Shown here: in pieces, positions 1 through 64,000 of the stretch | How the letters are laid out: each line of letters starts with the position of its first letter | Numbering within the stretch: the first letter of the stretch is position 1 | Source: an uncultured delta proteobacterium | GTDB taxonomy: Bacteria > Desulfobacterota > Desulfomonilia > Desulfomonilales > Desulfomonilaceae | Assembly: GCA_963789265.1 (NCBI GenBank) | Contig: CAWBKB010000001.1 | Span: forward strand, 448,001 to 512,000 | Direction: 5' to 3' | DNA length: 64,000 nt | Position numbers and translations under genes: made by a program | Notes under the pieces: model-generated | Told to the model about the DNA's origin: nothing | Database searches by the model: none | The model's input: only the letters and a program-made list of their open reading frames with translations

Positions 1-84
1 CGATGAACAGCCAATTCGGCTGCGGCAGCTAAGCGTGTTCCGGTAGGCCGGATTGAAAATTTGTTCGCGTCGGACATAAAGTGT

Positions 85-113
85 TTGTCTCCTTTTGAGG
101 AATAGAGTATAAA
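85..113 (+). promoter_or_regulatory. putative sigma70 promoter upstream of rpmI
   Basis: TTGTCT-17 nt-TATAAA about 70 nt upstream of the rpmI ATG. Confidence 0.45.
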
Positions 114-181
114 TTAAAGTTTAATGTAGCTATCCCGTGGCTTAGGGCCGTTCATGCGCCGCGGGACAGGGAGACTCGAAT

Positions 182-379
182 ATGCCCAAATTGAAATCTT
201 GCCGTGGCGCGGCCAAACGGTTCACCATTCTCAAGAGTGGGAAGATTAAGAGAAAGAAGGCCTACCACAGCCACATCCTTACGACCAAGACTACCAAGCA
301 GAAGCGAAACCTCAGGAAGGAAGCCTTCATTGACCCGAAGGATGCGAAACAGATCAGACGATTACTGCCGTACGGATAA
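182..379 (+). CDS. rpmI: 50S ribosomal protein L35
   Basis: [49 protein letters not shown]. Confidence 0.98.
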
Positions 380-560
380 GAGCACCAAGCATCTGTTTGG
401 GATCCTCACGCGACAAAGAAGCGACGCGTGGGGTCTATCATGAGTTCATAAAGAGCTGAGGCGCGACCACCATGTTGCAGGAAAGATTCTCTAAGCTGTC
501 TCGCTCGAAAGAAAGGCTCTTGAAGAAGGATATCAGGCTGTCTGCCTGGTCAAGGAGTTA

Positions 561-925
561 ATGATGCCCAGAGCACGAAGCGCACCGGCCAGCAGGGCCA
601 GAAGAAACAAGATCATGAAGGCGGCCAAGGGATACGTTGGCGGCCGAAGCAGAACGCTGAAACAGGCGAAAGAGACCGTGGAAAGGGCTCTTTGCTATGC
701 ATATCGAGATCGCAGGACTAGAAAGCGCGATTTTCGCCGTCTCTGGATTACGAGGATCAGCGCGGGAGCCCGCCAGCAACGGCCTCCCGTACAACCCGCT
801 TCGTGGAGGGTCTGAAGAAAGCCGACGTGGCTCTGGACAGGAAGATCCTCGCTGATTTGGCCGTGACGGACGCAGCCGCATTCGCAACTGTAGTTCAAGA
901 AGCAAAGTCCGCCCTGGGGTCTTGA
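561..925 (+). CDS. rplT: 50S ribosomal protein L20 (two apparent +1 indels near 777-797)
   Basis: [36 protein letters not shown], then [31 protein letters not shown] in shifted frames to TGA at 923-925. Confidence 0.95.
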
Positions 926-1158
926 GGCCCTTCTCACGGAGAAGGATAATATAGGACCGGCTGTTGAGAATTGCGTCTCAATGCTAACCGGAAATATCTG
1001 CCGTTCCTTTTTCCCTCCCTCCCCCGGAGAGGGCAGGTGTTTCCGTCCTTCGGAGCAGTGGTCAGGAAAAGATGGTTCGGACGCGAACCTCAACGGGCTT
1101 AATCAAAAAAGCGGTTGAAAGAAACCAGCTTTTGGAACGGCGCTCGGGCGAACTGACG

Positions 1159-1183
1159 GCGGTCTTTTAGGGCCGCTTTTTTT
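1159..1183 (+). terminator. intrinsic terminator / possible attenuator upstream of pheS
   Basis: GCGGTC-TTTTAG-GGCCGC hairpin followed by T7, ending 16 nt before the pheS ATG. Confidence 0.6.
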
Positions 1184-1199
1184 GGTTTGTGAGGATACC

Positions 1200-2216
1200 A
1201 TGAAAGAGCAACTCGATAGACTTAGAGAACAAACCCTTGTGTCGATCGCCCGGCTTGAAGATGAAAAGTCTTTGGCGGATGCAAAGACTCGTGTACTCGG
1301 CCGGAAGGGCGAACTGACCACGCTCCTGAGAAGTCTGAGGGATCTGCCTCCTGACGAGCGCTCGAAGATCGGGCAACTGGCAAATACAATCAAGGCTGAA
1401 TTGGAAGAAAAGTTCGGCGAAAAAGAAGCCGCTCTGCGTTTACAAGCCGAGCAAGTAAAGCTCGCCGTAGAGTTCGTAGATGTCACTCTTCCCGGCAGAA
1501 GATCCATGCCCGGCCGCACGCATATTTTGAACAGAGTTACCGATGAATTGATCGAGGTGTTTAGAGGATTGGGCTTTCAGTTGGCCGAAGGTCCGGAAGT
1601 GGAGTTGGATTACTACAACTTTGAGGCTCTGAATATTCCTCGGGACCATCCTGCCAGAGACATGCAGGACACATTTTACTTCTCGGATAATGTGGTGTTG
1701 AGAACCCACACTTCACCCGTTCAGATCCGAACAATGGAAAAGCAGGAGCCCCCGATTCGGGTAATTTGCCCGGGCAAGGTGTACCGAAGAGATGCCGACA
1801 TTACTCATTCTCCGATGTTCATGCAGATTGAAGGGCTTTGGGTGGACAAAGGCATCTCGCTGGCCGATCTGAAAGGGGTACTTACGGCCTTCGTGCACGA
1901 ATATTTCGGAGAAAGGTATTCTCTGCGCTTTCGACCCAGTTTTTTTCCATTTACCGAGCCATCGGCCGAGGTGGATATACAGTGTGTGATCTGCGGCGGA
2001 ACCGGCTGCAGAACGTGCTCCAACACAGGTTGGTTGGAGATCCTGGGTTCGGGGATGGTGGACCCGGAGCTTTATCGGTTTGTAAACTACGACCCGGAGA
2101 TTTACACGGGGTTTGCTTTCGGCATGGGGGTCGAAAGGGTCGCTATGCTGAAGTACGGAATCCCGGATATCCGAACCTTTTACGAGAACGACGTACGCTT
2201 TTTGAATCAGTTCTGA
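1200..2216 (+). CDS. pheS: phenylalanine--tRNA ligase alpha subunit
   Basis: HPARDMQDTFY, LRTHTSPVQIR, FRPSFFPFTEPSAEVD, GFAFGMGVER; GAGGA RBS before ATG 1200. Confidence 0.98.
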   Translation: MKEQLDRLREQTLVSIARLEDEKSLADAKTRVLGRKGELTTLLRSLRDLPPDERSKIGQLANTIKAELEEKFGEKEAALRLQAEQVKLAVEFVDVTLPGRRSMPGRTHILNRVTDELIEVFRGLGFQLAEGPEVELDYYNFEALNIPRDHPARDMQDTFYFSDNVVLRTHTSPVQIRTMEKQEPPIRVICPGKVYRRDADITHSPMFMQIEGLWVDKGISLADLKGVLTAFVHEYFGERYSLRFRPSFFPFTEPSAEVDIQCVICGGTGCRTCSNTGWLEILGSGMVDPELYRFVNYDPEIYTGFAFGMGVERVAMLKYGIPDIRTFYENDVRFLNQF

Positions 2217-2341
2217 TGCCGAATGTGGCGGTTAATCTGTCGTGCCCTCATAGGGTCCTTGTGGCAAGCGTCTCTTGAAACGGCAGTGGGAGAAGCCGTT
2301 ATTGTGCGGCTTTTTCTCGATTTGATAAGGGGTGAACGGAA

Positions 2342-4754
2342 ATGCTCGTCAGCGTGAACTGGCTGAAGGACTTCGTGGAAATCGATCGATCCGCTGAGGA
2401 GATCGCCGATCTTCTTACCATGGGAGGTATCGAGGTGGAGAGCGTGTCCCACGTGGGGCACGAACTTGAAACAGTATTTATTGGCAAGGTGGAAGAAACA
2501 AGTGCTCATCCGAAGTCCGAAAAGCTCAGTCTGGCGCGCATCAGTCTGAACGAGCGGGAGGTTACGGTTGTTTGTGGTGCCCCCAATCTACGCGCAGGCC
2601 AATTAGTCCCATACGCGGCTCCCGGTACTGTTCTCATATCCGGGCAGAAGATAGAAGAGACGGAAATCAAGGGCGAGCCTTCCTCGGGAATGCTTTGCTC
2701 GGAAAAAGAGTTGGGTTTGGGAGACGACGCGTCGGGCATTCTCGTTCTGGATGAATCTTGCAAACCCGGAATGTCTCTTACAAAAGCTTTTCCGCTCGTA
2801 AAAGATGCGATCTTGGAGATATCGGTCACGCCCAACCGCGGGGATTGCCTTTCGGTCCTCGGCGTTGCCCGAGAACTGGCGGCTCTCACAGGAGCCTCAT
2901 GGAAAGTTCCGGAGGTGCCTGTTGCAAAAGGGCCGGCCAGTGTCAAGAAGAGGATAATCATAGAAGTCCCGGACCCGGACCTCTGTCCGCGTTATGTGGC
3001 GACCATGGTTGAAGGCGTCAAGATCGGACCGTCTCCTCTGGAGATCCGTCTCAAACTGATCAGGGCAGGAGTACGTCCGATCTGCAATGTTGTGGATGCC
3101 ACAAATCTTGTTCTCATGGAATGCGGGCAACCGCTCCACGCGTTTGACTACGACCTGCTGGAAGACCGGCGGATCGTGGTGCGCCGCTGCAACCCTGGTG
3201 AGAGGTTCGTGACTCTGGATGGGGTCGAGAGGCGGCTGCCCGAGAATGCTCTGATGATCCGGGACGGCAAACGATCTGTGGCTCTCGCTGGAATCATGGG
3301 CGGGATGAATTCGGAGATTACAGAAAACACTTCCTGCGTGCTAATCGAGAGCGCCTGTTTCGAGAGGTTCGGCATCAGGCGAACTGCCAAGGCTCTGGGA
3401 ATGAGTACCGAAGCCTCATACAGGTTTGAACGAGGAATAGACCCCGAGGGCACGATCTGGGCTGCTCACCGGGTCGCACATCTTATCTGTCAATTGGCGG
3501 GAGGGACGGTTCTATCCGGCCGCGTCGATGTTTATCCTGCTCCCATTGTGAGGCCTCCAGTTTCTGTCAGACCAAACAAAGTGAACAGCCTGTTGGGTTT
3601 GAGCTTGAAGGACGAAGAGATTTCTTCCTATCTGATGAGGCTTGGAAATACCGTCAAACAAGCCGCTGGGATGAACGGAGAGATAGTGAGTGTTCCTCCT
3701 TCCTGGCGCTGGGATTTGGATAGAGAGGAGGACATGGCAGAAGAGGTGGCCCGGCTCCACGGTTTTCAAAATATACCCGTATCCATGCCCTGCTACAGAT
3801 CCGCCCCGGATAGGAGCGGTGAGAACTTGAACCGCATTCGACGGGTGAATACGTTATTGAACGCCTCCGGTTTCTCCGAGGTGATTACAATGTCCTTCGT
3901 ATCCGTGGACGCGGCACGTGAGTTCAGCACTAAGTCGGGAGACCCGGGAGAATTGATCCTAATCAATCCTCTAACGGAGGATTATGTTGCGATGCGGACT
4001 TCACTTATCCCAGGGATTCTGGCCGTGACGAAGCGAAACATAAATTTTCGTTCCGAGAATTTAAGGCTTTATGAAGTGGGTAAGACTTTTTCGCCGGTGC
4101 CTGGAGACGAACTCCCCAGAGAAGACCTGAGATTGGCAGGGATAGCTACGGGAGCGCGATACCCGGAACTCTGGAACCTTCCGCGCGATCAGGAAGTCGA
4201 TTTCTACGACGTGAAGGGGGTGCTGGAAAGCCTTTTGGAAGGCTTGGGTGTCCAGGAAGTGGTCTTCGTGCCATCGAATGTCCCCTTCCTGCATCCGGGC
4301 AAATCCGCGGACATGATCCTCGAGGGCGAGAAACATTGGTTTTCTGGGAGAGGTGGCACCCGCGAAAACTCGGGAATACGATTTGCCTGGAAGAACTCTC
4401 ATGTTTGAGGTTCTCCTGGAGCCTCTGTTCGTTCGGATGCGCAAGGAGAGAGTTTTCACGCCTATTCCTCGCTACCCTTATATAGAGAGGGATTTATCAT
4501 TCATCGTTGAAGAAAAAGTTTCAGGTGATATGATTAAACACTTGATTTCACGTTTGGCACATGATATTATTGCGTCCGTGATCCTATTCGATTTGTATCG
4601 AGGAAAATCCATTCCGGAGGGCTGCCAAAGTATGGCCTTTCGGGTCCGATATCAGGCAGAGGACCGCACTCTGACTGATGAGGAAGTCCAGGAGGTCCAT
4701 TCTCGTGTGGCGGACGCCCTTGTAAGGGAATTGGGCGCCACAATGAGGGAATGA
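2342..4754 (+). CDS. pheT: phenylalanine--tRNA ligase beta subunit (apparent +1 indel near 4331)
   Basis: VVCGAPN, SGMLCSEKELG, TPNRGDCLS, GQPLHAFD, ASYRFERG; C-terminal FDX-ACB domain (RDLSF..FDLYRG..DRTLTDEEV) in the 4353..4754 frame. Confidence 0.97.
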
Positions 4755-4869
4755 GGACCGAAACAGCCGGCGCCTAGAAGTTACAGACCGGCCAGGCTCA
4801 ATCGGTGCCTTCTCGGTAAGACCTCTGGATCCTGTTGGATTGGATTCTCATGTGAGGGGTGGTCGCGCT

Positions 4870-5298
4870 ATGACTATCGCAATTCCGGAGAAGCAGTATT
4901 TCAAGATCGGTGAAGTAAGTGAAATTCTGGATGTTGAGCCGTATGTTCTCAGGTACTGGGAATCGGAATTCAAGATTCTCAAGCCGACCCGGACTCGAGC
5001 TCGACAGCGTCTTTATCACAAAAAGGACCTCGAACTCCTTCTTGAAATTAAGCATCTCCTGTACGATGAAAAATTTACCATCGCCGGAGCCAAGAAGCGC
5101 CTTCAGGAGATGAAGAAGCAGGTCTCCGCTGAGAAAAAGGCAAAAAGGCCGGCGAGAACGGCTAAATCCAGAGAGGAACTTGAGGTTCCCTCCATAAGAA
5201 TGGAGAATTTGACACATTCAGGTAATACGGATTACCGGGAAATTCTCCTGGAGATCAAGAAAGAGTTGAAGGAACTCAGGTCAATCCTGGAAGGGTAA
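4870..5298 (+). CDS. MerR-family HTH transcriptional regulator
   Basis: IPEKQYFKIGEVSEILDVEPYVLRYWESEF..KFTIAGAKKRL, the type usually found after pheT/ihfA. Confidence 0.9.
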   Translation: MTIAIPEKQYFKIGEVSEILDVEPYVLRYWESEFKILKPTRTRARQRLYHKKDLELLLEIKHLLYDEKFTIAGAKKRLQEMKKQVSAEKKAKRPARTAKSREELEVPSIRMENLTHSGNTDYREILLEIKKELKELRSILEG

Positions 5299-5459
5299 CT
5301 TCCCGATATACCTTTTTGAGCCCTTTTTGCGTGCCGTGCCCCGATCGGTAACCTGGAATATGTGAGGATTGTGCATCGCTCAATCCTTTTTTGTTTTTGG
5401 AGGGCCCGCAAGCGGCAAACCGACGGGTCACCATTCGCTTACGGGTGGGCACGCCTTCC

Positions 5460-5668
5460 GGAACTGTCTCAAAACTAATGAACCGAACCGAATCGAAACA
5501 CGAAATCCCCTCACCCTAGCTCTCCCCCACAGAGGGAGAAGACCATAATAGCTGCTCTAGAACAGCTCCCTCTCCGTCTGTGAGAGAGCCGGGGTGGGGC
5601 AACGAAATACGCACCGGGATTCCATCGTGCCACGATTTGGGTCGCCCAAATATTTTTGAGACACTTTC
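5460..5668. mobile_element. ~209-bp MITE copy 1 (IS1182-type ends, degenerate)
   Basis: GGAACTGTCTCAAAA...TTTTGAGACACTTTC ends, internal CCCTCACCC/CTCTCCC palindromes, ATCGTGCCACGAT box; TSD unclear. Confidence 0.75.
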
Positions 5669-5828
5669 CGAAAACCTGCCCAACAGGTTTAATGACACTT
5701 TCCCGCGGAAAACTGCTGGCGGTTCGGTTTTTTGTTGCCTGAACAGGCTCTCTGAATTATAGTTTAATAAGAATTATCTGGTGAAAAGTGTTTTATAATT
5801 TTGAATGCCAAGATCATAGGAGCTAAAA

Positions 5829-6026
5829 ATGAGCACTCCCATGCATTGTCCCGGCTTGCAGGCTAACAAAAATTTGGCGTCTTTCACCTGCAAATGTCCC
5901 AACTGCGGCAAGGAGAAGGAAATTTTTTCCGACGAATTCGACAGGCCACACACTTGTGCAGCGTGCAATCAGCCCATCGATTTTAACCAATGTACCCTGG
6001 AATCCGGAAGCTTTCAGTTGAAGTAG
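5829..6026 (+). CDS. small Cys-rich zinc-ribbon-like protein
   Basis: AGGAG RBS; CKCPNCG...HTCAAC; 7 Cys in 65 aa. Confidence 0.75.
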   Translation: MSTPMHCPGLQANKNLASFTCKCPNCGKEKEIFSDEFDRPHTCAACNQPIDFNQCTLESGSFQLK

Positions 6027-6386
6027 CTGTCGAAGCCAGATCAAGTGAGGCGTTTCGCCGCCGGCTACATGCCGGACGGTCGATCGAATGCGGCTACTGC
6101 CTACACAGGGTGGTGGACGCGATGTGTACAGCAATTGCTAAAAAATTTGGTACGAGTCGCCCCGAGTTCCGCGAAGTCACCCGGACCTCGATCCGGGGTA
6201 GGTCGGGCCATGCCCGATCCCGCTAAGAGCGGGACGACGGCCGCGGGCCGCCCTACGCTATGCCCGTGTACGCGGACATGACTGCGGCAGGATGCCCGTC
6301 CACCAGAAGCCCGGTGTCACCTGCTTGAAGGAGAATCGGTGTAAGGCGTGTGTCCGACGGAAGAATCGCTTCAATCACTCTGCAAA

Positions 6387-7904
6387 TCACGTGAGGCGGC
6401 TCGTCGCTCGGCTTCCTCTTTGGTCGCTCACGGGAAGGCAAATCGTGAAACAGGCCCCTTTTCCTGGTTCGCTTTCCACGTCAATAGTCCCACCGTGCTC
6501 CTTTATGAAGCCATAACATATACTTAGGCCTAGCCCCACGCCCTTTAAGACCTCTTTCTTGGTGGTAAAAAAAGCGTCAAAGACACGATCCAGGTTCTCT
6601 GGGGGTATTCCCACCCCTGTATCTTCTATCCTGATGGTTATATTATTGTTGGTGAAGTCCGCGCCGCTGGATACACGAAGTTGGCCTCCCGACTCCATAG
6701 CCGCATTGGCATTTATTATCATGTTGATAAGAACCTGCTTCAACTGGCTTTCAACAGCCATGATGTGGGGCAGATCAGGATTGAGATCCGTAAATACCTG
6801 TATGTTGAGGTTCATGAACTGCTTCTCGTAAAACAGTAAGGTCTCTTCGATGAGTCTGTTGACATCGGTGACAGCTCTTTTTTCATCGTCCGGTTTGAAA
6901 AACTTGAGCATCTTTATGAGAAGCACCGATGTCCGCTTACACTCGTCATAAGCCAGGTCCACAAACTTGCGCTTGTAATTGTCCCGGGGCACTGCATCTT
7001 TGATAAGTTCCAGGCAGTTCATGATGCCATAAATCGGATTATTCAATTCATGAGCCAATTGGGAAGCCATTTTACCCATCGCGGAAAGTCTCTCTGCCTG
7101 AATCAGTCGCTTCTGAAGACGGTTTCGCTCTGTGGTATCTCTCATGAGACCCTGATAACTCACGATCCGGTCGGAACTGTCCCGTCCAGCGTATCCGCTC
7201 ATGGAAACATCTCTTAATGTTCCGTCCTTACGTCTTATCCGTATTTCATAGTCCTTGACTACTCCCTGCTTGAGAAACTTTTTCCTGAAGTCCAACATCT
7301 CTTCCCGGCCCACGAACAGGTCTCGGTAGTAATTCATTGCCAGGAATTCCGCTTTCGTATAGCCGGTGATGTCGCACACGGCCTGGTTGCAGTTCGTTAC
7401 CGTCCCCGCTGCATCCGCTATAAACATTCCGTCCTGAATGTTTTCAAACAAGTCCCTGAACTTGATTTCGGTAGCGGCCAGTTGGTCGCTCATGAGTTTC
7501 TTTTCCGTGTGATCGACCACAAACCCGCGATATCCCTGAACCCGGCCCTGTTTGTCTTTCCATACATGGCTGGACAGGCTCACATACAAAGGACGTCCGT
7601 CCTTGCGTTTGAAAGTCGCTTCATAGTCCTGAACGTAGCCCTGCTCTTCAATTGTCTTCTGAAACCTGATCCGATCTTCGGGGTTCATCCAGAGATCTCT
7701 ATTGAGGTCCAGTGCCAGGCCCTCTTCCACCATGCTGTAGCCTAGCATCCCCACCAGGGCTTTGTTGCAATCCAAGAATCGCCCTTCGCGGGTGCTAATG
7801 TAAAAGCCGTCGCGGGCCTGCTGGAAGAAACCGATATAATTTCGCTGGATCTCCGTAATGCGGTCATCGATTTCGTCAGGGGTCATGTGGTAGACCGATT
7901 TCAT
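6387..7904 (-). CDS. PAS-PAS sensor histidine kinase
   Basis: two PAS domains, LAHELNNP H-box, DTGVGI, FFTTK, GVGLGLS; GGAGG RBS before MKSVYHM at 7904. Confidence 0.93.
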   Translation of the reverse strand: MKSVYHMTPDEIDDRITEIQRNYIGFFQQARDGFYISTREGRFLDCNKALVGMLGYSMVEEGLALDLNRDLWMNPEDRIRFQKTIEEQGYVQDYEATFKRKDGRPLYVSLSSHVWKDKQGRVQGYRGFVVDHTEKKLMSDQLAATEIKFRDLFENIQDGMFIADAAGTVTNCNQAVCDITGYTKAEFLAMNYYRDLFVGREEMLDFRKKFLKQGVVKDYEIRIRRKDGTLRDVSMSGYAGRDSSDRIVSYQGLMRDTTERNRLQKRLIQAERLSAMGKMASQLAHELNNPIYGIMNCLELIKDAVPRDNYKRKFVDLAYDECKRTSVLLIKMLKFFKPDDEKRAVTDVNRLIEETLLFYEKQFMNLNIQVFTDLNPDLPHIMAVESQLKQVLINMIINANAAMESGGQLRVSSGADFTNNNITIRIEDTGVGIPPENLDRVFDAFFTTKKEVLKGVGLGLSICYGFIKEHGGTIDVESEPGKGACFTICLPVSDQRGSRATSRLT

Positions 7905-7972
7905 AGAACCTCCGTGACCACAAGGCGTGCTTAAGGAAATTACCGAATTAGAGACGGGCCGACATCTGTTTC

Positions 7973-8542
7973 TCAGTCCGCGTGCAGCAGGCGAGACACT
8001 TCTCTTTTTAGCATTTCCAGGGGAAAAGGTTTGGCAAAGCAGACATCCGCGCCATTTTGTTTCATCTTTTGATAATTCTCCTCGTCCAAGTACACGGAGA
8101 GGACCATGACCTTGATGTGGCTTCTTGATGGGTCCTGCTTTATTCTGCGGCACACCTCGTGCCCATCCATATTGGGCATCATGATGTCGAGGATCAGCAA
8201 GTCCGGGTTGAAACGGCTTACCTGAAATCCCGCCTCAAATCCGTCGGACGCGGACACAATTTCGTAATCGTAAGGCTCTTCTTCAAGGGTTCGTACAATG
8301 GTCTCCACTATCAGGGCGTCGTCTTCCACCACAAGTATCTTATGGGAAGGTCCTTCCACTACGCTATCAATAACAGGCAAGCCCCGGCACCTTAGAAACT
8401 CTTCAAGATCTTCTCGCCTCACGCGGCGATGCATTCCGCCCACTCTGTGTGCGATCAACTGCCCCTCATCGATCCAGTTGGAGACTGTCTGAGGCGAAAC
8501 GCCACAGTACTTACTTGCTTGATAAAGGGTCAGAGTTTCCAT
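7973..8542 (-). CDS. response regulator with N-terminal excisionase-like HTH
   Basis: LTLYQASKYCGVSPQTVSNWIDEGQL..GGMHRRV plus receiver domain (LVVEDD, LLILDIMMP, AKPF). Confidence 0.9.
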   Translation of the reverse strand: METLTLYQASKYCGVSPQTVSNWIDEGQLIAHRVGGMHRRVRREDLEEFLRCRGLPVIDSVVEGPSHKILVVEDDALIVETIVRTLEEEPYDYEIVSASDGFEAGFQVSRFNPDLLILDIMMPNMDGHEVCRRIKQDPSRSHIKVMVLSVYLDEENYQKMKQNGADVCFAKPFPLEMLKREVSRLLHAD

Positions 8543-8811
8543 TGGGATAATGTTCCATGATGTGATGCCATGGTTCTTGTAGCAGTCGGAACTTGCACCG
8601 TTCAGCGGGCACCGTAGACTCACCGAGAATGCCGAGAAAGAGCAAGTTATCCAGCTTCACGTGCGCCGGCGCCACGTACAATCAGGCTGGTCTTGCCGTT
8701 TTGGCAGGCCGGAATTTGCTGCGCCCATCGTGCAGACATGGAAGAGAACAGAATTCTCCGCGGTCTCTGCGTTCTTCGCGGTGAGCGATTATTTCCATTT
8801 TTTAGGGTTTG

Positions 8812-10149
8812 TCAGTCCTTGTCAATGATTTTGCTTACTATACGGACGAACATCTCTCCCCGGTGGAATTCGTTCCGAAACATCCCGAACGATGCGCAGC
8901 CCGGAGAGAGTAGTCCCACGTCTCCTTGCTCGGCTTCTTCCACCAACCTTTTTACAGCACTTTCGAGATCGCCGAACCGCCCTACCACCTTATGCTCTCC
9001 ACCGGCATCAGCGATTTTTCCGTAAAGAGCCTCGGTAGCGTCCCCTTCGAGCAGCGCGATCTTATGTGTTTGCAAAGCCGCGGCACGCGCAAACGGTTGC
9101 AGATCGAGCATCTTGTCGGAACCCCCGGCTATGAGGAGAATGCGCTTGCCATCCACCGAGTCCAGGGCAGCGCAGCCGGACACAGGAGTGGTGCTGGTGG
9201 CATCGTTGATGAACCCCACCCCATTCTTCTCACCTAGCCACTGGAGGCGGTGCTCAACCCCTCTGAAAGCCTCCACCACCGCCCGAATGACCTCCACCGG
9301 AACCCCCATGTTTCGGGCAAGGGACGACGCGGCGGCGACATTCTCTCTATTATGCCTACCTGGAAGCTGTATATTCCAACTTCCCGGGATGTCCTCGATA
9401 TGAAAAAAGCTCTTCCCAGCAGGGGCTCCTTCAGCCAATTCCACGGTCAGAGCCTGATCGCCATTAAAAATACAGAAGTCCTTGTCCTGTTGGTAGAGGA
9501 AGATCGCCTTTTTATCGTAAATGTAATCGTCCATGTTCGCGTAACGATTCAGATGATCGGGATGAATGTTCGTGAACACCGCGGCCTTGGGCGAGAGTCT
9601 GGCGTCATGAAAACCCTGAAGCTGCCAGCTCGACAGCTCAAGAACTACTGTATCCGTCTTGCGGGCGCGTTCCAGCAGTGGAAGCGTCGCTTGCCCCATG
9701 ATGTTGCCGGCAAGAAACACCCTTGGCCTGGCAACAGAAAGTATTTTATGAATAAGGGTCGTTGTAGTCGTCTTGCCGCGCGTTCCGGTGATCCCAACGA
9801 CTTCGCCTTGGAAGTTTTTGCAAAAGAGGCTTTCATCCATCTCGACAGGCACGCCGCTGTCTGAGGCCATTTTAAGAAATTTGGAGGAACGTGGCACGTC
9901 GGCATTACGCAGAATCATATCTGCCGTGACAAAATCTGCTTCATCATGGCCCCCGAGATGAAACGTGATCGGGAGCCCTTCGAGTTTTTCCAACGAGGGG
10001 GCCAGTTGGTCTGCGGTCTTGAGGTCTGTTACCGTCACTCGCGCGCCGCTACGGACAAGGAAGAGGGTATCTCCCAAACCGCGGCCCAGCAGCCCTAGCC
10101 CCATTACGGTAATCTTCTTCCCGTTGAACATTGCAGCGGGATCGACCAT
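8812..10149 (-). CDS. murD: UDP-N-acetylmuramoyl-L-alanine--D-glutamate ligase
   Basis: VMGLG, GITGTRGKTTT, VLELSSWQL, HPDHLNRY, GVEHRL, LIAGGSDK, LLSPGCASFGMFRNEFHRGEMF. Confidence 0.92.
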   Translation of the reverse strand: MVDPAAMFNGKKITVMGLGLLGRGLGDTLFLVRSGARVTVTDLKTADQLAPSLEKLEGLPITFHLGGHDEADFVTADMILRNADVPRSSKFLKMASDSGVPVEMDESLFCKNFQGEVVGITGTRGKTTTTTLIHKILSVARPRVFLAGNIMGQATLPLLERARKTDTVVLELSSWQLQGFHDARLSPKAAVFTNIHPDHLNRYANMDDYIYDKKAIFLYQQDKDFCIFNGDQALTVELAEGAPAGKSFFHIEDIPGSWNIQLPGRHNRENVAAASSLARNMGVPVEVIRAVVEAFRGVEHRLQWLGEKNGVGFINDATSTTPVSGCAALDSVDGKRILLIAGGSDKMLDLQPFARAAALQTHKIALLEGDATEALYGKIADAGGEHKVVGRFGDLESAVKRLVEEAEQGDVGLLSPGCASFGMFRNEFHRGEMFVRIVSKIIDKD

Positions 10150-10159
10150 AGATCTCACC

Positions 10160-11608
10160 TTAACACGCGGTATCCGGCTCCGCCATCTCCACCGTTAGGG
10201 AAAGGGTGGACGGGATCGCTCCGCAGCGAGGGCAAACTTCTATGGGAGCGCCATTGTCGAAACCGCAAAGTGGGCACGCCGAAGGAAACGTGTGTGTCCC
10301 ACCTTTCCCTTCGGTCAATTCCATGATTTCGCCATCAAGAGACATGACAAGACTCGCCAAGTTTCGCACAACGATATGAAGCATCTTGAGTTGCAACAAA
10401 GGATCCAGTTCCTTGAAAAGTAAAGCATTTATCTGAAGCAACTTGCAATCCTCTTTGGCTATCACGCCGGCAGACCTTTTACGCCTGGCAAAAGCCCCAA
10501 TTTCTCCGAAACAAGCTCCCGGCAGGAAATCCGACAGCTTGCGAGCTCTCTTGACCACTTCCACGTTGCCCTCGAGTAGGACGAAGAAGTTCGAGTCACT
10601 TTCATTCTCGCTTATTATGTGCTCGCCGGCCCGGCATGTTATGAACTCACTCACTTTTATCAATTGCTGGATCTCTTCCTCAGAGAATAGAGAGAACATC
10701 TCGAACTTCTTTAGACTTTGGACTAATTCCTTGTCCGGAGAAATAGCTGTGCGTAATCCCGATCTAAGGCATTCCCCGAGCGCCGTCGCCAGATCGCCGG
10801 CGCGTGGGAAGCGCCTGACGGGTGACTTTTCCAGACAACGTCCCACAATCACGTCAACTTCCTGCGGAATCTCAGAGTTGATTCGCCCCGGGGGAGGAAG
10901 ACCTTCCGTACAGATTTTGGCCAACGTCTCTTCGGTGCTGGCTCCTCTGAAAGGCGCCTGCCCGGTTAACAGTTCAAATAGAACCAGCCCAAGTTGATAG
11001 ATGTCTACTCTATGATCTTGTTCACGACGCAGGACTTGTTCCGGGGCCATGAACCGCGCAGAGCCGATAAGAGGTAGGCGATGGCCTTTCAGGTGCTTCC
11101 TGAATCGAGCGATGCCGAAATCAGTGATCTTCGGGACACCTTGAGCCGATAGGATAATGTTCTCGGGTTTGATGTCGCGATGAATGACGCCCTTCTCGTG
11201 AGCATAATCCAACGCCAGAGCCAACTCATAAACAATCTCTATAGATTTCTTGATGCTGAACGGAGACGTCCGAATGTGCTCCAAGATGGTCTTGCCGTAA
11301 ATGAACTCCATAACCATGTAGAGCAAGTCACCTTTCTTGCCCACATCGTAAATGACCACAATATTAGGATGCAGGAGAGCCCCCGCGGTCTGAGTCTCCA
11401 AGAAAAAGTCCCTCATGACATTTTCTTTTGAGACCTCGATGCCCGGCAATGTCTCCAACGAAAAGGTCTTAATGGCAACGGGTCTTCGGATAATCTTGTC
11501 CATTGCCAGGTATACCTGCCCCATTCCCCCTCCGCCCACATAGCGGATGATGTCGTAGCGTTTGATTCTGTTCAGGGTTGCGTGCTCAATCTGATTCATC
11601 CGATTCAT
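10160..11608 (-). CDS. Hanks-type Ser/Thr kinase with cyclic-nucleotide-binding domain and C-terminal double zinc ribbon
   Basis: GGGGMGQVY, VAIK, HRDIKPEN, DFG, MAPE; cNMP-type GACFGEIGAF..RSAGVIA; CPLCG..CPRCG. Confidence 0.92.
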   Translation of the reverse strand: MNRMNQIEHATLNRIKRYDIIRYVGGGGMGQVYLAMDKIIRRPVAIKTFSLETLPGIEVSKENVMRDFFLETQTAGALLHPNIVVIYDVGKKGDLLYMVMEFIYGKTILEHIRTSPFSIKKSIEIVYELALALDYAHEKGVIHRDIKPENIILSAQGVPKITDFGIARFRKHLKGHRLPLIGSARFMAPEQVLRREQDHRVDIYQLGLVLFELLTGQAPFRGASTEETLAKICTEGLPPPGRINSEIPQEVDVIVGRCLEKSPVRRFPRAGDLATALGECLRSGLRTAISPDKELVQSLKKFEMFSLFSEEEIQQLIKVSEFITCRAGEHIISENESDSNFFVLLEGNVEVVKRARKLSDFLPGACFGEIGAFARRKRSAGVIAKEDCKLLQINALLFKELDPLLQLKMLHIVVRNLASLVMSLDGEIMELTEGKGGTHTFPSACPLCGFDNGAPIEVCPRCGAIPSTLSLTVEMAEPDTAC

Positions 11609-11679
11609 GAGACCTGTGCTTGCATTAAAATTGGCGCTTCATAGCGGACGGCCTCATACTCGTGTAAGGGCACGGCACG

Positions 11680-11890
11680 GAAACCATCTCAAGACTATTT
11701 TGATGCCTAGAATTGTGGCACGATAGGGCCTGATTCGTATAGTTGTTGCCCTCACCCCAACCCTCTCCCAGAGAGAGAGGGAGCTGTACCAAAGCAGCTA
11801 TCCGATTCCCTTCGTCCTTTGTGAGGAGGGACAGGGTAAGGCGATTTCGCGTTACGATCTCGTCGTGTTCAAGGGTTTTGAGACACTTTC
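11680..11890. mobile_element. ~211-bp MITE copy 2
   Basis: GAAACCATCTCAAG...TTTTGAGACACTTTC flanked by CACG duplication inside GTAAGGGCACGG-CACG-CCGTGCTCCTAC hairpin. Confidence 0.85.
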
Positions 11891-11951
11891 CACGCCGTGC
11901 TCCTACCGGCCTCAGCGATAACAACGGTGGCGCCTATTCAGACAAGGCCGG

Positions 11952-12716
11952 TTATCGGATCTCAGAGAGAATCAGCGGTCCGTTGTCCGTGATTGCGATT
12001 GAGTGTTCAAAGTGAGCGGAGAGTTTGCCGTCTGCGGTCACCGCGGTCCACTCGTCATCGAGGAGTCTGATTTTCCATGTTCCTTCGTTCACCATCGGTT
12101 CCAGGGCCAGTGCCATCCCAACCTGCAAGCGCGGATTCCAGCCGGCCCCTTTGTAATTCGGAATCTGGGGAGGCTCGTGCATCCTTCTGCCTATGCCGTG
12201 ACCTACAAAATCACGCACAACTGAAAAGCCCTGTGATTCCACATGGCTCTGGATAGCACCGGAGATGTCTTGGAGCCGATTGCCAGCCACGGCTTTCTTT
12301 ATCCCTTCATAAAGAGATTCTCGCGTAATGTTCAACAGTTTGAGGGCTTCAGCGGATATTTCCCCCACAGGATATGTTTGCGCTGAATCTCCAACAAACC
12401 CCCTATAGACCACTCCCACGTCAACCCCGACAATGTCCCCTTCTTTGAGGACACGAGAGCCGGGAATCCCATGGACCACCTCCTCATTGACAGACGAGCA
12501 GATGGCCGCAGGATAAGGCTTGTTGTTGCGCATCCGATAACCCTTGAACGCGGCTTTTGCCTTGGCCTGGATAATCATTGCTTCGGCCACTTTGTTAAGT
12601 TCACCTGTTGTGGTGCCGGGTTGGATCATTTGCCCTAATCGTTCCAAGATTTCGGCCACAATTCGGTTCGCATCTCTCATGGTCTCGATTTCACGAGAGG
12701 TTTTTAACACGATCAT
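11952..12716 (-). CDS. map: type I methionine aminopeptidase
   Basis: SVNEEVVHGIP, VDVG..GDSA, GHGIG..HEPP, EPMVN, SAHFEHS. Confidence 0.97.
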   Translation of the reverse strand: MIVLKTSREIETMRDANRIVAEILERLGQMIQPGTTTGELNKVAEAMIIQAKAKAAFKGYRMRNNKPYPAAICSSVNEEVVHGIPGSRVLKEGDIVGVDVGVVYRGFVGDSAQTYPVGEISAEALKLLNITRESLYEGIKKAVAGNRLQDISGAIQSHVESQGFSVVRDFVGHGIGRRMHEPPQIPNYKGAGWNPRLQVGMALALEPMVNEGTWKIRLLDDEWTAVTADGKLSAHFEHSIAITDNGPLILSEIR

Positions 12717-12828
12717 CGGATTTTTCACAACCGTCGCCCCTGCTTCCTGAATCCTAGCCGCATTATACAACGCCAATCGTACCATACCAGAAATTTGAGG
12801 CGCATGGATGGAGAAATCTCGCGACGAT

Positions 12829-12938
12829 GGTAATAGTTCACCGCGGAGAATTCCGTTTTCTTCACACGTCTACGCGATGATTCCTGTTCGCTCTCGTATA
12901 AGTGAAAATCGGCAAAAGGTTTTCTCTGAACAGTTACC
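12829..12938. repeat. small element with GGTAA-AGTTCA / TGAACAGTTACC inverted ends
   Basis: inverted termini similar to those at 35129-35352, 44721-44840 and 62575-62911. Confidence 0.45.
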
Positions 12939-12952
12939 ATTCGGTACCGCCC

Positions 12953-13609
12953 TCACGGAGTATCGTTCGTAGGCAAAGCAGCATCGTCAACGAAAGGTCG
13001 AAATGGTCGCCTTATGACCCAGCGCTTCCCTCCCGCGGGCAGACGCCCTATCAAGTGACGTCCCAAATGTATTTGCAATTCCGAACCTCGCATGCTGCCA
13101 AACCGAACAATCCTTGTTGGCATAAGGGACAAAAGCCATGCACCCAATTTCTTCAGCAGACCCGACCCGGGAGTTGCAGGCCTGGCATATAATCTCCTGT
13201 CGATAAAGCTGCGCACGTTCATAATGCGGCCGATCGCCCGGCCCGCAAGGCCGCCGTATATTCTCCGCGACTCTTTCCCTCTGTGTGCTGATACTATTCG
13301 GCCTAAAATCCAACTTGGTTCCACGACGTACGGGTCGACAAGATTGTTGTTGTCTCCTCTGGTGAGTACTCCTTGAGCGTCGCTGGAAACCACCCGATGG
13401 ACTATCGCTTGCCCACCATCAGGATGAATGAACAAGATGACGTCTCCGCACCTAATCGTCCTGCCGTCATACGGGACTATATGGAGGATATCTGAAGCTC
13501 GGAATGTGGGATTCATGCTGGGACCGGCATAGAACATCCATTGCCCGGTTAGGAACCGAAGACAACTGACTTTGGCAGGCGCATGATCTGGCGAGCAATC
13601 CATATTCAA
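12953..13609 (-). CDS. S24/S26 signal-peptidase-like protein (candidate RiPP leader peptidase)
   Basis: GPSMNPT, GDVILF, IVHRVV, TRGDNN..DP; Ser-His type S26 motifs. Confidence 0.8.
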   Translation of the reverse strand: MNMDCSPDHAPAKVSCLRFLTGQWMFYAGPSMNPTFRASDILHIVPYDGRTIRCGDVILFIHPDGGQAIVHRVVSSDAQGVLTRGDNNNLVDPYVVEPSWILGRIVSAHRGKESRRIYGGLAGRAIGRIMNVRSFIDRRLYARPATPGSGLLKKLGAWLLSLMPTRIVRFGSMRGSELQIHLGRHLIGRLPAGGKRWVIRRPFRPFVDDAALPTNDTP

Positions 13610-13661
13610 TCCATGTAACCGCAGAGTGCGCAGAGAAGCAAAAGTGTATTCAGTTCAGCGT

Positions 13662-13763
13662 GTAGGATGTGCTGAACCCGGCCAAGGCAGGGGAAGCGCA
13701 TCGGCCGCGTCCGCGCTCCGTCTTACACAATCGATGCGCTTCGCTTCGCTCAGCACATCCTAC
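13662..13763. repeat. 102-bp REPIN-like element, copy A
   Basis: GTAGGATGTGCTGA...TCAGCACATCCTAC; near-identical copy at 26875-26976. Confidence 0.85.
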
Positions 13764-13892
13764 AAAATTACTAGATCGGAAGTGTCCTCGCTGTTACAGA
13801 CCGGAATTTATCATGTCTTATCGCGTGAAAGTTGAAAAAATCTCAGCGTGCACAGCGTTCTCTGCGGTGAATATCACGTTCTCCGCGGTGAA

Positions 13893-14813
13893 CTATTTCC
13901 GATCCAATGCCTTCTCTATTCCTTCCCAGAAGCGACCGGTGAGGCTCGCTCGCAAAGTGAAGGTCGGCACGGCTTTGGCGAGATCGCACGAATTCGCAAA
14001 TAGCTTCAAATTGTTGTCTCTTTGCACGTCGTTTTCCGGACGTCGCCACATTCGCCCGCACACCTGACCTGCCGACTGGTTGATCCTTGCCGCGGCTCGG
14101 GCCTGGCCGATGCGGGCGACATCGTCGCTCTCGCCCTGGTCCAAGAAGAAAATCGCAGAAAGTGGAGTCGGTCTCTGCACGTTCCAAGTCTTCTCGGCCC
14201 TCCGAAAAAGGTAATCACTCCATGTCGGGAACGGATGTGCATGGTAAGATCCGGATGCCGAACGCACTACGAGTGTCTCGTCATCACATAAAACCTTCCA
14301 AGATTGGGGAACGCGTCGGCAGCACGTGCTCTTGCCTCGGCCTCCACTGGCCGCAATCAGAATTCCCTTACCGTCATGCTCGACCAAAGCCGCGTGGAGT
14401 GGCGTACCTCCCTGGTCGATTGCAGCCCGATAGAAGGGGAAAACCGCCTGCTGCATGGCCAGGATTGCCGGATCGTGATGCCCTATATCCAACAGTTCAC
14501 AAACCATGTCAGGTACGTCGGGATTGGACCAGATACGCAGTGCTAAGAGATCGTGCATCTTCCAACCGCTGTGCGGAAGAGCGGATGGCTTGGGTAACAG
14601 AGGGAGGGGATTGGCAGTTTGACAACGGCCGATTCCTTCACCGCATTTAACGATGCTTATTTTTCGGAGCCCATCTGACTTTCCCGGCCTCAAAGTCATG
14701 ATTGAAGCCAGTTGGTTCAGCCAGGCCGATGTACCGTTGCTCGCAACGAGGCGCCATGCAAGGCCGTCATTCAGATGGAGGATATAGGAGTTGTCACCAC
14801 ATGTTTTCTGCAT
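13893..14813 (-). CDS. scmC: SynChlorMet cassette ScmC-like protein (HPr-kinase-related P-loop protein)
   Basis: PLHAALVE..GILIAASGGRGKST..LCDDE..AHPFPTWS; located next to PqqD and two rSAM/SPASM genes. Confidence 0.75.
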   Translation of the reverse strand: MQKTCGDNSYILHLNDGLAWRLVASNGTSAWLNQLASIMTLRPGKSDGLRKISIVKCGEGIGRCQTANPLPLLPKPSALPHSGWKMHDLLALRIWSNPDVPDMVCELLDIGHHDPAILAMQQAVFPFYRAAIDQGGTPLHAALVEHDGKGILIAASGGRGKSTCCRRVPQSWKVLCDDETLVVRSASGSYHAHPFPTWSDYLFRRAEKTWNVQRPTPLSAIFFLDQGESDDVARIGQARAAARINQSAGQVCGRMWRRPENDVQRDNNLKLFANSCDLAKAVPTFTLRASLTGRFWEGIEKALDRK

Positions 14814-14874
14814 CAGTTATCTCAGCATCAAGCTTCTGTCAGTCGCTTTACGAGCTTGCTGACGAACTGGTTGA

Positions 14875-15081
14875 TTAGCCTCCATAAAAACCTGAAGAGC
14901 AATTCCTTGCGCCCCCACCATTCGGCTTACAGAATCCGCCCCCAGGAAACACTCCGTAATTCTTGCAAACCCCGGCATCCCCGCTCCCCAACGGGTTGCA
15001 AGCCCCTGAGGCGTACAGGTCATCCCGGTCGTCCATGTCCACTATCACGGGTTGGGTGTACGGAGGTCGCGAATTTTCCAT
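14875..15081 (-). CDS. candidate RiPP precursor peptide (68 aa, YxxP leader, Cys/Gly-rich core)
   Basis: GGAAGGA RBS; ATG overlaps the scmF TGA; MENSRPPYTQPVIVDMDDRDDLYASGA-CNPLGSGDAGV-CKNYGVFPGGGF-CKPNGGGARN-CSSGFYGG. Confidence 0.75.
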   Translation of the reverse strand: MENSRPPYTQPVIVDMDDRDDLYASGACNPLGSGDAGVCKNYGVFPGGGFCKPNGGGARNCSSGFYGG

Positions 15082-16220
15082 CAGCCGCATCCTTCCATAT
15101 TCTCCGGGCGATTTTGTCCCGGTGCAAAAAGCCGTGTCGTAGGAAACAGATCTCTCTTTGCAGCTTCCTCGCAGTACCAGTGTGGCGCCCAGAGGCTCTT
15201 GGAACGATAGAAATTCTGGGCCACACAGTTTCCGAGGCAGACACCCTTCATCAGGCAGTCACCGCATATTCCTTGCAGACGCCTCGGCAGGCCATTTCTC
15301 AGGTTTTGAAGAATAGGATTGTTGTTCCAAAGATCTTCCAACCGATCACGACCTGCGTGGCCGAAGACAAGCTCCGGCACGGTTTCTCCGATGCCGCAAA
15401 GCGCGTACGAACCATTACCGAGCACTCCAAGTATGCCCAATATGCCACATTGCCCGCCCCCGTCTCCTTGCTCTCCGAACATCTTGTTCAATGGACGAAA
15501 GGCCATGGGATGGCTGTAAAACAGCCTGAGCCTTGTTTTGGCAGAAAGTTCAGTCTCGACCCAGCGGCCCAGTTCCACTAGTTCGTCCATGGAGAGCGTC
15601 TCACCGGCCTCGTGCAGGCGTTCGCCTCGTGCCGTGGGCTGAACCATGTTGAACTTCACCGAGCCAGCGCCGAGCGACTCGGCCAGCCGAACCACTTGTT
15701 CCATCTGATCTCTGTTTCGGCGGATCAGAGACATTATCACTTGCGGTCTGATGCCTACGGCGACAAGATTCTTGATCCCGCTGAGGGCGGCATCGAAGCA
15801 TCCCCTAACCCCTCTCATCCATTCATGGGTTTGGGCATCCGAACCGTCCAGGCTCACCGAAACGGACGGGCCTTCACAAGCCTTTATCTTTGCAGCTAAT
15901 TCCGCGCTTAAAGCCACCCCGTTGGTTTCAATGGTGAGACTCAACTCCTGACAGCGGAGATAATCGAGGATTTCGCCTATTCGGGGGTGGATCAATGGCT
16001 CGCCGCCGGTTAATTTGACTGCGGAAAGACCCAGCAGTATGGCCTGATCTATGATGTGGAGAAACAACTCGAAATCAAGTGCAGTGGCTGATGCGCCTTC
16101 GCTCTGGTAGGTGGGTGCTATCCAGCAGTGGCGGCAACGGAGATTGCACTTTTCAGTCAGATAGAAGTAGAGTTGATTTAGAGGAAATTCGCGTTTAGTT
16201 GTCATAGGTTGAGCAGACAT
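15081..16220 (-). CDS. scmF: radical SAM/SPASM enzyme, SynChlorMet ScmF-like
   Basis: YFYLTEKCNLRCRHCWIAP, LTGGEP, SPASM Cys cluster CGDC-x5-C-x3-C. Confidence 0.85.
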   Translation of the reverse strand: MSAQPMTTKREFPLNQLYFYLTEKCNLRCRHCWIAPTYQSEGASATALDFELFLHIIDQAILLGLSAVKLTGGEPLIHPRIGEILDYLRCQELSLTIETNGVALSAELAAKIKACEGPSVSVSLDGSDAQTHEWMRGVRGCFDAALSGIKNLVAVGIRPQVIMSLIRRNRDQMEQVVRLAESLGAGSVKFNMVQPTARGERLHEAGETLSMDELVELGRWVETELSAKTRLRLFYSHPMAFRPLNKMFGEQGDGGGQCGILGILGVLGNGSYALCGIGETVPELVFGHAGRDRLEDLWNNNPILQNLRNGLPRRLQGICGDCLMKGVCLGNCVAQNFYRSKSLWAPHWYCEEAAKRDLFPTTRLFAPGQNRPENMEGCG

Positions 16221-16468
16221 AAGTTGGTAGGACAGGCATCCTGCCTGTCATTCCCAATCGACAGGCAGGATGCCCCTAGGCGTTAAAATAAGCTTCAAGT
16301 CCTCTTCGTCCCGGAGGGACGTGCTGATAATAGCCCGGCGATTTATCGCCGGGAATGAACCGCCAAGAGACTTTTCTTCGTCCCCGAGGGGCGCCCGAAG
16401 GATGCATCCTTCGGGCGCCCCTCGGGGACGAAGATTGAATCATTGCTTATCGGTCACCCGGCAATGAA

Positions 16469-18144
16469 GAGAGTGTCTCAAAACGGTTGTAGTGGCACGA
16501 TGACGACTCTCGGGGTGGTAGGGTGCGGTTAATCTCGCACCTTGGCCTCCCTTGTCTCCGACGAGCCGGGGCCGGCTATGAGTATGCCTCAGGCAGCCAT
16601 GAGTCACTCTCCGTCCTGATGTCTTAGGCCGCGGTTAGCACCAGACGCCCCGTCAGCCAATGGCTGTAGAGCTTCTTGAGATTCAAGGTGGCGCACATCA
16701 AAGACCATTGAGCCTTCGCATTGGATAATCCGGACACGGTCCACCGTCTAAAGTCCAAGTGGCTCTTTATCCATGCAAAGACCGGCTCAATGATCACCTT
16801 GCGGGCTCGGAGTAGCGTCTTGCTTTCCGGGACCTCCCGTTTCTTGCGGTGACGCTCAACTGCGTCACGATAGATGTTAATGTCTATGAGACGGCCATTC
16901 TTGCTCTTGCTGCACTTCCACCGTTCAGGACACGTCAAGTAGTCCCGGCATCGATACCGCCGGATCTCGTTTCCGTTTTTTCCTGTGACTTTCTTCTGAA
17001 GAAAGTTCAGCGATGCGCCTTGCGGACAAATACAGACGTCTCGCTCTTGGTCGTAGACGAACTGGGAAGCGTGATAAGGGTCCCATTGAGCGCCTTTTTC
17101 CGCAGCGGACTCTCCCGACGACTTGGCGACCAAGACCTCGTACTCCTTCTCTTCGGCCAACGCGATTTGAGCCGATGCGAAGTATCCTGCGTCCGCCACG
17201 GTTTCCTCTGCGGTTGCGCCCAAATTTTCCTGAACTCGATCCAGCATGGGAACAAGCTGCCCATTGTCATTGCCTTCGTCGACCACTTCCTCAGCCACAA
17301 TCATGCCGCTTTGTTGGTCTGCCACCGCTTGAGCATTGTAAGAGGGCTCAGTAGACCGCCGGTTCTTCATGTACCGGGCATCCGGCTCGCAGGGATGGAC
17401 GACCTTCTTGTCAGTCTTATCCAATTCCTGCAAGGCCTTCTGTATCCGCTCCTTGCGTTTCAACTCGTCCTGCAGGGCTTCGGGAAGACGCCATTCGCCA
17501 CCCTCCTCTTGCTCGCACCTCTCTGTCTCCGTCATGACGTCGGCAACGCACTTGTCCAAATTCTCAAGCATCCGCTCCAACTGATCTTGGTTCTTGAACT
17601 TCTCCCGAGATGATCCGACAGGGATCTTGGTTCCATCCAATGCATGAACCGCCATACCTATCAACTCGGCTTTGACTGCCACTTGAACCGATTGTTTGAA
17701 TATTCCCTTGAAAACCTTCTTGTTGTCCCTCCAGAATCGCCACAGGGTATTATGATCCGCTGCATTCATACCCGTCAGCCAAATCAATCCCATGTTCTCC
17801 ATGCATGCCTTCTCAAGCTTGCGCGATGACCTGATTCTGCTGAAATAGCCGTAGAGCCATGCCTTCAACAAAAGATCGGTACTATAGGGAGGACGGCCCG
17901 TTTCGCCATTCGGAACTCGAAAACCCAGCACCTCCAAATCCAAGGAATCCACAAAGTCTCCTATGAAGCGCGCTGGATGATCAGGCCCTATCCAGTCATC
18001 TATAGCGGGCGGAAGCAGAAACACCTGCTTGTAGTCGGCTCTGATTTGCGGCATAATCCTTTCCCTCTCCGATTCTCTTTTCACATCTCATTAGTAGAAT
18101 CGGTTGAGAATCGCGAGCCCAAAATCGACTTTTGAGACAGTTTC
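16469..18144 (-). mobile_element. IS1182-family insertion sequence (1676 bp)
   Basis: TIRs GAGAGTGTCTCAAAA / TTTTGAGACAGTTTC; TGAA duplication inside CCCGGCAA-TGAA-TTGCCGGG palindrome. Confidence 0.92.
16624..18054 (-). CDS. IS1182-family DDE transposase
   Basis: LLPPAIDDWIGPDHPARF, GRPPY..SSRKLE, LDGTKI, YNAQ, ADAGY, IEPVFAWIK; ORF intact. Confidence 0.95.
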   Translation of the reverse strand: MPQIRADYKQVFLLPPAIDDWIGPDHPARFIGDFVDSLDLEVLGFRVPNGETGRPPYSTDLLLKAWLYGYFSRIRSSRKLEKACMENMGLIWLTGMNAADHNTLWRFWRDNKKVFKGIFKQSVQVAVKAELIGMAVHALDGTKIPVGSSREKFKNQDQLERMLENLDKCVADVMTETERCEQEEGGEWRLPEALQDELKRKERIQKALQELDKTDKKVVHPCEPDARYMKNRRSTEPSYNAQAVADQQSGMIVAEEVVDEGNDNGQLVPMLDRVQENLGATAEETVADAGYFASAQIALAEEKEYEVLVAKSSGESAAEKGAQWDPYHASQFVYDQERDVCICPQGASLNFLQKKVTGKNGNEIRRYRCRDYLTCPERWKCSKSKNGRLIDINIYRDAVERHRKKREVPESKTLLRARKVIIEPVFAWIKSHLDFRRWTVSGLSNAKAQWSLMCATLNLKKLYSHWLTGRLVLTAA

Positions 18145-18212
18145 TGAATTGCCGGGCTACTATCATTGAGCCCCTACAGGGCTCACAGAGGGCAGGCTCG
18201 TTATTTTAACGC

Positions 18213-19392
18213 CTATGGGCAGGACGCCTGTCCCACCGTCAGGTTTCGTTCTCGCTGCCCGCATGTGTCATGGCTTAGCGATGTGGTGACCGGATCCTCA
18301 TTCGGGAGAACGCCACCGGCCTCCAGGAAACGTTTATAGCAGGAATCAGGGCTCGGATGATAGGCATGACCTGTCATAGAATCCGCCATTGCGGGACAAC
18401 CGCCTCTGCAAAAGGCCACATACTCGCACCCACGACAAAAATCAAAATCTGCAAGGTGGATGGATGATCGATCCCGAAAACGATTAAGTTCCTCGCTGTT
18501 CAGCCACACTTCAGCCACCGAGTCAACGTTGATTCGGCCTAGTTCAATGTTTGACAGTTGCACGCAAGGGACTATGACCCCATCCGCCCTCACCGCCAAT
18601 TTGGTCATCGGGCCGCCGCAGCTCGTCAATTGTCCTCCACCGGGCAGCCTCTTCAACCCCTTTTCCCGCGCGTGTTCTATGTCGAGCCATGCCTGCGCTT
18701 CAGCCAGCGGTCCAGCCGTGGCGCTGATGCGGTCACCATATTTCTGTGTGAGCTTCAAGAGGGAGTCCATAGCCAGACATCGCTCTTCAACGGTAAGCTG
18801 GACCTCATCGGTGTTTTTCCGGCACAATCCTAAATAACCGGCCGAGTTTGTTGAAAACCCGGGAAGGCCAACTACTTCCAGGAGCAACTTAGAGACTTTC
18901 TCCAGGTCCTTGACGTTTCGTCTGTGAATTGTAACTCGGACGGACGCGGGGAGTCGATGTTCAAGAAGCAGCCTGAGGCCCTCCACCGCGCGCCGAAAAC
19001 TTCCATCGCCTCTGAAGCTGTCATGGGTAATCGGCATCGAGCCGTCAACAGAGACCTGAATGAAATTGCATCGGCCTGTGGAAGCTAGAAAGGCCGCGAG
19101 TTCACGTGTGATCAGAGTGCCGTTGGTGAGGAGGGAGAACCGCATCCGATTCCGTACGATCCCGTTCACGATTTCCCTGAAATCTTCACGAATGAAAGCC
19201 TCGCCCCCTTGCAGGCAAACCTCCATCACAGAGCAATCACGCAATTCTTCGAAAAACTTTAGCCATTCTCCGGTCGGCAGGTCTTCTTTAACGTCGCTTC
19301 CGCTCGTGAAATGGCTGCAGGTACTTGCAGCGCAGATTGCACTTGCCGGTGATCTCGATATCGACAGATCGCGGCGTCCTCATAAGAGTCAT
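18213..19392 (-). CDS. scmE: radical SAM/SPASM enzyme, SynChlorMet ScmE-like (apparent +1 indel near 19320)
   Basis: MTLMRTPRSVDIEITGKCNLRCKY/CSHF restores CxxxCxxC across the shift; LQGGE; SPASM CRGCEYVAFCRGGCPA. Confidence 0.85.
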
Positions 19393-19399
19393 GTCAGTA

Positions 19400-19687
19400 T
19401 CAATTGGCTTCGACCTCGTAACCAACAAAGCCTCGTGCTGCGAGGCCCTGAACAAATTCTTTCAGATGCGCGCCGGCTTCTTCCGGAACGTTTTCGAATT
19501 GATCCTGTAACTCGAGAAGAATCTCGCCTTCGGTGTGATTTCCATCAAGGCGTTTCCAGATGAACACACTTACAGGGTTCAACCCGAGCACCTTGCCCGA
19601 ATCCGGGTCGAAGAGCAAGGCCCACTCGTCAAATTCCTCACGCAACACAGTCAAGGGATTGGCTATCGGCCTGTCCGCTTTCGACAT
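19400..19687 (-). CDS. scmD: PqqD-family peptide chaperone / RiPP recognition element, ScmD-like
   Basis: VLREEFDEWALLFDPDSGKVLGLNPVSVFIWKRLDG..FVQGLAARGFV; GGAGG RBS. Confidence 0.88.
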   Translation of the reverse strand: MSKADRPIANPLTVLREEFDEWALLFDPDSGKVLGLNPVSVFIWKRLDGNHTEGEILLELQDQFENVPEEAGAHLKEFVQGLAARGFVGYEVEAN

Positions 19688-19846
19688 GGAGTCAGTTGCC
19701 TCCACCGCGCAACGAGGATACCCGCGAAAGAGAGGGATTAACCAAATGATAACATTAGAAATCTTTTAAATCAAGCCGGGCTTGCCGCAGGCAGTAACGA
19801 ATCAGCACACCAGTAACATCTTCCCGAATACATTGGCTGGAAAAAA

Positions 19847-20120
19847 GTAGGGGCAGACCCATGCGTCTGCCCCGCGCGGCCACGCGGGGCCACCCTGGAT
19901 GTCATCTATACCCATTGCCAAAAGTTTTCTCGTTCCCGGGCTCCGCCCGGGAATGCCTGTCAACGAGGCTCTGCCTCGACCACAATCGTGAAATAAGGGC
20001 AGTTTGCGGGCAGAGCCCGCGCTAGGTATGGATTCCCAGGCGGTCCCGCGAGACGTGGGATTTCACTGTAGGGGCAGACCCATGTGTCTGGCCCGGGCGG
20101 ACACGGCGGTCCGCCCCTAC
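19847..20120. repeat. cluster of GTAG-type REP-like palindromes
   Basis: GTAGGGGCAGACCCATG.GTCTG..CCC and GGGCGGACAC..GGTCCGCCCCTAC; related to 26617-26669. Confidence 0.7.
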
Positions 20121-20347
20121 ACGCCCCAGATCAAGTCCGCGATACCGAATGACCGGCAATTCTACTTTCCGCACGGGACGATCCCGACAAAGAGATTGCT
20201 TCGCTACACTCGCAATGACAATCCCTTCCCGCGTCCAAGTGAACTTTTACGGAAAAAATGCCGGCCGACGATAAGGAGGATGATCTGCCGGCATCCATGG
20301 AAGATACTTTAATTTCAAGCCCCGGCCCGGGGCCCTTTCTAGAAGCC

Positions 20348-20933
20348 TCAAGCCCCGCTAGTACAAGCCTGCGGGGATGACCCCCAAGAGCTGTAACCCT
20401 GATAATAATTAGGAGTACCCCAGTACCCGTGTCCGGGCCTGATAGGGATTCGAGTAATAGCCAGTTTGAGGCCACTGGTTGTATCCTCGTCGGACAGCCG
20501 GCCGAGGCTGAGCCGCGTAGGCCGGCGGGTACTGCCTTGCGACGGGTCTTTGTTGCCACTGATTCGCCCTATGCACACGAGCACTCTTGACAGTCTTCCT
20601 TCTCAACTTTCTCTTGGAGGACGGCTTGATTTGCCGGTTTGCTGTGGAGTTCGGGAGGGTGGCCTGATAAGTCCCTCGCGGAGCGACCGTCTGTTGAGCA
20701 ACGAAGGGCTGTCGCGGAGCCACGGGCCTTACGGTGTAAGGCGTCGAGCCGCTATTTTGAACTTTCCCATTGTATTGCGGCGCACCCGAGTTCGTCGCAT
20801 TGTACGTGTACGTCTGAGTATACTGCGAGTTGTATCCCGGCTGAATGTCAAGCGCGGTTGCTTGCGGGTTGCACAGTGGAAACAGCAGCATCGTGGCGGA
20901 TGCAGCGATGAGCAATATCGTTTTTGATTTCAT
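20348..20933 (-). CDS. secreted Q/Y/P-rich low-complexity protein (stop at 20409 as given; possible indel extends it to 20348)
   Basis: AGGAGG RBS, signal peptide MKSKTILLIAASATMLLFPLC; an alternative frame continues the Tyr/Gly-rich composition. Confidence 0.65.
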
Positions 20934-21297
20934 GGGGATCCTCCTTCGAGCGACATATCATTCAATACTGAGGATATATGTATATCTGCATGTAAATATA
21001 ATGTCAAGCAGTATTGTTGATACGCTTGCCTCGGCTGATGCATACGGACAACTAAGGGCAGGTTTTCGCCGGCGCCGGAATGGATGATTCCAGATGAGAC
21101 TCGGAACGCGGAACTTTGTTGCCCATCAGCCGCCTGAGCCACATAATACCATTCTGAAATGTTTTTTGTGAATGGGGTGCAGCCTTTGCTCAAAGTACGG
21201 ACAATCGGTATTTCTTATGCGATAATCACGGAACCTCCGGGATCAAAAAGATGAGAGGACCTGGTTCTTCCGTCGCCTCTCTACCTATATTACGAGG

Positions 21298-21743
21298 ATG
21301 CAACACGTGGATACGCTTCAGAGAGCCCTGGAAAAGAGTCCCGTCCAATCACGGGAGCGCCTTTTTGAATGCAAGGTCTACTATGAGGACACGGACTGTA
21401 TGGGCGTGGTCTATCATGCCAATTACTTGAAATACCTTGAAAGGGCCCGCACTGAATACCTCGGAGACCGATTGACCGGTGTGGTGGATTACCACAGTCG
21501 CGGATACATGTTCATGGTTCACAAGATAGAGATGGTGTTCCATGGCCCGGCAAAGTTGGGTGATCTGCTCGTCGTGGATGTACCTGGATTGAAAGCACTA
21601 CCCGATTTCGAATAGTGGTGAAGCAGATAATCATCAAGAAAGGGGAGCCGAAGGACTACCTGGTTACAGGCACCATCACTCTGGTCGCAGTAGGACTGGA
21701 CGGCCAGTTGCTGCAAGTCCCCGCTGAGTTTCACGATTTGTGA
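21298..21743 (+). CDS. YbgC/FadM-family acyl-CoA thioesterase (indel near 21580)
   Basis: VYYEDTDCMGVVYHANYLKYLERART; second frame TWIESTTRFRIVVKQ..GQLLQVPAEFHDL*. Confidence 0.85.
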
Positions 21744-21803
21744 CCATAGGTGGGAGGAGCAGTGCGAGTTTCGGGCGGTTTCCCATCTGGTCACAGGTAA
21801 GAT

Positions 21804-22928
21804 GTGGCGACAGGCTATGAGGTCGATCGACAATTTTCCCGGGGGTTGTATGCAAAGATCAAGGAGAAGGAGTCCAGGGTGACACTTAGTGAGAAACATC
21901 GGGTCTGCGGTTCGCATAGTGCTTGCCTGGTAGAATCCATGTCTGCGCCGGCACAGGGAACGGAGCTTGGATCCGCTCCTGCATTCGGCGTGCGCGATGG
22001 TCTGCTGAAGGGCCATTCTCAGTATGCGGTGTCATACATCATAGTGGTTCTCCTTTTAATAGCAGTATGGCCCATCAAATCCAGCGCACAAGACGAGCAG
22101 GCTGATCTTCTCATCGACAAAGCCCTGAAAATGTCCGGAACAACCGGACAACTTGAGAGGCTTGGAGGAGCTATTCTTTCGGCAATCCCTGCCGATGCGT
22201 TTCCCCGCAGTAGGATGAGAACTGAAGTAGCCGCGTTCATCCAAAAAGAAGCCGGAAAAGAGCAATTGCTGTCCCCAGTCCGTGCGGCGCTGAAGGAAGA
22301 ATTCAACAAAGAGAATATTGAAAACGTGATCGCCTTTTACGATTCCAAGGTCGGCAGGAGAATCGGGCGTCTCCAGGGAAATTCTCTCGCCCCTTCGCTG
22401 CTCAAAAGCGTTCGGGAGGGGCGAAAAACGGCCATGTCCTTGGAAGAGGGGAGGCTGAACATTTTTCGAAGAATTATAAAGGCTGAGCGTGTGCCGGAGC
22501 TTAACCGCGTCTTTTTGAAAAGCGTCATACAGGGATTGATCGACGCCTCTCCTGCTGAGGGATCGGCACATAAGGGACCCTCGGAACCTGCCCGGAAGAA
22601 GATAGGTATTATGGAAGACGCAATCCGCTCAGACCGGCATCGCACGGAAGAAATTGCGCTGGTTGCGTTTGCATACACGTTCCGTTCCGTAGACGACAAG
22701 GAACTCTCGGAGCTTGCCACGTATGACGCATCCCCTGCTGCCGCCTGGTTTCGGAATGCGGTCCAAAAAGGATTCGCTCGTTCCGTTTACATAACTGCCA
22801 AGTCGTTAGGGTCAGCGATAATACAATGGCAGAGTCAGCCGCTACGAACCAGGTCGAAGCATGTGCAAAGTCGAAGCGATGGCTGGATCCACCGGACGGA
22901 GCGCCGCGCTGACGGCCACGATCGGTGA
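21804..22928 (+). CDS. exported hypothetical protein, DUF2059-like (start uncertain)
   Basis: hydrophobic signal/TM segment and two ELxxxxAFYxSxxG-like motifs (ENVIAFYDSKVGRR, ELATYDASPAA). Confidence 0.6.
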   Translation: MATGYEVDRQFSRGLYAKIKEKESRVTLSEKHRVCGSHSACLVESMSAPAQGTELGSAPAFGVRDGLLKGHSQYAVSYIIVVLLLIAVWPIKSSAQDEQADLLIDKALKMSGTTGQLERLGGAILSAIPADAFPRSRMRTEVAAFIQKEAGKEQLLSPVRAALKEEFNKENIENVIAFYDSKVGRRIGRLQGNSLAPSLLKSVREGRKTAMSLEEGRLNIFRRIIKAERVPELNRVFLKSVIQGLIDASPAEGSAHKGPSEPARKKIGIMEDAIRSDRHRTEEIALVAFAYTFRSVDDKELSELATYDASPAAAWFRNAVQKGFARSVYITAKSLGSAIIQWQSQPLRTRSKHVQSRSDGWIHRTERRADGHDR

Positions 22929-22937
22929 ATCTTCCCC

Positions 22938-23498
22938 TTGAGAGGCTTTCAGCCCGTGGAAACGAGATCTTTGAGAATCCTCACGCTTGTTCTGCTCTGT
23001 ACAGCAGAAATGCTCACAGCGAACGTCTTTGCCGTGAATGGGAGCTTCACTCGGTACATCGACCCGGAGAAACGATTCGCTTTTGACTATCCGTCGACCA
23101 TGAATGCTCTGGTAGTCAGCCATGATGAGGTTAAAATTGCACATCCTCGGGCCACTTTGCGTATCACCGTTCTAGTCGAAATGCGCCGCCGTGCGGTCTC
23201 TGCAAGCGCCGAGGCACTGGTGGCTGCATTTAAGAAGACGCTGAAAGAAGAAATGAAAGGTTCAGCGGTTTTGGAGGAGGGCAAATTGCCCGGTCTTGAG
23301 GGCTCCCAGGGCTATATAGTGTGTTCCTTCAAGGATCTAAAAGGAATACAACTTGTCCAATTGATTCAGTATTATGTGACTGAGGATCGCGTCCTACAAA
23401 TGATCATCTCGGATCGGCCGGAGGGCTTCAAGAATCTTGAAGCAGTAATACGAAGGATTCACCACTCCCTCAGAATTTTGAACCCAAAGTTGAAATAG
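22938..23498 (+). CDS. exported PsbP-like protein
   Basis: signal peptide; YIDPEKRFAFDYPS and C-terminal IHHSLRI pattern typical of the PsbP/DUF1795 fold. Confidence 0.6.
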   Translation: MRGFQPVETRSLRILTLVLLCTAEMLTANVFAVNGSFTRYIDPEKRFAFDYPSTMNALVVSHDEVKIAHPRATLRITVLVEMRRRAVSASAEALVAAFKKTLKEEMKGSAVLEEGKLPGLEGSQGYIVCSFKDLKGIQLVQLIQYYVTEDRVLQMIISDRPEGFKNLEAVIRRIHHSLRILNPKLK

Positions 23499-23549
23499 GC
23501 GTTGGCGCGCGGGAGCCGAAACCAACTGGGTGAAAAGAGGCACGGACGC

Positions 23550-25550
23550 ATGTCCGACTTTCGATTAATTTCCGATTTTTCTCCTCGAGGCGACCAGCCT
23601 GCTGCGATAGATGCGCTGGTTAAAGGAGTGCAAGCCGACGCGAAGCATCAGGTGCTTCTGGGGGTGACGGGCTCGGGAAAGACCTACACTATGGCCAACG
23701 TCATGGCACGCACAGGCAAGACAGCACTTGTCTTGGCCCCCAACAAGACCCTCGCCGCTCAGCTATTCAATGAGTTCAAAGCCTTGTTCCCCGAAAATGC
23801 GGTTGAGTACTTCGTCTCCTACTACGACTACTATCAGCCGGAGGCTTATATCCCCCAAAGTGATACGTACATAGAAAAGGATTCCAGCATCAACGAGACT
23901 ATCGACAAGATGCGACATTCGGCCACTCGCTCACTTTTGGAACGCCGCGATGTCATTATCGTCGCGTCTGTGTCTTGCATCTACGGACTGGGCTCGCCGG
24001 AGGCCTACCAGAACATGCTCGTGCATTTGATCCAAAAAGAAGAAAGTGGCAGAGATCAGGTGCTTAAGAAGCTCGTTGAAATCCAGTACGACCGTAACGA
24101 CATGGATTTCCACAGAGGAACGTTCAGGGTGAGGGGGGATGTCGTCGAGGTCTTTCCGGCATACGAGGAGGATCTCGCAATAAGGATTGAATTTTTTGGA
24201 GATACGGTCGAAGGCATTTACGAAATAGATCCGTTACGAGGAAAAATTCTCAGACCCCTCGATAAAGTAGCGATCTATCCGGCCAGCCACTATGTGACCG
24301 AGAGATCGAGGCTTCTGGAATCTGTTGAGCTTATCCTTGAAGAGATGAAAGATCGGGTAGAATACTTCAGGAAAGACAATCGCTTTATTGAAGCGCAGCG
24401 CATCGAAGAGCGAACTCGATTTGACATTGAGATGCTTAAAGAGATGGGGTACTGCAACGGCATCGAAAATTATTCCAGGTACCTGACCGGACGCAAGGCC
24501 GGCGAGCCTCCCCCCACTTTGCTGGAATATTTTCCGAGGGACTCACTCATTTTCATCGACGAGTCTCACGTGAGCGTCCCCCAGTTAGGCGGCATGTTCA
24601 GGGGCGACCGTTCCCGAAAACAGACTCTGGTGGATTACGGCTTTCGTCTGCCGAGCGCGCTCGACAACAGACCGCTCCAGTTCAAGGAGTTTGAATCCCA
24701 TGTGTCTCAGGCCATTTACGTCTCCGCGACGCCGGGCCCGTATGAACTGGAGAAGGCCGGAGATCAGATAGCGCAACAGGTGATCCGGCCCACCGGTCTG
24801 ATGGACCCGGTGATCGAGCTCCGGCCCGCGTCCAACCAGGTGGATGACCTCCTGGACGAGATACGGAAACGAGTTGATAGACAAGAAAGGGTACTGGTCA
24901 CGACGCTCACCAAGAAAATGTCCGAAGACCTTACTGAATACTATGGCACTCTTGGCGTACAAGTTAGATACCTGCATTCGGAGATCAGGACCATAGAAAG
25001 GATGGAAATTATCAGAGATCTGAGGCTCGGAGAATTCGATGTGCTGATCGGCATAAATCTTCTCAGAGAAGGGCTCGACATTCCCGAGGTAGCATTGGTG
25101 GCGATTTTGGATGCGGACAAAGAAGGTTTCCTTCGTTCGGAACGCTCGCTAATCCAGACGGCCGGTCGGGCGGCTCGAAACGTCGAGGGGACGGTGATTC
25201 TCTATGCCGATAAAATTACCGACTCCATCCGCAAGGCTCTGGATGAAACGAACCGGCGACGAAAGATTCAGATGGAATTTAACCGTGAGAACAACATAAC
25301 GCCCGAGTCGATTCGCAAGAGTATCGCGGATGTTCTCTCTTCTATGGCAGAACAGGATTATGTTACAGTCGAAGTGGAGCGAGAGGACCAATTCGCTGGG
25401 ATCCCCCTGGATGAAGTTCCCAAGATGATCGAAGATCTTACTCGTGAGATGTTCGAGGCCGCACGCGACCTTGAATTTGAAAAGGCCGCGGATCTGCGGG
25501 ATCGCATTCGCGAACTTGAAAACGTTCGCGTCCGGTACGGAGCGCTCTAG
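23550..25550 (+). CDS. uvrB: excinuclease ABC subunit B
   Basis: [39 protein letters not shown]-terminal UVR domain [11 protein letters not shown]. Confidence 0.99.
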
Positions 25551-25701
25551 AATGGCGGCGTTCTCTGAACACAAGTTTCCAAGCTTTTTGAAAAAAGAAA
25601 GCCTAGAGCACCATTTTCGATCTCCTTGTGGAAGGCTATCCCAGGCTATATCGTAAGCGATCATGAATTTTCACATCCAAGCGAGCTAGGAGGAGTTTGG
25701 T

Positions 25702-26526
25702 ATGCCCTTTGCCAACATAAACGGGATCAACCTCTATTATGAAATTCAGGGTTATGGCACCCCTCTTCTGCTCCTGCACCACGGTTTCGGATGCAGCAAA
25801 ATGTGGGGAAAGTTAATAGCGCCATTAGTCGAGCAAGGATATAAGGTTATCTGTTACGATCGACGGGGGTACGGCCAGTCCGAACAACTCGCAGATTTTG
25901 ACGATTTTTACGTGAGTGAGCGATTCAGGCCCGAGAGCGTCAAGGAACTGGAAGCACTTCGTCACTGGCTCGGGATCGATTCATTGCATGTTGTGGGGCA
26001 GTGCGAAGGCGGCGTTGTGGCAACAGACTACGCCGTACAATATCCGGATCGTGTTAAGAGCATAGTGATATCGAGCACCTTATGTTACAGCACGGTTCAC
26101 ATGTCTGAATTCAATGCGTCAAAATTCACTAAGAGCTTCGCAGAATTGGATCCGGATCTGCAAGAGAAACTCGTAGGCTGGCACGGCAAAAGAGCTGAAA
26201 CATTTTTCAGTCAGTTCCGTCAATACGGCGGATCTTACGGAAAATCTTTCTTTGATTTGCGACCGACATTGGCCTCTGTCAATTGCCCAACTCTGGTTTT
26301 GTATCCGGACAGAAGCTTTCTTTTTGAAGTGGAGCAGGGAATAGCCTTTTATCGGCATCTTCCCAAGGGAGAGTTGGCCGTACTGCCAAATTGCGGACAC
26401 AACACGTACGATGAGCAACCAAAAGAATACGTTTATCACATCGTCAATTTCTTGGCCCGACATCGCTTTGGCGATGAAAGCCCGTTCGTTGCCGAGACTG
26501 TACGGCCGGTAACTTGTGCGGGATGA
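25702..26526 (+). CDS. alpha/beta-fold hydrolase with Cys at the nucleophile elbow
   Basis: LLLHHGFG, YDRRGYGQS, VGQCEGG, PNCGHN; AGGAGG RBS. Confidence 0.88.
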   Translation: MPFANINGINLYYEIQGYGTPLLLLHHGFGCSKMWGKLIAPLVEQGYKVICYDRRGYGQSEQLADFDDFYVSERFRPESVKELEALRHWLGIDSLHVVGQCEGGVVATDYAVQYPDRVKSIVISSTLCYSTVHMSEFNASKFTKSFAELDPDLQEKLVGWHGKRAETFFSQFRQYGGSYGKSFFDLRPTLASVNCPTLVLYPDRSFLFEVEQGIAFYRHLPKGELAVLPNCGHNTYDEQPKEYVYHIVNFLARHRFGDESPFVAETVRPVTCAG

Positions 26527-26616
26527 GACTGGCGCGGCAACGGATTATGTCCACAAGGTAAATCAGAGCCCTAGCGACTTTCGTGGCACGATCTCGACAG
26601 AGACACCGTGTTCCGG

Positions 26617-26669
26617 GTAGGGGCGGACCCGCGTGTCCGCCCAGGGCAGACACATGGGTCTGCCCCTAC
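26617..26669. repeat. GTAG REP-like doublet
   Basis: GTAGGGGCGGACCCGCGTGTCCGCCC-A-GGGCAGACACATGGGTCTGCCCCTAC. Confidence 0.8.
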
Positions 26670-26702
26670 AATTGGTTCCCTCGTATGGGGGCATGACGGC
26701 AT

Positions 26703-27110
26703 GTACGGCGCGGGTTTCAAACCCAATGCTGTTGACTTAAGAGATCTCCGTCTACCAGCACCGTCACCCCGGCGAAGGCCGGGGTCCAGAGAAGATTAGG
26801 AAAACCTGGATTCCGGCCTCCGCCCATTTGCGTTAAGTTAAGCATGATGCGTAATAAAAACTGCTGTTCAGCATGTAGGATGTGCTGAACCCTGCCAAGG
26901 CAGGGAAAGCGCATCGGCCGCGTCAGCGCTCCGTCTTACACAATCGATGCGCTTTGCTTCGCTCAGCACATCCTACGAAATTGCTGCTTAACTTAACGCG
27001 AATTGGCCTTCGCCGGAATGACGAAGCCAGGGCCTCGTGGAAAGCAAGACTCCTGGGCAAGAGACATCCAGCTTAATTCAACAGCATTGGGTTTCAAACC
27101 CGCGCCCTAC
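26703..27110. repeat. nested REP/MITE structure (five layers)
   Basis: duplicated GGGTTTCAAACCC; TIR AATGCTGTTGA(C/A)TTAAG; duplicated GGCCT(C/T)CGCC; TIR GCGTTAAGTTAAGCA; central 102-bp REPIN copy B. Confidence 0.8.
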
Positions 27111-27167
27111 CATCTGACGGTTTTCTCTGTGCGCTCCGTGTCTCTGTGGTGAATTCTTGTCTTCCCG

Positions 27168-30100
27168 TCAGTTCACCTCACCCACCAATATGAACGGTGC
27201 CCAATAAAAGGGATGGTCATAACCAGCCTTACGGATTTCTTGCCTGGCAAGTCGTAGCGCTTCCTGCTTATTCTTCCCTTCTTTCAAGTGCTTGAAGAAG
27301 CTCTCCACGAGATTAACAGAAGCTTTCTCAGATACGCTCCAGAGGCTCATCAGAACACTTTTCGCACCCGCGTACTGGAATGCCCTGCCCATTCCCATTG
27401 TGCCCTCGCCTGATATTTGCCTCCCCAGGCCGGTCTGGCACACGGTCAGCGCGGCTACGTCGCAGTTGAGCTTCAAGCCCAGGACTTCACTCAATCGCAA
27501 GAAACCGTCGTGACCCTTCTGTTGATCGAGCAGAGTCAGCACCAGCACCGGTTCCTGGATACCCGGCAATTCCTTGCCGAAATATCCGTGGGTGCCGAAC
27601 ACCACGGACCGATAAGGTGTGAGGTCTTTGTCGAGAAGAACAGATTTTTTGGCCTGCATTCCTTCATAGAGGTCGGTTTTCGGATCGTCCTTCTTTAAGG
27701 ATTCGCCGAGTTGCGCGGTTAAGGGCAGTCTCGGCCAGGTGAGCCCCTCCTGAATCTTCATGGACATAAGGATTTCTTTGGGAAGGTTGTTGAGGAGTTT
27801 CTCCTTCTCCTGGCGGGCAAGTTTGATAAAACGAGGATCATCCTGGGAAAAAACTGGATCGACCAGTGCAAGCGTCTTTTCCCCGGGGTTGCGCTGTTTT
27901 TCGAGAGTACGTGCCAGGGTAAGGGCCGTGATGGACTGGTAATAGGATATGGGATTGCGACCGCCGAAAAACTCAGCACCTGAAGTAACAGCCGTTTTAT
28001 CGCCCTTTACAATTGTTCCTTTGTCGTTGAGCACGAGCATCTCGAACGGGACTACTCCGAGCGAACCGTCAGGAATGATAATGAGGGGGGTATCCTTGGG
28101 CAGTGCCGGCAGGACATCCGCGAGAAGCATGTCGGAGAGTTTCTTACCGGCAGCAAAATCAAATGCTGCAAGTTTCTTTCTGAGAGAATCGTCGGGTCCC
28201 AGATCCAGAGGTTCCCGGAACTTCCTGACGAGACCGTCAACCTCTTTTCTCGCAACCGGCTTGAAAAGACATTTTACCAGGCTCTTTCCCTTCGTGAGAT
28301 AGATGATGATTCCCGGGTCCGTGACCTGGTACGCCAATACCCATTCGTTATCTTTCAGGGCAGATTGATCCAAACCCATTGGTTGAGGATACTTGGTCGC
28401 GGCAAAGAAAGGATACTGTTTGCGGAGCATCTCAATATGCGCGGCAAGTTTCTCTTTTGCCGTTTTAACCTGGGGCTCAAGCGCGGCTATGACCTCTTTG
28501 TTCTGCTTCTCGTACGCCTTCTGGAGGTTCTTGCTCAAAGCGGCGAGACTGTCATTAAGCTGCGAATCTTTTTCCAGTACATCCTGTGGAATGTGCGGAG
28601 CAGACCCTTCTGCTCGCTTTGAGATGCGTTCGGCAAACATACGGGCTCGGGTGTATTCGGATTCCTTTAATGCATCCAGAGGCTTGTTCAGCTTCACCAG
28701 GTACTCTGGCAAGTCCCTCGTACGGGGCGGTCCTGTAAAAGCCGCCGACTCTGACATTGTAGAACTCCGCCCTCTCGGAAGGGTTCAGGCCGGCACGCAG
28801 ATCTTCGGTACGATCAATGGCTTTGCGAAAATAGTCCGCGGCCCCAAGGTTGTCCCACATCTTCTCGTATGTCATTCCCAGGCCGGTATAGGATATGAAG
28901 AGATTCGCTGAATCCTGGTTCTTCTCAGCGCTTTGCCGAAGTTTCTCGTAATACTCTTTTGCCTTTTCGTAATCCGCTTTGAGCAGATTGAGCCTACCCA
29001 GGGAGCTGTTGTAGTTAGCTTCTTTTATGAATGGCTCGGCATTTGCGATCTCTCCCTTGTCCAGGTAGAGATTACCTATCTTATCCTTAGGTGAGCCTGT
29101 TGGAACTCCGATTTTGACGTAGATTGCAAGCCCCTTCTGAAAATTCGTCAGAGCTTTGTCGTACTCACCCCAGTATTGATATACGGTCCCCAGATTGTTC
29201 AGGGTGCGCCCTTCGATGTTCACGTCCCCAATCTTTCTGCTGATAGCCAGCGACTTCTCGTAGAATTCCACTGCCTTGGCATACTGACCCCAATCCTTAT
29301 ATAAGTTCCCCAGGTTGTTAAGTGTCCGTGCTTCACCCGGAATGTCCCCGAACTTTCTCTGAATGGCGAGAGATTCTTCGTAGAATCTCAAGGCCTTCTC
29401 GTACTGACCGCGTTGCTCAGAGACAGCTCCCAGATTGAGCAGCGAGCCTCCTTGCCCGCTGATGTCACCCAGCTTTCTCTCGAGTTCCAGGCATTTCTCA
29501 AAGTACTCGACTGCTTTCTCATATTGACCCTGTCCACGACAGACCTCTCCCAGGTTATTTAGGGAAATTCCCTCCCCTTTGAGGTCGCCAAACCGTCTCG
29601 CGATTGTCAGAGATTTTTTGTAATACTCCACCGCCTTCGCATTCTGATTCCAGGTGTTGTAGACTATCCCGAGGTTGTTCAAGGTGACGCCTTCGCCCTT
29701 AAGGTCTCCACGCCTTTTCTTGATTGCCAGAGATTGCTCGAAATGGTCAACGGCCTTCTTATACTTGCACAAATCCAGATAGGCATTGCCTAAAGCGTTG
29801 AGCACCGCCGACTCTCCCTTGGTGTCAGTAAGCTTTTTCTTGATGGCCAATGATTTCTCGTAGTATTCGATTGCCTTCTCACACTGACCCCACCGCTCGT
29901 ACATATGGCCAAGATCGTCCAACGTTTCCCCTTCCGCCTTGATATCACCAAGCTTTATCGCAATCGCCAATGACTGCTCGGAGCATTCCACGGCATCTTG
30001 ATATCGCCCCCAATGTCTGTATATCGCTCTCAGGTTGCGTAGGGCAGCCATTTCACCCTTCTGATTCTTGATTGTTCTGGCGATCTCTAACGATTTCTTC

Positions 30101-30633
30101 TCGTAGTGCGCAGCCTTCTCATACTTATGCCAGTCCCTGTAGAGAATCCCCAAGCAGTGGAGAGCCGCTACTTCTTTTTTAGGCCCCTGGTACTTCTGGG
30201 CTATTTCCAAAGACTTCTCGTAATACTCAACAGCCTTTTCATACTGATTCTGCTTAGCGTACACAAAGCCTAACCAGGCGACACTGCTTGATTCGATGTG
30301 TCGGTCGCCGATCTTCCGGGCAAGTTCAAACGATTTCAGGTAGTATTCTACTGCCTTCTGGTATTGCTTCTGGTCTCTATATATAGCCCCTAGACTGTTG
30401 CACGCCCGAGCGGCATTTTTCGAGTCGCCAACCTTCTGGTATATGGCCAGGGCCTCTTCGTATTTCTGTGCAGCCTTCTTCAAATCTTCGTTGGAGCGAG
30501 CCTTTTGTTGCAAGGCAAACGCTTCCTTGTGGAGACGTATTGCATCGCGCAAGGATTCGGCCATCAGCGGCGATGAAACAAGGATACAAAGCGCGGCTAC
30601 TATTGCCGGGACAAGAAAGATTCGCTTGAACAT
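27168..30633 (-). CDS. exported TPR-repeat + CHAT (caspase HetF-associated) protease (apparent +1 indel near 28700)
   Basis: signal peptide, about 11-12 40-aa TPRs (LNNLG..Y..A..YYEKSL); CHAT motifs IIPDGSLGVVPFE, FGTHG, LTVCQTG, SLWSV, HPFYWAPFILVG. Confidence 0.9.
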
Positions 30634-30959
30634 GGCAGCCTCCTAAAGAAATATCTCACCACAGAGACACAGAGCACGCAGAGAAAACCATCATATTTCT
30701 CTTCTCAGTGAACTCCGTGCCTCTGTGGTTAATTCTTCATTCGGAATGTTGTCCCCGCTTCCGTGGTTAAACCTCGGCCTCATGATATCTTTGTGGGAAG
30801 ACGGAATGAAATGTGACAGAAGAACGTTCTCATTTCTCCCCCAGCCAAAACAGGTGAGTCTGAGCACAACTCCCCGGATTTCCATTGTAGCGGCAAAGCC
30901 CGTCCCCCTAGCAAAGAAGCTGTCCGATGATGTCCGTGTGATAGGCTTGCAGTTTACCA

Positions 30960-31160
30960 CCCCTTTTAACCCGAGGCCATTAAAAAGGGGAAAGGGGGGA
31001 AACCATCCCATAGGCGTTAAAATAAGGCAATTTCGTTCCTTTTCAAGAGGTGAATGCAGGCTGAGCGCGATCAAAGTCCCCCTTTTCTAAAGGGGGATTT
31101 AGGGGGATTTCAATAGGTTATCCCAAAATCCCCCCTAACCCCCCTTTAGGAAAGGGGGGA
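30960..31160. repeat. CCCCCTTT..AAAGGGGG palindromic repeat cluster with orphan CATAGGCGTTAAAATAAG end at 31009
   Basis: several C/G-run hairpins; the 31009 sequence matches the MITE-like end at 16275/18217. Confidence 0.6.
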
Positions 31161-31321
31161 ACCCACCGTCTCGCAATGACAAGCTTTGACCGCTTGTAAG
31201 TGAATGATACGTGCTTCGCGCTTTTTTGTGTGGAGAATAACCGCGGCTTTATGCGATAATAATATGTTCGGAGATCACTTGTTTCCGATTGCCACCTTCA
31301 ATATTCACGAGGTAGTTGATA

Positions 31322-32720
31322 ATGCATGTAGGCGTCATAGGAACCGGCTATGTGGGCTTGGTTACCGGAGTTTGTTTCGCCGAGATGGGAAACGATGTCA
31401 CGTTGATGGACATCGACGAGGCCAAGATCCAGGGCCTCATAGATGGGAGAATCCCGATCTACGAGCCCGGTCTTCAACCGATGATAGCCCGAAATATGGC
31501 CGAAAAGCGTTTGCACTTCACCACCGATCTGGAGGCGACGATAGACCGCTCCTTGATAAACTTTATAGCTGTCGGCACGCCACCCCACCAGGACGGAAAC
31601 GCGGACCTCAGCCAGGTTTTCAATGTTGCCGAGGCCGTCGGTCAAGCTATTAAGACTTACAAAATCATCATCACCAAGAGTACGGTTCCGGTGGGCACAA
31701 CGCACAAGATTCGCGACATTATTGCCGAAAGAAACCAACCACCCGTTTGATGTGGCGTCCAATCCCGAGTTCCTGAAAGAGGGCAACGCAATTGATGACT
31801 GCATGAAGCCGGACAGAATCGTGATTGGAGTGGACGACGTCCGTGTCGGTGAAATCCTCAAAGAGCTGTACGCGCCCTTCGTGCGGACAGGCAAGCCTAT
31901 TTTGGTCATGGATACCTTGTCCTCGGAAATGACCAAGTACACAGCCAACGGCCTTTTGGCCACCAAGATCTCCTTTGTCAACGAGCTTGCGAGGTTGTGC
32001 GAGAAAGTCGGGGCCGATATCGAAATGGTCCGGAGCGGCATAGGCGCAGACCCTCGTATCGGCCCTCAATTTCTCTTTGCGGGGATAGGATACGGCGGGT
32101 CCTGCTTTCCCAAGGATGTAGAGGCCCTCACAAGGACAGGCATGGAGCATGAGGCCAGGTTGATGATTCTGGAAGCTGTCCAAGAAGCTGATAGAGCCCA
32201 AAGAACCCATTTCTTGAACACGATAGTAAGTCATTACCAAGGGCAGTCTCTGGAGGGGAAACTTTTCGCGCTCTGGGGGTTGAGTTTCAAGCCTCGAACC
32301 GACGATATCAGAGAGGCCCCGTCTCTCGAAGTGATTCGAATGTTGCTGGAGAGGGGCGCTCGCATCAGAGCTTTCGATCCGGTAGCGATGGAGAACTGCG
32401 GGCGAGTTCTCGGGGATTCCATAGAATATGCGCCCGGCAATTACGAGTGTCTTGAAGGAGCTGATGGTCTAATCATAGTGACCGAGTGGAATGAATTTCG
32501 TTACCCCAATTTTGAGAAGATCAAACATTTGATGTTGGAGCCCGTTATCTTTGATGGCAGGAACCTTTATGACCCGAAAAAGATGGCCGAACGAGGATTC
32601 ACATATTACAGCATAGGAAGGCGCTCGGAACGAGCCACGAACAACCTTGTTGTCAGTCATGGTGCGCGAACATGCCACCGGATAGCAAAGTCTGCATCTC
32701 CCGGTGGGGGAAGTCGTTAG
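31322..32720 (+). CDS. ugd: UDP-glucose/GDP-mannose dehydrogenase family protein (+1 indel near 31732)
   Basis: VIGTGYVGL, IAVGTP, KSTVPVGT, SNPEFLKEG, GYGGSCFPKD, FKPRTDDIRE, DGRN. Confidence 0.93.
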
Positions 32721-32744
32721 TTACCCGCGTCAGCAAAATATGTA

Positions 32745-34153
32745 ATGGCAACACGAACAGTAAACGCTAAAGACATAGTTCAAGATATCAGAGCTCGTAT
32801 GGATAGGGCTGCCCTGATAGAGAAGTATCATCTTTCCGCTAATGAACTGGTTCTGTTGCTGAAAAAGCTGGTGGAACTGCGCGTTTTGGCAGTGTCGGAG
32901 GCACAAGAGGTTGTGTCCCGGGCTGGGACAAAACCTGCTCATGTCTTCGAGTGCCCCGAGTGTGGAACAACAGATGCTGCAGTTTGGACGAATGTCCCCA
33001 CTGCGGGGCCATAGTCGCGAAGATCGAAGCGGAAGTGTCCGGCGACGAAGTGATGGCTCCAATTCATCAGGTCGCTCGCCGATCGACCGGTCCCAGAGAG
33101 AAGCCGGATTCAGCGTCGGAAGGGATTGCCGCTCCCGCGCTTTTAAGAGGCGACTTGCAGCGGACGGGCTTCTACCAAGCCAAAGGGGTAGAAAGACTCA
33201 GAGAATTGAAGTGGAGATATAAAACTGGGGGTTGGGTTTCTTCCACGCCGGCCGTTGCCTACAACACGGTCTATTTCGGGAGTTGGGACGGGGGTCTTTA
33301 TGCTGTAGACCTGGAGACGGGGGCGGAAAAGTGGAGGTCCGCAACTGACGGCCCTGTGTCTTCTTCGCCTGGAGTAGCATTCGGTCGAGTCTATTTCGGG
33401 ACGTCCGGCGGTCGGTTATGCGTTTTGCACGCGGAATCCGGAAAGCTGATCTGGAATTTCAGTGTCGGTGGTCCTCTATCGTCATCTCCCGCCATTACTG
33501 ACACAATGATCTATTTTGGCGGATCCGACGCTAACCTTTTCGCTATCGCGGTCAAATCCGGGTCAACAAAATGGAAGTTCAAGACGGGCGGTCTGATCTC
33601 GTCTTCCCCGGCTGTAGCCGGCGGTCTGATATGTGTCGGCAGTTACGACGGGAGTCTTTATGCTGTCGAGAGCGTTTCGGGGGAGGCACGGTCGGTCTTT
33701 AAGACACCAGCCCCGGTGTCAGCCTCGCCGGCGATATCGGATGGCGTGGCCTACTTTGGTAGTTGGGACGGGAGTATCTACGCGGTGGACTTGGAGAGCG
33801 GCCAGGAACGTTGGAATTTCAAGTCGGGATCAAAGGTGAGCGGCTCAGTGGCCGTAGGGTACGGCAACATCTTCTTCGGAAACGCAGAGGCCAAAGTCTA
33901 CTGTGTAGAGGTCAGGACCGGTCAGGAGCGTTGGAAATCGGAGGTTGGAGGTCCGATCTCGTCCTCTCCCGCACTGGCGAATTCCAACCTGTATCTTGGG
34001 AGCGCTGACCGTTGTCTCCACGTGTTTGACGCAGAATCGGGCGACGAAAAATGGAAATTCAAGACCGAGGGTGCGGTGAATTCGTCGCCGGTAGTACATG
34101 GCGAAGCTATTTATTTTGGAAGCGATGACGGACACATGTACGCGGTGGCGTGA
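32745..34153 (+). CDS. N-terminal helical domain + zinc ribbon + 8-bladed PQQ-like beta-propeller (indel near 32980)
   Basis: CPECG / DECPHCG split across frames; eight 40-aa W-x-F-x-T-x-G-x-V-SSSP repeats. Confidence 0.85.
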
Positions 34154-34165
34154 CTTTAGGGCGGT

Positions 34166-34707
34166 CTATTCCGAATTCTCGGTCATGGGTTTGATGTCGG
34201 GCAGCGGAGGGAGTGACGCGAGGTCGTTCAGTCCAAACACCTCGAGAAAACGCGGAGAGGTCCATATAAAAGAGGACGCCCCGGCACGTCTTTGCGACCC
34301 ACCACGGCAATTAGTTCGCGTTCCAACAGATTTTTCAAGGTACCCGCGCTTTCTACTCCGCGAATTTGCTCAATTTGGCTCCTGGCGATGGGCTGGTTGT
34401 AGGCCACAATGCTGAGGATTTTCCAAGGCGGCTCGACTCAGCCGGGAAGGCGGCCGGGCTTGTTTCATCCCGCTTATCCAGGGTTGAAGGCTCGGCAATG
34501 TTCGGAATTGATAGCCGCCTGCGATCTTCTCAAGGATGAACCCCTCGAGACCTTTCTTGTACTCTTGCTCCAATTCATCTAATGCCGACTTGAGTTCCTG
34601 CGGTTTGGCTTCTCGTATTACGCTTGCCATGACCTCGAGGCTGAGAGGGATTCGGTCTGGGCGAAGATTATCCCCTCCACAATGGACTTCAGAGTTTGTC
34701 TATTCAA
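34166..34707 (-). CDS. scpB: SMC-Scp complex subunit ScpB (several indels)
   Basis: [60 protein letters not shown] across three frames. Confidence 0.85.
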
Positions 34708-34925
34708 TGTGTTCGACCTCGATACGAAGTTTCATCTTTTCACCCTAATAATAACCTACGGTGGTGGGACATGGATCCGATCACACCGGACGAATCCTTC
34801 ATACCACGACAGGAAGGTCGTATCAATTCGGAACGAGTCTGTATGCCTCGGAAACGGGCAGCAGTCGGCGGCGTGTATTCCAACAGTAATGCGCTATCAA
34901 ACAAGTAACAATCCTGGACAAGACA

Positions 34926-35035
34926 TGGTGGGGCAGGCATCCTGCCTGCCATTCGTCACCCCGGACTCCGATCCGGGGTCCAGCTTGGATGCCCGCGTCC
35001 GTGGGCATGACGACAGGCAGGATGCCTGTCCCACC
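34926..35035. repeat. REP-like doublet (GGCAGGCATCCTGCCTG.. / GACAGGCAGGATGCCTGTCCCAC)
   Basis: same family as 16226-16274 and 18218-18237. Confidence 0.7.
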
Positions 35036-35612
35036 AGAAACACCGTGTCACTCGCTCGAAGGCGAAATGTAAAACAAGATAGCCGAGCCAGTCATTGCGT
35101 AAGGTGCAATCGCTCGAATTACGAAAGGGGTAATCGTTCACTGCGGAGAGCGCAGAGACCGCGGAGAATTCTATTTTCTCCAACGCCTATGCGAATTGTG
35201 GACCCGGCAGGTTCCGGGTACGTGATCCCGCTATGCGCTGGGAGGACAATGCCGACCTGACTGTACGTGCGGTGATTGACGCGGAATTGAATAAACTATC
35301 CTTTATCTCTGCGGACTCTGCGGTGAATCTTGAGGCCCTCTGAACGGTTACCGGAAAAGTAATCTCATGGATGGAGCCGGCAACTGAAACTGTCCCGAGA
35401 TCGAGGTATGCGCAAAATTCGCGGGAGCGACGCCCCTTTTTGTCTTCCGCACCGAGTTCCGCGTAGACAACTTTCACTTTCCCACATAGAGACCGTCCGC
35501 GGCCTCGTTTGACGCACGGGCGAGTTGTGATAATATATATGATAGTGTATGAATTGTCGCGTTTTTCGGGCTTTGCAGGCGACTAGGATATTACCTAATG
35601 AAGGCCATTTCT

Positions 35613-36821
35613 ATGGAAGACAATCCGCATGGTATTACCCAGGCTTAATATTGCGGTGGGCATACCTTCCTACAATGAAGCTTCTTCGATATCTGTGCCA
35701 ACGCAGCAGGCTGACAAAGGTCTTTCCAAGTACTTCAGTGAACGTTCCGCCGTAATTATCAATTGTGATAATCATTCCCCCGACAATACTCGTCAAGCAT
35801 TCATGCAGACCGCCACCGACACACCCAAGATATATCTATCCACTGAAGAAGGAACCAGGGGAAGGGCAACAACCTCCGGAATTTATTTGGTAAAGCAGTA
35901 GAACTTTCTGCCAAGGCGGTCATAGTACTGGATGCGGACCTGCAGAGTGTCACTCCATTATGGATACGCAATTTAGGGGAGCCGCTCTTCGACGAATACC
36001 ATTTTGTCTCCCCGTTATATGTTCGTCACAAATACGACGGCACGATAACGAACAATGTAGCCTATCCACTAACTCGCGCCTTGTACGGCCGTCGAGTCCG
36101 GCAACCCATTGGCGGAGATTATGGGTTTTCGGGGGAACTCGCTCGCATTTATGCAGAAACCGAGTTTTGGAATGGAGCTATCGCGGATTTCGGGATCGAT
36201 ATATGGATGACAACTACAGCCCTGAGAAATCGAATGGCGGTCATTCAGTCCTTTATGGGAAGGCCCAAGATTCATAAGCCGAAAGATCTCGTGGCAGTCG
36301 TGGACAGTCTGTTTACCGATGTTGTCATTACCATATTTGAACTCATGTGTCGTTACGAGAACTTCTGGAAGGAGGTCAAATGGAGCCGGCCTACAGCCGT
36401 TTTCGGGTTCGCTTTAGGGGAACTGGAGGTACCTCCCCCGGTTGAGGCGGATATAAAAATTTTGTCCGGTAAATTCAGCAAAGGGCTTGCGGAGCACTGG
36501 GGTCTCTACAAGACTATTCTAACCGTAGAGAATATAAACAAGGTGGAAGAAGCGGCCAGCTTGCCGTCTGCCAGCTTCGAGTTTCCCACGGCGCTGTGGG
36601 CGAAGGTCCTGTACGACTTTGCCGTGGCTTATAAGACCCAGGAGGTGCCGCGGGAAGACCTGATTGCCGGGCTGGCGGCCCTCTATTACGGGAAGACACT
36701 ATCTTTTGTGCTGGAAACTCAGGCCATGAATACGCAACAGGTGGAGGAGTTCATCGAGGATCAGTGCGTCCAATTCGAGAAGACTAAATCCTATTTGCTG
36801 GAACGCTGGTTTTCCGGATGA
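35613..36821 (+). CDS. GT2-family glycosyltransferase, glucosylglycerate/mannosylglycerate-synthase-like (two indels)
   Basis: VGIPSYNEA, NCDNHSPDNT, GKGNN, LDADL, YVRHKYDGTITN, RQPIGGDYGFS, FGIDIWMTT. Confidence 0.8.
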
Positions 36822-36860
36822 TGCGGCGCGAATTGCCGAACATCTCCAAAGGAGCCTGAA

Positions 36861-37232
36861 ATGGCGAAGATTCTAATAGTGGATGATGAAGAAGGAATCC
36901 GAATGCTCTATTCTATGGAATTGCAGGATGAGGGATACGAGGTCATAACTTTACCCGACGGGAAAGACCTGATGGAGGTCGTCGATACCGAAGACCCGGA
37001 CTGTATTGTGCTAGATATTAAGATGCGGGAATACAACGGCCTGGATCTGCTGCAGCAGATCAGAAGAAAGCACTACGATTTGCCTGTGATTCTGAATTCA
37101 GCGTATTCAAGCTTCAAAGTTGATCTAAAAGCTGTGGCCGCTGACTATTATGTTGTGAAGAGTTCGGACCTGGGCGAATTAAAAGAGAAGTTGAAGGTCG
37201 CCCTGGAAACCCGCATACCTCTGAAAGAATGA
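36861..37232 (+). CDS. single-domain response regulator
   Basis: KILIVDDE, VLDIKM, YVVKSSD; AGGAG RBS. Confidence 0.93.
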   Translation: MAKILIVDDEEGIRMLYSMELQDEGYEVITLPDGKDLMEVVDTEDPDCIVLDIKMREYNGLDLLQQIRRKHYDLPVILNSAYSSFKVDLKAVAADYYVVKSSDLGELKEKLKVALETRIPLKE

Positions 37233-37259
37233 TATGCCTCGGATTAGTCGGACAATGAG

Positions 37260-37283
37260 CCGGGCCAAGCGCCCGGTTTTTTT
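37260..37283 (+). terminator. intrinsic terminator
   Basis: CCGGGC-CAAGC-GCCCGG followed by T7, downstream of the response regulator. Confidence 0.7.
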
Positions 37284-37777
37284 GTCCGACTGTCTTTTAA
37301 ATGCGGTCATTCGTTTGCCCGACGACGGAAACTCGAATTCTGAAAAGTACTCAAGGGAACGGTGGAGGTGAGATTCCCTGAAGATCTACAACCCGAGGCC
37401 CGAAAACCGCCGGCATCCCTGCCAATGCCTCGTCAAGGTATCGGACCTGGTGTCTCCGTCTTTGAGCCTAACACACGCTCATCCCGCGCCCATTTAAAAA
37501 ACGCGACTAATATTAGGGTCAGAAATAATAACAGTAATACTAGCGCGAAATTACCTGCCGCGCATTGTAAAATGTTTACGCGATCATCACAATAATTTCT
37601 TGACTCGCCGCGAACAGGATGATAGGAGCCCACCACGAGGGAGAGGGACTCTCTCACAAGTGCTGTTGACCCAGCGGAGCAAAGTGCTGCCGATCTGCTG
37701 GTAGTCGTTAAATGGCCGGTTTTTCTATTTCCCCCGATTGATATTTACAAAATTCCTGTGTGAAAAAGGAGTGGCAC

Positions 37778-38239
37778 ATGAATCAGAGTGCGTCTCACGC
37801 CTCCGCCGGGACTTTCCTGGATTCCTACGACTTCAATCAAAACTATGTCTATCTGAAGAAGCTCATCCAGGAACTGAAAGTGGAAAACAGCACCTCCGTA
37901 AGGAGGGAAATCTTCGGGGAGGATGAACGCGAATTTAACTTGACCAAGAAGCAGATGAAACAACTATTTCGCTTCCTGAGAAAAATTGAGCACCATTACG
38001 AAGAGTGCTGTTCGCCTCCGATTCCGGAAGAGCTGGAAAATTCCATAAGAAATCGAGACAGTTCCGAATGGCTGCCGTGGGAACTCGAGGCCATAGAAAA
38101 GGTCGAGGTGTGGCGTGAAGAGCTCGAAGAAAGGCGGCGGAATGCCAGACAAATGCTGCACAACGTCCTCGAAAAAGTTCGGAGAGGTGAGACAATTCCA
38201 GGCGATAGCCCCGCGAAAAAGGGAATGCGCTTAAGCTGA
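37778..38239 (+). CDS. hypothetical helical protein
   Basis: AAGGAG RBS; charged helical 153-aa ORF with no recognised motif. Confidence 0.65.
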   Translation: MNQSASHASAGTFLDSYDFNQNYVYLKKLIQELKVENSTSVRREIFGEDEREFNLTKKQMKQLFRFLRKIEHHYEECCSPPIPEELENSIRNRDSSEWLPWELEAIEKVEVWREELEERRRNARQMLHNVLEKVRRGETIPGDSPAKKGMRLS

Positions 38240-38571
38240 GGCCGATGATGCGGCCGCGCGTGCGCGGCCCCAGCCTCGGTGGGACAAATGAACTTACTCC
38301 CGCTCAGTGCTGTTCTCGAGACACCTACCATCAACCTAACTCCTTGTAAATATTCCTGCCCCGGTCGAGCTAGATCGGGGTCTTTTTGTTTGGTCTCCCG
38401 GAAGGTGCAAAAATCTGGGAAAGCAAGAGACCTCGTCCGACCGGCCGCGGTGTGCCGAGTAATGAGGAATGTGGGTTATTGGCGGAAATTTTGATTTCCC
38501 TTCCCAACTGAGCTATAAAGTAACAGCCTAAACCGATACGCAGAAAATCAAACGGATTGTGCGGAGGCACG

Positions 38572-39627
38572 ATGGAGCAGTTCAGACCCCGGAACGACCA
38601 AAACCCGGTTCGCGATTTGCAGCGAGGAGTCGAGGATTTAAAGGACATTGTGGACCGGTTTTTCCAGGGGCGCGGAACCTGGCTTATTATTTTGGTCCTG
38701 ATAGCACTATATTTGTCGTCCGGTATTTACGTAGTAGGGCCGGGAGAAAAAGGGGTTGTCCTCTTGTTCGGCAAACTCAACTCTCTGACCGATCCTGGCC
38801 TTCGTTATCGGCTTCCCAGGCCCTTCATGACACACAGTATCGTAGACATCGCGGCCGTGAAGAGCGCGGAAATAGGCTACAGGTCGGACGGCACTCATGC
38901 GCGCGCGATACCCGCCGAATCAATGATGCTCACCGGGGATGAAAACATAGTCGATGTGCAGCTCTTCGTTCAATACATGGTGCAAAACCCCGTTAAGTAT
39001 CTTTATGGAGCCAAGGACCCTGTAAGTACTCTGAGGGCGTCGGCTGAGGTAGCATTGCGCGGGGTCGTGGGCGAAAAAGATATTGACTATACCATGGTCA
39101 CCGGGAGGACCGAGGTTCAGAATAAGGTTAAAGCCAATCTTCAGAAACTCCTCGATAATTACAATACCGGGTTGCTCGTTACCCAAGCCGGTTTACGAGA
39201 GGTTGATGCGCCCACCCAGGTCCGGGAGGCTTTTCACGACGTGCTCAGGGCGTGGGAAGATCGCGCTCGGCTTATCCAGGAGGCACAGGGAGTCAGAGCA
39301 GATGTGATCCCCAAGGCGAGGGGCCAGGCCCAGCAGAAAATTCTCGAGGCCGAAGCATATAAAGCTCAAAGAGTGATAAGGGCCCGCGGGGACGCGCAGC
39401 GCTTCACCGATATCCTGACGGAATACGCCAAATCTCCCAAGGTAACCCGGGAGCGACTTTACCTGGAAAGCGTGGAACAATTCCTGCCGGGTGCAAAGAA
39501 GGTCATAATGGAAGGCGGGAGCAACGCTGTGCTTCCATTCCTTCCCCTCGGCCCGCAGGAGGCGAACGCGGGCCAGAGCCCAGGGATTCAAGGGCCACGT
39601 TCGCGGACGGAAAAGAAAGGCCGGTAG
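38572..39627 (+). CDS. hflK: FtsH protease modulator HflK
   Basis: TM + SPFH domain; ESMMLTGDENIVDV, IPKARGQA, VTRERLYLE. Confidence 0.95.
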   Translation: MEQFRPRNDQNPVRDLQRGVEDLKDIVDRFFQGRGTWLIILVLIALYLSSGIYVVGPGEKGVVLLFGKLNSLTDPGLRYRLPRPFMTHSIVDIAAVKSAEIGYRSDGTHARAIPAESMMLTGDENIVDVQLFVQYMVQNPVKYLYGAKDPVSTLRASAEVALRGVVGEKDIDYTMVTGRTEVQNKVKANLQKLLDNYNTGLLVTQAGLREVDAPTQVREAFHDVLRAWEDRARLIQEAQGVRADVIPKARGQAQQKILEAEAYKAQRVIRARGDAQRFTDILTEYAKSPKVTRERLYLESVEQFLPGAKKVIMEGGSNAVLPFLPLGPQEANAGQSPGIQGPRSRTEKKGR

Positions 39628-39633
39628 GAAACA

Positions 39634-40491
39634 ATGGTTAAATTCGGCATTGTCGCGATCGTTATTCTTGTTTTGTTAGTCCAGGCCACTTTCACAATCC
39701 CCGAGGGCGGGCAGGGACTGGTTCTCCAATTCGGAAAGATTGAAAGGATCCTTAGGGAGCCCGGCCTTTACTTTAAGTACCCGTTCGTCCAGGAACTCAT
39801 CCGATTAGACAAAAGGATTCTAGGCGCAGAGTCTCTGCCGGCCGAATATATAACGCAAGATAAAAAACGCCTCACCGTGGACACGGTAGCGCGCTGGAGG
39901 ATCGAAGATCCCAAGGGTTTCTACAACGCGGTGGGAGATCCCCGAACCGCTGTCGCCCGCCTGAATGAAACGATATTTGCTGGGCTTCGCCAGGAAATCG
40001 CCAACCACGACTTCAACGATTTTATACGAGAGAAGCGGGAGTCAATCATGCAGCGGGTCACTCAATTGACCGCTCAGAAGGCCAAGGAATGGGGAGTACG
40101 CGTCGTAGATGTTCGAATCAAGAGAGTGGACTTGCCTGAGGAAGTTCAAGCCAGCGTTTTTGCCAGAATGAAAGCTGAACGAGAACGAATCGCCAAGGGA
40201 TACAGGGCTGAAGGGGACGAGCAGGCTCGTAAAATCAGGGCGGACGCCAACAAAGATGTAGAAATCATCCTCGCGGAGGCTTACCGTCAGTCCCAGACGT
40301 TGCGAGGGGAGGGGGACGCCCATGCCACCTCGGTCTATGCCGCAGCCTACGGAAAGGATGAGGATTTCTATTCTTTCATCAGACACCTGGATGTTTATAA
40401 GAAAGTATTTGCAACCGATACAACTTTGCTGCTCCGCCCCCAGTCGGATCTGCTCAAGTTCTTCGATTCTTTGACAGGACAAGCCAAGTAG
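39634..40491 (+). CDS. hflC: FtsH protease modulator HflC
   Basis: LVLQFGK..PGLYFKYPF, ITQDKKRLTVD, DVRIKRVDLP, RMKAERERIA, FYSFIR. Confidence 0.95.
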   Translation: MVKFGIVAIVILVLLVQATFTIPEGGQGLVLQFGKIERILREPGLYFKYPFVQELIRLDKRILGAESLPAEYITQDKKRLTVDTVARWRIEDPKGFYNAVGDPRTAVARLNETIFAGLRQEIANHDFNDFIREKRESIMQRVTQLTAQKAKEWGVRVVDVRIKRVDLPEEVQASVFARMKAERERIAKGYRAEGDEQARKIRADANKDVEIILAEAYRQSQTLRGEGDAHATSVYAAAYGKDEDFYSFIRHLDVYKKVFATDTTLLLRPQSDLLKFFDSLTGQAK

Positions 40492-40566
40492 GCGGGATCT
40501 ATCGGTTACCAATTCAGCCGCGGGCGCCGGTCGTGTCGACGGCCACGGAAGATCTTGAAGCCATTT

Positions 40567-41614
40567 CTACCAAAGGGAGTAGCGTGTCAGCGCAACAGGC
40601 ACGGAAACGGATCGTTGCGGTCGGACCAAAGTCTGTCTCTGCGGCAAGATGCCTTCCAAAAGCTCCATAAGAAGATCCTTCGCGTTCCCCTTGGCTTGAT
40701 GATCTGTGGCCTGAGCAGTCTGAATCCTCGGTCCTTTTCCCGGTGCGCTTTCTTCTCCGAACAGATAATCCGAGAGAGGAACTGAAACCAGTCCGCGCGA
40801 TTCCACAACATGAAGAATTGCACTCAGGTTCTTCATGGTTTTCGTCCGCTCATGCAGCAGAACCACATCCTTGGCCCTCGCAGCGTTCAGAGAATTTATG
40901 ACCGTAGACGCGGGACGCGGGAACCACGCCAGTTCCATGCGCCAATCGTTGGTATCTAGATTCCACCACGCCATATCATAGTTCAGCGAGGCGAGAACGT
41001 CCTGGCAAGCCTGGTAGTTCGAGCGAGAACCCGCGACGCCATAGGGAAATCTGAAGAAACGATTCTGCCGCTCGGGATCTACCCCTGCTTCATCCAGCAA
41101 CTCACCGAATAAGCGCGTGGGTAGACACAATCTCCTTCTCGGCCCGTTCAGCGGAAATTGTCGAGAAATCCGGGTGGTTGTACGAATGGTTTCCGATGTC
41201 GTGACCTTCAAGAAGGGCCCTGATTGCGAAGTCTCGCAAAGTGGGATTGGTGAGATTGCGACCGATCACGAAGAAGGTGGCTTTATGCCCGCGCAAGGCC
41301 AGGAGATCCAGGATGCCCCCCGAACAGTACGCGGGGCCGTCGTCGAACGTCAAAAACACCGACTTGGCATTCAGATCCGGGCTCCTGATATCCTCTTCCA
41401 ACCGTCTAAACGGGTAGTCGAAAGGAAGGGTCTCGCCGTGTTCGGGCTTCAGATATCCGCCGGGCGTGCTCCGGACAAGGGCGATTTCACAGGCCAGGGA
41501 AGGCCAAAGACTTCCTCCCAGCGCAAGCCCGGCACCCAGGTTGAGGAACTCCCTCCGGGATATTGCACCGGATGCCCCGCGCTCCAAGGACTTGCTGATT
41601 GATTTACTGGGCAA
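40567..41614 (-). CDS. Tat-exported polysaccharide deacetylase, NodB/CE4 type (indel near 41105)
   Basis: SRREFL twin-arginine motif; LTFDDGP, ATFFVIG, GNHSYNHP, FFRFPYG, WNLDTNDW, VLLHE. Confidence 0.87.
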
Positions 41615-41874
41615 TTTTCAAACAATAATTGTCGCCGGCGTTCCATCCCTCGCGTGCCGAAAAAGTCGACCCTATGCCGTTAATGCCTAGATTACAAGGC
41701 GCACCGAACACCAAAGTCTACCTCACAATCGCCCAAAATAGCAAGTATTAAATTCTATGGCTCGTAAGCATTCACTTCCGCGCGGGAAGAGATTGTCATT
41801 GCGAGTTCCGCTGGACGCGGGAAAGCGATCTTTTCCTTTAAACGCCGCTTAAATTGCCGGTTGAACGGGCATCT

Positions 41875-42083
41875 GAGAGTGTCTCAAAACTATTTTGATT
41901 AGCAGAATCGTGCCACGATTCAGGCTCATTCGTATAGTCGTCGCCCTCACCCCAACCCTCTCCCATAGGGAGAGGGAGCAGATCCAGGGCAGTTTTGCAC
42001 TTCCCTCGCCCTCTGGGAGAGGGACACAGGGTGAGGGATTCGTGCTACGATTCCGACCGCTTCATTGTTGTTGAGACAGTTTC
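41875..42083. mobile_element. 209-bp MITE copy 3
   Basis: GAGAGTGTCTCAAAAC...TTGAGACAGTTTC with ATCT duplication in ACGGGC-ATCT-TGCCCGT. Confidence 0.9.
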
Positions 42084-42217
42084 ATCTTGCCCGTCATCCC
42101 TAATAGACAGGCTGTCCCACGCCTCGCGGAAGTGTCTCACCATGCACTCCTCGCAAGACAAGGTGCGGAAGATCTCCTTCTCCGCTTTGCGGAGAAGCTT
42201 TCGGCAGGAAATACTTC

Positions 42218-42246
42218 TTGACAAATCATGCAACAAATTATATACA
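42218..42246 (+). promoter_or_regulatory. putative sigma70 promoter of the LysM gene
   Basis: TTGACA-17 nt-TATACA. Confidence 0.55.
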
Positions 42247-42308
42247 AAAATAGAGAGTTATTTGATTATGTTAAACTGTTTTATTAGGAATAGTCACGGA
42301 GGCCGTTA

Positions 42309-43388
42309 ATGTCAAAGAAAAATCGGTTATTCACAGTCTCGGCCGTTATACCGCTTGCCTTTGCCTGCCTCCTCCAAGGTGCCGCCGCGTTTGAGCTCTT
42401 CCCCAGGCCCGAAGGACAATACACGGTTCAGAGAGGCGATACACTCTACGATATCGCCGGCAACTACTACGGGAACCCGGCCCTTTGGCCGTTCTTGTGG
42501 AATCAAAATCCCGCGCTTCTCATTAAGGGGCCCAACCCGGGCAACCAATCGTTGACACCCGGCACAAGGGTAAATCTCTATGAAAAGAGATATCCGCATA
42601 CCTTGATGAACCAGAGCTACATGGCTCCTACAGGGTTACCGGAAGATGTGCGCTTTCTGATCGCCAAAGTTCCGTACCAGGGAATTCCTTACGACAAGAG
42701 ATATTTCAGGTTCAAGTTGACCTTGCGCCCAACTCAGCTTTGGGGCTACATTGTTAGTTCTCCGGACCGGGGCAAGGAGCATTTTCTCGAAAGAGATCTT
42801 GTTTACATTAGGTTCCGTCCCTCGAAGAAACAGGCTATCTTGGTAGGGGATCGTTTCGGTATCTACCGGGACAGGGGTCCCATAAATCATCCGCTGAATC
42901 CCGATCGCCCCATTGGCTTTGCCAGTGAAATAATTGGTGAGATTGAGATTACAAGCACAGGTCATAATCTTGCGACAGCTATCATACTGGACAGCTACGT
43001 GGAAATCTCAAGAGGTGACAAGATCTGCCCCTTCACTCCCAGGACCCGGGAAATCGTGCCTTCCAAGACGCACGAGATGCTGACTGGAACAATTCTGGCC
43101 AATGCAACCGGGGAGAATTTCCTCTACGAGCAAATCAGCCTCGAGAACGACATAGTGTTCATTGACAGGGGCGAATGCAATGGGATGAGGGAAGGGATGT
43201 TGGTCAACATATACCGGCCCACACATCCTGTGACAGACCCTTACTTTCATCGCTGGCTCCCGATCCCGGACAAATATATTGGAGAGGGAATGGTTCTGAA
43301 GGCCTTTGAGAAAAATTCCACACTCCTGATAACCAGGTCACACGAGGAAATTGAGCCCGGCGACATTATCAAGAGTGTGTCCGATTAG
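42309..43388 (+). CDS. LysM peptidoglycan-binding exported protein
   Basis: signal peptide; YTVQRGDTLYDIAGNYYGNPALWP; conserved position upstream of dprA. Confidence 0.9.
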   Translation: MSKKNRLFTVSAVIPLAFACLLQGAAAFELFPRPEGQYTVQRGDTLYDIAGNYYGNPALWPFLWNQNPALLIKGPNPGNQSLTPGTRVNLYEKRYPHTLMNQSYMAPTGLPEDVRFLIAKVPYQGIPYDKRYFRFKLTLRPTQLWGYIVSSPDRGKEHFLERDLVYIRFRPSKKQAILVGDRFGIYRDRGPINHPLNPDRPIGFASEIIGEIEITSTGHNLATAIILDSYVEISRGDKICPFTPRTREIVPSKTHEMLTGTILANATGENFLYEQISLENDIVFIDRGECNGMREGMLVNIYRPTHPVTDPYFHRWLPIPDKYIGEGMVLKAFEKNSTLLITRSHEEIEPGDIIKSVSD

Positions 43389-43544
43389 TGCCTGTTGTTT
43401 GTAGGACGCGTATGTCATTCCCGGTGAGGACAACGCCCTGACAAGCAAAGTCCTTGACACTTCCGATTCTTGTGCTCTAACTTACTTCGGTTCAGTTACC
43501 CGTTTAAAAGCCTATTCCAGTAACGAGACCTCTCTCGATTCATC

Positions 43545-44699
43545 GTGGAGCCGGGTTATGGGCTCCAACGGCTAAATTGCATGCCGATAGAAGACGCCTG
43601 CATATTAGACTGGTTGACCCTGGAGAGAATTCCCCGAGTCGGTCCGTTGACCATAGCTCGATTGTACGATGCTTTTGGCAGCCCTCGGGCGGCCCTGGAG
43701 GCGGACAGTCGTGAAATCCGGCACAGGTCCGGTTTAAGTGAGAAACTCGCGGATGCAATTGCCCGCTTTGAGCCACCTCGAGACGAGATTCTCCGGGACA
43801 TGGAGATCCTTCAGAAGCTGGGTGCTCGAGTGGTCTCGCGTTGGGATCCTGAATATCCTTCAAATCTGAAGGAGATTTATGATCCGCCCGCGCTGCTGTT
43901 CGTGAGAGGCGAGATTATGCCCGGGGACAGTCGGGCTGTGGCAGTGGTAGGCTCCAGGAACCCGACCCGCTACGGCTTGGACATGACTGAACAAATCAGC
44001 CGTGATCTCATCCGTGAGGGGATTACTCTTATCAGCGGTCTTGCCCGGGGAATCGACACCGCTTGTCACCGGGCTGCCCTCAAAGGAGGCGGCAGGACTG
44101 TCGGCGTGCTCGGATGTGGATTGGATGTGCATTATCCGAGGGAGAATAAAGATCTAATCGAGGAAATGACGACGACCGGCGCCGTAATTAGTGAATTTCG
44201 GCCGGGGATGGCGCCTCTTGCGACGAATTTTTATCGCCGAAACAGGATCGTGTCCGGCCTCGCTAAAGGAATCCTGGTTGTGGAAGCGACACTAAACAGC
44301 GGTTCGCTTATCACGGCTGCGCATGCTCTGGATCAGAATCGTGATGTGTTCGCGGTCCCGGGTAACGTGATGAACAAACGGTCGTCTGGTCCGCATCATC
44401 TATTAAAGCAGGGGGCCGGACTGGTGGAATCCGCGGATGACATCCTACAGGCGCTTTTCACGCCAATGGAGGCCAAGCCTCAGCCATCTCTCTTCGAAGC
44501 CGTCGAAGAGGGCGAAAACCTTTCCGATTCCGCTCGGGCAGTGCTTGAAGCCCTGGATCCGGATCCCGTTCCGATAGATCTCTTGTGCGAAACGTTGAAA
44601 ATTGACGCGGGCGTGCTGTCGGGAGCCCTGGTGGAATTGGAACTGAACGGATTAGTTCGCCAGCATCCGGGAAAAATGTTCGCCCGGGTTTTGCGTTGA
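43545..44699 (+). CDS. dprA: DNA-processing protein DprA
   Basis: DPPALLFVRG, VAVVGSR, ISGLARGIDT, RRNRIVSG, SGSLITA, VFAVPG, C-terminal winged helix. Confidence 0.96.
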   Translation: MEPGYGLQRLNCMPIEDACILDWLTLERIPRVGPLTIARLYDAFGSPRAALEADSREIRHRSGLSEKLADAIARFEPPRDEILRDMEILQKLGARVVSRWDPEYPSNLKEIYDPPALLFVRGEIMPGDSRAVAVVGSRNPTRYGLDMTEQISRDLIREGITLISGLARGIDTACHRAALKGGGRTVGVLGCGLDVHYPRENKDLIEEMTTTGAVISEFRPGMAPLATNFYRRNRIVSGLAKGILVVEATLNSGSLITAAHALDQNRDVFAVPGNVMNKRSSGPHHLLKQGAGLVESADDILQALFTPMEAKPQPSLFEAVEEGENLSDSARAVLEALDPDPVPIDLLCETLKIDAGVLSGALVELELNGLVRQHPGKMFARVLR

Positions 44700-44720
44700 G
44701 CTACCGGGGATTTTTCAATG

Positions 44721-44840
44721 TATGCATTCAGTTACAGCGGGGATTTGCGGGTGGCTTCGTGGGGTGGGCTTTCCAGCCCGCCATTGAACAGGGGTTTCCT
44801 CGGCAGGCTTTCCAACCTGCCCCACGAGACTGAATGGTTA
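44721..44840. repeat. ~120-bp REP-doublet element; uninterrupted homolog of 62575-62911
   Basis: aligns in reverse orientation to 62575-62911 once MITE copy 6 is removed. Confidence 0.75.
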
Positions 44841-45050
44841 TTTTTCAATAACGCTCGTCCTTGACTTTTCTTGGATCTGTTTCAATTTAGAAGCAATCGC
44901 CCCACAAGGTGGAGGGAGTGCAATAGCATCATACGTTGCGAAAGGTCTTTTGGCTTAAGATGGCGGAAACGAACATCGACGGCTGCGGCCTTCTCAAAGC
45001 GTGAAGCAATATGCAATTCAAACTTCGAGGATCAGGAAGGAACACAGTTT

Positions 45051-47307
45051 ATGGATAAAACGCTGGTAGTGGTCGAATCACCGGCCAAAGCAAAAACCAT
45101 CAAGAAGTACCTGGGCGCGGGTTATGAGGTGAAAGCGTCAGTAGGGCATATAAAGGACCTCCCGCAAAAGGAACTGGGTGTCAGGGTGGATGAAGGATTC
45201 GCCCCGGAATATCAGATCATAACTGGAAAGGAGAAACTGATCAAGGAATTGAGCGCGGCCGCGCAAAAGGCTGCGAGAGTCTTCCTGGCCACAGACCCGG
45301 ATAGGGAAGGGGAAGCGATTGCCTGGCATCTTCGTGAGGAGCTGAAGAAGCCTGCTCAGAGCGTTTTCCGTGTTCTATTCAATGAGTTGACCGAGAAAAC
45401 GATCAAAGAGGCGATAGCTCATCCTTCAAGGCTTGACGAGAAACAAATACAACGCGCAACAGGCCCGTCGCATACTGGACAGAATCGTCGGGTATCAGAT
45501 CAGCCCTCTTTTGTGGGACAAAGTTCAGTACGGATTGAGCGCGGGACGGGTCCAATCCGTCGCACTCAGACTTATCGTCGATCGCCAAAAAGAGATCGAG
45601 ACGTTTGTCCCTCAAGAATACTGGACGATTACCGCCACTCTCTCCGCCGACTCTCCACCCGCATTCGAAGCCAAACTGATCGAGGATGACGGCGAGAAGA
45701 TCGAGATCTTGAACGCGACCGCAGCCGCTCGGTTGGCAGCCCGTGCGAGAGAGCACCCCTTTCAGGTTGTTGACGTAAAACACCGTGAGCGAAGTCGTAA
45801 GCCTGCGCCCCCGTTTATCACTTCCACCCTCCAGCAGGAAGGGTCTCGCAAGCTGAGAATGACAAGCAGCCGCACAATGCGGATCGCTCAGCAGCTCTAC
45901 GAGGGTATCGAGCTTGGCGACGCAGGCGCGGTGGGCCTTATAACCTACATGAGGACCGATTCTCCCAGGATTGCTCCGGAAGCCTTGACCGCAGTGAGAA
46001 GCTATATCCGGAGCAAGTACGGGCCCGAGTACCTTCCTGAACGGCCGCACACGTACAAAGGGAGAAAGACCGCCCAGGAAGCGCACGAGGCGATTCGTCC
46101 GACTTCGATGGATCTTCCGCCTGAAAAGGTCGCACGATTTCTGGACAAAGCCCAGATGGCTCTTTACACATTGATATGGAATCGATTCGTGGCAAGCCAA
46201 ACAGCCGCGGCCGTCTTCGACATGACTACGGCCAATATAAAGTCCGGTGAGCTTATCTTCCGGGTAACAGGATCCGTTATGAAGTTCGACGGATTCATAA
46301 AGATTTATTCGCAGGACAAGGATGAGGAAACGGCCCGGGATGACGGTGAAAAAGAGGATGCCGGTCGCCTGCTTCCTCCTTTGAAACCGGGAGACAATCT
46401 GGTGATGGAGAAACTCCTGCCGCGTCAGCACTTCACTCAGCCGCCGTCGGCCTTCAACGAAGCCTCACTTATCAAGGAGCTTGAAGAGCAGGGCATCGGC
46501 CGTCCTTCTACCTATGCGGAGACTGTCAGCACCATCCAAAAGCGAAAATACGTGGAACTGCAAGATAAGAAGTTTCGACCGACTCTTCTCGGCCGTATCA
46601 TAGCGGGTCTTCTAAAGGATAGTTTCCCCAAGCTGCTCAACACTCGTTTCACTGCTGAAATGGAGTCCTTTTTGGACTTGGTCGAAGAGGGAAAAGCATC
46701 CTGGACTGAGACCCTGCAAGATTTTTACGGGCCTTTTCAGTCAGCTTTGCAGAAGGCCAAGGAGAGCATGAAGAATGTCAAGCGTGAAGGGATTCCGACC
46801 CAGGCCGCGTGTCCGGAGTGCGGCTCACCACTCTTGGTCCGATCCGGGCGATACGGCTTGTTTATAGGTTGTTCCGCTTATCCGGCGTGCGCTTACACTC
46901 AAAAGATAGCTGAAGACACAGTGCCAAGTGCCGAACCCATCCCCACCGATCAAAAGTGTCCACAATGCGGTGCGCCCATGGTCATCCGCTCGGGTCGTAC
47001 GGGCCAGTTCCTGTCTTGTTCACGCTATCCCGAGTGCAGGGCCGCGGGCCCTTTGACAACTGGAGTGGCGTGTCCCAAATGCGGGATTGGAGAGCTTGCC
47101 CGGCGCCGAACAAAGAAAGGAAAAACGTTCTATTCGTGCAGCCGCTATCCCGAGTGCGATTACTCGCTATGGAACAAGCCGGTAAGCGTCGCTTGCCCTA
47201 ATCCCGAATGCGACTCCACGATCATGGAAGAACGTGCCGCAGAGAACCAACAAGTCTTTCTCCAGTGCCCGAAGTGCAAAACCAAACTCGCAAATGAGGC
47301 AGCTTAG
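45051..47307 (+). CDS. topA: DNA topoisomerase I (+1 indel near 45441)
   Basis: LVVVESPAKAKTI, ATDPDREGEAIAWH, SAGRVQS, LITYMRTDS, GIGRPSTYA, C-terminal zinc ribbons. Confidence 0.97.
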
Positions 47308-47687
47308 ATTAAGGTGCATGCGGGCCTAACCCAGAAAAAAACCCCCAAAATCGTTAGGAGGATAATTGGGGGTATGTAGGGATATGCAACGGGTCGCCGA
47401 CTTCACATCGGCTTTCCCCTTCCCTTTACCCGGCAGCGATGAGCATGTGGCAATCAGCCAGTGTGTTAAGCTTCTGCCTGAAGCGTTCCCATTCATGTGA
47501 ATTTTTCCCCGCCAGAACCGAAAAGAGCCGGAGAGAATGAGAGCTCCCTTGTCTGCCGGAACGGACTCCGGAAGTTCTAGGCGAAGATTTCACCAAAACC
47601 CACCGCTTGATTTCAGATAGGGCTCCTGGTGACACGACGTCCCATCATGTATACTCGAGGAACGGAAAGCTTGTTGGTGTGACACTT

Positions 47688-49253
47688 ATGATCAATAAAG
47701 AGCAGAATGTCTTGATGAGCGGAAATGACGGGCCCAAAGGCCGGCCGACCAGTGGGTTGAAAGTTCTTTTGGTCGGGGATCGTGACTCGATGGAGGAAAG
47801 CGAGGACTTTCTGAATTCACTGACCGCCATCGGGCACCGGATCAGTGCATTGGATACAATTACCCTCTTCGACGGCAAGACTTCCCGCCGGAAGGGCACG
47901 AGTTCTGATGATGCTCTGTTTGAAGATGTAAGACAGCGCTTGGAGAACGATGCTCCGGACATTGTCATCCTGACGACCGACGACCAAAATCTGCGTAGCG
48001 GAATCATGAGCCTGGTTAAGCCTCAGACAAGATTTCTCGACCCATTTGTTCTGAAGATGACCAAGGGGCTCAAAGATGTCACCGGTCAACTGGCTTCGAC
48101 TCGTACGAGACTCCAGAGTGTTGAATTAATGAAAAAGGTGCTCATGTCCGGCCCGGAAACGAGCATAATGGTCGTGGACGAGGATCTGAAAATTGTCGAG
48201 ATCAACAATGCCATTTTGGAACGAACGAAAATGTCGGAGCAGGCTTGCGTCGGCAGACCATGCCACTGGGTAATAAGGAAGGAGATGGAACCCTGTTACA
48301 GCCGAGGGGAAAAATGTGTGGTCAGGGAGGTTTTAAAAACAGGGCGGGCTGTGCACACTGTCAGGGAAGAACGGCGACACGATGGATCGTTCAGATATTT
48401 CACGATCAGTTCATATCCCCTGCCGAAAGATGAGGAGGGGAAAAAGAATGTGATGATCGTTTGGAAGAATGTTTCCGAACAGATGGCGCCGGTACTCAGC
48501 CGGCAAGCGCGAAGTATTCGTCAGCGGTTTATTCATACGCTCCAGGAGGACAAGATGGCCGCTCTTGGAAAGCTCGCTTCCGCTGCGGTGCATGAGATCA
48601 ACAATCCTATTCAGGGAATCTTGACGTTTGCCAAGCTCATGAGACAATCCTTTGACAAGAAATCGTTGACTCCGGAGGAAATGAAGCGGTTCGGTTCCTA
48701 TTTGGACTTGATATCGGTCGAATCGAATCGATGCGGAAAGATTCTCCAGGGGCTGCTTGCCTTTTCACGCAAGAGGGACCTCAAGAAATCCGCAGTGGAC
48801 CTGACGAAGGTTTTTCAAGACCTGGTCCTACTCTTGCGAAATCAAATGAAACTTCACGGGATTAGTTTATGTATCGAAAAACCTGACATTATGCCGATAG
48901 TCTATTGTGACGGCGACTTGATAAAACAAGCTCTACTCAACCTCCTTCTTAACTCTGTAGAAGCTATCCCGGACGGAGGGCTCATAGTCATGTCAGCCGA
49001 TGCACATCCCGACGGGATGCGGCTGATAATAAGAATCCAAGATACAGGACCGGGAATCCCGAAGAACGTTCAAAGCAACATATTCGAGCCGTTTTTCACC
49101 ACCAAGAAAGATGGGAAGGGTACCGGCCTCGGCCTGAGCATCGTTTACGGCATTATGCTCCAGCACGATGGCGCAATCGGAGTGGAAAGCGAGGAAGGCG
49201 AGGGCACTACCTTTGTCGTTACCCTGCCGATCGGTCAAGAATCGAAAGAATGA
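47688..49253 (+). CDS. PAS sensor histidine kinase (start uncertain)
   Basis: Cys-rich PAS domain, VHEINNP, DTGPGIP, FFTTK..GTGLGLS. Confidence 0.9.
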   Translation: MINKEQNVLMSGNDGPKGRPTSGLKVLLVGDRDSMEESEDFLNSLTAIGHRISALDTITLFDGKTSRRKGTSSDDALFEDVRQRLENDAPDIVILTTDDQNLRSGIMSLVKPQTRFLDPFVLKMTKGLKDVTGQLASTRTRLQSVELMKKVLMSGPETSIMVVDEDLKIVEINNAILERTKMSEQACVGRPCHWVIRKEMEPCYSRGEKCVVREVLKTGRAVHTVREERRHDGSFRYFTISSYPLPKDEEGKKNVMIVWKNVSEQMAPVLSRQARSIRQRFIHTLQEDKMAALGKLASAAVHEINNPIQGILTFAKLMRQSFDKKSLTPEEMKRFGSYLDLISVESNRCGKILQGLLAFSRKRDLKKSAVDLTKVFQDLVLLLRNQMKLHGISLCIEKPDIMPIVYCDGDLIKQALLNLLLNSVEAIPDGGLIVMSADAHPDGMRLIIRIQDTGPGIPKNVQSNIFEPFFTTKKDGKGTGLGLSIVYGIMLQHDGAIGVESEEGEGTTFVVTLPIGQESKE

Positions 49254-51352
49254 GAGCCGCCGTGAACGCTTTCAAAACCTTACCTGGAATGCGCTATCCC
49301 ATGGGGGCGAGTTGGAGAGCGCAAGGAACTAACTTTTCAATCTTCAGTCGTTACGCGACTTCCGTTGAACTGCTGCTTTACGAGCACGCGGACAGCCCAA
49401 GCCCATTTCAAGCGATCGAGCTAGACCCATACGTGAATAGGACGTTCTTCTTTTGGCACTTGATGGTTGTTGAGCTGCCGCCGGGAACTCATTACACATG
49501 GAGAGTGGACGGGCCCAACGATCCACATGGCTCGGGCTTGATTTTCGACAGACGCCGAGAACTCCTCGACCCCTGGGCTCGCGCAGTGACAACAAGATTG
49601 TGGAATCGCCGAAGGGCGTGTCTCCGCGATGCCGACGAATGGCCAAGCATGCGTGCCATGGTTATCGACGAAGGGTACGACTGGCAGGGAGACCAACCTA
49701 TCAATCATCCTCTTGAGAACACGATAATTTACGAGCTGCATGTAGGAGGATTCACGAGGAGCCCTTCGGCCGGGGTGAGGTATCCGGGAACATTCGCCGG
49801 CGTCATCGAAAAGATCCCATATCTTAAGGCCCTCGGGGTAACCGATGTGGAGCTGCTGCCGGTAATGGCTTTCGACGAGCAAGATGTTCCGGAGAAGGTT
49901 GCTGACCTAGGTCTGACGAATTTTTGGGGATATAGTACACACAGCTTCTTTTGCCCCCATCCGGGATACTGCGTTTCCCCCGAGAAAGGCACGCATCTTA
50001 ATGAATTCCGTGACATGGTGAAAGCCCTCCACCGGGCGAACATCGGGGTCATTATGGATGTGGTGTTCAATCACACCGCAGAAGGCGGCGAATCCGGGCC
50101 CACGATCAATTTCAAAGGGATCGCCAATGGAACTTTCTATCACCTCGAACCTCAGGATCGAAGCGTCTACCGCGACTTTACCGGAACTGGAAACACCGTC
50201 AACTGCAACCATCCGCTTGCTACGGCATTCATACTGGAGTGTCTGGAGTTTTGGGTCCGGGAGATGCATGTTGATGGCTTCAGGTTTGACCTCGCAAGCG
50301 CATTGGCTCGAGGGGAGGACGGCAATCCCCTCTACCACGCGCCGCTTCTATGGCGCATCGAATTCTCGGATGAGCTGATTGAGGCGAAAGTAATTGCCGA
50401 AGCCTGGGACGCGGCGGGTCTTTACCAGGTAGGTGCTTTTCCCGGATTTCGATGGGCCGAGTGGAACGGTCACTACCGGGATGTGATACGGCGATTTGTC
50501 CGTGGGGACAGGGGGGTGGTTGGCGAAGTCGCGACTCGAATCAGCGGCAGCAGTGACCTGTACGAAGATGACGGACGATTGCCGAGCAACAGCATCAACT
50601 TTATCACGTGTCACGACGGTTTCACTTTGCACGATCTGGTTACCTACAGCCAAAAACATAACGAGGCGAACGGCGAGGACAACAAAGACGGCACAGATAA
50701 CGATTTGAGCTGGAACTGCGGGTTTGAAGGTGAAACCGAGGACGAACAAATCCTCGAACTGCGAAAGCGCCAGGCCAAGAATTTTATTGCTATCCTGTTG
50801 CTTAGCCAAGGAGTTCCCATGTTACTTGCCGGTGATGAGGTTTTAAGAACTCAACGCGGCAACAATAACGCGTATTGCCAAGACAAGTCAGTAGGGTGGT
50901 TCGATTGGACCCTGTTGGAAAGACACCGAGACATGTTCCGGTTTGTGAGCGGAATGATCGCGTTTCGGAAACGTCACCCGTGCCTTATGAGGGATAGGTT
51001 TCTTACCGGGGAAAAGACAGCCGATCGGAATATTCCGGACGTGATCTGGCACGGAGCAAAACTCAACCGGCCGCCGTGGAAAGATGGGGATACCCGAGTC
51101 CTCGGTTTCACTCTTGCGGCAGTTGCTCCCGGAGAAGAAGATGTTCACGTAATGATGAACATGTCCCCAGAGAACATATTAGTTGAACTGCCCAAGGTTG
51201 ACGGGCAAGGATGGTTCCTGGCCGTCGATACGGCAGTTCCGCCTCCGGCCGACGTTTCGGCACCATCAGAACAGTTGCCTGTCAAGAAGAGTGAATATCT
51301 CGTACGCGAACGAAGCGTCGTGGTATTCGAGGGGAGGCCTATTGTGAACTGA
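49250..51352 (+). CDS. glgX: glycogen debranching enzyme (isoamylase, GH13)
   Basis: IYELHVGGFT, VELLPV, DVVFNHT, DGFRFDLA, IAEAWD, CHDGFTL, GNNNAYCQD. Confidence 0.96.
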   Translation: MRAAVNAFKTLPGMRYPMGASWRAQGTNFSIFSRYATSVELLLYEHADSPSPFQAIELDPYVNRTFFFWHLMVVELPPGTHYTWRVDGPNDPHGSGLIFDRRRELLDPWARAVTTRLWNRRRACLRDADEWPSMRAMVIDEGYDWQGDQPINHPLENTIIYELHVGGFTRSPSAGVRYPGTFAGVIEKIPYLKALGVTDVELLPVMAFDEQDVPEKVADLGLTNFWGYSTHSFFCPHPGYCVSPEKGTHLNEFRDMVKALHRANIGVIMDVVFNHTAEGGESGPTINFKGIANGTFYHLEPQDRSVYRDFTGTGNTVNCNHPLATAFILECLEFWVREMHVDGFRFDLASALARGEDGNPLYHAPLLWRIEFSDELIEAKVIAEAWDAAGLYQVGAFPGFRWAEWNGHYRDVIRRFVRGDRGVVGEVATRISGSSDLYEDDGRLPSNSINFITCHDGFTLHDLVTYSQKHNEANGEDNKDGTDNDLSWNCGFEGETEDEQILELRKRQAKNFIAILLLSQGVPMLLAGDEVLRTQRGNNNAYCQDKSVGWFDWTLLERHRDMFRFVSGMIAFRKRHPCLMRDRFLTGEKTADRNIPDVIWHGAKLNRPPWKDGDTRVLGFTLAAVAPGEEDVHVMMNMSPENILVELPKVDGQGWFLAVDTAVPPPADVSAPSEQLPVKKSEYLVRERSVVVFEGRPIVN

Positions 51353-51400
51353 AATGTCGTCGGCTGCATGGCGGCTTCCGCCGGCTTAGGGGAGGTTACA

Positions 51401-51685
51401 GTGAAACTGGGCTTCGAATGGGACGAAGAGAAAGCCACAGAGAACTATCATAAGCACAAGGTCAGTTTCGAAGAAGGTGTCACGGTTTTCAGCGACCCGC
51501 TTTCCTTAACCATGGAGGACCCGGACCATTCAAGAGACGAACAACGTTACTTAGACGTCGGAACTTCGGAGGAAGGTCACGTTCTGGTGGTAAGCTACAC
51601 TGAACGGGACGGGCACATACGGGTTATCAGTTGCCGTAAGGCTTCGCGAAAAGAACGGAGACACTATGAAGAAAGTAACAACTAA
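51401..51685 (+). CDS. BrnT-family type II toxin
   Basis: FEWDEEKATENYHKHKVSFEE..F.DP, HSRDEQRY, IRVISCRKA. Confidence 0.9.
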   Translation: MKLGFEWDEEKATENYHKHKVSFEEGVTVFSDPLSLTMEDPDHSRDEQRYLDVGTSEEGHVLVVSYTERDGHIRVISCRKASRKERRHYEESNN

Positions 51686-51974
51686 AACGAGCCGACGAAA
51701 TGACACCGGTATGCGGGCCGAATATGACTTCACTCGTGGAACGAGCGGCAAGCATTATCGAGCCATGCAAGCCGGTTATAAAATAACAATCCATCAGGCG
51801 GACGGCACGGCAATAGTGAAAGAAGTGCAACCCAAAGAGGGTGTCATAGTCTTGGCACCGGATGTGAGGAAGTACTTCCCGGATTCGGAATCCGTGAACG
51901 AAGCCTTACGTTCGTTGATCAAGCTCATTCCCGAGAAACGTCGTCCGACTACGAAAGAAGCGGAGGGAAATTAG
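51666..51974 (+). CDS. putative cognate antitoxin (BrnA-like)
   Basis: overlaps the toxin gene; MRAEYDF..GKHY, LAPDVRKYFPDSESVNEALRSLI. Confidence 0.8.
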   Translation: MKKVTTKTSRRNDTGMRAEYDFTRGTSGKHYRAMQAGYKITIHQADGTAIVKEVQPKEGVIVLAPDVRKYFPDSESVNEALRSLIKLIPEKRRPTTKEAEGN

Positions 51975-52254
51975 GCAACAGTTAGAATCGCACTTATCGG
52001 CCTGGATTGTCGAACAGCAAGGAGGCCACGGTCATCACGCTTCAAAATGCAACGACAACTCACTGTCCGTTAGTTCGTTGGTCAAGAGTCCAGATGAGAA
52101 CTCGACCATAAGTTGGAAAACGCTCGACGGGCTGCTCCAAAGGAGGAAAAGCCGGGGCAAGAGAAACCCAAGCGGGCAATTAAGCTGTAATAGTGAAGCA
52201 CAGAGTGCCCCCTGAACCTCATGTTTTGTCAGTCCATAGGTCCCCGTTCATAAA

Positions 52255-52662
52255 TCAGCGAGCCCTCTTTGCATGCGCTAAAGCAGGCGGTGCCGGAGGT
52301 ATGTCGGTCCAGCTAACCGATGCAAACGGATTAGGGGCTGTAGACGCAGTTGCCGGAGTCGTCGAGGAATGCACCTTCGGTTTGGGCTTATTGATGAAAT
52401 TGTAAACGTAGGACTCCGCTTTGTCGACGGGGTAAGTCAGCATTTTTCCAAGAATCCAGAACACATACATTTGTTCCCGCGGGGTGGGCGGAGGCGGCAT
52501 GGTCGGATCCACGACGGATTGGTCGTGCTGCGGGACATAAGTCGCCTGCTGATAGCCGGGCTTGACTGTGATGAGGTTCTTGTGGGCCTCGTCCGCTTGG
52601 GCCAAGCAGATAGGAACGATCAAGAGCAAACCTAAGAGAACAAGGGACAAAGTCGTGCGCAT
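52255..52662 (-). CDS. exported Pro-rich hypothetical protein
   Basis: AGGAGG RBS, signal peptide, Pro-rich tracts. Confidence 0.7.
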   Translation of the reverse strand: MRTTLSLVLLGLLLIVPICLAQADEAHKNLITVKPGYQQATYVPQHDQSVVDPTMPPPPTPREQMYVFWILGKMLTYPVDKAESYVYNFINKPKPKVHSSTTPATASTAPNPFASVSWTDIPPAPPALAHAKRAR

Positions 52663-52818
52663 GGGACCTCCTCGACTTCCAAATTACGTGCCCCCTTTAT
52701 CACATCTTTTTGAAAAAACCAGATCTTTTTGGGGAATGAGGTAGAATTGTCGAGAACGGCCTAGAGGGAGGCTAGCTAATTCCATATCGCGTTCAACCAA
52801 GTGACCACTCTTTTTTTG

Positions 52819-52847
52819 GTAGGGGCAGGTTTCAAACCTGCCCCTAC
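52819..52847. repeat. GTAG REP-like palindrome
   Basis: GTAGGGGCAGGTTTCAAACCTGCCCCTAC. Confidence 0.75.
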
Positions 52848-53013
52848 TTGCCGTAAAGCCGGCCTACACGAGCATCCAGCAGAACCGGCCTGCGCGCAGA
52901 ACACGGATCGTTCGCGAATCGCCGACCGTGACACCGGCAAATTGACACAACGGAGCATTGCGCATGGCTAGATCGGCACACCGAGGAACGATCCCACAGA
53001 CAAGGTGCCATGC

Positions 53014-56000
53014 TCACGTCCAGTTCATTGGCTTGGATTTCTTGTCTTTTTTGTTGTGAGGACCGCGATGGGGTTTGGGTTCGGGACTTTTGAACGGTCC
53101 TCGGATGGTCTTGTCCATCACGGAAACTCCGGGGGGGCCCGGCGACAACCTGATCGTGTATTGATAGCCGTCGCGTACGAAGACCACAATCGGTCTAATC
53201 TTTCCTTTCCTGGCCCTGGCTGTGAGAGCGAGAAATTTCTCTTCAGAGAGATTTCCGACACCGTTATATTCTATGATGACGTCTCCCCGGGCCATGCCTG
53301 CCTTTCTAGCATCGGACCTGGGGGAGAAGTCGAGGATCATCACCCCTTGGACGATCGTCTGCGGAGCCTCCTGGCTCGCGGTCTTGTCAGCCGTCTTATC
53401 CTCCCGGGGAAGGGCAGCCGACCGTCGTTCCTTCTCTTTGGCCACAGCGGCGATTACCGCCCTCTGATCGGGACTCGGCACCCACTCCTTTGTCAGAAAG
53501 TCGTTGGCAAAATGAAAAAACCGTTGAGCAGCATTCGTTTCGACAATGACACGAAAGCCGAAATTGTTTGTGGCGACGTCCGGCCTGGACCAACCCCTGA
53601 ATGCGCATCGGAGATTGATTGCGCCGAACGTCCACTCCCCGCCCTTCATGACGCGAAATTCCCCGTGGCCGGGTCCTTCAGGATCAACTTCAGGGGTGTA
53701 TTTGTAATAGTCTTCTCCATAATAATCCCTGACCCATTCCAAAACGTTGCCCGCCATATCGTAAAGTCCGTAGCCATTGGGTTCGTAACTACCCACCGGA
53801 GCGACAAACTTGTACCCGCAGTCCGCGTTGCGATCTCTCCAGGGGAAGTCTTTATTCTTGTCCGCGTAATTGGCCCTGCGGCCGTCGGGAAGATCGTCTC
53901 CCCAGGGAAATTGCGCCATTGGGTGACCTCCGCGCGCGGCATATTCCCATTGGGCCTCAGTTGGGAGCTTATAAGGAAGTTTTTCTCGGGCAGTTAGCCA
54001 TTCCACGAATGCCTGAGCATCATTATAAGAGATCATGGTCACCGGTTCGTCGTCCGTTACCTTCCAGCCAGGATTTCTCCATGAAGTACCTTCCTTTTTC
54101 TCGAATCGATCGGTTTTTGAGTTGAACTCCTGACCGCCTTTTTCGTCCTCTGCATCGGTAACGTAACCGGTTTCGTTAACGAATTTGCGAAATTGGCCGA
54201 CCGTAACTTCGGTAGCGGACATCAAGAACGGTCGAGAGATACGAACCTTATGGAAAGGATATTCATTTTCGAGAGATACCGGCTGCCCCTGGGCCAAAGT
54301 AGTCATGGCCCAGGCGATGTCGGCTTCGGAACTCCCCATGACAAAAGAGCCGGCCGGGATGCGAACCATAGACATGCCCAGGGAATTGGCAAAGGATTGA
54401 ATTGCCTTGTTGCGGGTCAGATCGACAAGATCCTCCAGGACGTCCTTGACAAAGAACCGCAAGTCCTCCGGAGATCCGTTTCCTTTACCAATGGATGAGA
54501 TGAACGCTTGGACGTGTTTACGGGCCTCGAGTCGGTGACCCCTCCGCACCATGTCCTTCACACGATCGAGAAGGCGGGTGATCTGCTCGTTGTCCAGGGA
54601 ATTTCCTCCAGCAGCGGGTTCGGGAATCGCATCATTCGGCGCGGGAACCGCCGCGACCCGAAATCCCGAAAGGTCGGTAGGGAGATTCGGCTCGAGGCCG
54701 AATCGAAAAGCGTTCCTGGCAATTCCCGCCCCGAAAGCCCAATTGCCTCCTCTCACGACTCTTTTCTTTCCTTTTCGGGGACCGGTGGGATCTGCGCTTT
54801 CCTTGGGTGCAGTTCCGGCGTAGGCCTTAGGGTCATAATAGTCCGAACAGAGCTGCCAGACATTGCCGACCATATCGTACAGCCAGAATCCATTGGGCTC
54901 ATAGGCACCTACCGGGGAGACCCTCGCATAGCCGTCGTCAATTGTCCGGTCCGCCCACGGAACAGGAGCTCGCCTGTCAGCAAGATTAGCCTTCTGGCCA
55001 TCAGGATACTCGTTGCCCCATGGGTACCACTTTTCAGCCTTCCTCCCTCGCGCTGCGAATTCCCACTGAGCTTCAGTGGGCAGATAATACCGGCGCCCGT
55101 CCTTCTCACTCAACCATTTACAGAAGGCCTCCGCGTCGGCATGACAGACAAGCACGACCGGATAATCGTTCACATCCTCATTTCCCGTGTTCTTCCAGGA
55201 TGCTCCACTTTTCTTTATCCAATGCTTTTTGGAGTCTTCATAAGCCCAGCCCCAACCTTGCCTTTCAGCAACAGTCCGGTACCCGGTTTCATTGACGAAC
55301 TGTTTGAATTGGCCTACCGTAACGTCATACTTCCCTAAAAGAAACGGATTGCTGATTCTTACTGTGTGAGCTGGCTCCTCCGGCTGAAGCATATTCTCTT
55401 GTACATTCCACTCGCTCTGGATTCGTCGTATATCGGCTGCGGAACTCCCCATAACGAATTTGCCGGGCCGCACGAGAACCATTCTCATCCCGGCCGCATT
55501 CACTATCTCCCCGTTGACGGGAGTTTTTCCCATCGCGGATCCTGAAGCTTTGGAGCGAGCCGAGCGGAGGTTAAGTTCCAATGTTTGCGCGTCGTTGGCA
55601 AGCCCGGAACGGGAGGCTAGCTTGATGGCTCTTTCTAGAGGGTGAACCGCAAGATCCCACTCTTGCCTTTGCATGCGTGTCTTCGCAAGGGTTTCTTCCC
55701 TTTGCAGGATTCTGAGATCTCGAGAAGCATCATGGGAGGGGGGATGTCTGAATTCTCGATGCTGTGATTTGGGAGCCGTTTTCTTTCCTTCCGAGGAACG
55801 TTGGCGGTGGAGGCTGTCCAGGTACCCGGAAATTGCTTCATAGAGCTTCGCCGGGCTGACTTCTTGCTTCTTTCCCGGGCTCCCGGCTGAAGAGCCTTCA
55901 GGGGAAGAGTAAGTTTGATCCGCCCACGAGAAGGTCGTGGAAGACACAAAGAAGAGGAGAGCCAAAATCAAAACAGCAGGCGACCACTTTTCAAGCTTGG

Positions 56001-56103
56001 TTCGGGCTGAATCGGAGATATGGTTCCAGGTCTCGATCATGATTAATCTCCATGCTGTACCGGCCTGCGTTAAGCTCCGGCCCAACCGAATGATTCTCAG
56101 CAT
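53014..56103 (-). CDS. membrane-anchored/exported protein with two FGE-sulfatase (SUMF1/EgtB/PvdO-like) domains and a C-terminal PDZ-like domain
   Basis: two copies of F.MGS..E.P.H.V, LPTEAQWE.AARG, N..GLYDM.GNV, RGG.W..GFR; SDARKAGMARGDVIIEYNG; start uncertain. Confidence 0.9.
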   Translation of the reverse strand: MLRIIRLGRSLTQAGTAWRLIMIETWNHISDSARTKLEKWSPAVLILALLFFVSSTTFSWADQTYSSPEGSSAGSPGKKQEVSPAKLYEAISGYLDSLHRQRSSEGKKTAPKSQHREFRHPPSHDASRDLRILQREETLAKTRMQRQEWDLAVHPLERAIKLASRSGLANDAQTLELNLRSARSKASGSAMGKTPVNGEIVNAAGMRMVLVRPGKFVMGSSAADIRRIQSEWNVQENMLQPEEPAHTVRISNPFLLGKYDVTVGQFKQFVNETGYRTVAERQGWGWAYEDSKKHWIKKSGASWKNTGNEDVNDYPVVLVCHADAEAFCKWLSEKDGRRYYLPTEAQWEFAARGRKAEKWYPWGNEYPDGQKANLADRRAPVPWADRTIDDGYARVSPVGAYEPNGFWLYDMVGNVWQLCSDYYDPKAYAGTAPKESADPTGPRKGKKRVVRGGNWAFGAGIARNAFRFGLEPNLPTDLSGFRVAAVPAPNDAIPEPAAGGNSLDNEQITRLLDRVKDMVRRGHRLEARKHVQAFISSIGKGNGSPEDLRFFVKDVLEDLVDLTRNKAIQSFANSLGMSMVRIPAGSFVMGSSEADIAWAMTTLAQGQPVSLENEYPFHKVRISRPFLMSATEVTVGQFRKFVNETGYVTDAEDEKGGQEFNSKTDRFEKKEGTSWRNPGWKVTDDEPVTMISYNDAQAFVEWLTAREKLPYKLPTEAQWEYAARGGHPMAQFPWGDDLPDGRRANYADKNKDFPWRDRNADCGYKFVAPVGSYEPNGYGLYDMAGNVLEWVRDYYGEDYYKYTPEVDPEGPGHGEFRVMKGGEWTFGAINLRCAFRGWSRPDVATNNFGFRVIVETNAAQRFFHFANDFLTKEWVPSPDQRAVIAAVAKEKERRSAALPREDKTADKTASQEAPQTIVQGVMILDFSPRSDARKAGMARGDVIIEYNGVGNLSEEKFLALTARARKGKIRPIVVFVRDGYQYTIRLSPGPPGVSVMDKTIRGPFKSPEPKPHRGPHNKKDKKSKPMNWT

Positions 56104-56336
56104 CGGACATTACTGTCGGCAATTGCCAAAATCTTTGTGCAAATCGCTCCACGTTAGCCGGAATGACAGGTAAACACCGCCGCAGTGATCTTCGACGGAC
56201 TCTGTGCATGGGTCGCCCCACGGGCCATCATTCCAGGCAACCGCTCCATACACCTATGAAACAGAAATTCAATGCCCGCGCGCGGTTGAAGTAAATGGCT
56301 ATATTCTTACCGGGGATTCCCCCCGATTATTCCTCG

Positions 56337-57182
56337 TTACTTAATTTCAACAGGAATGGTTTTCTTCAGTTGCTCCATGAGCTGTTTGCGCAGTTCGGTA
56401 ATCTTCTGATCTTGAAGCTTTCTGTAGATGGAGCCCCTCACCTGGACAAAAGCAGGCGGGTCAGGCTTCCGGCGATCCTCAACTTTCAGAATGTGCCATC
56501 CGAATTGCGTCTTGATAGGTCCCCCTATCTGGCCCTTGGGAATATTAAATAGGGACTCCTCGAAAGAATGTTCGAATGTTCCCCGGGGCAGCCACTCCCG
56601 ACCATCCGGCAATGTGAGTTTCCCACCCTGGGCTGCTGCTGGATCGATGGAATTCTTCTTTGCCAGTTCGGCAAAATCCTTGCCCGATTTGATCTCACCC
56701 AGGATTTTATTAGCTTGAGCTTCGGTCTTCACGAGAATGTGGCGGGCCTTTATCTCTTCGGGAGGTGTGAATTCAGATTTGTGTTCCTCGAAATAGGCCT
56801 GAAGATCTTTTTCGGACAAGGGAGGACTCTTTGCGAGCTGCCGCCGGAAGTACTCTCCAGCCAGATATTCAGTCTGAACATAATTCAGCCGCGTCTTGAC
56901 CGGTGCTTCTTTGTCAATTCCTTGCGCCTTGGCGGCCTCGGCGAACACCATTGAGGTGACAACTTCGTCCAGGATCTTTTTTCGACCGTCGGGGGTTAGG
57001 AACGGTACCCTGTTTTCCTCCGGGATTGTCTCTATGATGTTATCCAACATTTCTCGGGTAATCGGGTGATTTCCAATTTGGGCGAGAACATCCCCAGCTT
57101 GAGCTTTAGCTGACGGGTCGGTCGCGTAAGCATTGGAGGCTATGACGGCAATTAAAATCACAAGAGGCCCGATCCATTTCAT
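56337..57182 (-). CDS. parvulin-type peptidyl-prolyl isomerase (PrsA/SurA-like foldase)
   Basis: signal peptide, IKARHILVK, FAELAKKNSID, PIKTQFGWHILKV. Confidence 0.93.
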   Translation of the reverse strand: MKWIGPLVILIAVIASNAYATDPSAKAQAGDVLAQIGNHPITREMLDNIIETIPEENRVPFLTPDGRKKILDEVVTSMVFAEAAKAQGIDKEAPVKTRLNYVQTEYLAGEYFRRQLAKSPPLSEKDLQAYFEEHKSEFTPPEEIKARHILVKTEAQANKILGEIKSGKDFAELAKKNSIDPAAAQGGKLTLPDGREWLPRGTFEHSFEESLFNIPKGQIGGPIKTQFGWHILKVEDRRKPDPPAFVQVRGSIYRKLQDQKITELRKQLMEQLKKTIPVEIK

Positions 57183-57331
57183 TTTGTGCCCTTTCGTAGA
57201 TTCTCCACGAATTTTCTTGGCTATTGCCAAAGGTCTTGCCCAACTATAACGCACCGGATGATAGGACAATAGGCCGGGAAAAGCAAGCATAGGACTGAGA
57301 AAGCTTTGACAGCGGGAGAACCGGACGAGGA

Positions 57332-57580
57332 CTAGTCCGTGCTTTCCTCAGAAGGCTTATTCTCTTTTTCAACAGAGATTACATGCAGGTGAGGTTTGGT
57401 GCCGCGTGGAGGGAGATCGAAATTCAGACGTGCCTGGCCGATAAGCTCTGAAAACTTCAAGAAATCTGAAGCAACAAACTTGAGGCTACAGTGCGGGAGA
57501 TTAATATGCACCACACCTCCCGGGCAAACGGAGACGGTGCCGAAGTTCTCCTCGCTTGAGAGAATGATCTGGTCGTCCAA
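57332..57580 (-). CDS. small hypothetical protein
   Basis: AAGGAG RBS before TTG start; 82 aa with VSVCPGGVVHINL. Confidence 0.6.
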   Translation of the reverse strand: MDDQIILSSEENFGTVSVCPGGVVHINLPHCSLKFVASDFLKFSELIGQARLNFDLPPRGTKPHLHVISVEKENKPSEESTD

Positions 57581-57714
57581 GTAGTGCTCCTTAACCTTTT
57601 TTCATTATAGGATTCTGCCCATGTCTTTGCAACAGCAAGCTGGGAGGTCTCATACCAACTCCCATAGCTGGAAGGCTACAACGAAACATGAAAACGTCAG
57701 TAGGACGGGCATCT

Positions 57715-57923
57715 GAAACTGTCTCAAAAACAATGAAGCGGTCGGAATCGTGGCACGAATCCCTCACCCTGTGTCCCTCTCCCTGAGGGCGAGGGAAGTG
57801 CAAAACTGCCCTGGATCTACTCCCTCTCCCTATGGGAGAGGGTTGGGGTGAGGGCGACGACTATACGAATGAGCCTGAATCGTGGCACGATTCTGGTCAT
57901 CAAAATAGTTTTGAGACAGTTTC
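57715..57923. mobile_element. 209-bp MITE copy 4 (inverted relative to copies 3 and 5)
   Basis: GAAACTGTCTCAAAA...TTTTGAGACAGTTTC with ATCT duplication. Confidence 0.9.
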
Positions 57924-58174
57924 ATCTTGCCGGTCAGTAGGACCGTCCCGCGCGAAACGCGGGATTGCCGGTCGGTAACAGGACGTTTTCATAGGAATGC
58001 ATTTTCAAGCCTGGAACAGGAGATCTGCAAGAGCGAACCCGCGTGTTCGCCCTGAAAGCCGGGCCGACACCCGGATCGGCCGCTACCGATTGCCGGCGAA
58101 TTTGCCGCTTGAAAACACATCGGGATCAAGGAGCTGTGAGACAGCCTTCGCCGAAGCCGTCAGAATTACACTGC

Positions 58175-60350
58175 TTATGGGAGCAGGCCGATAGTATAAG
58201 ACTTCAGATCCCTAATGGCAGCTAAATCCTGGCGTTGTTCGGCTTGACCGCTAGCCTGAGCGTAAACCTGCTCCAGCCTACCTCTCAACCGGTCGCTGCA
58301 CGGGTAACGTCTGACAGCCGCTGAAAGCCGCTTCAAGCCTTTCAACCAGTACTGCTTCTCCGTTGCCCAATTCCGTTTTGCTTCTTCATCTATCTTTGTT
58401 AACTCGGTATCGAGCGAGGCTTTATCTTTAGCCGGCTTATCTTGTAGCGCCTTTTCTTCGGTTTTCTTAGTGTCCTGTGCAGCGTCGGCCTTGCCGGTCG
58501 CGGGCTCTGCCGGGACAGTCTCTTCGAGCTTCTCTTTTTGAAGCCGAGCTATCCGGCGCTGTCTTTCTCGCTCAAACATGGCTGCTTGGGCGGGGAGATA
58601 TTCATATCTGGCGGCCTCTAACATCCACATGTCGATGAGATTCCGGAAGGAGTAATCAAACGGTGACAGCCCTCTGGCTGTTTTGACCAACTCCACATTC
58701 TTATCTACCTGTCTGATCATGTCCTCTCGAAATCTAGCGTCCTTCTCAGCCATACCATCAACCAGTTTTTGAAACATGGGCGAGCCGACGGGGATGCCGC
58801 TTAGGCCGTTCTCGGTCGGAATAACCAATTTTCCATAGCGGCGGCCCCAGTCGATGGCCTCAGTCTGGGCCATACTATCCAAGTGCAATTTACTCTTAAG
58901 GATTTGCCTGAAGAGCCTTTCATATTTGTTCAAAACCAGCTTGTTCGTGTCCATGATAGCGATGTTACTGAATTGACAGGCAACGAACTTCATTGGGTTC
59001 GAAATCGGGCCGTAGGTCTGAAAGGGGGTCTGGAAGAGCGCTCGATCTTGTTCGTGAGACTTCTTTGAAGCATCGGGCTTCCAATCAAATCCTTCCGGAC
59101 CCTGGCTCGTGGTCTCGATTCTTATTGGTCTTTCCTTTTCCATCACCGCGTAAGCGTGACCTGGCATCAGGAAGCCGTCAACATTCAGCTTGGCGTCACG
59201 TGCCAGAAGTGTGTACAGAATGGAACCACTCAAGCAAAGGTATTTGTGGTTTTCGACAACGTCTTTTGCCGAAATGCCGTTCATGGCGTGATAATCTTTC
59301 AGGACATTCCTCTTCAGCCAAACGAAGAGGCGCCGGGCTCTCTCTTCATCATTCGAGGTGTTACCACAAGCGGCCAGCGCTTTCTTTTTCAGATTCTTGA
59401 TTTCGGACAGAAACCTTTCGGCACTCCTGCGCTGTACCACCTGAAGCTTTTACGAATGCCACATAGGGATCGGAAAAAGGCTTTGAAGGTATTTCATCAG
59501 GGTTGCAAAAAAACAGCTTATACATCATGGTCGGCAATTCATGACGGTCAGGAATTTTCCCCTCCAATATCACGTGCTTTTCCAGCGCGGCCAGTATAAA
59601 TTTCCGCAACACCATGTTTACGAGAAAATCAGGCTTGTACACTTTCGCGATTTGGGGTTGGTGGACCAGAAACTCGGCGGCTGCGGTCCTTAGCTTTTCT
59701 ATTACTTGGCTGCTGTTGCCGACCATTAGCCGGATTACGGGCACAGCCCAGTCATAAGGAGGAGGAGCGAGCAGCGCGGATATATATAGTCTTTTCAAAA
59801 GGTAGGGATCGCCTGAAAGCCCCGAATTCCGTGACAACACTTGTGCTGCGTAGTCAAGCACGGCCGCGTAGTAGTTGCCGGTATCCTCGTAGCGCCATCC
59901 GGCAAGGCACACGGCAGCGGGAACGATGTTTTTGTTGAGGTTTCGGGACATTTTCAGGTACCGGTCCCCCTCAGTGATATAACCCATGCGATAGTTCAAC
60001 TTGGCCAGATACAAGTACACCTCCGGGCTACTGGGCCTGGCCAATGCGGCCCGTAGAAAGTAGTCGGTCGCATCCATCGCTTGCCGGCCTGTTATGACGC
60101 CGTTGTTGGGGTCTCCCATCTTCATCAGACCGAGCTTAATGAGGGCGTAATAGTTGTTAGGGTCAGCTTTAACCACCGCCTCGAATTTTTCGGCAACCTT
60201 GATGGAATCTCCGCCGAGCTTCTCGGCCTTGAACGCTTCTAGAAGAAGAGCGTCGGCACTCGTTTTTTCCGCGGCAGAAACGGTATGTGAACCGGTCATG
60301 GTCCAGAAGAGGACTAGAAAGCATGCCAAGAATAGGCTGTTTGCTCTCAT
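58175..60350 (-). CDS. exported TPR + transglutaminase-like domain protein (indel near 59420)
   Basis: signal peptide, TPR-like N-terminus; YLCLSGSILYTLLA..MPGHAYAV..IETT in the second frame. Confidence 0.7.
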
Positions 60351-60537
60351 CTCTTCCCCCTTTGTGAATGTTAGAATGGCTAAGTATACTGAAAATAATG
60401 AATAATGTCAATTTATCGCAGGGCCCGGTAGTGTCCCAATTAAGTGTACCGGCCATCATTCCGGCGAACGCCGAAATCCAGTAGGACCGGTCCCGCGAGA
60501 CGCGGGATGCCGGTAGTTTATGAGCCGGCGGCAGGGA

Positions 60538-60746
60538 GAAAGTGTCTCAAAACTATTTTGATGCCTGGAATCGTGCTACGATTCAAGCTCATTCGTATAG
60601 TCGTCGCCCTCACCCCAACCCTCTCCCAGGGGGAGAGGGAGCATATCCAGGGCAGTTTTGCACTTCCCTCGCCCTCTGGGAGAGGGACACGGGGTGAGGG
60701 AATCGTGCTACGATTCCGACCGCTTCATTGTTTTTGAGACAGTTTC
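60538..60746. mobile_element. 209-bp MITE copy 5
   Basis: GAAAGTGTCTCAAAA...TTTTGAGACAGTTTC with GGGA duplication; nearly identical to copy 3. Confidence 0.9.
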
Positions 60747-60913
60747 GGGACGCCGGCGCTACCCCCCGCATTGAGGTCTTGGGTGAGGAATTGTGAAAAT
60801 CACCGATGGTGTCCCAATTAAGTTTGTAGAGAGCGCTCAATGCGGCCCAAACCAGGACAGAACCCGGAGCCTCACACTGGTTGCCCCCGAGGTGAAGGAA
60901 CTACCAATAAATC

Positions 60914-60943
60914 TTGACATCTCGCCAATTTATCATGTATAGT
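60914..60943 (+). promoter_or_regulatory. putative sigma70 promoter
   Basis: TTGACA-18 nt-TATAGT upstream of the ORF at 61018. Confidence 0.5.
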
Positions 60944-61017
60944 GTGATATAGTTCCGCCAAGTCATGTTGCAAAGTCTTGTGCAAAGACTCGCCCGCGGC
61001 AGCGGGGAGGGGAAAGT

Positions 61018-61776
61018 ATGATGAGCAAAAAAACCGGTTTTGTGGTCTGCACTCTCAGCTTCCTGACCATGATCTACCTGCCTGCCGATGTCGGGGCTCA
61101 ACAACAAACGGGAACGCAGGGAAAACCCCGGGAAGGGGTGTTTGAAGTCACTTTGAAGTCTGCGAAACCTCGCAAGATGATTGTGGACGAACTGGTCCGG
61201 GACAGGGACCTGGATCCCGGGGCCCTGTACAGGGTCAAAACCGGTGGGTATCTTGCATTTGATGAGGCTGAATGGGTAAAGAAGATCGAGTTCAAAGTCT
61301 TCGAGAAGCCCGTGACGGAACTCCCTCAATACAAAAGGTTCAGCGAACTTATTGTAGATATCAATACCAAGATAGGCGGCATCAAACGTGTCCTCGGGAG
61401 CTATGACCAACTCGCCTTACGCCTGATGAATATCTGCGACAAGAGCCGGTTCCCCACATTAAGTGCCATTGACGAGAATGTCGTTCAGCAGGTCGCTGTA
61501 TACCAGAAATTGGAGCTTTTGCGGCAACTCGTAGTTAACGCGCTGGATCGGTTCATAAGGGACCGCTCCTGCGTGGATAGATATGCCGAGTATTCAAAGA
61601 GCCTTGACCTGTATTCGAGGCGGCTGGGTGAACTAAGCCAGAATTACGATAGATTGAGCAGGAGTGCTATCCGGTTTGTGCAGGACCTGAAGTCAAGCGC
61701 CGGCCAACCGGCCGAGAGCGAAAAGACGGAGGAACAGCCGCCACCACCACCATCGCGCCCACCCAGCCGACGATAG
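61018..61776 (+). CDS. exported helical hypothetical protein
   Basis: GGAGG RBS, signal peptide, coiled-coil-like body, Pro-rich tail. Confidence 0.75.
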   Translation: MMSKKTGFVVCTLSFLTMIYLPADVGAQQQTGTQGKPREGVFEVTLKSAKPRKMIVDELVRDRDLDPGALYRVKTGGYLAFDEAEWVKKIEFKVFEKPVTELPQYKRFSELIVDINTKIGGIKRVLGSYDQLALRLMNICDKSRFPTLSAIDENVVQQVAVYQKLELLRQLVVNALDRFIRDRSCVDRYAEYSKSLDLYSRRLGELSQNYDRLSRSAIRFVQDLKSSAGQPAESEKTEEQPPPPPSRPPSRR

Positions 61777-61910
61777 ATTCGAAACTATACTGCTGACGGG
61801 CCCATAACCGAAGGCGCGGGTCGTTGGCTGTCATAAGTGTGGTTTGCTGCCGAACGTTCAACGTGATCCAAACACGAGACAAGACCGAGAGTAAGGAAGA
61901 ACAAGCGCGC

Positions 61911-62534
61911 TTGAGGACCGGTGACGGTTCCGTGGCAGTCTCCGGCATTCTTCTGGCCGGAGGCGGGTCCAGGCGGATGGGAGGGAAAAGTAAAGCCCTT
62001 TTGGAAGTGGGAGGTCGCCGGATTGTCGAGAGGGCCGCTTCTGTCCTATGCAAAGTGTTTCGTGAAGTCCTTTTGATCACTAATTCACCTGAAGATTTCC
62101 GATTTCTCGGGCTCCCTATGTTGACGGACCTGCTGCCCGGCCGAGGGTCTCTCGGCGGCCTGTTTACAGGTTTAAGCGCTTGTGCGGGCAACTACGGATT
62201 CCTGGTCGCATGTGACATGCCTTTCCTCTCCGTGGAGGTCATCAAATACATGGTGGACATGATCGAGGGCTTCGACGTGGTACTGCCGCGGACTTCGGGC
62301 GGATTCGAACCTCTTCATGCGGCATATTCCAAAGAATGTCTCCCGCACATCCAAGGACTCTTGAAACGCGAAGATCTCAAGATCGCAAATTTTTTTGATA
62401 AAGTGAGAATGAGAGAAGTGCCGGAAGCTGATTTGATCCGCTTTGATCCCGAACTTCGCTTCATCATGAACGTCAATACTCCGCAAGATCTGGAGCAGGC
62501 CCGAATGTACTTCGGTCGGAAGAATTCGAAATAG
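61911..62534 (+). CDS. mobA: molybdenum cofactor guanylyltransferase (start uncertain)
   Basis: ILLAGGGSRRMGG.SKALL, GSLGGLFTGL, VACDMPF, EPLHAAY, NVNTPQDL. Confidence 0.93.
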   Translation: MRTGDGSVAVSGILLAGGGSRRMGGKSKALLEVGGRRIVERAASVLCKVFREVLLITNSPEDFRFLGLPMLTDLLPGRGSLGGLFTGLSACAGNYGFLVACDMPFLSVEVIKYMVDMIEGFDVVLPRTSGGFEPLHAAYSKECLPHIQGLLKREDLKIANFFDKVRMREVPEADLIRFDPELRFIMNVNTPQDLEQARMYFGRKNSK

Positions 62535-62606
62535 AATTGCTTACTCCCGCATGACTGGGGAGTCACGGCAAAGGGCGATCATTCAGTTTTGTGGAGCAGG
62601 CTTTCC

Positions 62607-62816
62607 GAAACTGTCTCAAAATTGTTGAACTGGACACGATCGTACCACGAAATTCCCTCACCCTGACCCTCTCCCAAAGGGCGAGGGGACGTTAATAGAG
62701 ACCTTGGATCAGCTCACTCTCCCTCTGGGAGAGGGCTGGGGTGAGGGCACCGAAAATGCCCACCAGGCTTTATCGTGGCACGATTCTGGGCATCAAATTA
62801 GTTTTGAGACAGTTTG
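62607..62816. mobile_element. 210-bp MITE copy 6
   Basis: GAAACTGTCTCAAAA...TTTTGAGACAGTTTG with TTCC duplication in GCAGGCT-TTCC-AGCCTGC. Confidence 0.88.
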
Positions 62817-63047
62817 TTCCAGCCTGCCGGGGAAACCTCTGTTCAGTGGCGGGCTAGAAAGCCCACCCCCACGAAGCCATCCGCAACTTCCGGCTGTAAC
62901 TGAACGATTGCAGCAGGCGGCGAAATTTGGTTGATCCGAATTCGTCTCTTTGCTAAATTGTCTGGTTACGATTCTTCAAATCAGCCCCATTGCAACCGAC
63001 TGAATTTATAGAGAATCATCAGTTAGTCATCCGAGGAGGTTCGGTAG

Positions 63048-63911
63048 ATGTTTGAGATCCTTCAAAAAGAGCGGATCGGCCCCGGTGTGAACCGGGCTGT
63101 CATCTCCGCCCCAGAGATTGCCCGGGCACACAAGCCCGGCCAGTTCATTATCCTCAGGACAAATGAAGACGGCGAAAGAATACCATTGACCGTAGCCGAC
63201 AAGGACACGGACAAGGGGACGATAACCCTTGTCTGGCAAGAAGTAGGCGTCACCACGTATTACATGGCGAGCATGGCTGTTGGAGAGCGCCTCCACGACC
63301 TTTGCGGGCCGCTTGGAAAACCGACGCATATTGAAAAGTTCGGCACCGTGGTGGGTGTTGGAGGCGGAATCGGCGTGGCGCCGCTATTCCCCATAACAAA
63401 AGGCATGTACGAGGCGGGAAATCACGTCATTACGATTGTGGGGGCCAGGACGGAAGGCCTACTTATCATGACGGAGGACCTGAAGAAGGTGAGCCATGAG
63501 ACCCTGATTGCCACCGATGACGGCTCCTTCGGCATTCATGGCTTCGTTACACAGGTCCTGCAAGACCTTATCGACAAAGGCACAAAGCTTGACCTCTGCG
63601 TGGCCATCGGGCCGGTCCCCATGATGAAAGCAGTTGTCAATGTCACTCGAAAGGCCAACCTGCCGACGGTAGTCAGCCTCAACCCTATCATGGTTGACGG
63701 TACCGGGATGTGTGGGGCATGCCGAGTCGAGGTCGGCGGAAAGACCATGTTCGGGTGTGTGGACGGACCGGAGTTCGACGCCTTCCAGGTAGATTTTGAC
63801 CTGCTCATGAAAAGGCTGGCAATGTACAAGGGCCCGGAACTGATAGCACTCAACAGATTTAGAGAGACAGATAGAGGCTGCAAGTGCTCGTTTCCCGGAG
63901 GTGCAGCATGA
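63048..63911 (+). CDS. nfnA: NfnA-like FAD/NAD-binding [2Fe-2S] subunit of ferredoxin:NADP oxidoreductase
   Basis: PGQFIILR, GERIPLT, GGGIGVAP, AIGPVPMMK, MVDGTGMCGACRV, CVDGPEFD. Confidence 0.9.
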   Translation: MFEILQKERIGPGVNRAVISAPEIARAHKPGQFIILRTNEDGERIPLTVADKDTDKGTITLVWQEVGVTTYYMASMAVGERLHDLCGPLGKPTHIEKFGTVVGVGGGIGVAPLFPITKGMYEAGNHVITIVGARTEGLLIMTEDLKKVSHETLIATDDGSFGIHGFVTQVLQDLIDKGTKLDLCVAIGPVPMMKAVVNVTRKANLPTVVSLNPIMVDGTGMCGACRVEVGGKTMFGCVDGPEFDAFQVDFDLLMKRLAMYKGPELIALNRFRETDRGCKCSFPGGAA

Positions 63912-64000
63912 GCGAACAAGAAAAGAAGGAGAAAAAACCCAAAGTTCCGCGCCAGAAGATGCCTGAGCAGGATCCCATAGAAAGGGCTAAGAACTTTTAT
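63908..64000 (+). CDS. NfnB/GltD-like large subunit, 5' fragment (runs off window)
   Basis: ATGA overlap with nfnA; KVPRQKMPEQDPIERAKNF N-terminal signature. Confidence 0.8.
   Translation, partial: MSEQEKKEKKPKVPRQKMPEQDPIERAKNFY

Follow-up and report, generated by a model that had tools for sequence, protein, structure and literature searches.

SkfB, AlbA, StsB and PapB are radical SAM/SPASM maturases that form the thioethers of sactipeptides and ranthipeptides. The SynChlorMet (Scm) system belongs among those radical SAM peptide systems that have been defined by comparative genomics alone, and is covered by five curated NCBIfam/TIGRFAMs models, TIGR04248 for ScmD, TIGR04249 for ScmC, TIGR04250 for ScmE, TIGR04251 for ScmF and TIGR04252 for ScmA. 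Searches of Creative Commons PMC and bioRxiv found no literature on SynChlorMet, on TIGR04248-51 or on radical SAM enzymes combined with HprK in RiPPs, and a narrow search combining thioether and glycine returned none; the names ScmE, ScmF and ScmC returned only unrelated acronyms among the matches listed from these collections, and a SPASM review (PMC10114670) does not contain the terms Scm, Syntroph, HPr or kinase. Among tested systems, the one nearest to Scm is lppA-K-B-S-D-N of Paenibacillus alginolyticus, the pathway to linear polyphosphorylated peptides (LPP) (Popov et al., Nat Commun 2026, PMC13381572). That article describes a triad consisting of a RiPP recognition element (RRE), an HprK-like kinase and an SpI-like leader peptidase, LppS, whose S29, H68 and D93 mutants were inactive; a core cluster that holds an NTP transferase plus an exporter that is MsbA-like and no other primary modification enzyme; and a distribution restricted to Bacillota. 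In paeninodin-type lasso peptides, according to a review (PMC8498205), an HPr-kinase homologue phosphorylates the C-terminal Ser of the precursor. A sequence-only reading of the present locus had called the chemistry of the SynChlorMet cassette uncharacterised, which agrees with our searches for SynChlorMet itself but no longer holds for the triad of RRE, HprK-like kinase and SpI-like peptidase, characterised in 2026 in the LPP pathway.

By its profile matches, the locus described here is a real SynChlorMet cassette: four NCBIfam equivalogs (ScmD, ScmE, ScmF and ScmC) exceed their curated cut-offs, far beyond chance, and a genome-wide profile search of the 6.06 Mb genome found one cassette. 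Its features are listed below by their positions in the window, that is, in the whole stretch of 64,000 nucleotides that was analysed.

19850-19873: terminator-like hairpin of the gene upstream of scmD
19746..19774, minus strand: promoter-like site (TTGATT-17-TATCAT with TG) upstream of scmD, a consensus match only, standing behind the hairpin
19400..19705, minus strand: scmD, discrete PqqD-type RRE, 101 residues from GTG, with an alternative start at ATG 19687
18213..19392, minus strand: scmE, radical SAM/SPASM enzyme in two frames (TIGR04250), starting at ATG 19392
About 16260-18232, minus strand: IS1182-family insertion sequence (long form) of ~2 kb at the scmE/scmF junction
16624-18084, minus strand: IS1182-family transposase ORF (NF033551, 363.2 bits; cut-off 270)
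15081..16220, minus strand: scmF, radical SAM/SPASM enzyme, intact, 379 residues (TIGR04251)
14875..15090, minus strand: Cys/Gly precursor peptide in the ScmA position, 71 residues from ATG 15090
13893..14813, minus strand: scmC, HprK/PEPCK-fold P-loop protein, presumed peptide kinase (TIGR04249)
12953..13609, minus strand: soluble SpI-like (archaeal/ER-type, Ser/His) putative leader peptidase (TIGR02228)

The SynChlorMet assignment had been proposed by the sequence-only reading and was borne out in four curated families out of five (TIGR04248, TIGR04250, TIGR04251 and TIGR04249), the best matches being Scm equivalogs and not NirJ, Ahb or PqqE. All six minus-strand genes that it had named occur in the order it gave (ScmD, ScmE, ScmF, Cys/Gly peptide, ScmC, S26-like peptidase), but it had missed a seventh co-oriented ORF, that of the transposase; scmE is not a single ORF, as had been hinted only by the words 'frame-corrected ScmE'; and the position at which the cassette had been made to end, 19687, is an internal ATG of ScmD, which runs over 19400-19705. 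The D-E-F-peptide-C-peptidase order was also found in Syntrophales, Chlorobiaceae and Methanocella MAGs, and the gene order matches that of relatives from Syntrophales, Chlorobiaceae and methanogens. The present copy differs from the curated SynChlorMet set in that its precursor misses the ScmA model, an insertion sequence occupies the scmE/scmF junction and the frame of scmE is broken; the signal-peptidase-like gene, conserved in many Scm copies, lies outside the curated set altogether. The peptidase adjoined the cassette in 10/12 related loci of a first set and ScmC in 9/12; the corresponding figures were 7/17 and 7/17 in a second set, several loci of which end at contig ends. In two loci of the genus, L065 and L067, the precursor and scmC have been lost between scmF and the peptidase, so that decay of the cassette does occur there. 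The cassette is flanked by map, a Ser/Thr kinase, a Mur-type ligase and uvrB, and no exporter, nucleotidyltransferase or glycosyltransferase adjoins it among the flanking genes inspected. In related loci, for which 31 of 52 flanking ORFs were scanned, a fused ABC exporter immediately followed the peptidase in 3/13, PF14907 nucleotidyltransferases were present in 4/13 and GT2 enzymes in 3/13. Promoter-like sites were no more numerous in the region than in shuffled sequences.

ScmD matched TIGR04248 at 123.3 bits (E 3.5e-36; cut-off 100) and PF05402 at 58.6 bits, in keeping with its reading as a PqqD-type RRE, and displayed dN/dS values of 0.198 and 0.059. The top PDB match of the ScmD profile (19 homologues) was 9x8z_B (E 7.4e-09), identified as LppB in PMC13381572, followed by the lasso RRE TbiB1 (E 3.7e-08). 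A predicted complex of ScmD with the precursor leader scored 0.51 against 0.00 for the best control, a result that the method rates as weak: the mark set for this score was reached by 116/157 solved complexes and 2/215 mismatches, and scores of 0.60 or lower comprised only 18/157 solved complexes plus both of the mismatches passing the mark. At least 96% of the predicted contacts agreed between runs, with a partner pLDDT of at least 56; because RRE-leader complexes have already been solved, however, the score may mirror mere likeness to them. ScmC matched TIGR04249 over its entire length (318.3 bits, HMM 1-292 of 292; cut-off 125) with an intact P-loop, GRGKST. A sequence search of the PDB yielded 0 matches at E 1, leaving the fold search alone informative; the AF2 model (pLDDT 84.8) aligned with PEPCK (Z 14.4, rmsd 5.1, 258 aligned) and with the catalytic domains of HprK/P (Z 9.2-9.7, rmsd 2.9-3.9, 114-127 aligned), which upholds the earlier description of a HPr-kinase-like P-loop protein. 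H140, G160-K161-x-T163, D177-D178 and H193-P-x-P-T-W-S199 were invariant in 15 ScmC sequences. The peptidase, finally, matched TIGR02228 at 54.3 bits (cut-off 51.85), and S31, H71-R72, G85-D86 and D92 were invariant in 16 cassette-linked homologues. Its AF2 model (pLDDT 78.2) has no membrane anchor, and residues ~20-118 aligned with SipA (Z 10.8), E. coli SPase I (Z 10.6, rmsd 1.8, 95 aligned) and human SEC11C (Z 9.7, 27% identity); this fold and the conserved Ser/His/Asp set support the S26-like assignment. A conserved C-terminal extension of ~100 residues gave no fold match when searched within the whole model.

The LPP pathway (PMC13381572) and Scm both contain a discrete RRE, with LppB as the top PDB match of ScmD; an HprK-like kinase, the activity of which is predicted from fold in the case of Scm; an archaeal-type SpI-like Ser/His/Asp peptidase devoid of a membrane role, S31/H71/D92 of the Scm enzyme paralleling S29/H68/D93 of LppS; and a [Y/W]xxP leader motif. 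A PF14907 nucleotidyltransferase and an ABC exporter likewise occur in related Scm loci. In contrast to LPP, Scm adds two radical SAM/SPASM enzymes (the words 'radical' and 'SPASM' never appear in PMC13381572), its precursor lacks the leader consensus beyond YxxPxV, its cores are built of Cys-x-x-Gly repeats, and N and D genes are missing from the inspected flanks of this copy. The Scm cassette works partly like LPP, yet it is not an LPP cluster, because it has no flanking NTP transferase or exporter and carries two radical SAM enzymes. Paeninodin-type clusters (PMC8498205) resemble it in uniting an HprK-fold kinase, a discrete PqqD-type RRE and a YxxP leader, but the Scm locus is devoid of a lasso cyclase and a B2 cysteine peptidase, and the 17 Scm precursors compared have no conserved C-terminal Ser.

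The precursor more likely starts at ATG 15081, giving 68 residues; this codon overlaps the scmF stop (TGATG) and is preceded by the ribosome-binding site GGAAGGA. The peptide consists of a leader containing YTQPVIVDM and a core with four Cys in CxxxG/CxxG units, and homologous peptides occupy the same position in two related loci, L019 (62% identity) and L021 (50%), so that the conserved small peptide expected by the sequence-only reading is present in relatives. The precursor gave dN/dS values of 0.30 and 0.18. No match to the ScmA model TIGR04252 (cut-off 35 bits) was returned for the cassette peptide even at E 10. Elsewhere in the genome, an orphan peptide (C3:365858-366001) matched TIGR04252 at 25.5-26 bits, under the cut-off of 35. 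Among 29 loci inspected, 14 gave same-position peptides; [YW]xxPx[LIV] was common to the resulting 17 sequences (that of the window and 16 from the 14 related loci), and Gly stood at +3 of 65% and at +4 of 30% of their 128 core Cys, compared to a background of 20% Gly. P14, C31, G35, C54 and G58 are invariant in the family. Core length ranges from about 35 to 122 residues and the Cys count from 4 to 15 or more; beyond CxxG, conserved sequence is scarce. The Scm substrate is thus a family of YxxP-leader, CxxG-repeat peptides largely missed by the curated ScmA model.

The two enzymes presumed to act on these cores, ScmE and ScmF, are paralogous and about 26% identical, and both matched the families to which they had been assigned. 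ScmF covers TIGR04251 in full (591.7 bits, HMM 1-353 of 353; cut-off 400), with CxxxCxxC at C25/C29/C32, seven SPASM Cys (C258, 275, 319, 322, 328, 332 and 350), a PF13186 match of 20.9 bits, just under the cut-off of 21.5, and dN/dS values of 0.156 and 0.125; its next-best named families (AhbD at 133 bits, NirJ2, NirJ and MftC) all fell far under their cut-offs. ScmE matched TIGR04250 at 482.5 bits with its C piece (HMM 47-358) and over HMM 1-23 with its N piece (cut-off 400); in the genome search, it scored 529 bits over HMM 18-358. Its downstream frame holds seven SPASM Cys (C234, 252, 295, 298, 304, 308 and 327) and matched PF13186 at 39.7 bits (cut-off 21.5). Both proteins share with the thioether-forming maturases the radical SAM core, the seven-Cys SPASM domain, a Cys-rich substrate and a PqqD-type RRE, and SkfB was among the best PDB sequence matches of each (E 1.9e-11 for ScmE and 1.1e-10 for ScmF). 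Unlike in those systems, the RRE of Scm stands alone as a protein and one cassette holds two paralogous enzymes; the models of the thioether maturases all scored far under cut-off (PapB 65.5 of 340, StsB 89 of 625).

In scmE, a single additional base at about 19320, following codon 24 (TAC), falls at the third Cys of CxxxCxxC, placing Cys 1 and 2 in one frame and Cys 3 in the next, and the cluster motif is complete only if this base is not real. A substitute cluster motif further along was sought and rejected, as the downstream frame reads C-x4-C only. Besides, the insertion sequence, bounded by imperfect inverted repeats of 32 nt (16260-16291/18201-18232, 84% complementary) and represented by 18 genome copies of its core (16457-18164) at 99.4-100% identity, has replaced the 3' end of scmE, the last ~21 codons of which read into the element. 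In L019 the junction is free of the element, the stop of scmE and the start of scmF overlap, and scmF begins at an internal ATG five codons downstream (16205 in the window). With the insertion in place, the operon promoter probably no longer serves scmF and the genes after it (the precursor, scmC and the peptidase). Together with the losses in L065 and L067, these observations could be taken to mean that the cassette is dead, scmE being a true frameshift pseudogene without the third cluster Cys in a broken operon that makes no product. We consider this unlikely. The remaining cassette genes are all intact, and the downstream frame of scmE stays open for 369 codons with dN/dS of 0.105 versus L019 (dS 0.50), which has the same extra base, and of 0.144 versus L021, next to 0.156 and 0.125 for the intact scmF; the value for the N piece (24 codons) was discarded owing to its 18 aligned codons and doubtful registration. 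The extra base is confined to the window, G001 and G002, three assemblies with few contigs (9, 70 and 40), and a further 12 genomes aligned there lack it; scmE is in frame in 3/3 metagenome contigs, one with identical local context, and over HMM 1-358 in G005 of the same genus. Single-base splits were further seen in the same window in the essential gene pheT (HMM 1-659/671-798) and in a polysaccharide deacetylase (HMM 4-90/97-189). Given the low downstream dN/dS, the in-frame relatives and contigs and the split in pheT, the break in scmE is, on sequence grounds, most likely an assembly error and not a real pseudogene. Logan contigs of three DNA runs do not span 19320, the nearest (from the best run) ending at 19337, 17 nt short. 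The extra base of G002 is the reverse-complement equivalent of that in the window (AGGTACT vs AGTACCT, on the palindrome AGTACT). Genome-wide, CTGCAG, as a possible methylation motif, showed a crude frameshift signature at 5/792 sites, lower than the 1.3-2.2% of seven control motifs; no depletion of AGTACT relative to AGTACCT/AGGTACT was seen, AGTACT occurring unaltered 601 times; and GTAC(C)TGCAG sites, 9 with and 9 without the extra base, were uninformative. No general cause of systematic error was thus found in these two genome-wide tests, since neither CTGCAG nor AGTACT is error-prone.

The reading that we favour, and hold to be rather probable, is that of a Scm RiPP maturation operon in a Syntrophales-like MAG of an uncultured deltaproteobacterium, acting by the steps below, with an insertion sequence at its junction and an scmE break that stems from assembly. 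First, the discrete RRE ScmD would bind the YxxP motif of the 68-residue precursor, as suggested by its resemblance to LppB and to lasso B1 proteins. ScmE and ScmF would then act on the Cys-x-x(-x)-Gly repeat units of the core, most likely by forming short-range thioether cross-links from the Cys sulfur, although this chemistry is a guess. The HprK-fold ScmC may phosphorylate a core Ser in the way of LppK and the paeninodin kinase, and the anchorless Ser/His peptidase may remove the ScmD-presented leader in the manner of LppS and LppB. These steps would yield the crosslinked, possibly phosphorylated peptide proposed by the sequence-only reading, for which no exporter is encoded at the locus.

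That last feature, the lack of a membrane anchor on the peptidase, the AhbD, NirJ and MftC families lying nearest to ScmF below cut-off, and hosts that are anaerobes rich in metal enzymes would all suit an intracellular product, either a cofactor derived from a peptide or a peptide that binds metal, with PQQ- or mycofactocin-like logic, rather than an exported natural product. Such a role appears quite improbable in view of cores that, unlike cofactor precursors, vary widely in length, Cys number and sequence beyond CxxG, and of the exporter, PF14907 and GT2 genes of related loci. A programmed +1 ribosomal frameshift in scmE conserved in the genus, to which the additional base that three related genomes carry inside one stretch of 7 nt and the purifying selection on the downstream frame could point, is scarcely credible and was rejected: the base lies after TAC or before GTAC so that no slippery site is shared, the site has neither an in-frame stop nor a rare-codon pause, and close relatives with the same context are plainly in frame, as is G005 of the same genus.

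For a working Scm operon, the 2026 LPP pathway now offers tested analogues of three components. These analogues and the YxxP/CxxG peptide family together fix the peptide to be co-expressed, the residues to be mutated and the mass shifts to be sought. For this purpose the present copy is a poor template, being interrupted by an insertion sequence and unreliable in scmE at the catalytic motif, and its in-frame relatives are better ones. We tentatively entertain, as a minority possibility, that Scm is a hybrid in which an LPP-type module is joined by two radical SAM/SPASM enzymes and Cys-x-x-Gly units are converted to i to i+3 thioether micro-rings carrying phosphoserine. If so, syntrophs, green sulfur bacteria and methanogens would share a RiPP class not yet described, whose precursors lie outside the curated ScmA model.

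The cassette occupies positions 12953-19705 of the minus strand and is transcribed in the order scmD, scmE, transposase gene, scmF, peptide gene, scmC and peptidase gene:

19400-19705, minus strand: PqqD-type protein ScmD (TIGR04248, 123.3 bits, cut-off 100)
19392 down to 18213, minus strand: ScmE, radical SAM/SPASM, in two frames (TIGR04250, 482.5 bits for the C piece, cut-off 400)
16624-18084, minus strand: IS1182-family transposase, 486 aa (363.2 bits, cut-off 270)
15081-16220, minus strand: ScmF, second radical SAM/SPASM gene (TIGR04251, 591.7 bits, cut-off 400)
14875-15090, minus strand: Cys/Gly peptide, 71-aa ORF at the precursor position
13893-14813, minus strand: ScmC, 306 aa (TIGR04249, 318.3 bits, cut-off 125)
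12953-13609, minus strand: peptidase-like protein, 218 aa (TIGR02228, archaeal-type signal peptidase I, 54.3 bits, cut-off 51.85)

The sequence-only reading had described a six-gene SynChlorMet (Scm) set. On the strength of the ORF layout and the NCBIfam equivalog matches, all six genes are real and stand in the order it gave; it omitted the transposase and the condition of scmE. The assignment to SynChlorMet itself was borne out by HMM search against the NCBIfam Scm models, in which the four equivalogs ScmC, ScmD, ScmE and ScmF all exceeded their curated cut-offs, and the PqqD, Radical_SAM and SPASM assignments were also returned by Pfam. No second Scm cassette was found in the genome (6.06 Mb, 9 contigs searched).

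This copy of the cassette is interrupted by an IS1182-family element, the transposase gene of which is flanked by 32-nt inverted repeats (16260-16291 and 18201-18232) that are 84% complementary. In L019, the closest relative (87% identity in ScmF), the stop codon of scmE overlaps the scmF start at the corresponding junction, with nothing in between. In the window, the last few scmE codons are exchanged for approximately 21 codons read from the element, ~2 kb of which part scmF and the downstream genes from scmD-scmE; despite this IS-derived end, the ScmE model is matched through its last position (358/358). The core of the element (16457-18164; 1708 nt) is present in 18 genome copies sharing 99.4-100% identity, alongside a longer form with 32-nt inverted repeats and many short solo pieces composed of both IS ends (e.g., C1:306608-306772). 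These short pieces resemble MITE-type deletion derivatives. On the scmF side of the transposase gene, the IS flank also contains a perfect 30+30 nt palindrome (16375-16434).

Read from the ATG at 19392, scmE encodes the first two Cys residues of its CxxxCxxC cluster motif before an extra C after codon 24 (TAC, ~19320), so that the next frame is needed to read the third cluster Cys and all 369 codons that remain. We read this break as a probable assembly error on account of purifying selection downstream of it, its rarity in relatives, its palindromic context and the presence of other split genes. The dN/dS of downstream scmE was 0.105 relative to L019, itself a carrier of this extra base (dS 0.50), and 0.144 relative to L021, compared to 0.156 and 0.125, respectively, for the intact scmF. 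Among genomes with a ScmE match, the match begins at model position 17-18 only in the window's genome and these two relatives (G001 for L019 and G002 for L021), three assemblies of few contigs (9, 70 and 40), and at position 1 in 16 others, including one of the same genus (G005). The extra base was absent from 12 distinct genomes aligned at the break site and from 3/3 metagenome contigs of close relatives, one of which has an identical local context. In L021 (G002), the extra base yields AGGTACT, the reverse complement of the AGTACCT found in the window and in the closest relative, both being built on the palindrome AGTACT. Elsewhere in the window, the essential gene pheT (2342-4754, plus strand) is split into pieces matching TIGR00472 positions 1-659 and 671-798, and a polysaccharide deacetylase gene (40567-41614, minus strand) into pieces matching TIGR02764 positions 4-90 and 97-189; both splits point to single-base indel errors made during assembly. 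L065, from another low-contig genome of the genus, has scmE broken into two pieces and scmF into three. Judging from contig counts and record names, the MAGs of the window and its relatives are probably long-read assemblies. Counting against an artefact, no general error motif for the break was found genome-wide, and the nearest of the public contigs compared ends 17 nt away from the break site. On balance, the frame break is quite probably an assembly artefact, and the scmE sequence of this copy cannot be relied on at the catalytic motif.

At 27168-30633 (minus strand), ORFs for a TPR-repeat protein (692 aa) and a CHAT-domain protein (529 aa) overlap by 203 nt in different frames; a frame change may have split a single TPR-CHAT protein. 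Only 45 copies of CAGCTG are present in the genome, compared to 600-3300 for other GC-balanced hexamers, and CTGCAG (792) and ACTAGT (241) are likewise scarce; these counts suggest restriction-modification pressure on such palindromes.

The precursor start is more likely the ATG at 15081, which overlaps the scmF stop codon (TGATG), is preceded by GGAAGGA and yields a 68-aa peptide with the same start as the L019 homologue. This peptide did not match the curated model for the precursor ScmA. Sixteen further small ORFs were found at or near the precursor position in 14 of the 29 related loci inspected. The resulting 17 peptides have in common a leader motif, [YW]xxPx[LIV] with an acidic or polar residue and then L/M after it, and cores in which Cys, Gly, Ser, Asn, Thr and Ala are abundant, with Gly at +3 for 65% and at +4 for 30% of the 128 core Cys residues (Gly overall, 20%). 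All aligned peptides retain the Pro of YxxP and two Cys-Gly pairs, and precursor dN/dS values were 0.30 and 0.18. The window's core consists of four Cys-Gly units (CNPLG, CKNYG, CKPNG and CSSG). Ser directly follows the first C-x-x(-x)-G in 10/16 aligned precursors and is a candidate phosphorylation site. An orphan ScmA-like peptide, whose leader contains YQKP and whose core has three Cys, is encoded at C3:365858-366001 (minus strand; positions 8856-9056 of locus L072), scoring 25.5-26 bits against TIGR04252 (cut-off 35), with no Scm enzymes nearby. A CbpB-like radical SAM gene fragment (TIGR04163 positions 2-153 of 428) lies ~4.5 kb from it. In two close relatives, L065 (genome G006) and L067 (a metagenome contig), the peptidase gene directly follows scmF, and the precursor and scmC are absent from their usual place.

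ScmC had no match in the Pfam set used and no PDB sequence match. Both domains of its AlphaFold model (pLDDT 84.8) matched PEPCK (Z 14.4, rmsd 5.1, 258 residues aligned), and four HprK/P structures were matched in their catalytic domain (Z 9.2-9.7, rmsd 2.9-3.9, 114-127 aligned). His140, the P-loop G-K-[ST]-T, Asp177-Asp178 and an HPxPTWS motif are kept in 15 ScmC homologues, positions that we take to mirror the HprK/P active site. GxSMxP (Ser31), His71-Arg72, Gly85-Asp86 and Asp92 are kept in 16 cassette-linked peptidase homologues, all devoid of an N-terminal anchor and harboring a common C-terminal extension of ~100 residues; the peptidase model (pLDDT 78.2) matched SipA, E. coli signal peptidase I and human SEC11C at Z 9.7-10.8. 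The best solved relatives of a ScmD profile (19 homologues) were LppB (9x8z_B, E 7.4e-09) and the lasso RRE TbiB1 (E 3.7e-08).

In our literature search, which covered Creative Commons PMC papers and bioRxiv, neither SynChlorMet nor its model numbers nor a RiPP combining radical SAM and HprK-like enzymes was the subject of any paper. The closest described system is the linear polyphosphorylated peptide (LPP) pathway, with which the Scm cassette has in common the triad of HprK-like kinase, RRE and leader peptidase, the Scm peptidase keeping Ser31/His71/Asp92. According to Popov et al. 2026 (PMC13381572), the kinase LppK adds several phosphates to Ser3 of the core, and the peptidase LppS requires the RRE LppB for cleavage and loses its activity on S29A, H68A or D93A substitution. 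That paper describes LPPs as restricted to Bacillota and does not mention radical SAM enzymes. Earlier precedent comes from a review that describes phosphorylation of the C-terminal Ser in paeninodin-type lasso precursors by HPr-kinase homologues (PMC8498205). Related Scm loci also carry LPP-type accessory genes: PF14907 nucleotidyltransferase (4/13), fused ABC exporter (3/13) and GT2 (3/13) genes were found in their flanks (31/52 flanking ORFs scanned), occurring among L022, L023, L024, L028, L030 and L058. Unlike in these other lineages, no exporter or transferase genes were found in the flanks examined of the window's copy. Two genes downstream of the cassette (10160-11608, minus strand) lies a gene for a Ser/Thr protein kinase with a fused cyclic-nucleotide-binding domain. 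Two paralogous radical SAM/SPASM enzymes and the Cys-repeat core of its peptide set the Scm cassette apart from the LPP pathway.

Protein identity and fold, the conservation of gene order and the precursor motifs are established in this analysis. By analogy with tested systems, ScmD would bind the YxxP leader; the predicted ScmD-leader complex scored 0.51 compared to 0.00 for the best control, a weak signal possibly arising from likeness to solved RRE complexes. The same analogy suggests that ScmC would phosphorylate a core Ser and that the peptidase would cut off the leader when presented by ScmD. Going beyond precedent, we infer that ScmE and ScmF may form Cys-based cross-links inside the CxxG units. 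This copy is an ordinary further member of the catalogued, chemically unexplored SynChlorMet cassette.

Follow-up and report, generated by a model that had tools for sequence, protein, structure and literature searches.

A divergent ScmA-type peptide as the probable precursor of a SynChlorMet cassette in an uncultured delta proteobacterium

SPASM-domain enzymes that act on Cys-rich cores typically yield thioethers, and in the freyrasin/PapB system Cys is the reactant within a series of CX3D repeats. A further described group of peptides is that of the linear polyphosphorylated peptides (LPP; Nat Commun 2026; PMC13381572), the clusters of which have five conserved core genes according to the main text of the paper. 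Phosphorylation of Ser3 of the core by the HprK-like LppK, as well as polyphosphorylation, was established there by experiment, the SpI/SipW-like LppS cuts the leader and is inefficient on the unphosphorylated precursor, and the YxxP motif is essential for the binding of LppB to LppA (PMC13381572). The same text describes a leader motif, [Y/W]xxPx[L/V/I/F/A], that is recognized by discrete lasso-type RREs, and the term radical SAM does not occur in the main text (0 occurrences; PMC13381572). The SynChlorMet (SCM) cassette is known from curated protein models, and its precursor is represented in NCBIfam by TIGR04252 ('SCM_precur_ScmA, SynChlorMet cassette protein ScmA'), a model of 49 positions with a cut-off of 35 bits. 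No paper on the SynChlorMet/ScmC-F system was found by a literature search, and the system is not mentioned in the passages of PMC10288494 and PMC10114670 that the search covered.

In this study, a stretch of 64,000 nucleotides from the genome of an uncultured delta proteobacterium (the window) was analyzed around a small open reading frame that an initial annotation had singled out as an undiscovered RiPP precursor. The ORF belongs to an SCM cassette, all on the minus strand, that reads scmD, scmE, an IS1182 element, scmF, the peptide ORF, scmC and an S26 peptidase gene, and in which ScmC, ScmD, ScmE and ScmF each score above their NCBIfam equivalog cut-offs. The cassette is flanked by a MetAP gene on one side and, on the other, by a conserved 174-aa ORF upstream of scmD. 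The features are given below in the order of their coordinates in the window.

12953..13609, minus strand: S26 signal peptidase I homologue of the archaeal/SipW type (TIGR02228, 54.3 bits against a cut-off of 51.85).
13893..14813, minus strand: scmC, HprK/PEPCK-like P-loop protein of 306 aa (TIGR04249, 318.3 bits against 125).
14875..15081, minus strand: probable scmA-type precursor gene, 68 aa, with the leader at about residues 1-27, the core from C28 and four Cys/Gly units.
15081..16220, minus strand: scmF, radical SAM/SPASM protein of 379 aa (TIGR04251, 591.7 bits against 400).
16277..18215, minus strand: IS1182-family element between scmE and scmF, with a transposase ORF at 16624-18084 that points the same way as the cassette genes (NF033551, 363 bits).
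18213..19392, minus strand: scmE, radical SAM/SPASM protein (TIGR04250, 482.5 bits against 400, matched over profile positions 47-358 only).
19400..19705, minus strand: scmD, discrete PqqD-family peptide chaperone (RRE) of 101 aa (TIGR04248, 123.3 bits against 100).

Translation reproduced the 68-aa ORF of the initial annotation, to which the strand, not given there, can now be added. The sequence features that it had listed were likewise recovered. The ATG of the peptide (15081-15079) and the TGA stop of scmF (15083-15081) overlap by a single base, the shared A, and the ribosome-binding site GGAAGGA is located at 15096-15090, 8 nt 5' of the ATG. The N-terminus of the peptide is MENSRPPYTQPVIVDM, followed by an acidic stretch (D15-D21), and the YxxP leader motif takes the form Y8-T-Q-P11-V-I13, continuing with V-D-M (Y8-x-x-P11-x-I13-V-D-M). 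The four Cys residues, at positions 28, 39, 51 and 61, are separated by 11, 12 and 10 residues and belong to the units CNPLG, CKNYG, CKPNG and CSSG, and the peptide contains 14 Gly residues in total. A second in-frame ATG at 15090 makes a 71-aa form possible; the 68-aa start is favored because an in-frame TAA lies immediately 5' of the homologous ATG at a related locus (L001) and because four independently called database proteins (P0002-P0005) begin with MENS. Repeats 2 and 3 contain neither Ser nor Thr. The segment L-Y-A-S-G-A just before C28 is conserved within the clade; S25 is not kept in the close relatives, in which P0003 and P0004 have Ala at this position. Promoter and terminator motifs were found in the scan at chance level, and the Protein Atlas yielded only unnamed hypothetical clusters.

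The ORF is short and compositionally simple, it had no Pfam or NCBIfam match in the model scans and it is overlapped by an antisense ORF of 289 aa, all of which would suit an untranslated chance ORF in a G+C-rich intergenic stretch. However, its amino acids are conserved while its codons change synonymously: in the comparison with L001, 28 codons contain six synonymous and six non-synonymous changes, and against both L001 and a further locus, L003, synonymous changes are found at conserved leader residues. Furthermore, its position is kept across bacterial and archaeal loci, as described below, and its score on a family HMM lies far over those of shuffled sequences. This HMM, the seed set of which includes the close relatives P0004-P0006, was run on all six-frame ORFs of at least 35 aa in the 6.06-Mb genome, where it gave two matches, the window ORF (E = 6e-11) and an orphan paralogue on contig 3 (7.5e-10), with the next ORF at 0.098. 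The window peptide scored 45.1 bits, a value reached by none of 1000 shuffles (maximum 12.7), and partial shuffles, of the core only (mean 17.3) or of the leader only (mean 20.3), left the score at roughly half or lower. Conservation with synonymous changes, conservation of position and the margin over the shuffles therefore exclude a chance ORF for practical purposes, and the probability left to that reading is minute. The 68-aa ORF is a real gene that is conserved in sequence and position and belongs to a large peptide family.

Conservation of position was examined at 12 loci with ScmF relatives from other genomes, using contigs from one genome per species. A similar ORF with the leader and Cys repeats was present at ten of the 12 loci, directly downstream of scmF in nine of them; no such peptide ORF was found at L002 or L007. 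At L008 the ORF is on the opposite strand, upstream of scmD, and at L011 the peptide copy is frameshifted. In the alignment of the peptides (A1), the leaders follow [Y/W]-x-x-P-x-[L/I]-[V/I/K]-[D/N]-[L/M/I], P11, C28 and C51 are invariant, and the cores vary freely yet retain Cys. The search was also reversed by scanning the genome contigs with the back-translated leader pattern, which returned 13 loci. Seven of these encode Cys-repeat peptides; within 7 kb, Scm homologues accompany four of the seven and are lacking at two, and one locus is truncated by the end of its contig. At three further loci the same leader precedes other cores, and one of them (L037) adjoins a different rSAM/SPASM gene; this leader type is therefore common to several RiPP classes. 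The 25 contextual loci come from Desulfobacterota-like MAGs, Chlorobiaceae, Saganbacteria, Methanocella and Methanothrix. The ORFs of the relatives originate from several independent collections.

The extent of the family was assessed by searching the A1 profile against 1.84 billion cluster representatives (clusters at 50% identity), which gave 402 protein clusters at E<=1e-3 and eight at E<=1e-10. Among 151 family sequences examined, 144 have at most 170 aa and carry [YWF]xxP, and the leader logo of these 144 is K-x-K-Y(90%)-E-K-P(100%)-x-L-[V/I]-D-L. The first Cys follows the leader Tyr by 18-20 residues in 100 of the 144 members, and the distance between consecutive Cys residues is 10 (302) or 11 (224) in 526 of 731 cases. 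Gly occurs at C+3 in 78% of the repeats and Ala at C+6 in 44%. The conserved Gly is followed by Ser in 61% of first repeats versus 26% of later repeats; the window peptide has S33 at this place, within G-S-G-D. The number of Cys residues is 4-6 in most members (4-8 in the shorter core size) and 12-16 in a second form, which is about 120-140 aa long. The family pattern is a leader of the type [Y/W]-x-x-P-x-[L/I/V]-[V/I]-D-[L/M] followed by single-Cys repeats of about 10-12 residues with Gly at +3 or +4. The window peptide fits this frame, with 20 residues from Y8 to C28 and Cys spacings of 11, 12 and 10, and is atypical in that three of its four units have their Gly at C+4, in mostly missing the C+6 Ala and in the unusually high Gly content of its core.

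The relation of the peptide to the known ScmA model bears on two claims of the initial annotation. That of a RiPP precursor is upheld as genuine by the syntenic conservation at ten of 12 ScmF loci, whereas that of an undiscovered precursor has to be given up, as NCBIfam already holds TIGR04252, of which the window peptide is a divergent member. TIGR04252 did not match the window peptide, in its 68-aa or its 71-aa form, even at E<=10, and it matched 14 of 36 family members under its threshold, with 26.2 bits at best and with alignments that start at the leader Tyr. There were no matches over the cut-off in 401 genomes sampled from the phylum or in five other cassette-bearing genomes, and a single match, of 87.2 bits, in 81 genomes of the Chlorobiaceae group, the family to which the genome of L005 belongs; the model is narrow. 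The 87.2-bit ScmA is encoded at L057, in the order scmE-scmF-scmA-scmD-scmC-S26, directly downstream of scmF and therefore in the same slot as the window ORF. Compared directly, the window peptide and this ScmA gave a BLASTP E of 0.14 and an hhalign probability of 60%, over the repeats only. The family HMM, seeded with P0004-P0006 among others, gave the same ScmA 28.2 bits versus the shuffle maximum of 12.7, and a database search that started from it returned three unnamed proteins.

The window ORF thus shares with TIGR04252-type ScmA a cassette with ScmC, ScmD, ScmE and ScmF above cut-off, the slot directly after scmF, a leader of the form aromatic-x-x-P, a first Cys some 18-20 residues further on and C-x-x-G repeats. 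It differs in that the model leaves it unscored, in the position of Gly at C+4 in three units and in being mostly without Ala at C+6. It was filed as a divergent ScmA on the grounds of position, architecture and transitive homology, although it fails the curated score.

The two radical SAM enzymes of the cassette are not assigned to a known chemistry by their scores. In ScmF, CNLRCRHC stands at residue 25; its SPASM motif, CGDCLMKGVCLGNC, is found at residue 319 and has CRGCEYVAFCRGGC as its counterpart in ScmE. Neither protein reached the cut-off of any characterized sacti-/ranthipeptide maturase family among the NCBIfam models: ScmE scores far under the thioether-maturase thresholds (PapB, 65.5 versus 340; StsB, 64.9 versus 625), as does ScmF (StsB, 89 versus 625; AlbA, 76.3 versus 850). 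The solved structures nearest to ScmF by sequence are BlsE, PqqE, SkfB and SuiB, the reactions of which differ. Neither ScmE nor ScmF carries an RRE domain or has N-terminal room for one, and the stand-alone ScmD is therefore the sole peptide-recognition element of the cassette. The presence of ScmD, which also matches PF05402 (E = 8e-16), accords with the earlier description of the YxxP leader as one of the type bound by RRE/PqqD domains, which holds at the level of the motif.

ScmC resembles HprK only distantly. Its match to HprK_rel_A, over the P-loop region, is 30 bits against a cut-off of 200, no HprK match was found in a Pfam scan and no match in a sequence search of the PDB. In the ScmC alignment (A4), the P-loop GxGKST has invariant G160, K161 and T163 and a nearly invariant S162, and the Asp pair D177/D178 is conserved. 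An AF2 model of ScmC (pLDDT 85.9) was compared with known structures by Foldseek, and the top matches were PEP carboxykinases (E = 2e-8, TM about 0.5), the fold class of which is shared with HPr kinase. The SMNPT, HRV and GDN motifs are all present in the S26 homologue, which has no hydrophobic or transmembrane segment (maximum 19-residue Kyte-Doolittle mean of 0.95) and is therefore a soluble peptidase rather than a membrane signal peptidase. It is a candidate leader peptidase by analogy, and its gene is also found 3' of scmC at L001, L003, L004, L006, L009, L010, L012, L036, L042 and L057.

The best explanation of the ORF is that it encodes the ScmA-type precursor of an SCM RiPP cassette, which we consider probable; the roles of ScmD, ScmE/ScmF, ScmC and the S26 peptidase are drawn from knowledge of their families. 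The discrete ScmD would bind the leader through Y8..P11..I13 and present the core to ScmE and ScmF, which have no RRE of their own. These two enzymes would then cross-link the core once per Cys repeat, giving up to four small rings in the window peptide. Each Cys is taken to be a reactant because one invariant Cys occurs per repeat at a fixed spacing, and the most likely cross-link would be a thioether from the Cys sulfur to carbon, an assignment in which confidence and doubt are about evenly balanced. ScmC may phosphorylate a Ser of the core, for which S33 in G-S-G-D of the first repeat is the candidate, and the soluble S26 peptidase may remove the leader near L-Y-A-S-G-A before C28. Phosphorylation and leader removal of the S26 type are likely additional steps since ScmC, ScmD and the S26 homologue match three of the five LPP core genes given in the main text of PMC13381572; ScmC and the S26 homologue had been passed over in the initial annotation. 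Several results weigh against the explanation as a whole: the missing TIGR04252 score and the weak direct similarity to the 87.2-bit ScmA, the low maturase scores of ScmE and ScmF, the variable S25, repeats 2 and 3 with neither Ser nor Thr, the two Cys-repeat peptides that have no Scm gene nearby, the orphan paralogue in this genome, and the IS element together with the apparent scmE frameshift.

The nature of the cross-link admits a different reading, in which the peptide is an SCM precursor and the rSAM/SPASM enzymes form no thioethers, but instead introduce C-C or C-O cross-links, epimerize residues or convert Cys, with Cys serving some other purpose. Such a reading would suit the standing of ScmE and ScmF as equivalog families of their own, under every sacti-/ranthipeptide cut-off, the structures near ScmF, among which are PqqE and SuiB (both C-C), SkfB and the decarboxylase BlsE, and the conservation of 78% for Gly at C+3 and 44% for Ala at C+6, which is of the degree expected of reaction sites. 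However, an invariant and evenly spaced Cys in each repeat is the pattern of a reactant, as in the CX3D repeats of freyrasin/PapB, and thioethers are the typical result when SPASM enzymes meet Cys-rich cores; chemistry without thioethers is accordingly judged rather unlikely, with a substantial minority share of the probability. It is much harder to regard the product as an LPP-like phosphorylated linear peptide that is defined by the ScmC and S26 steps, with the Cys residues as disulfides or metal ligands and the rSAM enzymes in minor tailoring roles. The RRE, the HprK-like protein and the archaeal-type SpI, as three of five LPP core genes, and the common leader motif, all compared with the main text of PMC13381572, point in this direction, as does the enrichment of Ser after the Gly of the first repeat. 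However, scmE and scmF are the most conserved genes of the cassette, scmF adjoins the peptide gene at nine of the ten peptide-bearing loci, no NTP-transferase or MsbA-type exporter is encoded between the flanking genes, the remaining leader consensus (VLxHQxIxFETxxS) is absent and ScmC has no Pfam HprK match, which makes a product of this kind very improbable.

Whether the cassette is functional in this particular genome depends on the IS1182 element and on the state of scmE. The element, the terminal inverted repeats of which lie at 16277-16291 and 18201-18215, occupies the scmE/scmF junction, where its end is bridged into scmE by a contig from a public sequencing run that may represent the source sample. 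L001 and L003 lack the element and have scmE directly adjoining scmF, and the genome contains 16 tblastn matches to its transposase (>90% identity over >400 aa). The stop of the scmE ORF lies inside the inverted repeat of the element, and the last ~21 residues together with the stop fall beyond the end of the L001 ScmE, in intergenic sequence beside the IS. With scmD-scmE on one side of the element and scmF-scmA-scmC on the other, it is uncertain whether the complete set is expressed here. In addition, scmE is split in the assembly by one extra base at about 19320, in the region of the third Cys codon of CxxxCxxC. The extra base is also present in scmE at L001 and L003, at a position that differs between window/L001 and L003, and the motif is in frame at five more distant loci (L005, L006, L008, L011 and L012). 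A metagenome search with a degenerate pattern that permitted either a 3-nt or a 4-nt spacing returned the in-frame 3-nt form in eight of eight contigs, and four of these, from close relatives (79-81% nucleotide identity), each show exactly one gap against the window scmE. Among the short and patchy contigs of the public run, which may not reach this base, no indel appeared near 19320. In the alignment with L001 and L003, judged by eye, changes in each of the two scmE segments are predominantly synonymous when read in the frame of that segment. Because of the eight in-frame contigs and the four single gaps, the extra base is most likely an assembly artefact of the three MAGs (the window, L001 and L003), which are assumed to be long-read assemblies and two of which bear MFD names. 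A methylation-linked error at CTGCAG found no support across the genome, with the frameshift signature at 18 of 798 CTGCAG sites (2.26%) versus 487 of 20,000 random sites (2.44%). Programmed +1 frameshifting was rejected in view of the differing positions of the extra base, the lack of a slippery or hungry-codon context and the in-frame motif in eight of eight metagenome contigs.

With the inserted element and the apparent frameshift in scmE, the pathway could be inactive in this genome, and the cassette might then be a decaying relic with an intact peptide gene and no mature product. The location of the bridged element at the scmE/scmF junction, the apparent frameshift where scmE encodes the third Cys of its rSAM motif and the 16 IS copies in the genome are consistent with decay. 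However, the element is intergenic, has the orientation of the cassette and breaks no ORF save for the stop of scmE, which it replaces, the additional base is in all probability an assembly artefact confined to three MAG assemblies and absent from all eight metagenome contigs, and each of the scmE segments changes mostly synonymously in its own frame. A relic cassette is considered improbable for these reasons, and the preferred reading remains that of an ScmA-type precursor within an SCM cassette.

For this window alone, the outcome is an improved annotation rather than a discovery. Because TIGR04252 misses the gene, it remains unannotated by pipelines based on that model, and the cassette would seem to have no substrate. 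The wider interest rests on the size and regularity of an uncharacterized family and on the link of SCM to kinase/peptidase machinery of the LPP type. The ScmA-like family is far larger than the curated model suggests, with at least 402 clusters at 50% identity, and SCM, as a RiPP pathway that employs two rSAM enzymes, is widespread among anaerobic bacteria and archaea, although the literature search found no biochemical study of it. The leader logo, the Cys period of 10-11 residues with Gly at +3, the two core sizes and the LPP link make it experimentally approachable.

Among described systems, that of PqqA/PqqD/PqqE resembles SCM in that a discrete PqqD chaperone hands a small peptide to an rSAM/SPASM enzyme, and ScmD matches PqqD models and ScmF matches PqqE. 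However, PqqA has one Glu-Tyr cross-link site and no Cys repeats, and its product is a cofactor. The sacti- and ranthipeptides (subtilosin/AlbA, freyrasin/PapB and SCIFF) share with SCM an rSAM/SPASM enzyme with CX2CX5CX3C encoded beside a small Cys-bearing precursor, and the one-Cys repeat units of SCM recall the repeated CX3D units of freyrasin. They differ from SCM in that SCM has two distinct maturases and a stand-alone RRE, whereas theirs is fused, and the SCM enzymes score under the cut-offs of those families. In comparison with the LPP clusters of the main text of PMC13381572, SCM has the RRE (ScmD), the HprK/PEPCK-like ScmC and the archaeal-type S26 peptidase, which match three of the five core genes, and the window peptide shares the leader consensus as far as YxxPx[V/I]. 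However, relative to those clusters, SCM has two rSAM/SPASM enzymes and a core of Cys repeats in addition, the window cassette has no NTP-transferase or MsbA-type exporter between the MetAP gene and the 174-aa ORF, and the rest of the leader consensus YxxPxVLxHQxIxFETxxS is missing from the window peptide. ScmC itself is only distantly HprK-like, at 30 bits. As a tentative proposal, SCM peptides may represent a hybrid RiPP class, in which a module of the LPP type is combined with two dedicated rSAM/SPASM enzymes acting on a C-x-x-G-x-x-A ladder of about ten residues per step; the products would be phosphorylated and multiply cross-linked, and their bond and ring topology could differ from that of the sacti- and ranthipeptides.

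As assembled, the reading frame of scmE, one of the two radical-SAM/SPASM enzyme genes of the SynChlorMet (SCM) cassette, is disturbed by a single surplus base. The features in and around the cassette that are considered here are as follows.

Window ~19320, minus strand: extra base in scmE (18213–19392), at the codon for the third Cys in the CxxxCxxC motif typical of radical-SAM enzymes.
Window 16277–18215: IS1182-family element, inserted at the scmE/scmF junction.
Window 14712–15581, plus strand: antisense ORF of 289 aa, crossing scmA and reaching over the 3' part of scmF.
Window 20409–20933, minus strand: Q/Y/P-rich ORF of 174 aa with a hydrophobic N-terminus, upstream of scmD.

The same one-base surplus is found in the related loci L001 (~4960) and L003 (~4875), at positions that are slightly shifted among the three related MAG assemblies. 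The frame is intact at the CxxxCxxC motif in all eight of the metagenome contigs, as well as in five more distant loci. The extra base therefore probably arose as an artefact of assembly and does not reflect recoding or decay of the gene. Near-identical matches to the IS1182 transposase number 16 in the genome, and the depth in the run contigs is ~52 over the element versus 3–5 over its flanks. A GC-rich, near-palindromic intergenic sequence adjoins the insertion.

Because the genes on the other strand are well supported, the 289-aa antisense ORF is most likely spurious. The 174-aa ORF is kept in L001 (69% identity) and L003 (49% identity), and no family match was found for it. Across the whole genome, CAGCTG is strongly depleted, with 45 sites compared with 617–1440 for ten other palindromic hexamers; this scarcity may reflect a restriction–modification system with CAGCTG specificity.

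A second ScmA-like ORF is encoded elsewhere in the genome.

Contig 3, 365858–366064 (locus L013, 1498–1698), minus strand, outside the window: orphan ScmA-like ORF of 66 aa.

This ORF carries three Cys repeats behind the leader P-Q-Y-Q-K-P-E-I-I-E-F and scores 25.5 bits with the ScmA precursor model TIGR04252. No Scm genes lie within 1.5 kb of it, and no second ScmC or ScmD was found in the genome.

Related cassettes with long cores (L006, L012, L036 and L042; 115–138 aa with 14–16 Cys, including CC and CxC pairs) encode an additional protein of ~560 aa between scmE and scmF, and in L036 and L042 a second copy of scmC is present. The Chlorobiaceae-labelled cassette L005 has two scmF copies and two near-identical precursor genes (4505–4705 and 6461–6661). 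The N-terminal half of the ~560-aa protein resembles the LA_3751/LA_3752 putative glycosyltransferases, with scores (83–90 bits) that are below the cut-off.

In the Thermotogae-labelled locus L037 (6995–7268), a tandem pair of 37-aa ORFs has the leader M-F-K-Y-E-K-P-V-L-I-D-L, the same as the ScmA type, followed by a core with only one Cys. The adjoining radical-SAM/SPASM gene differs from scmF (28% identity to ScmF); this leader type is thus common to different RiPP families.
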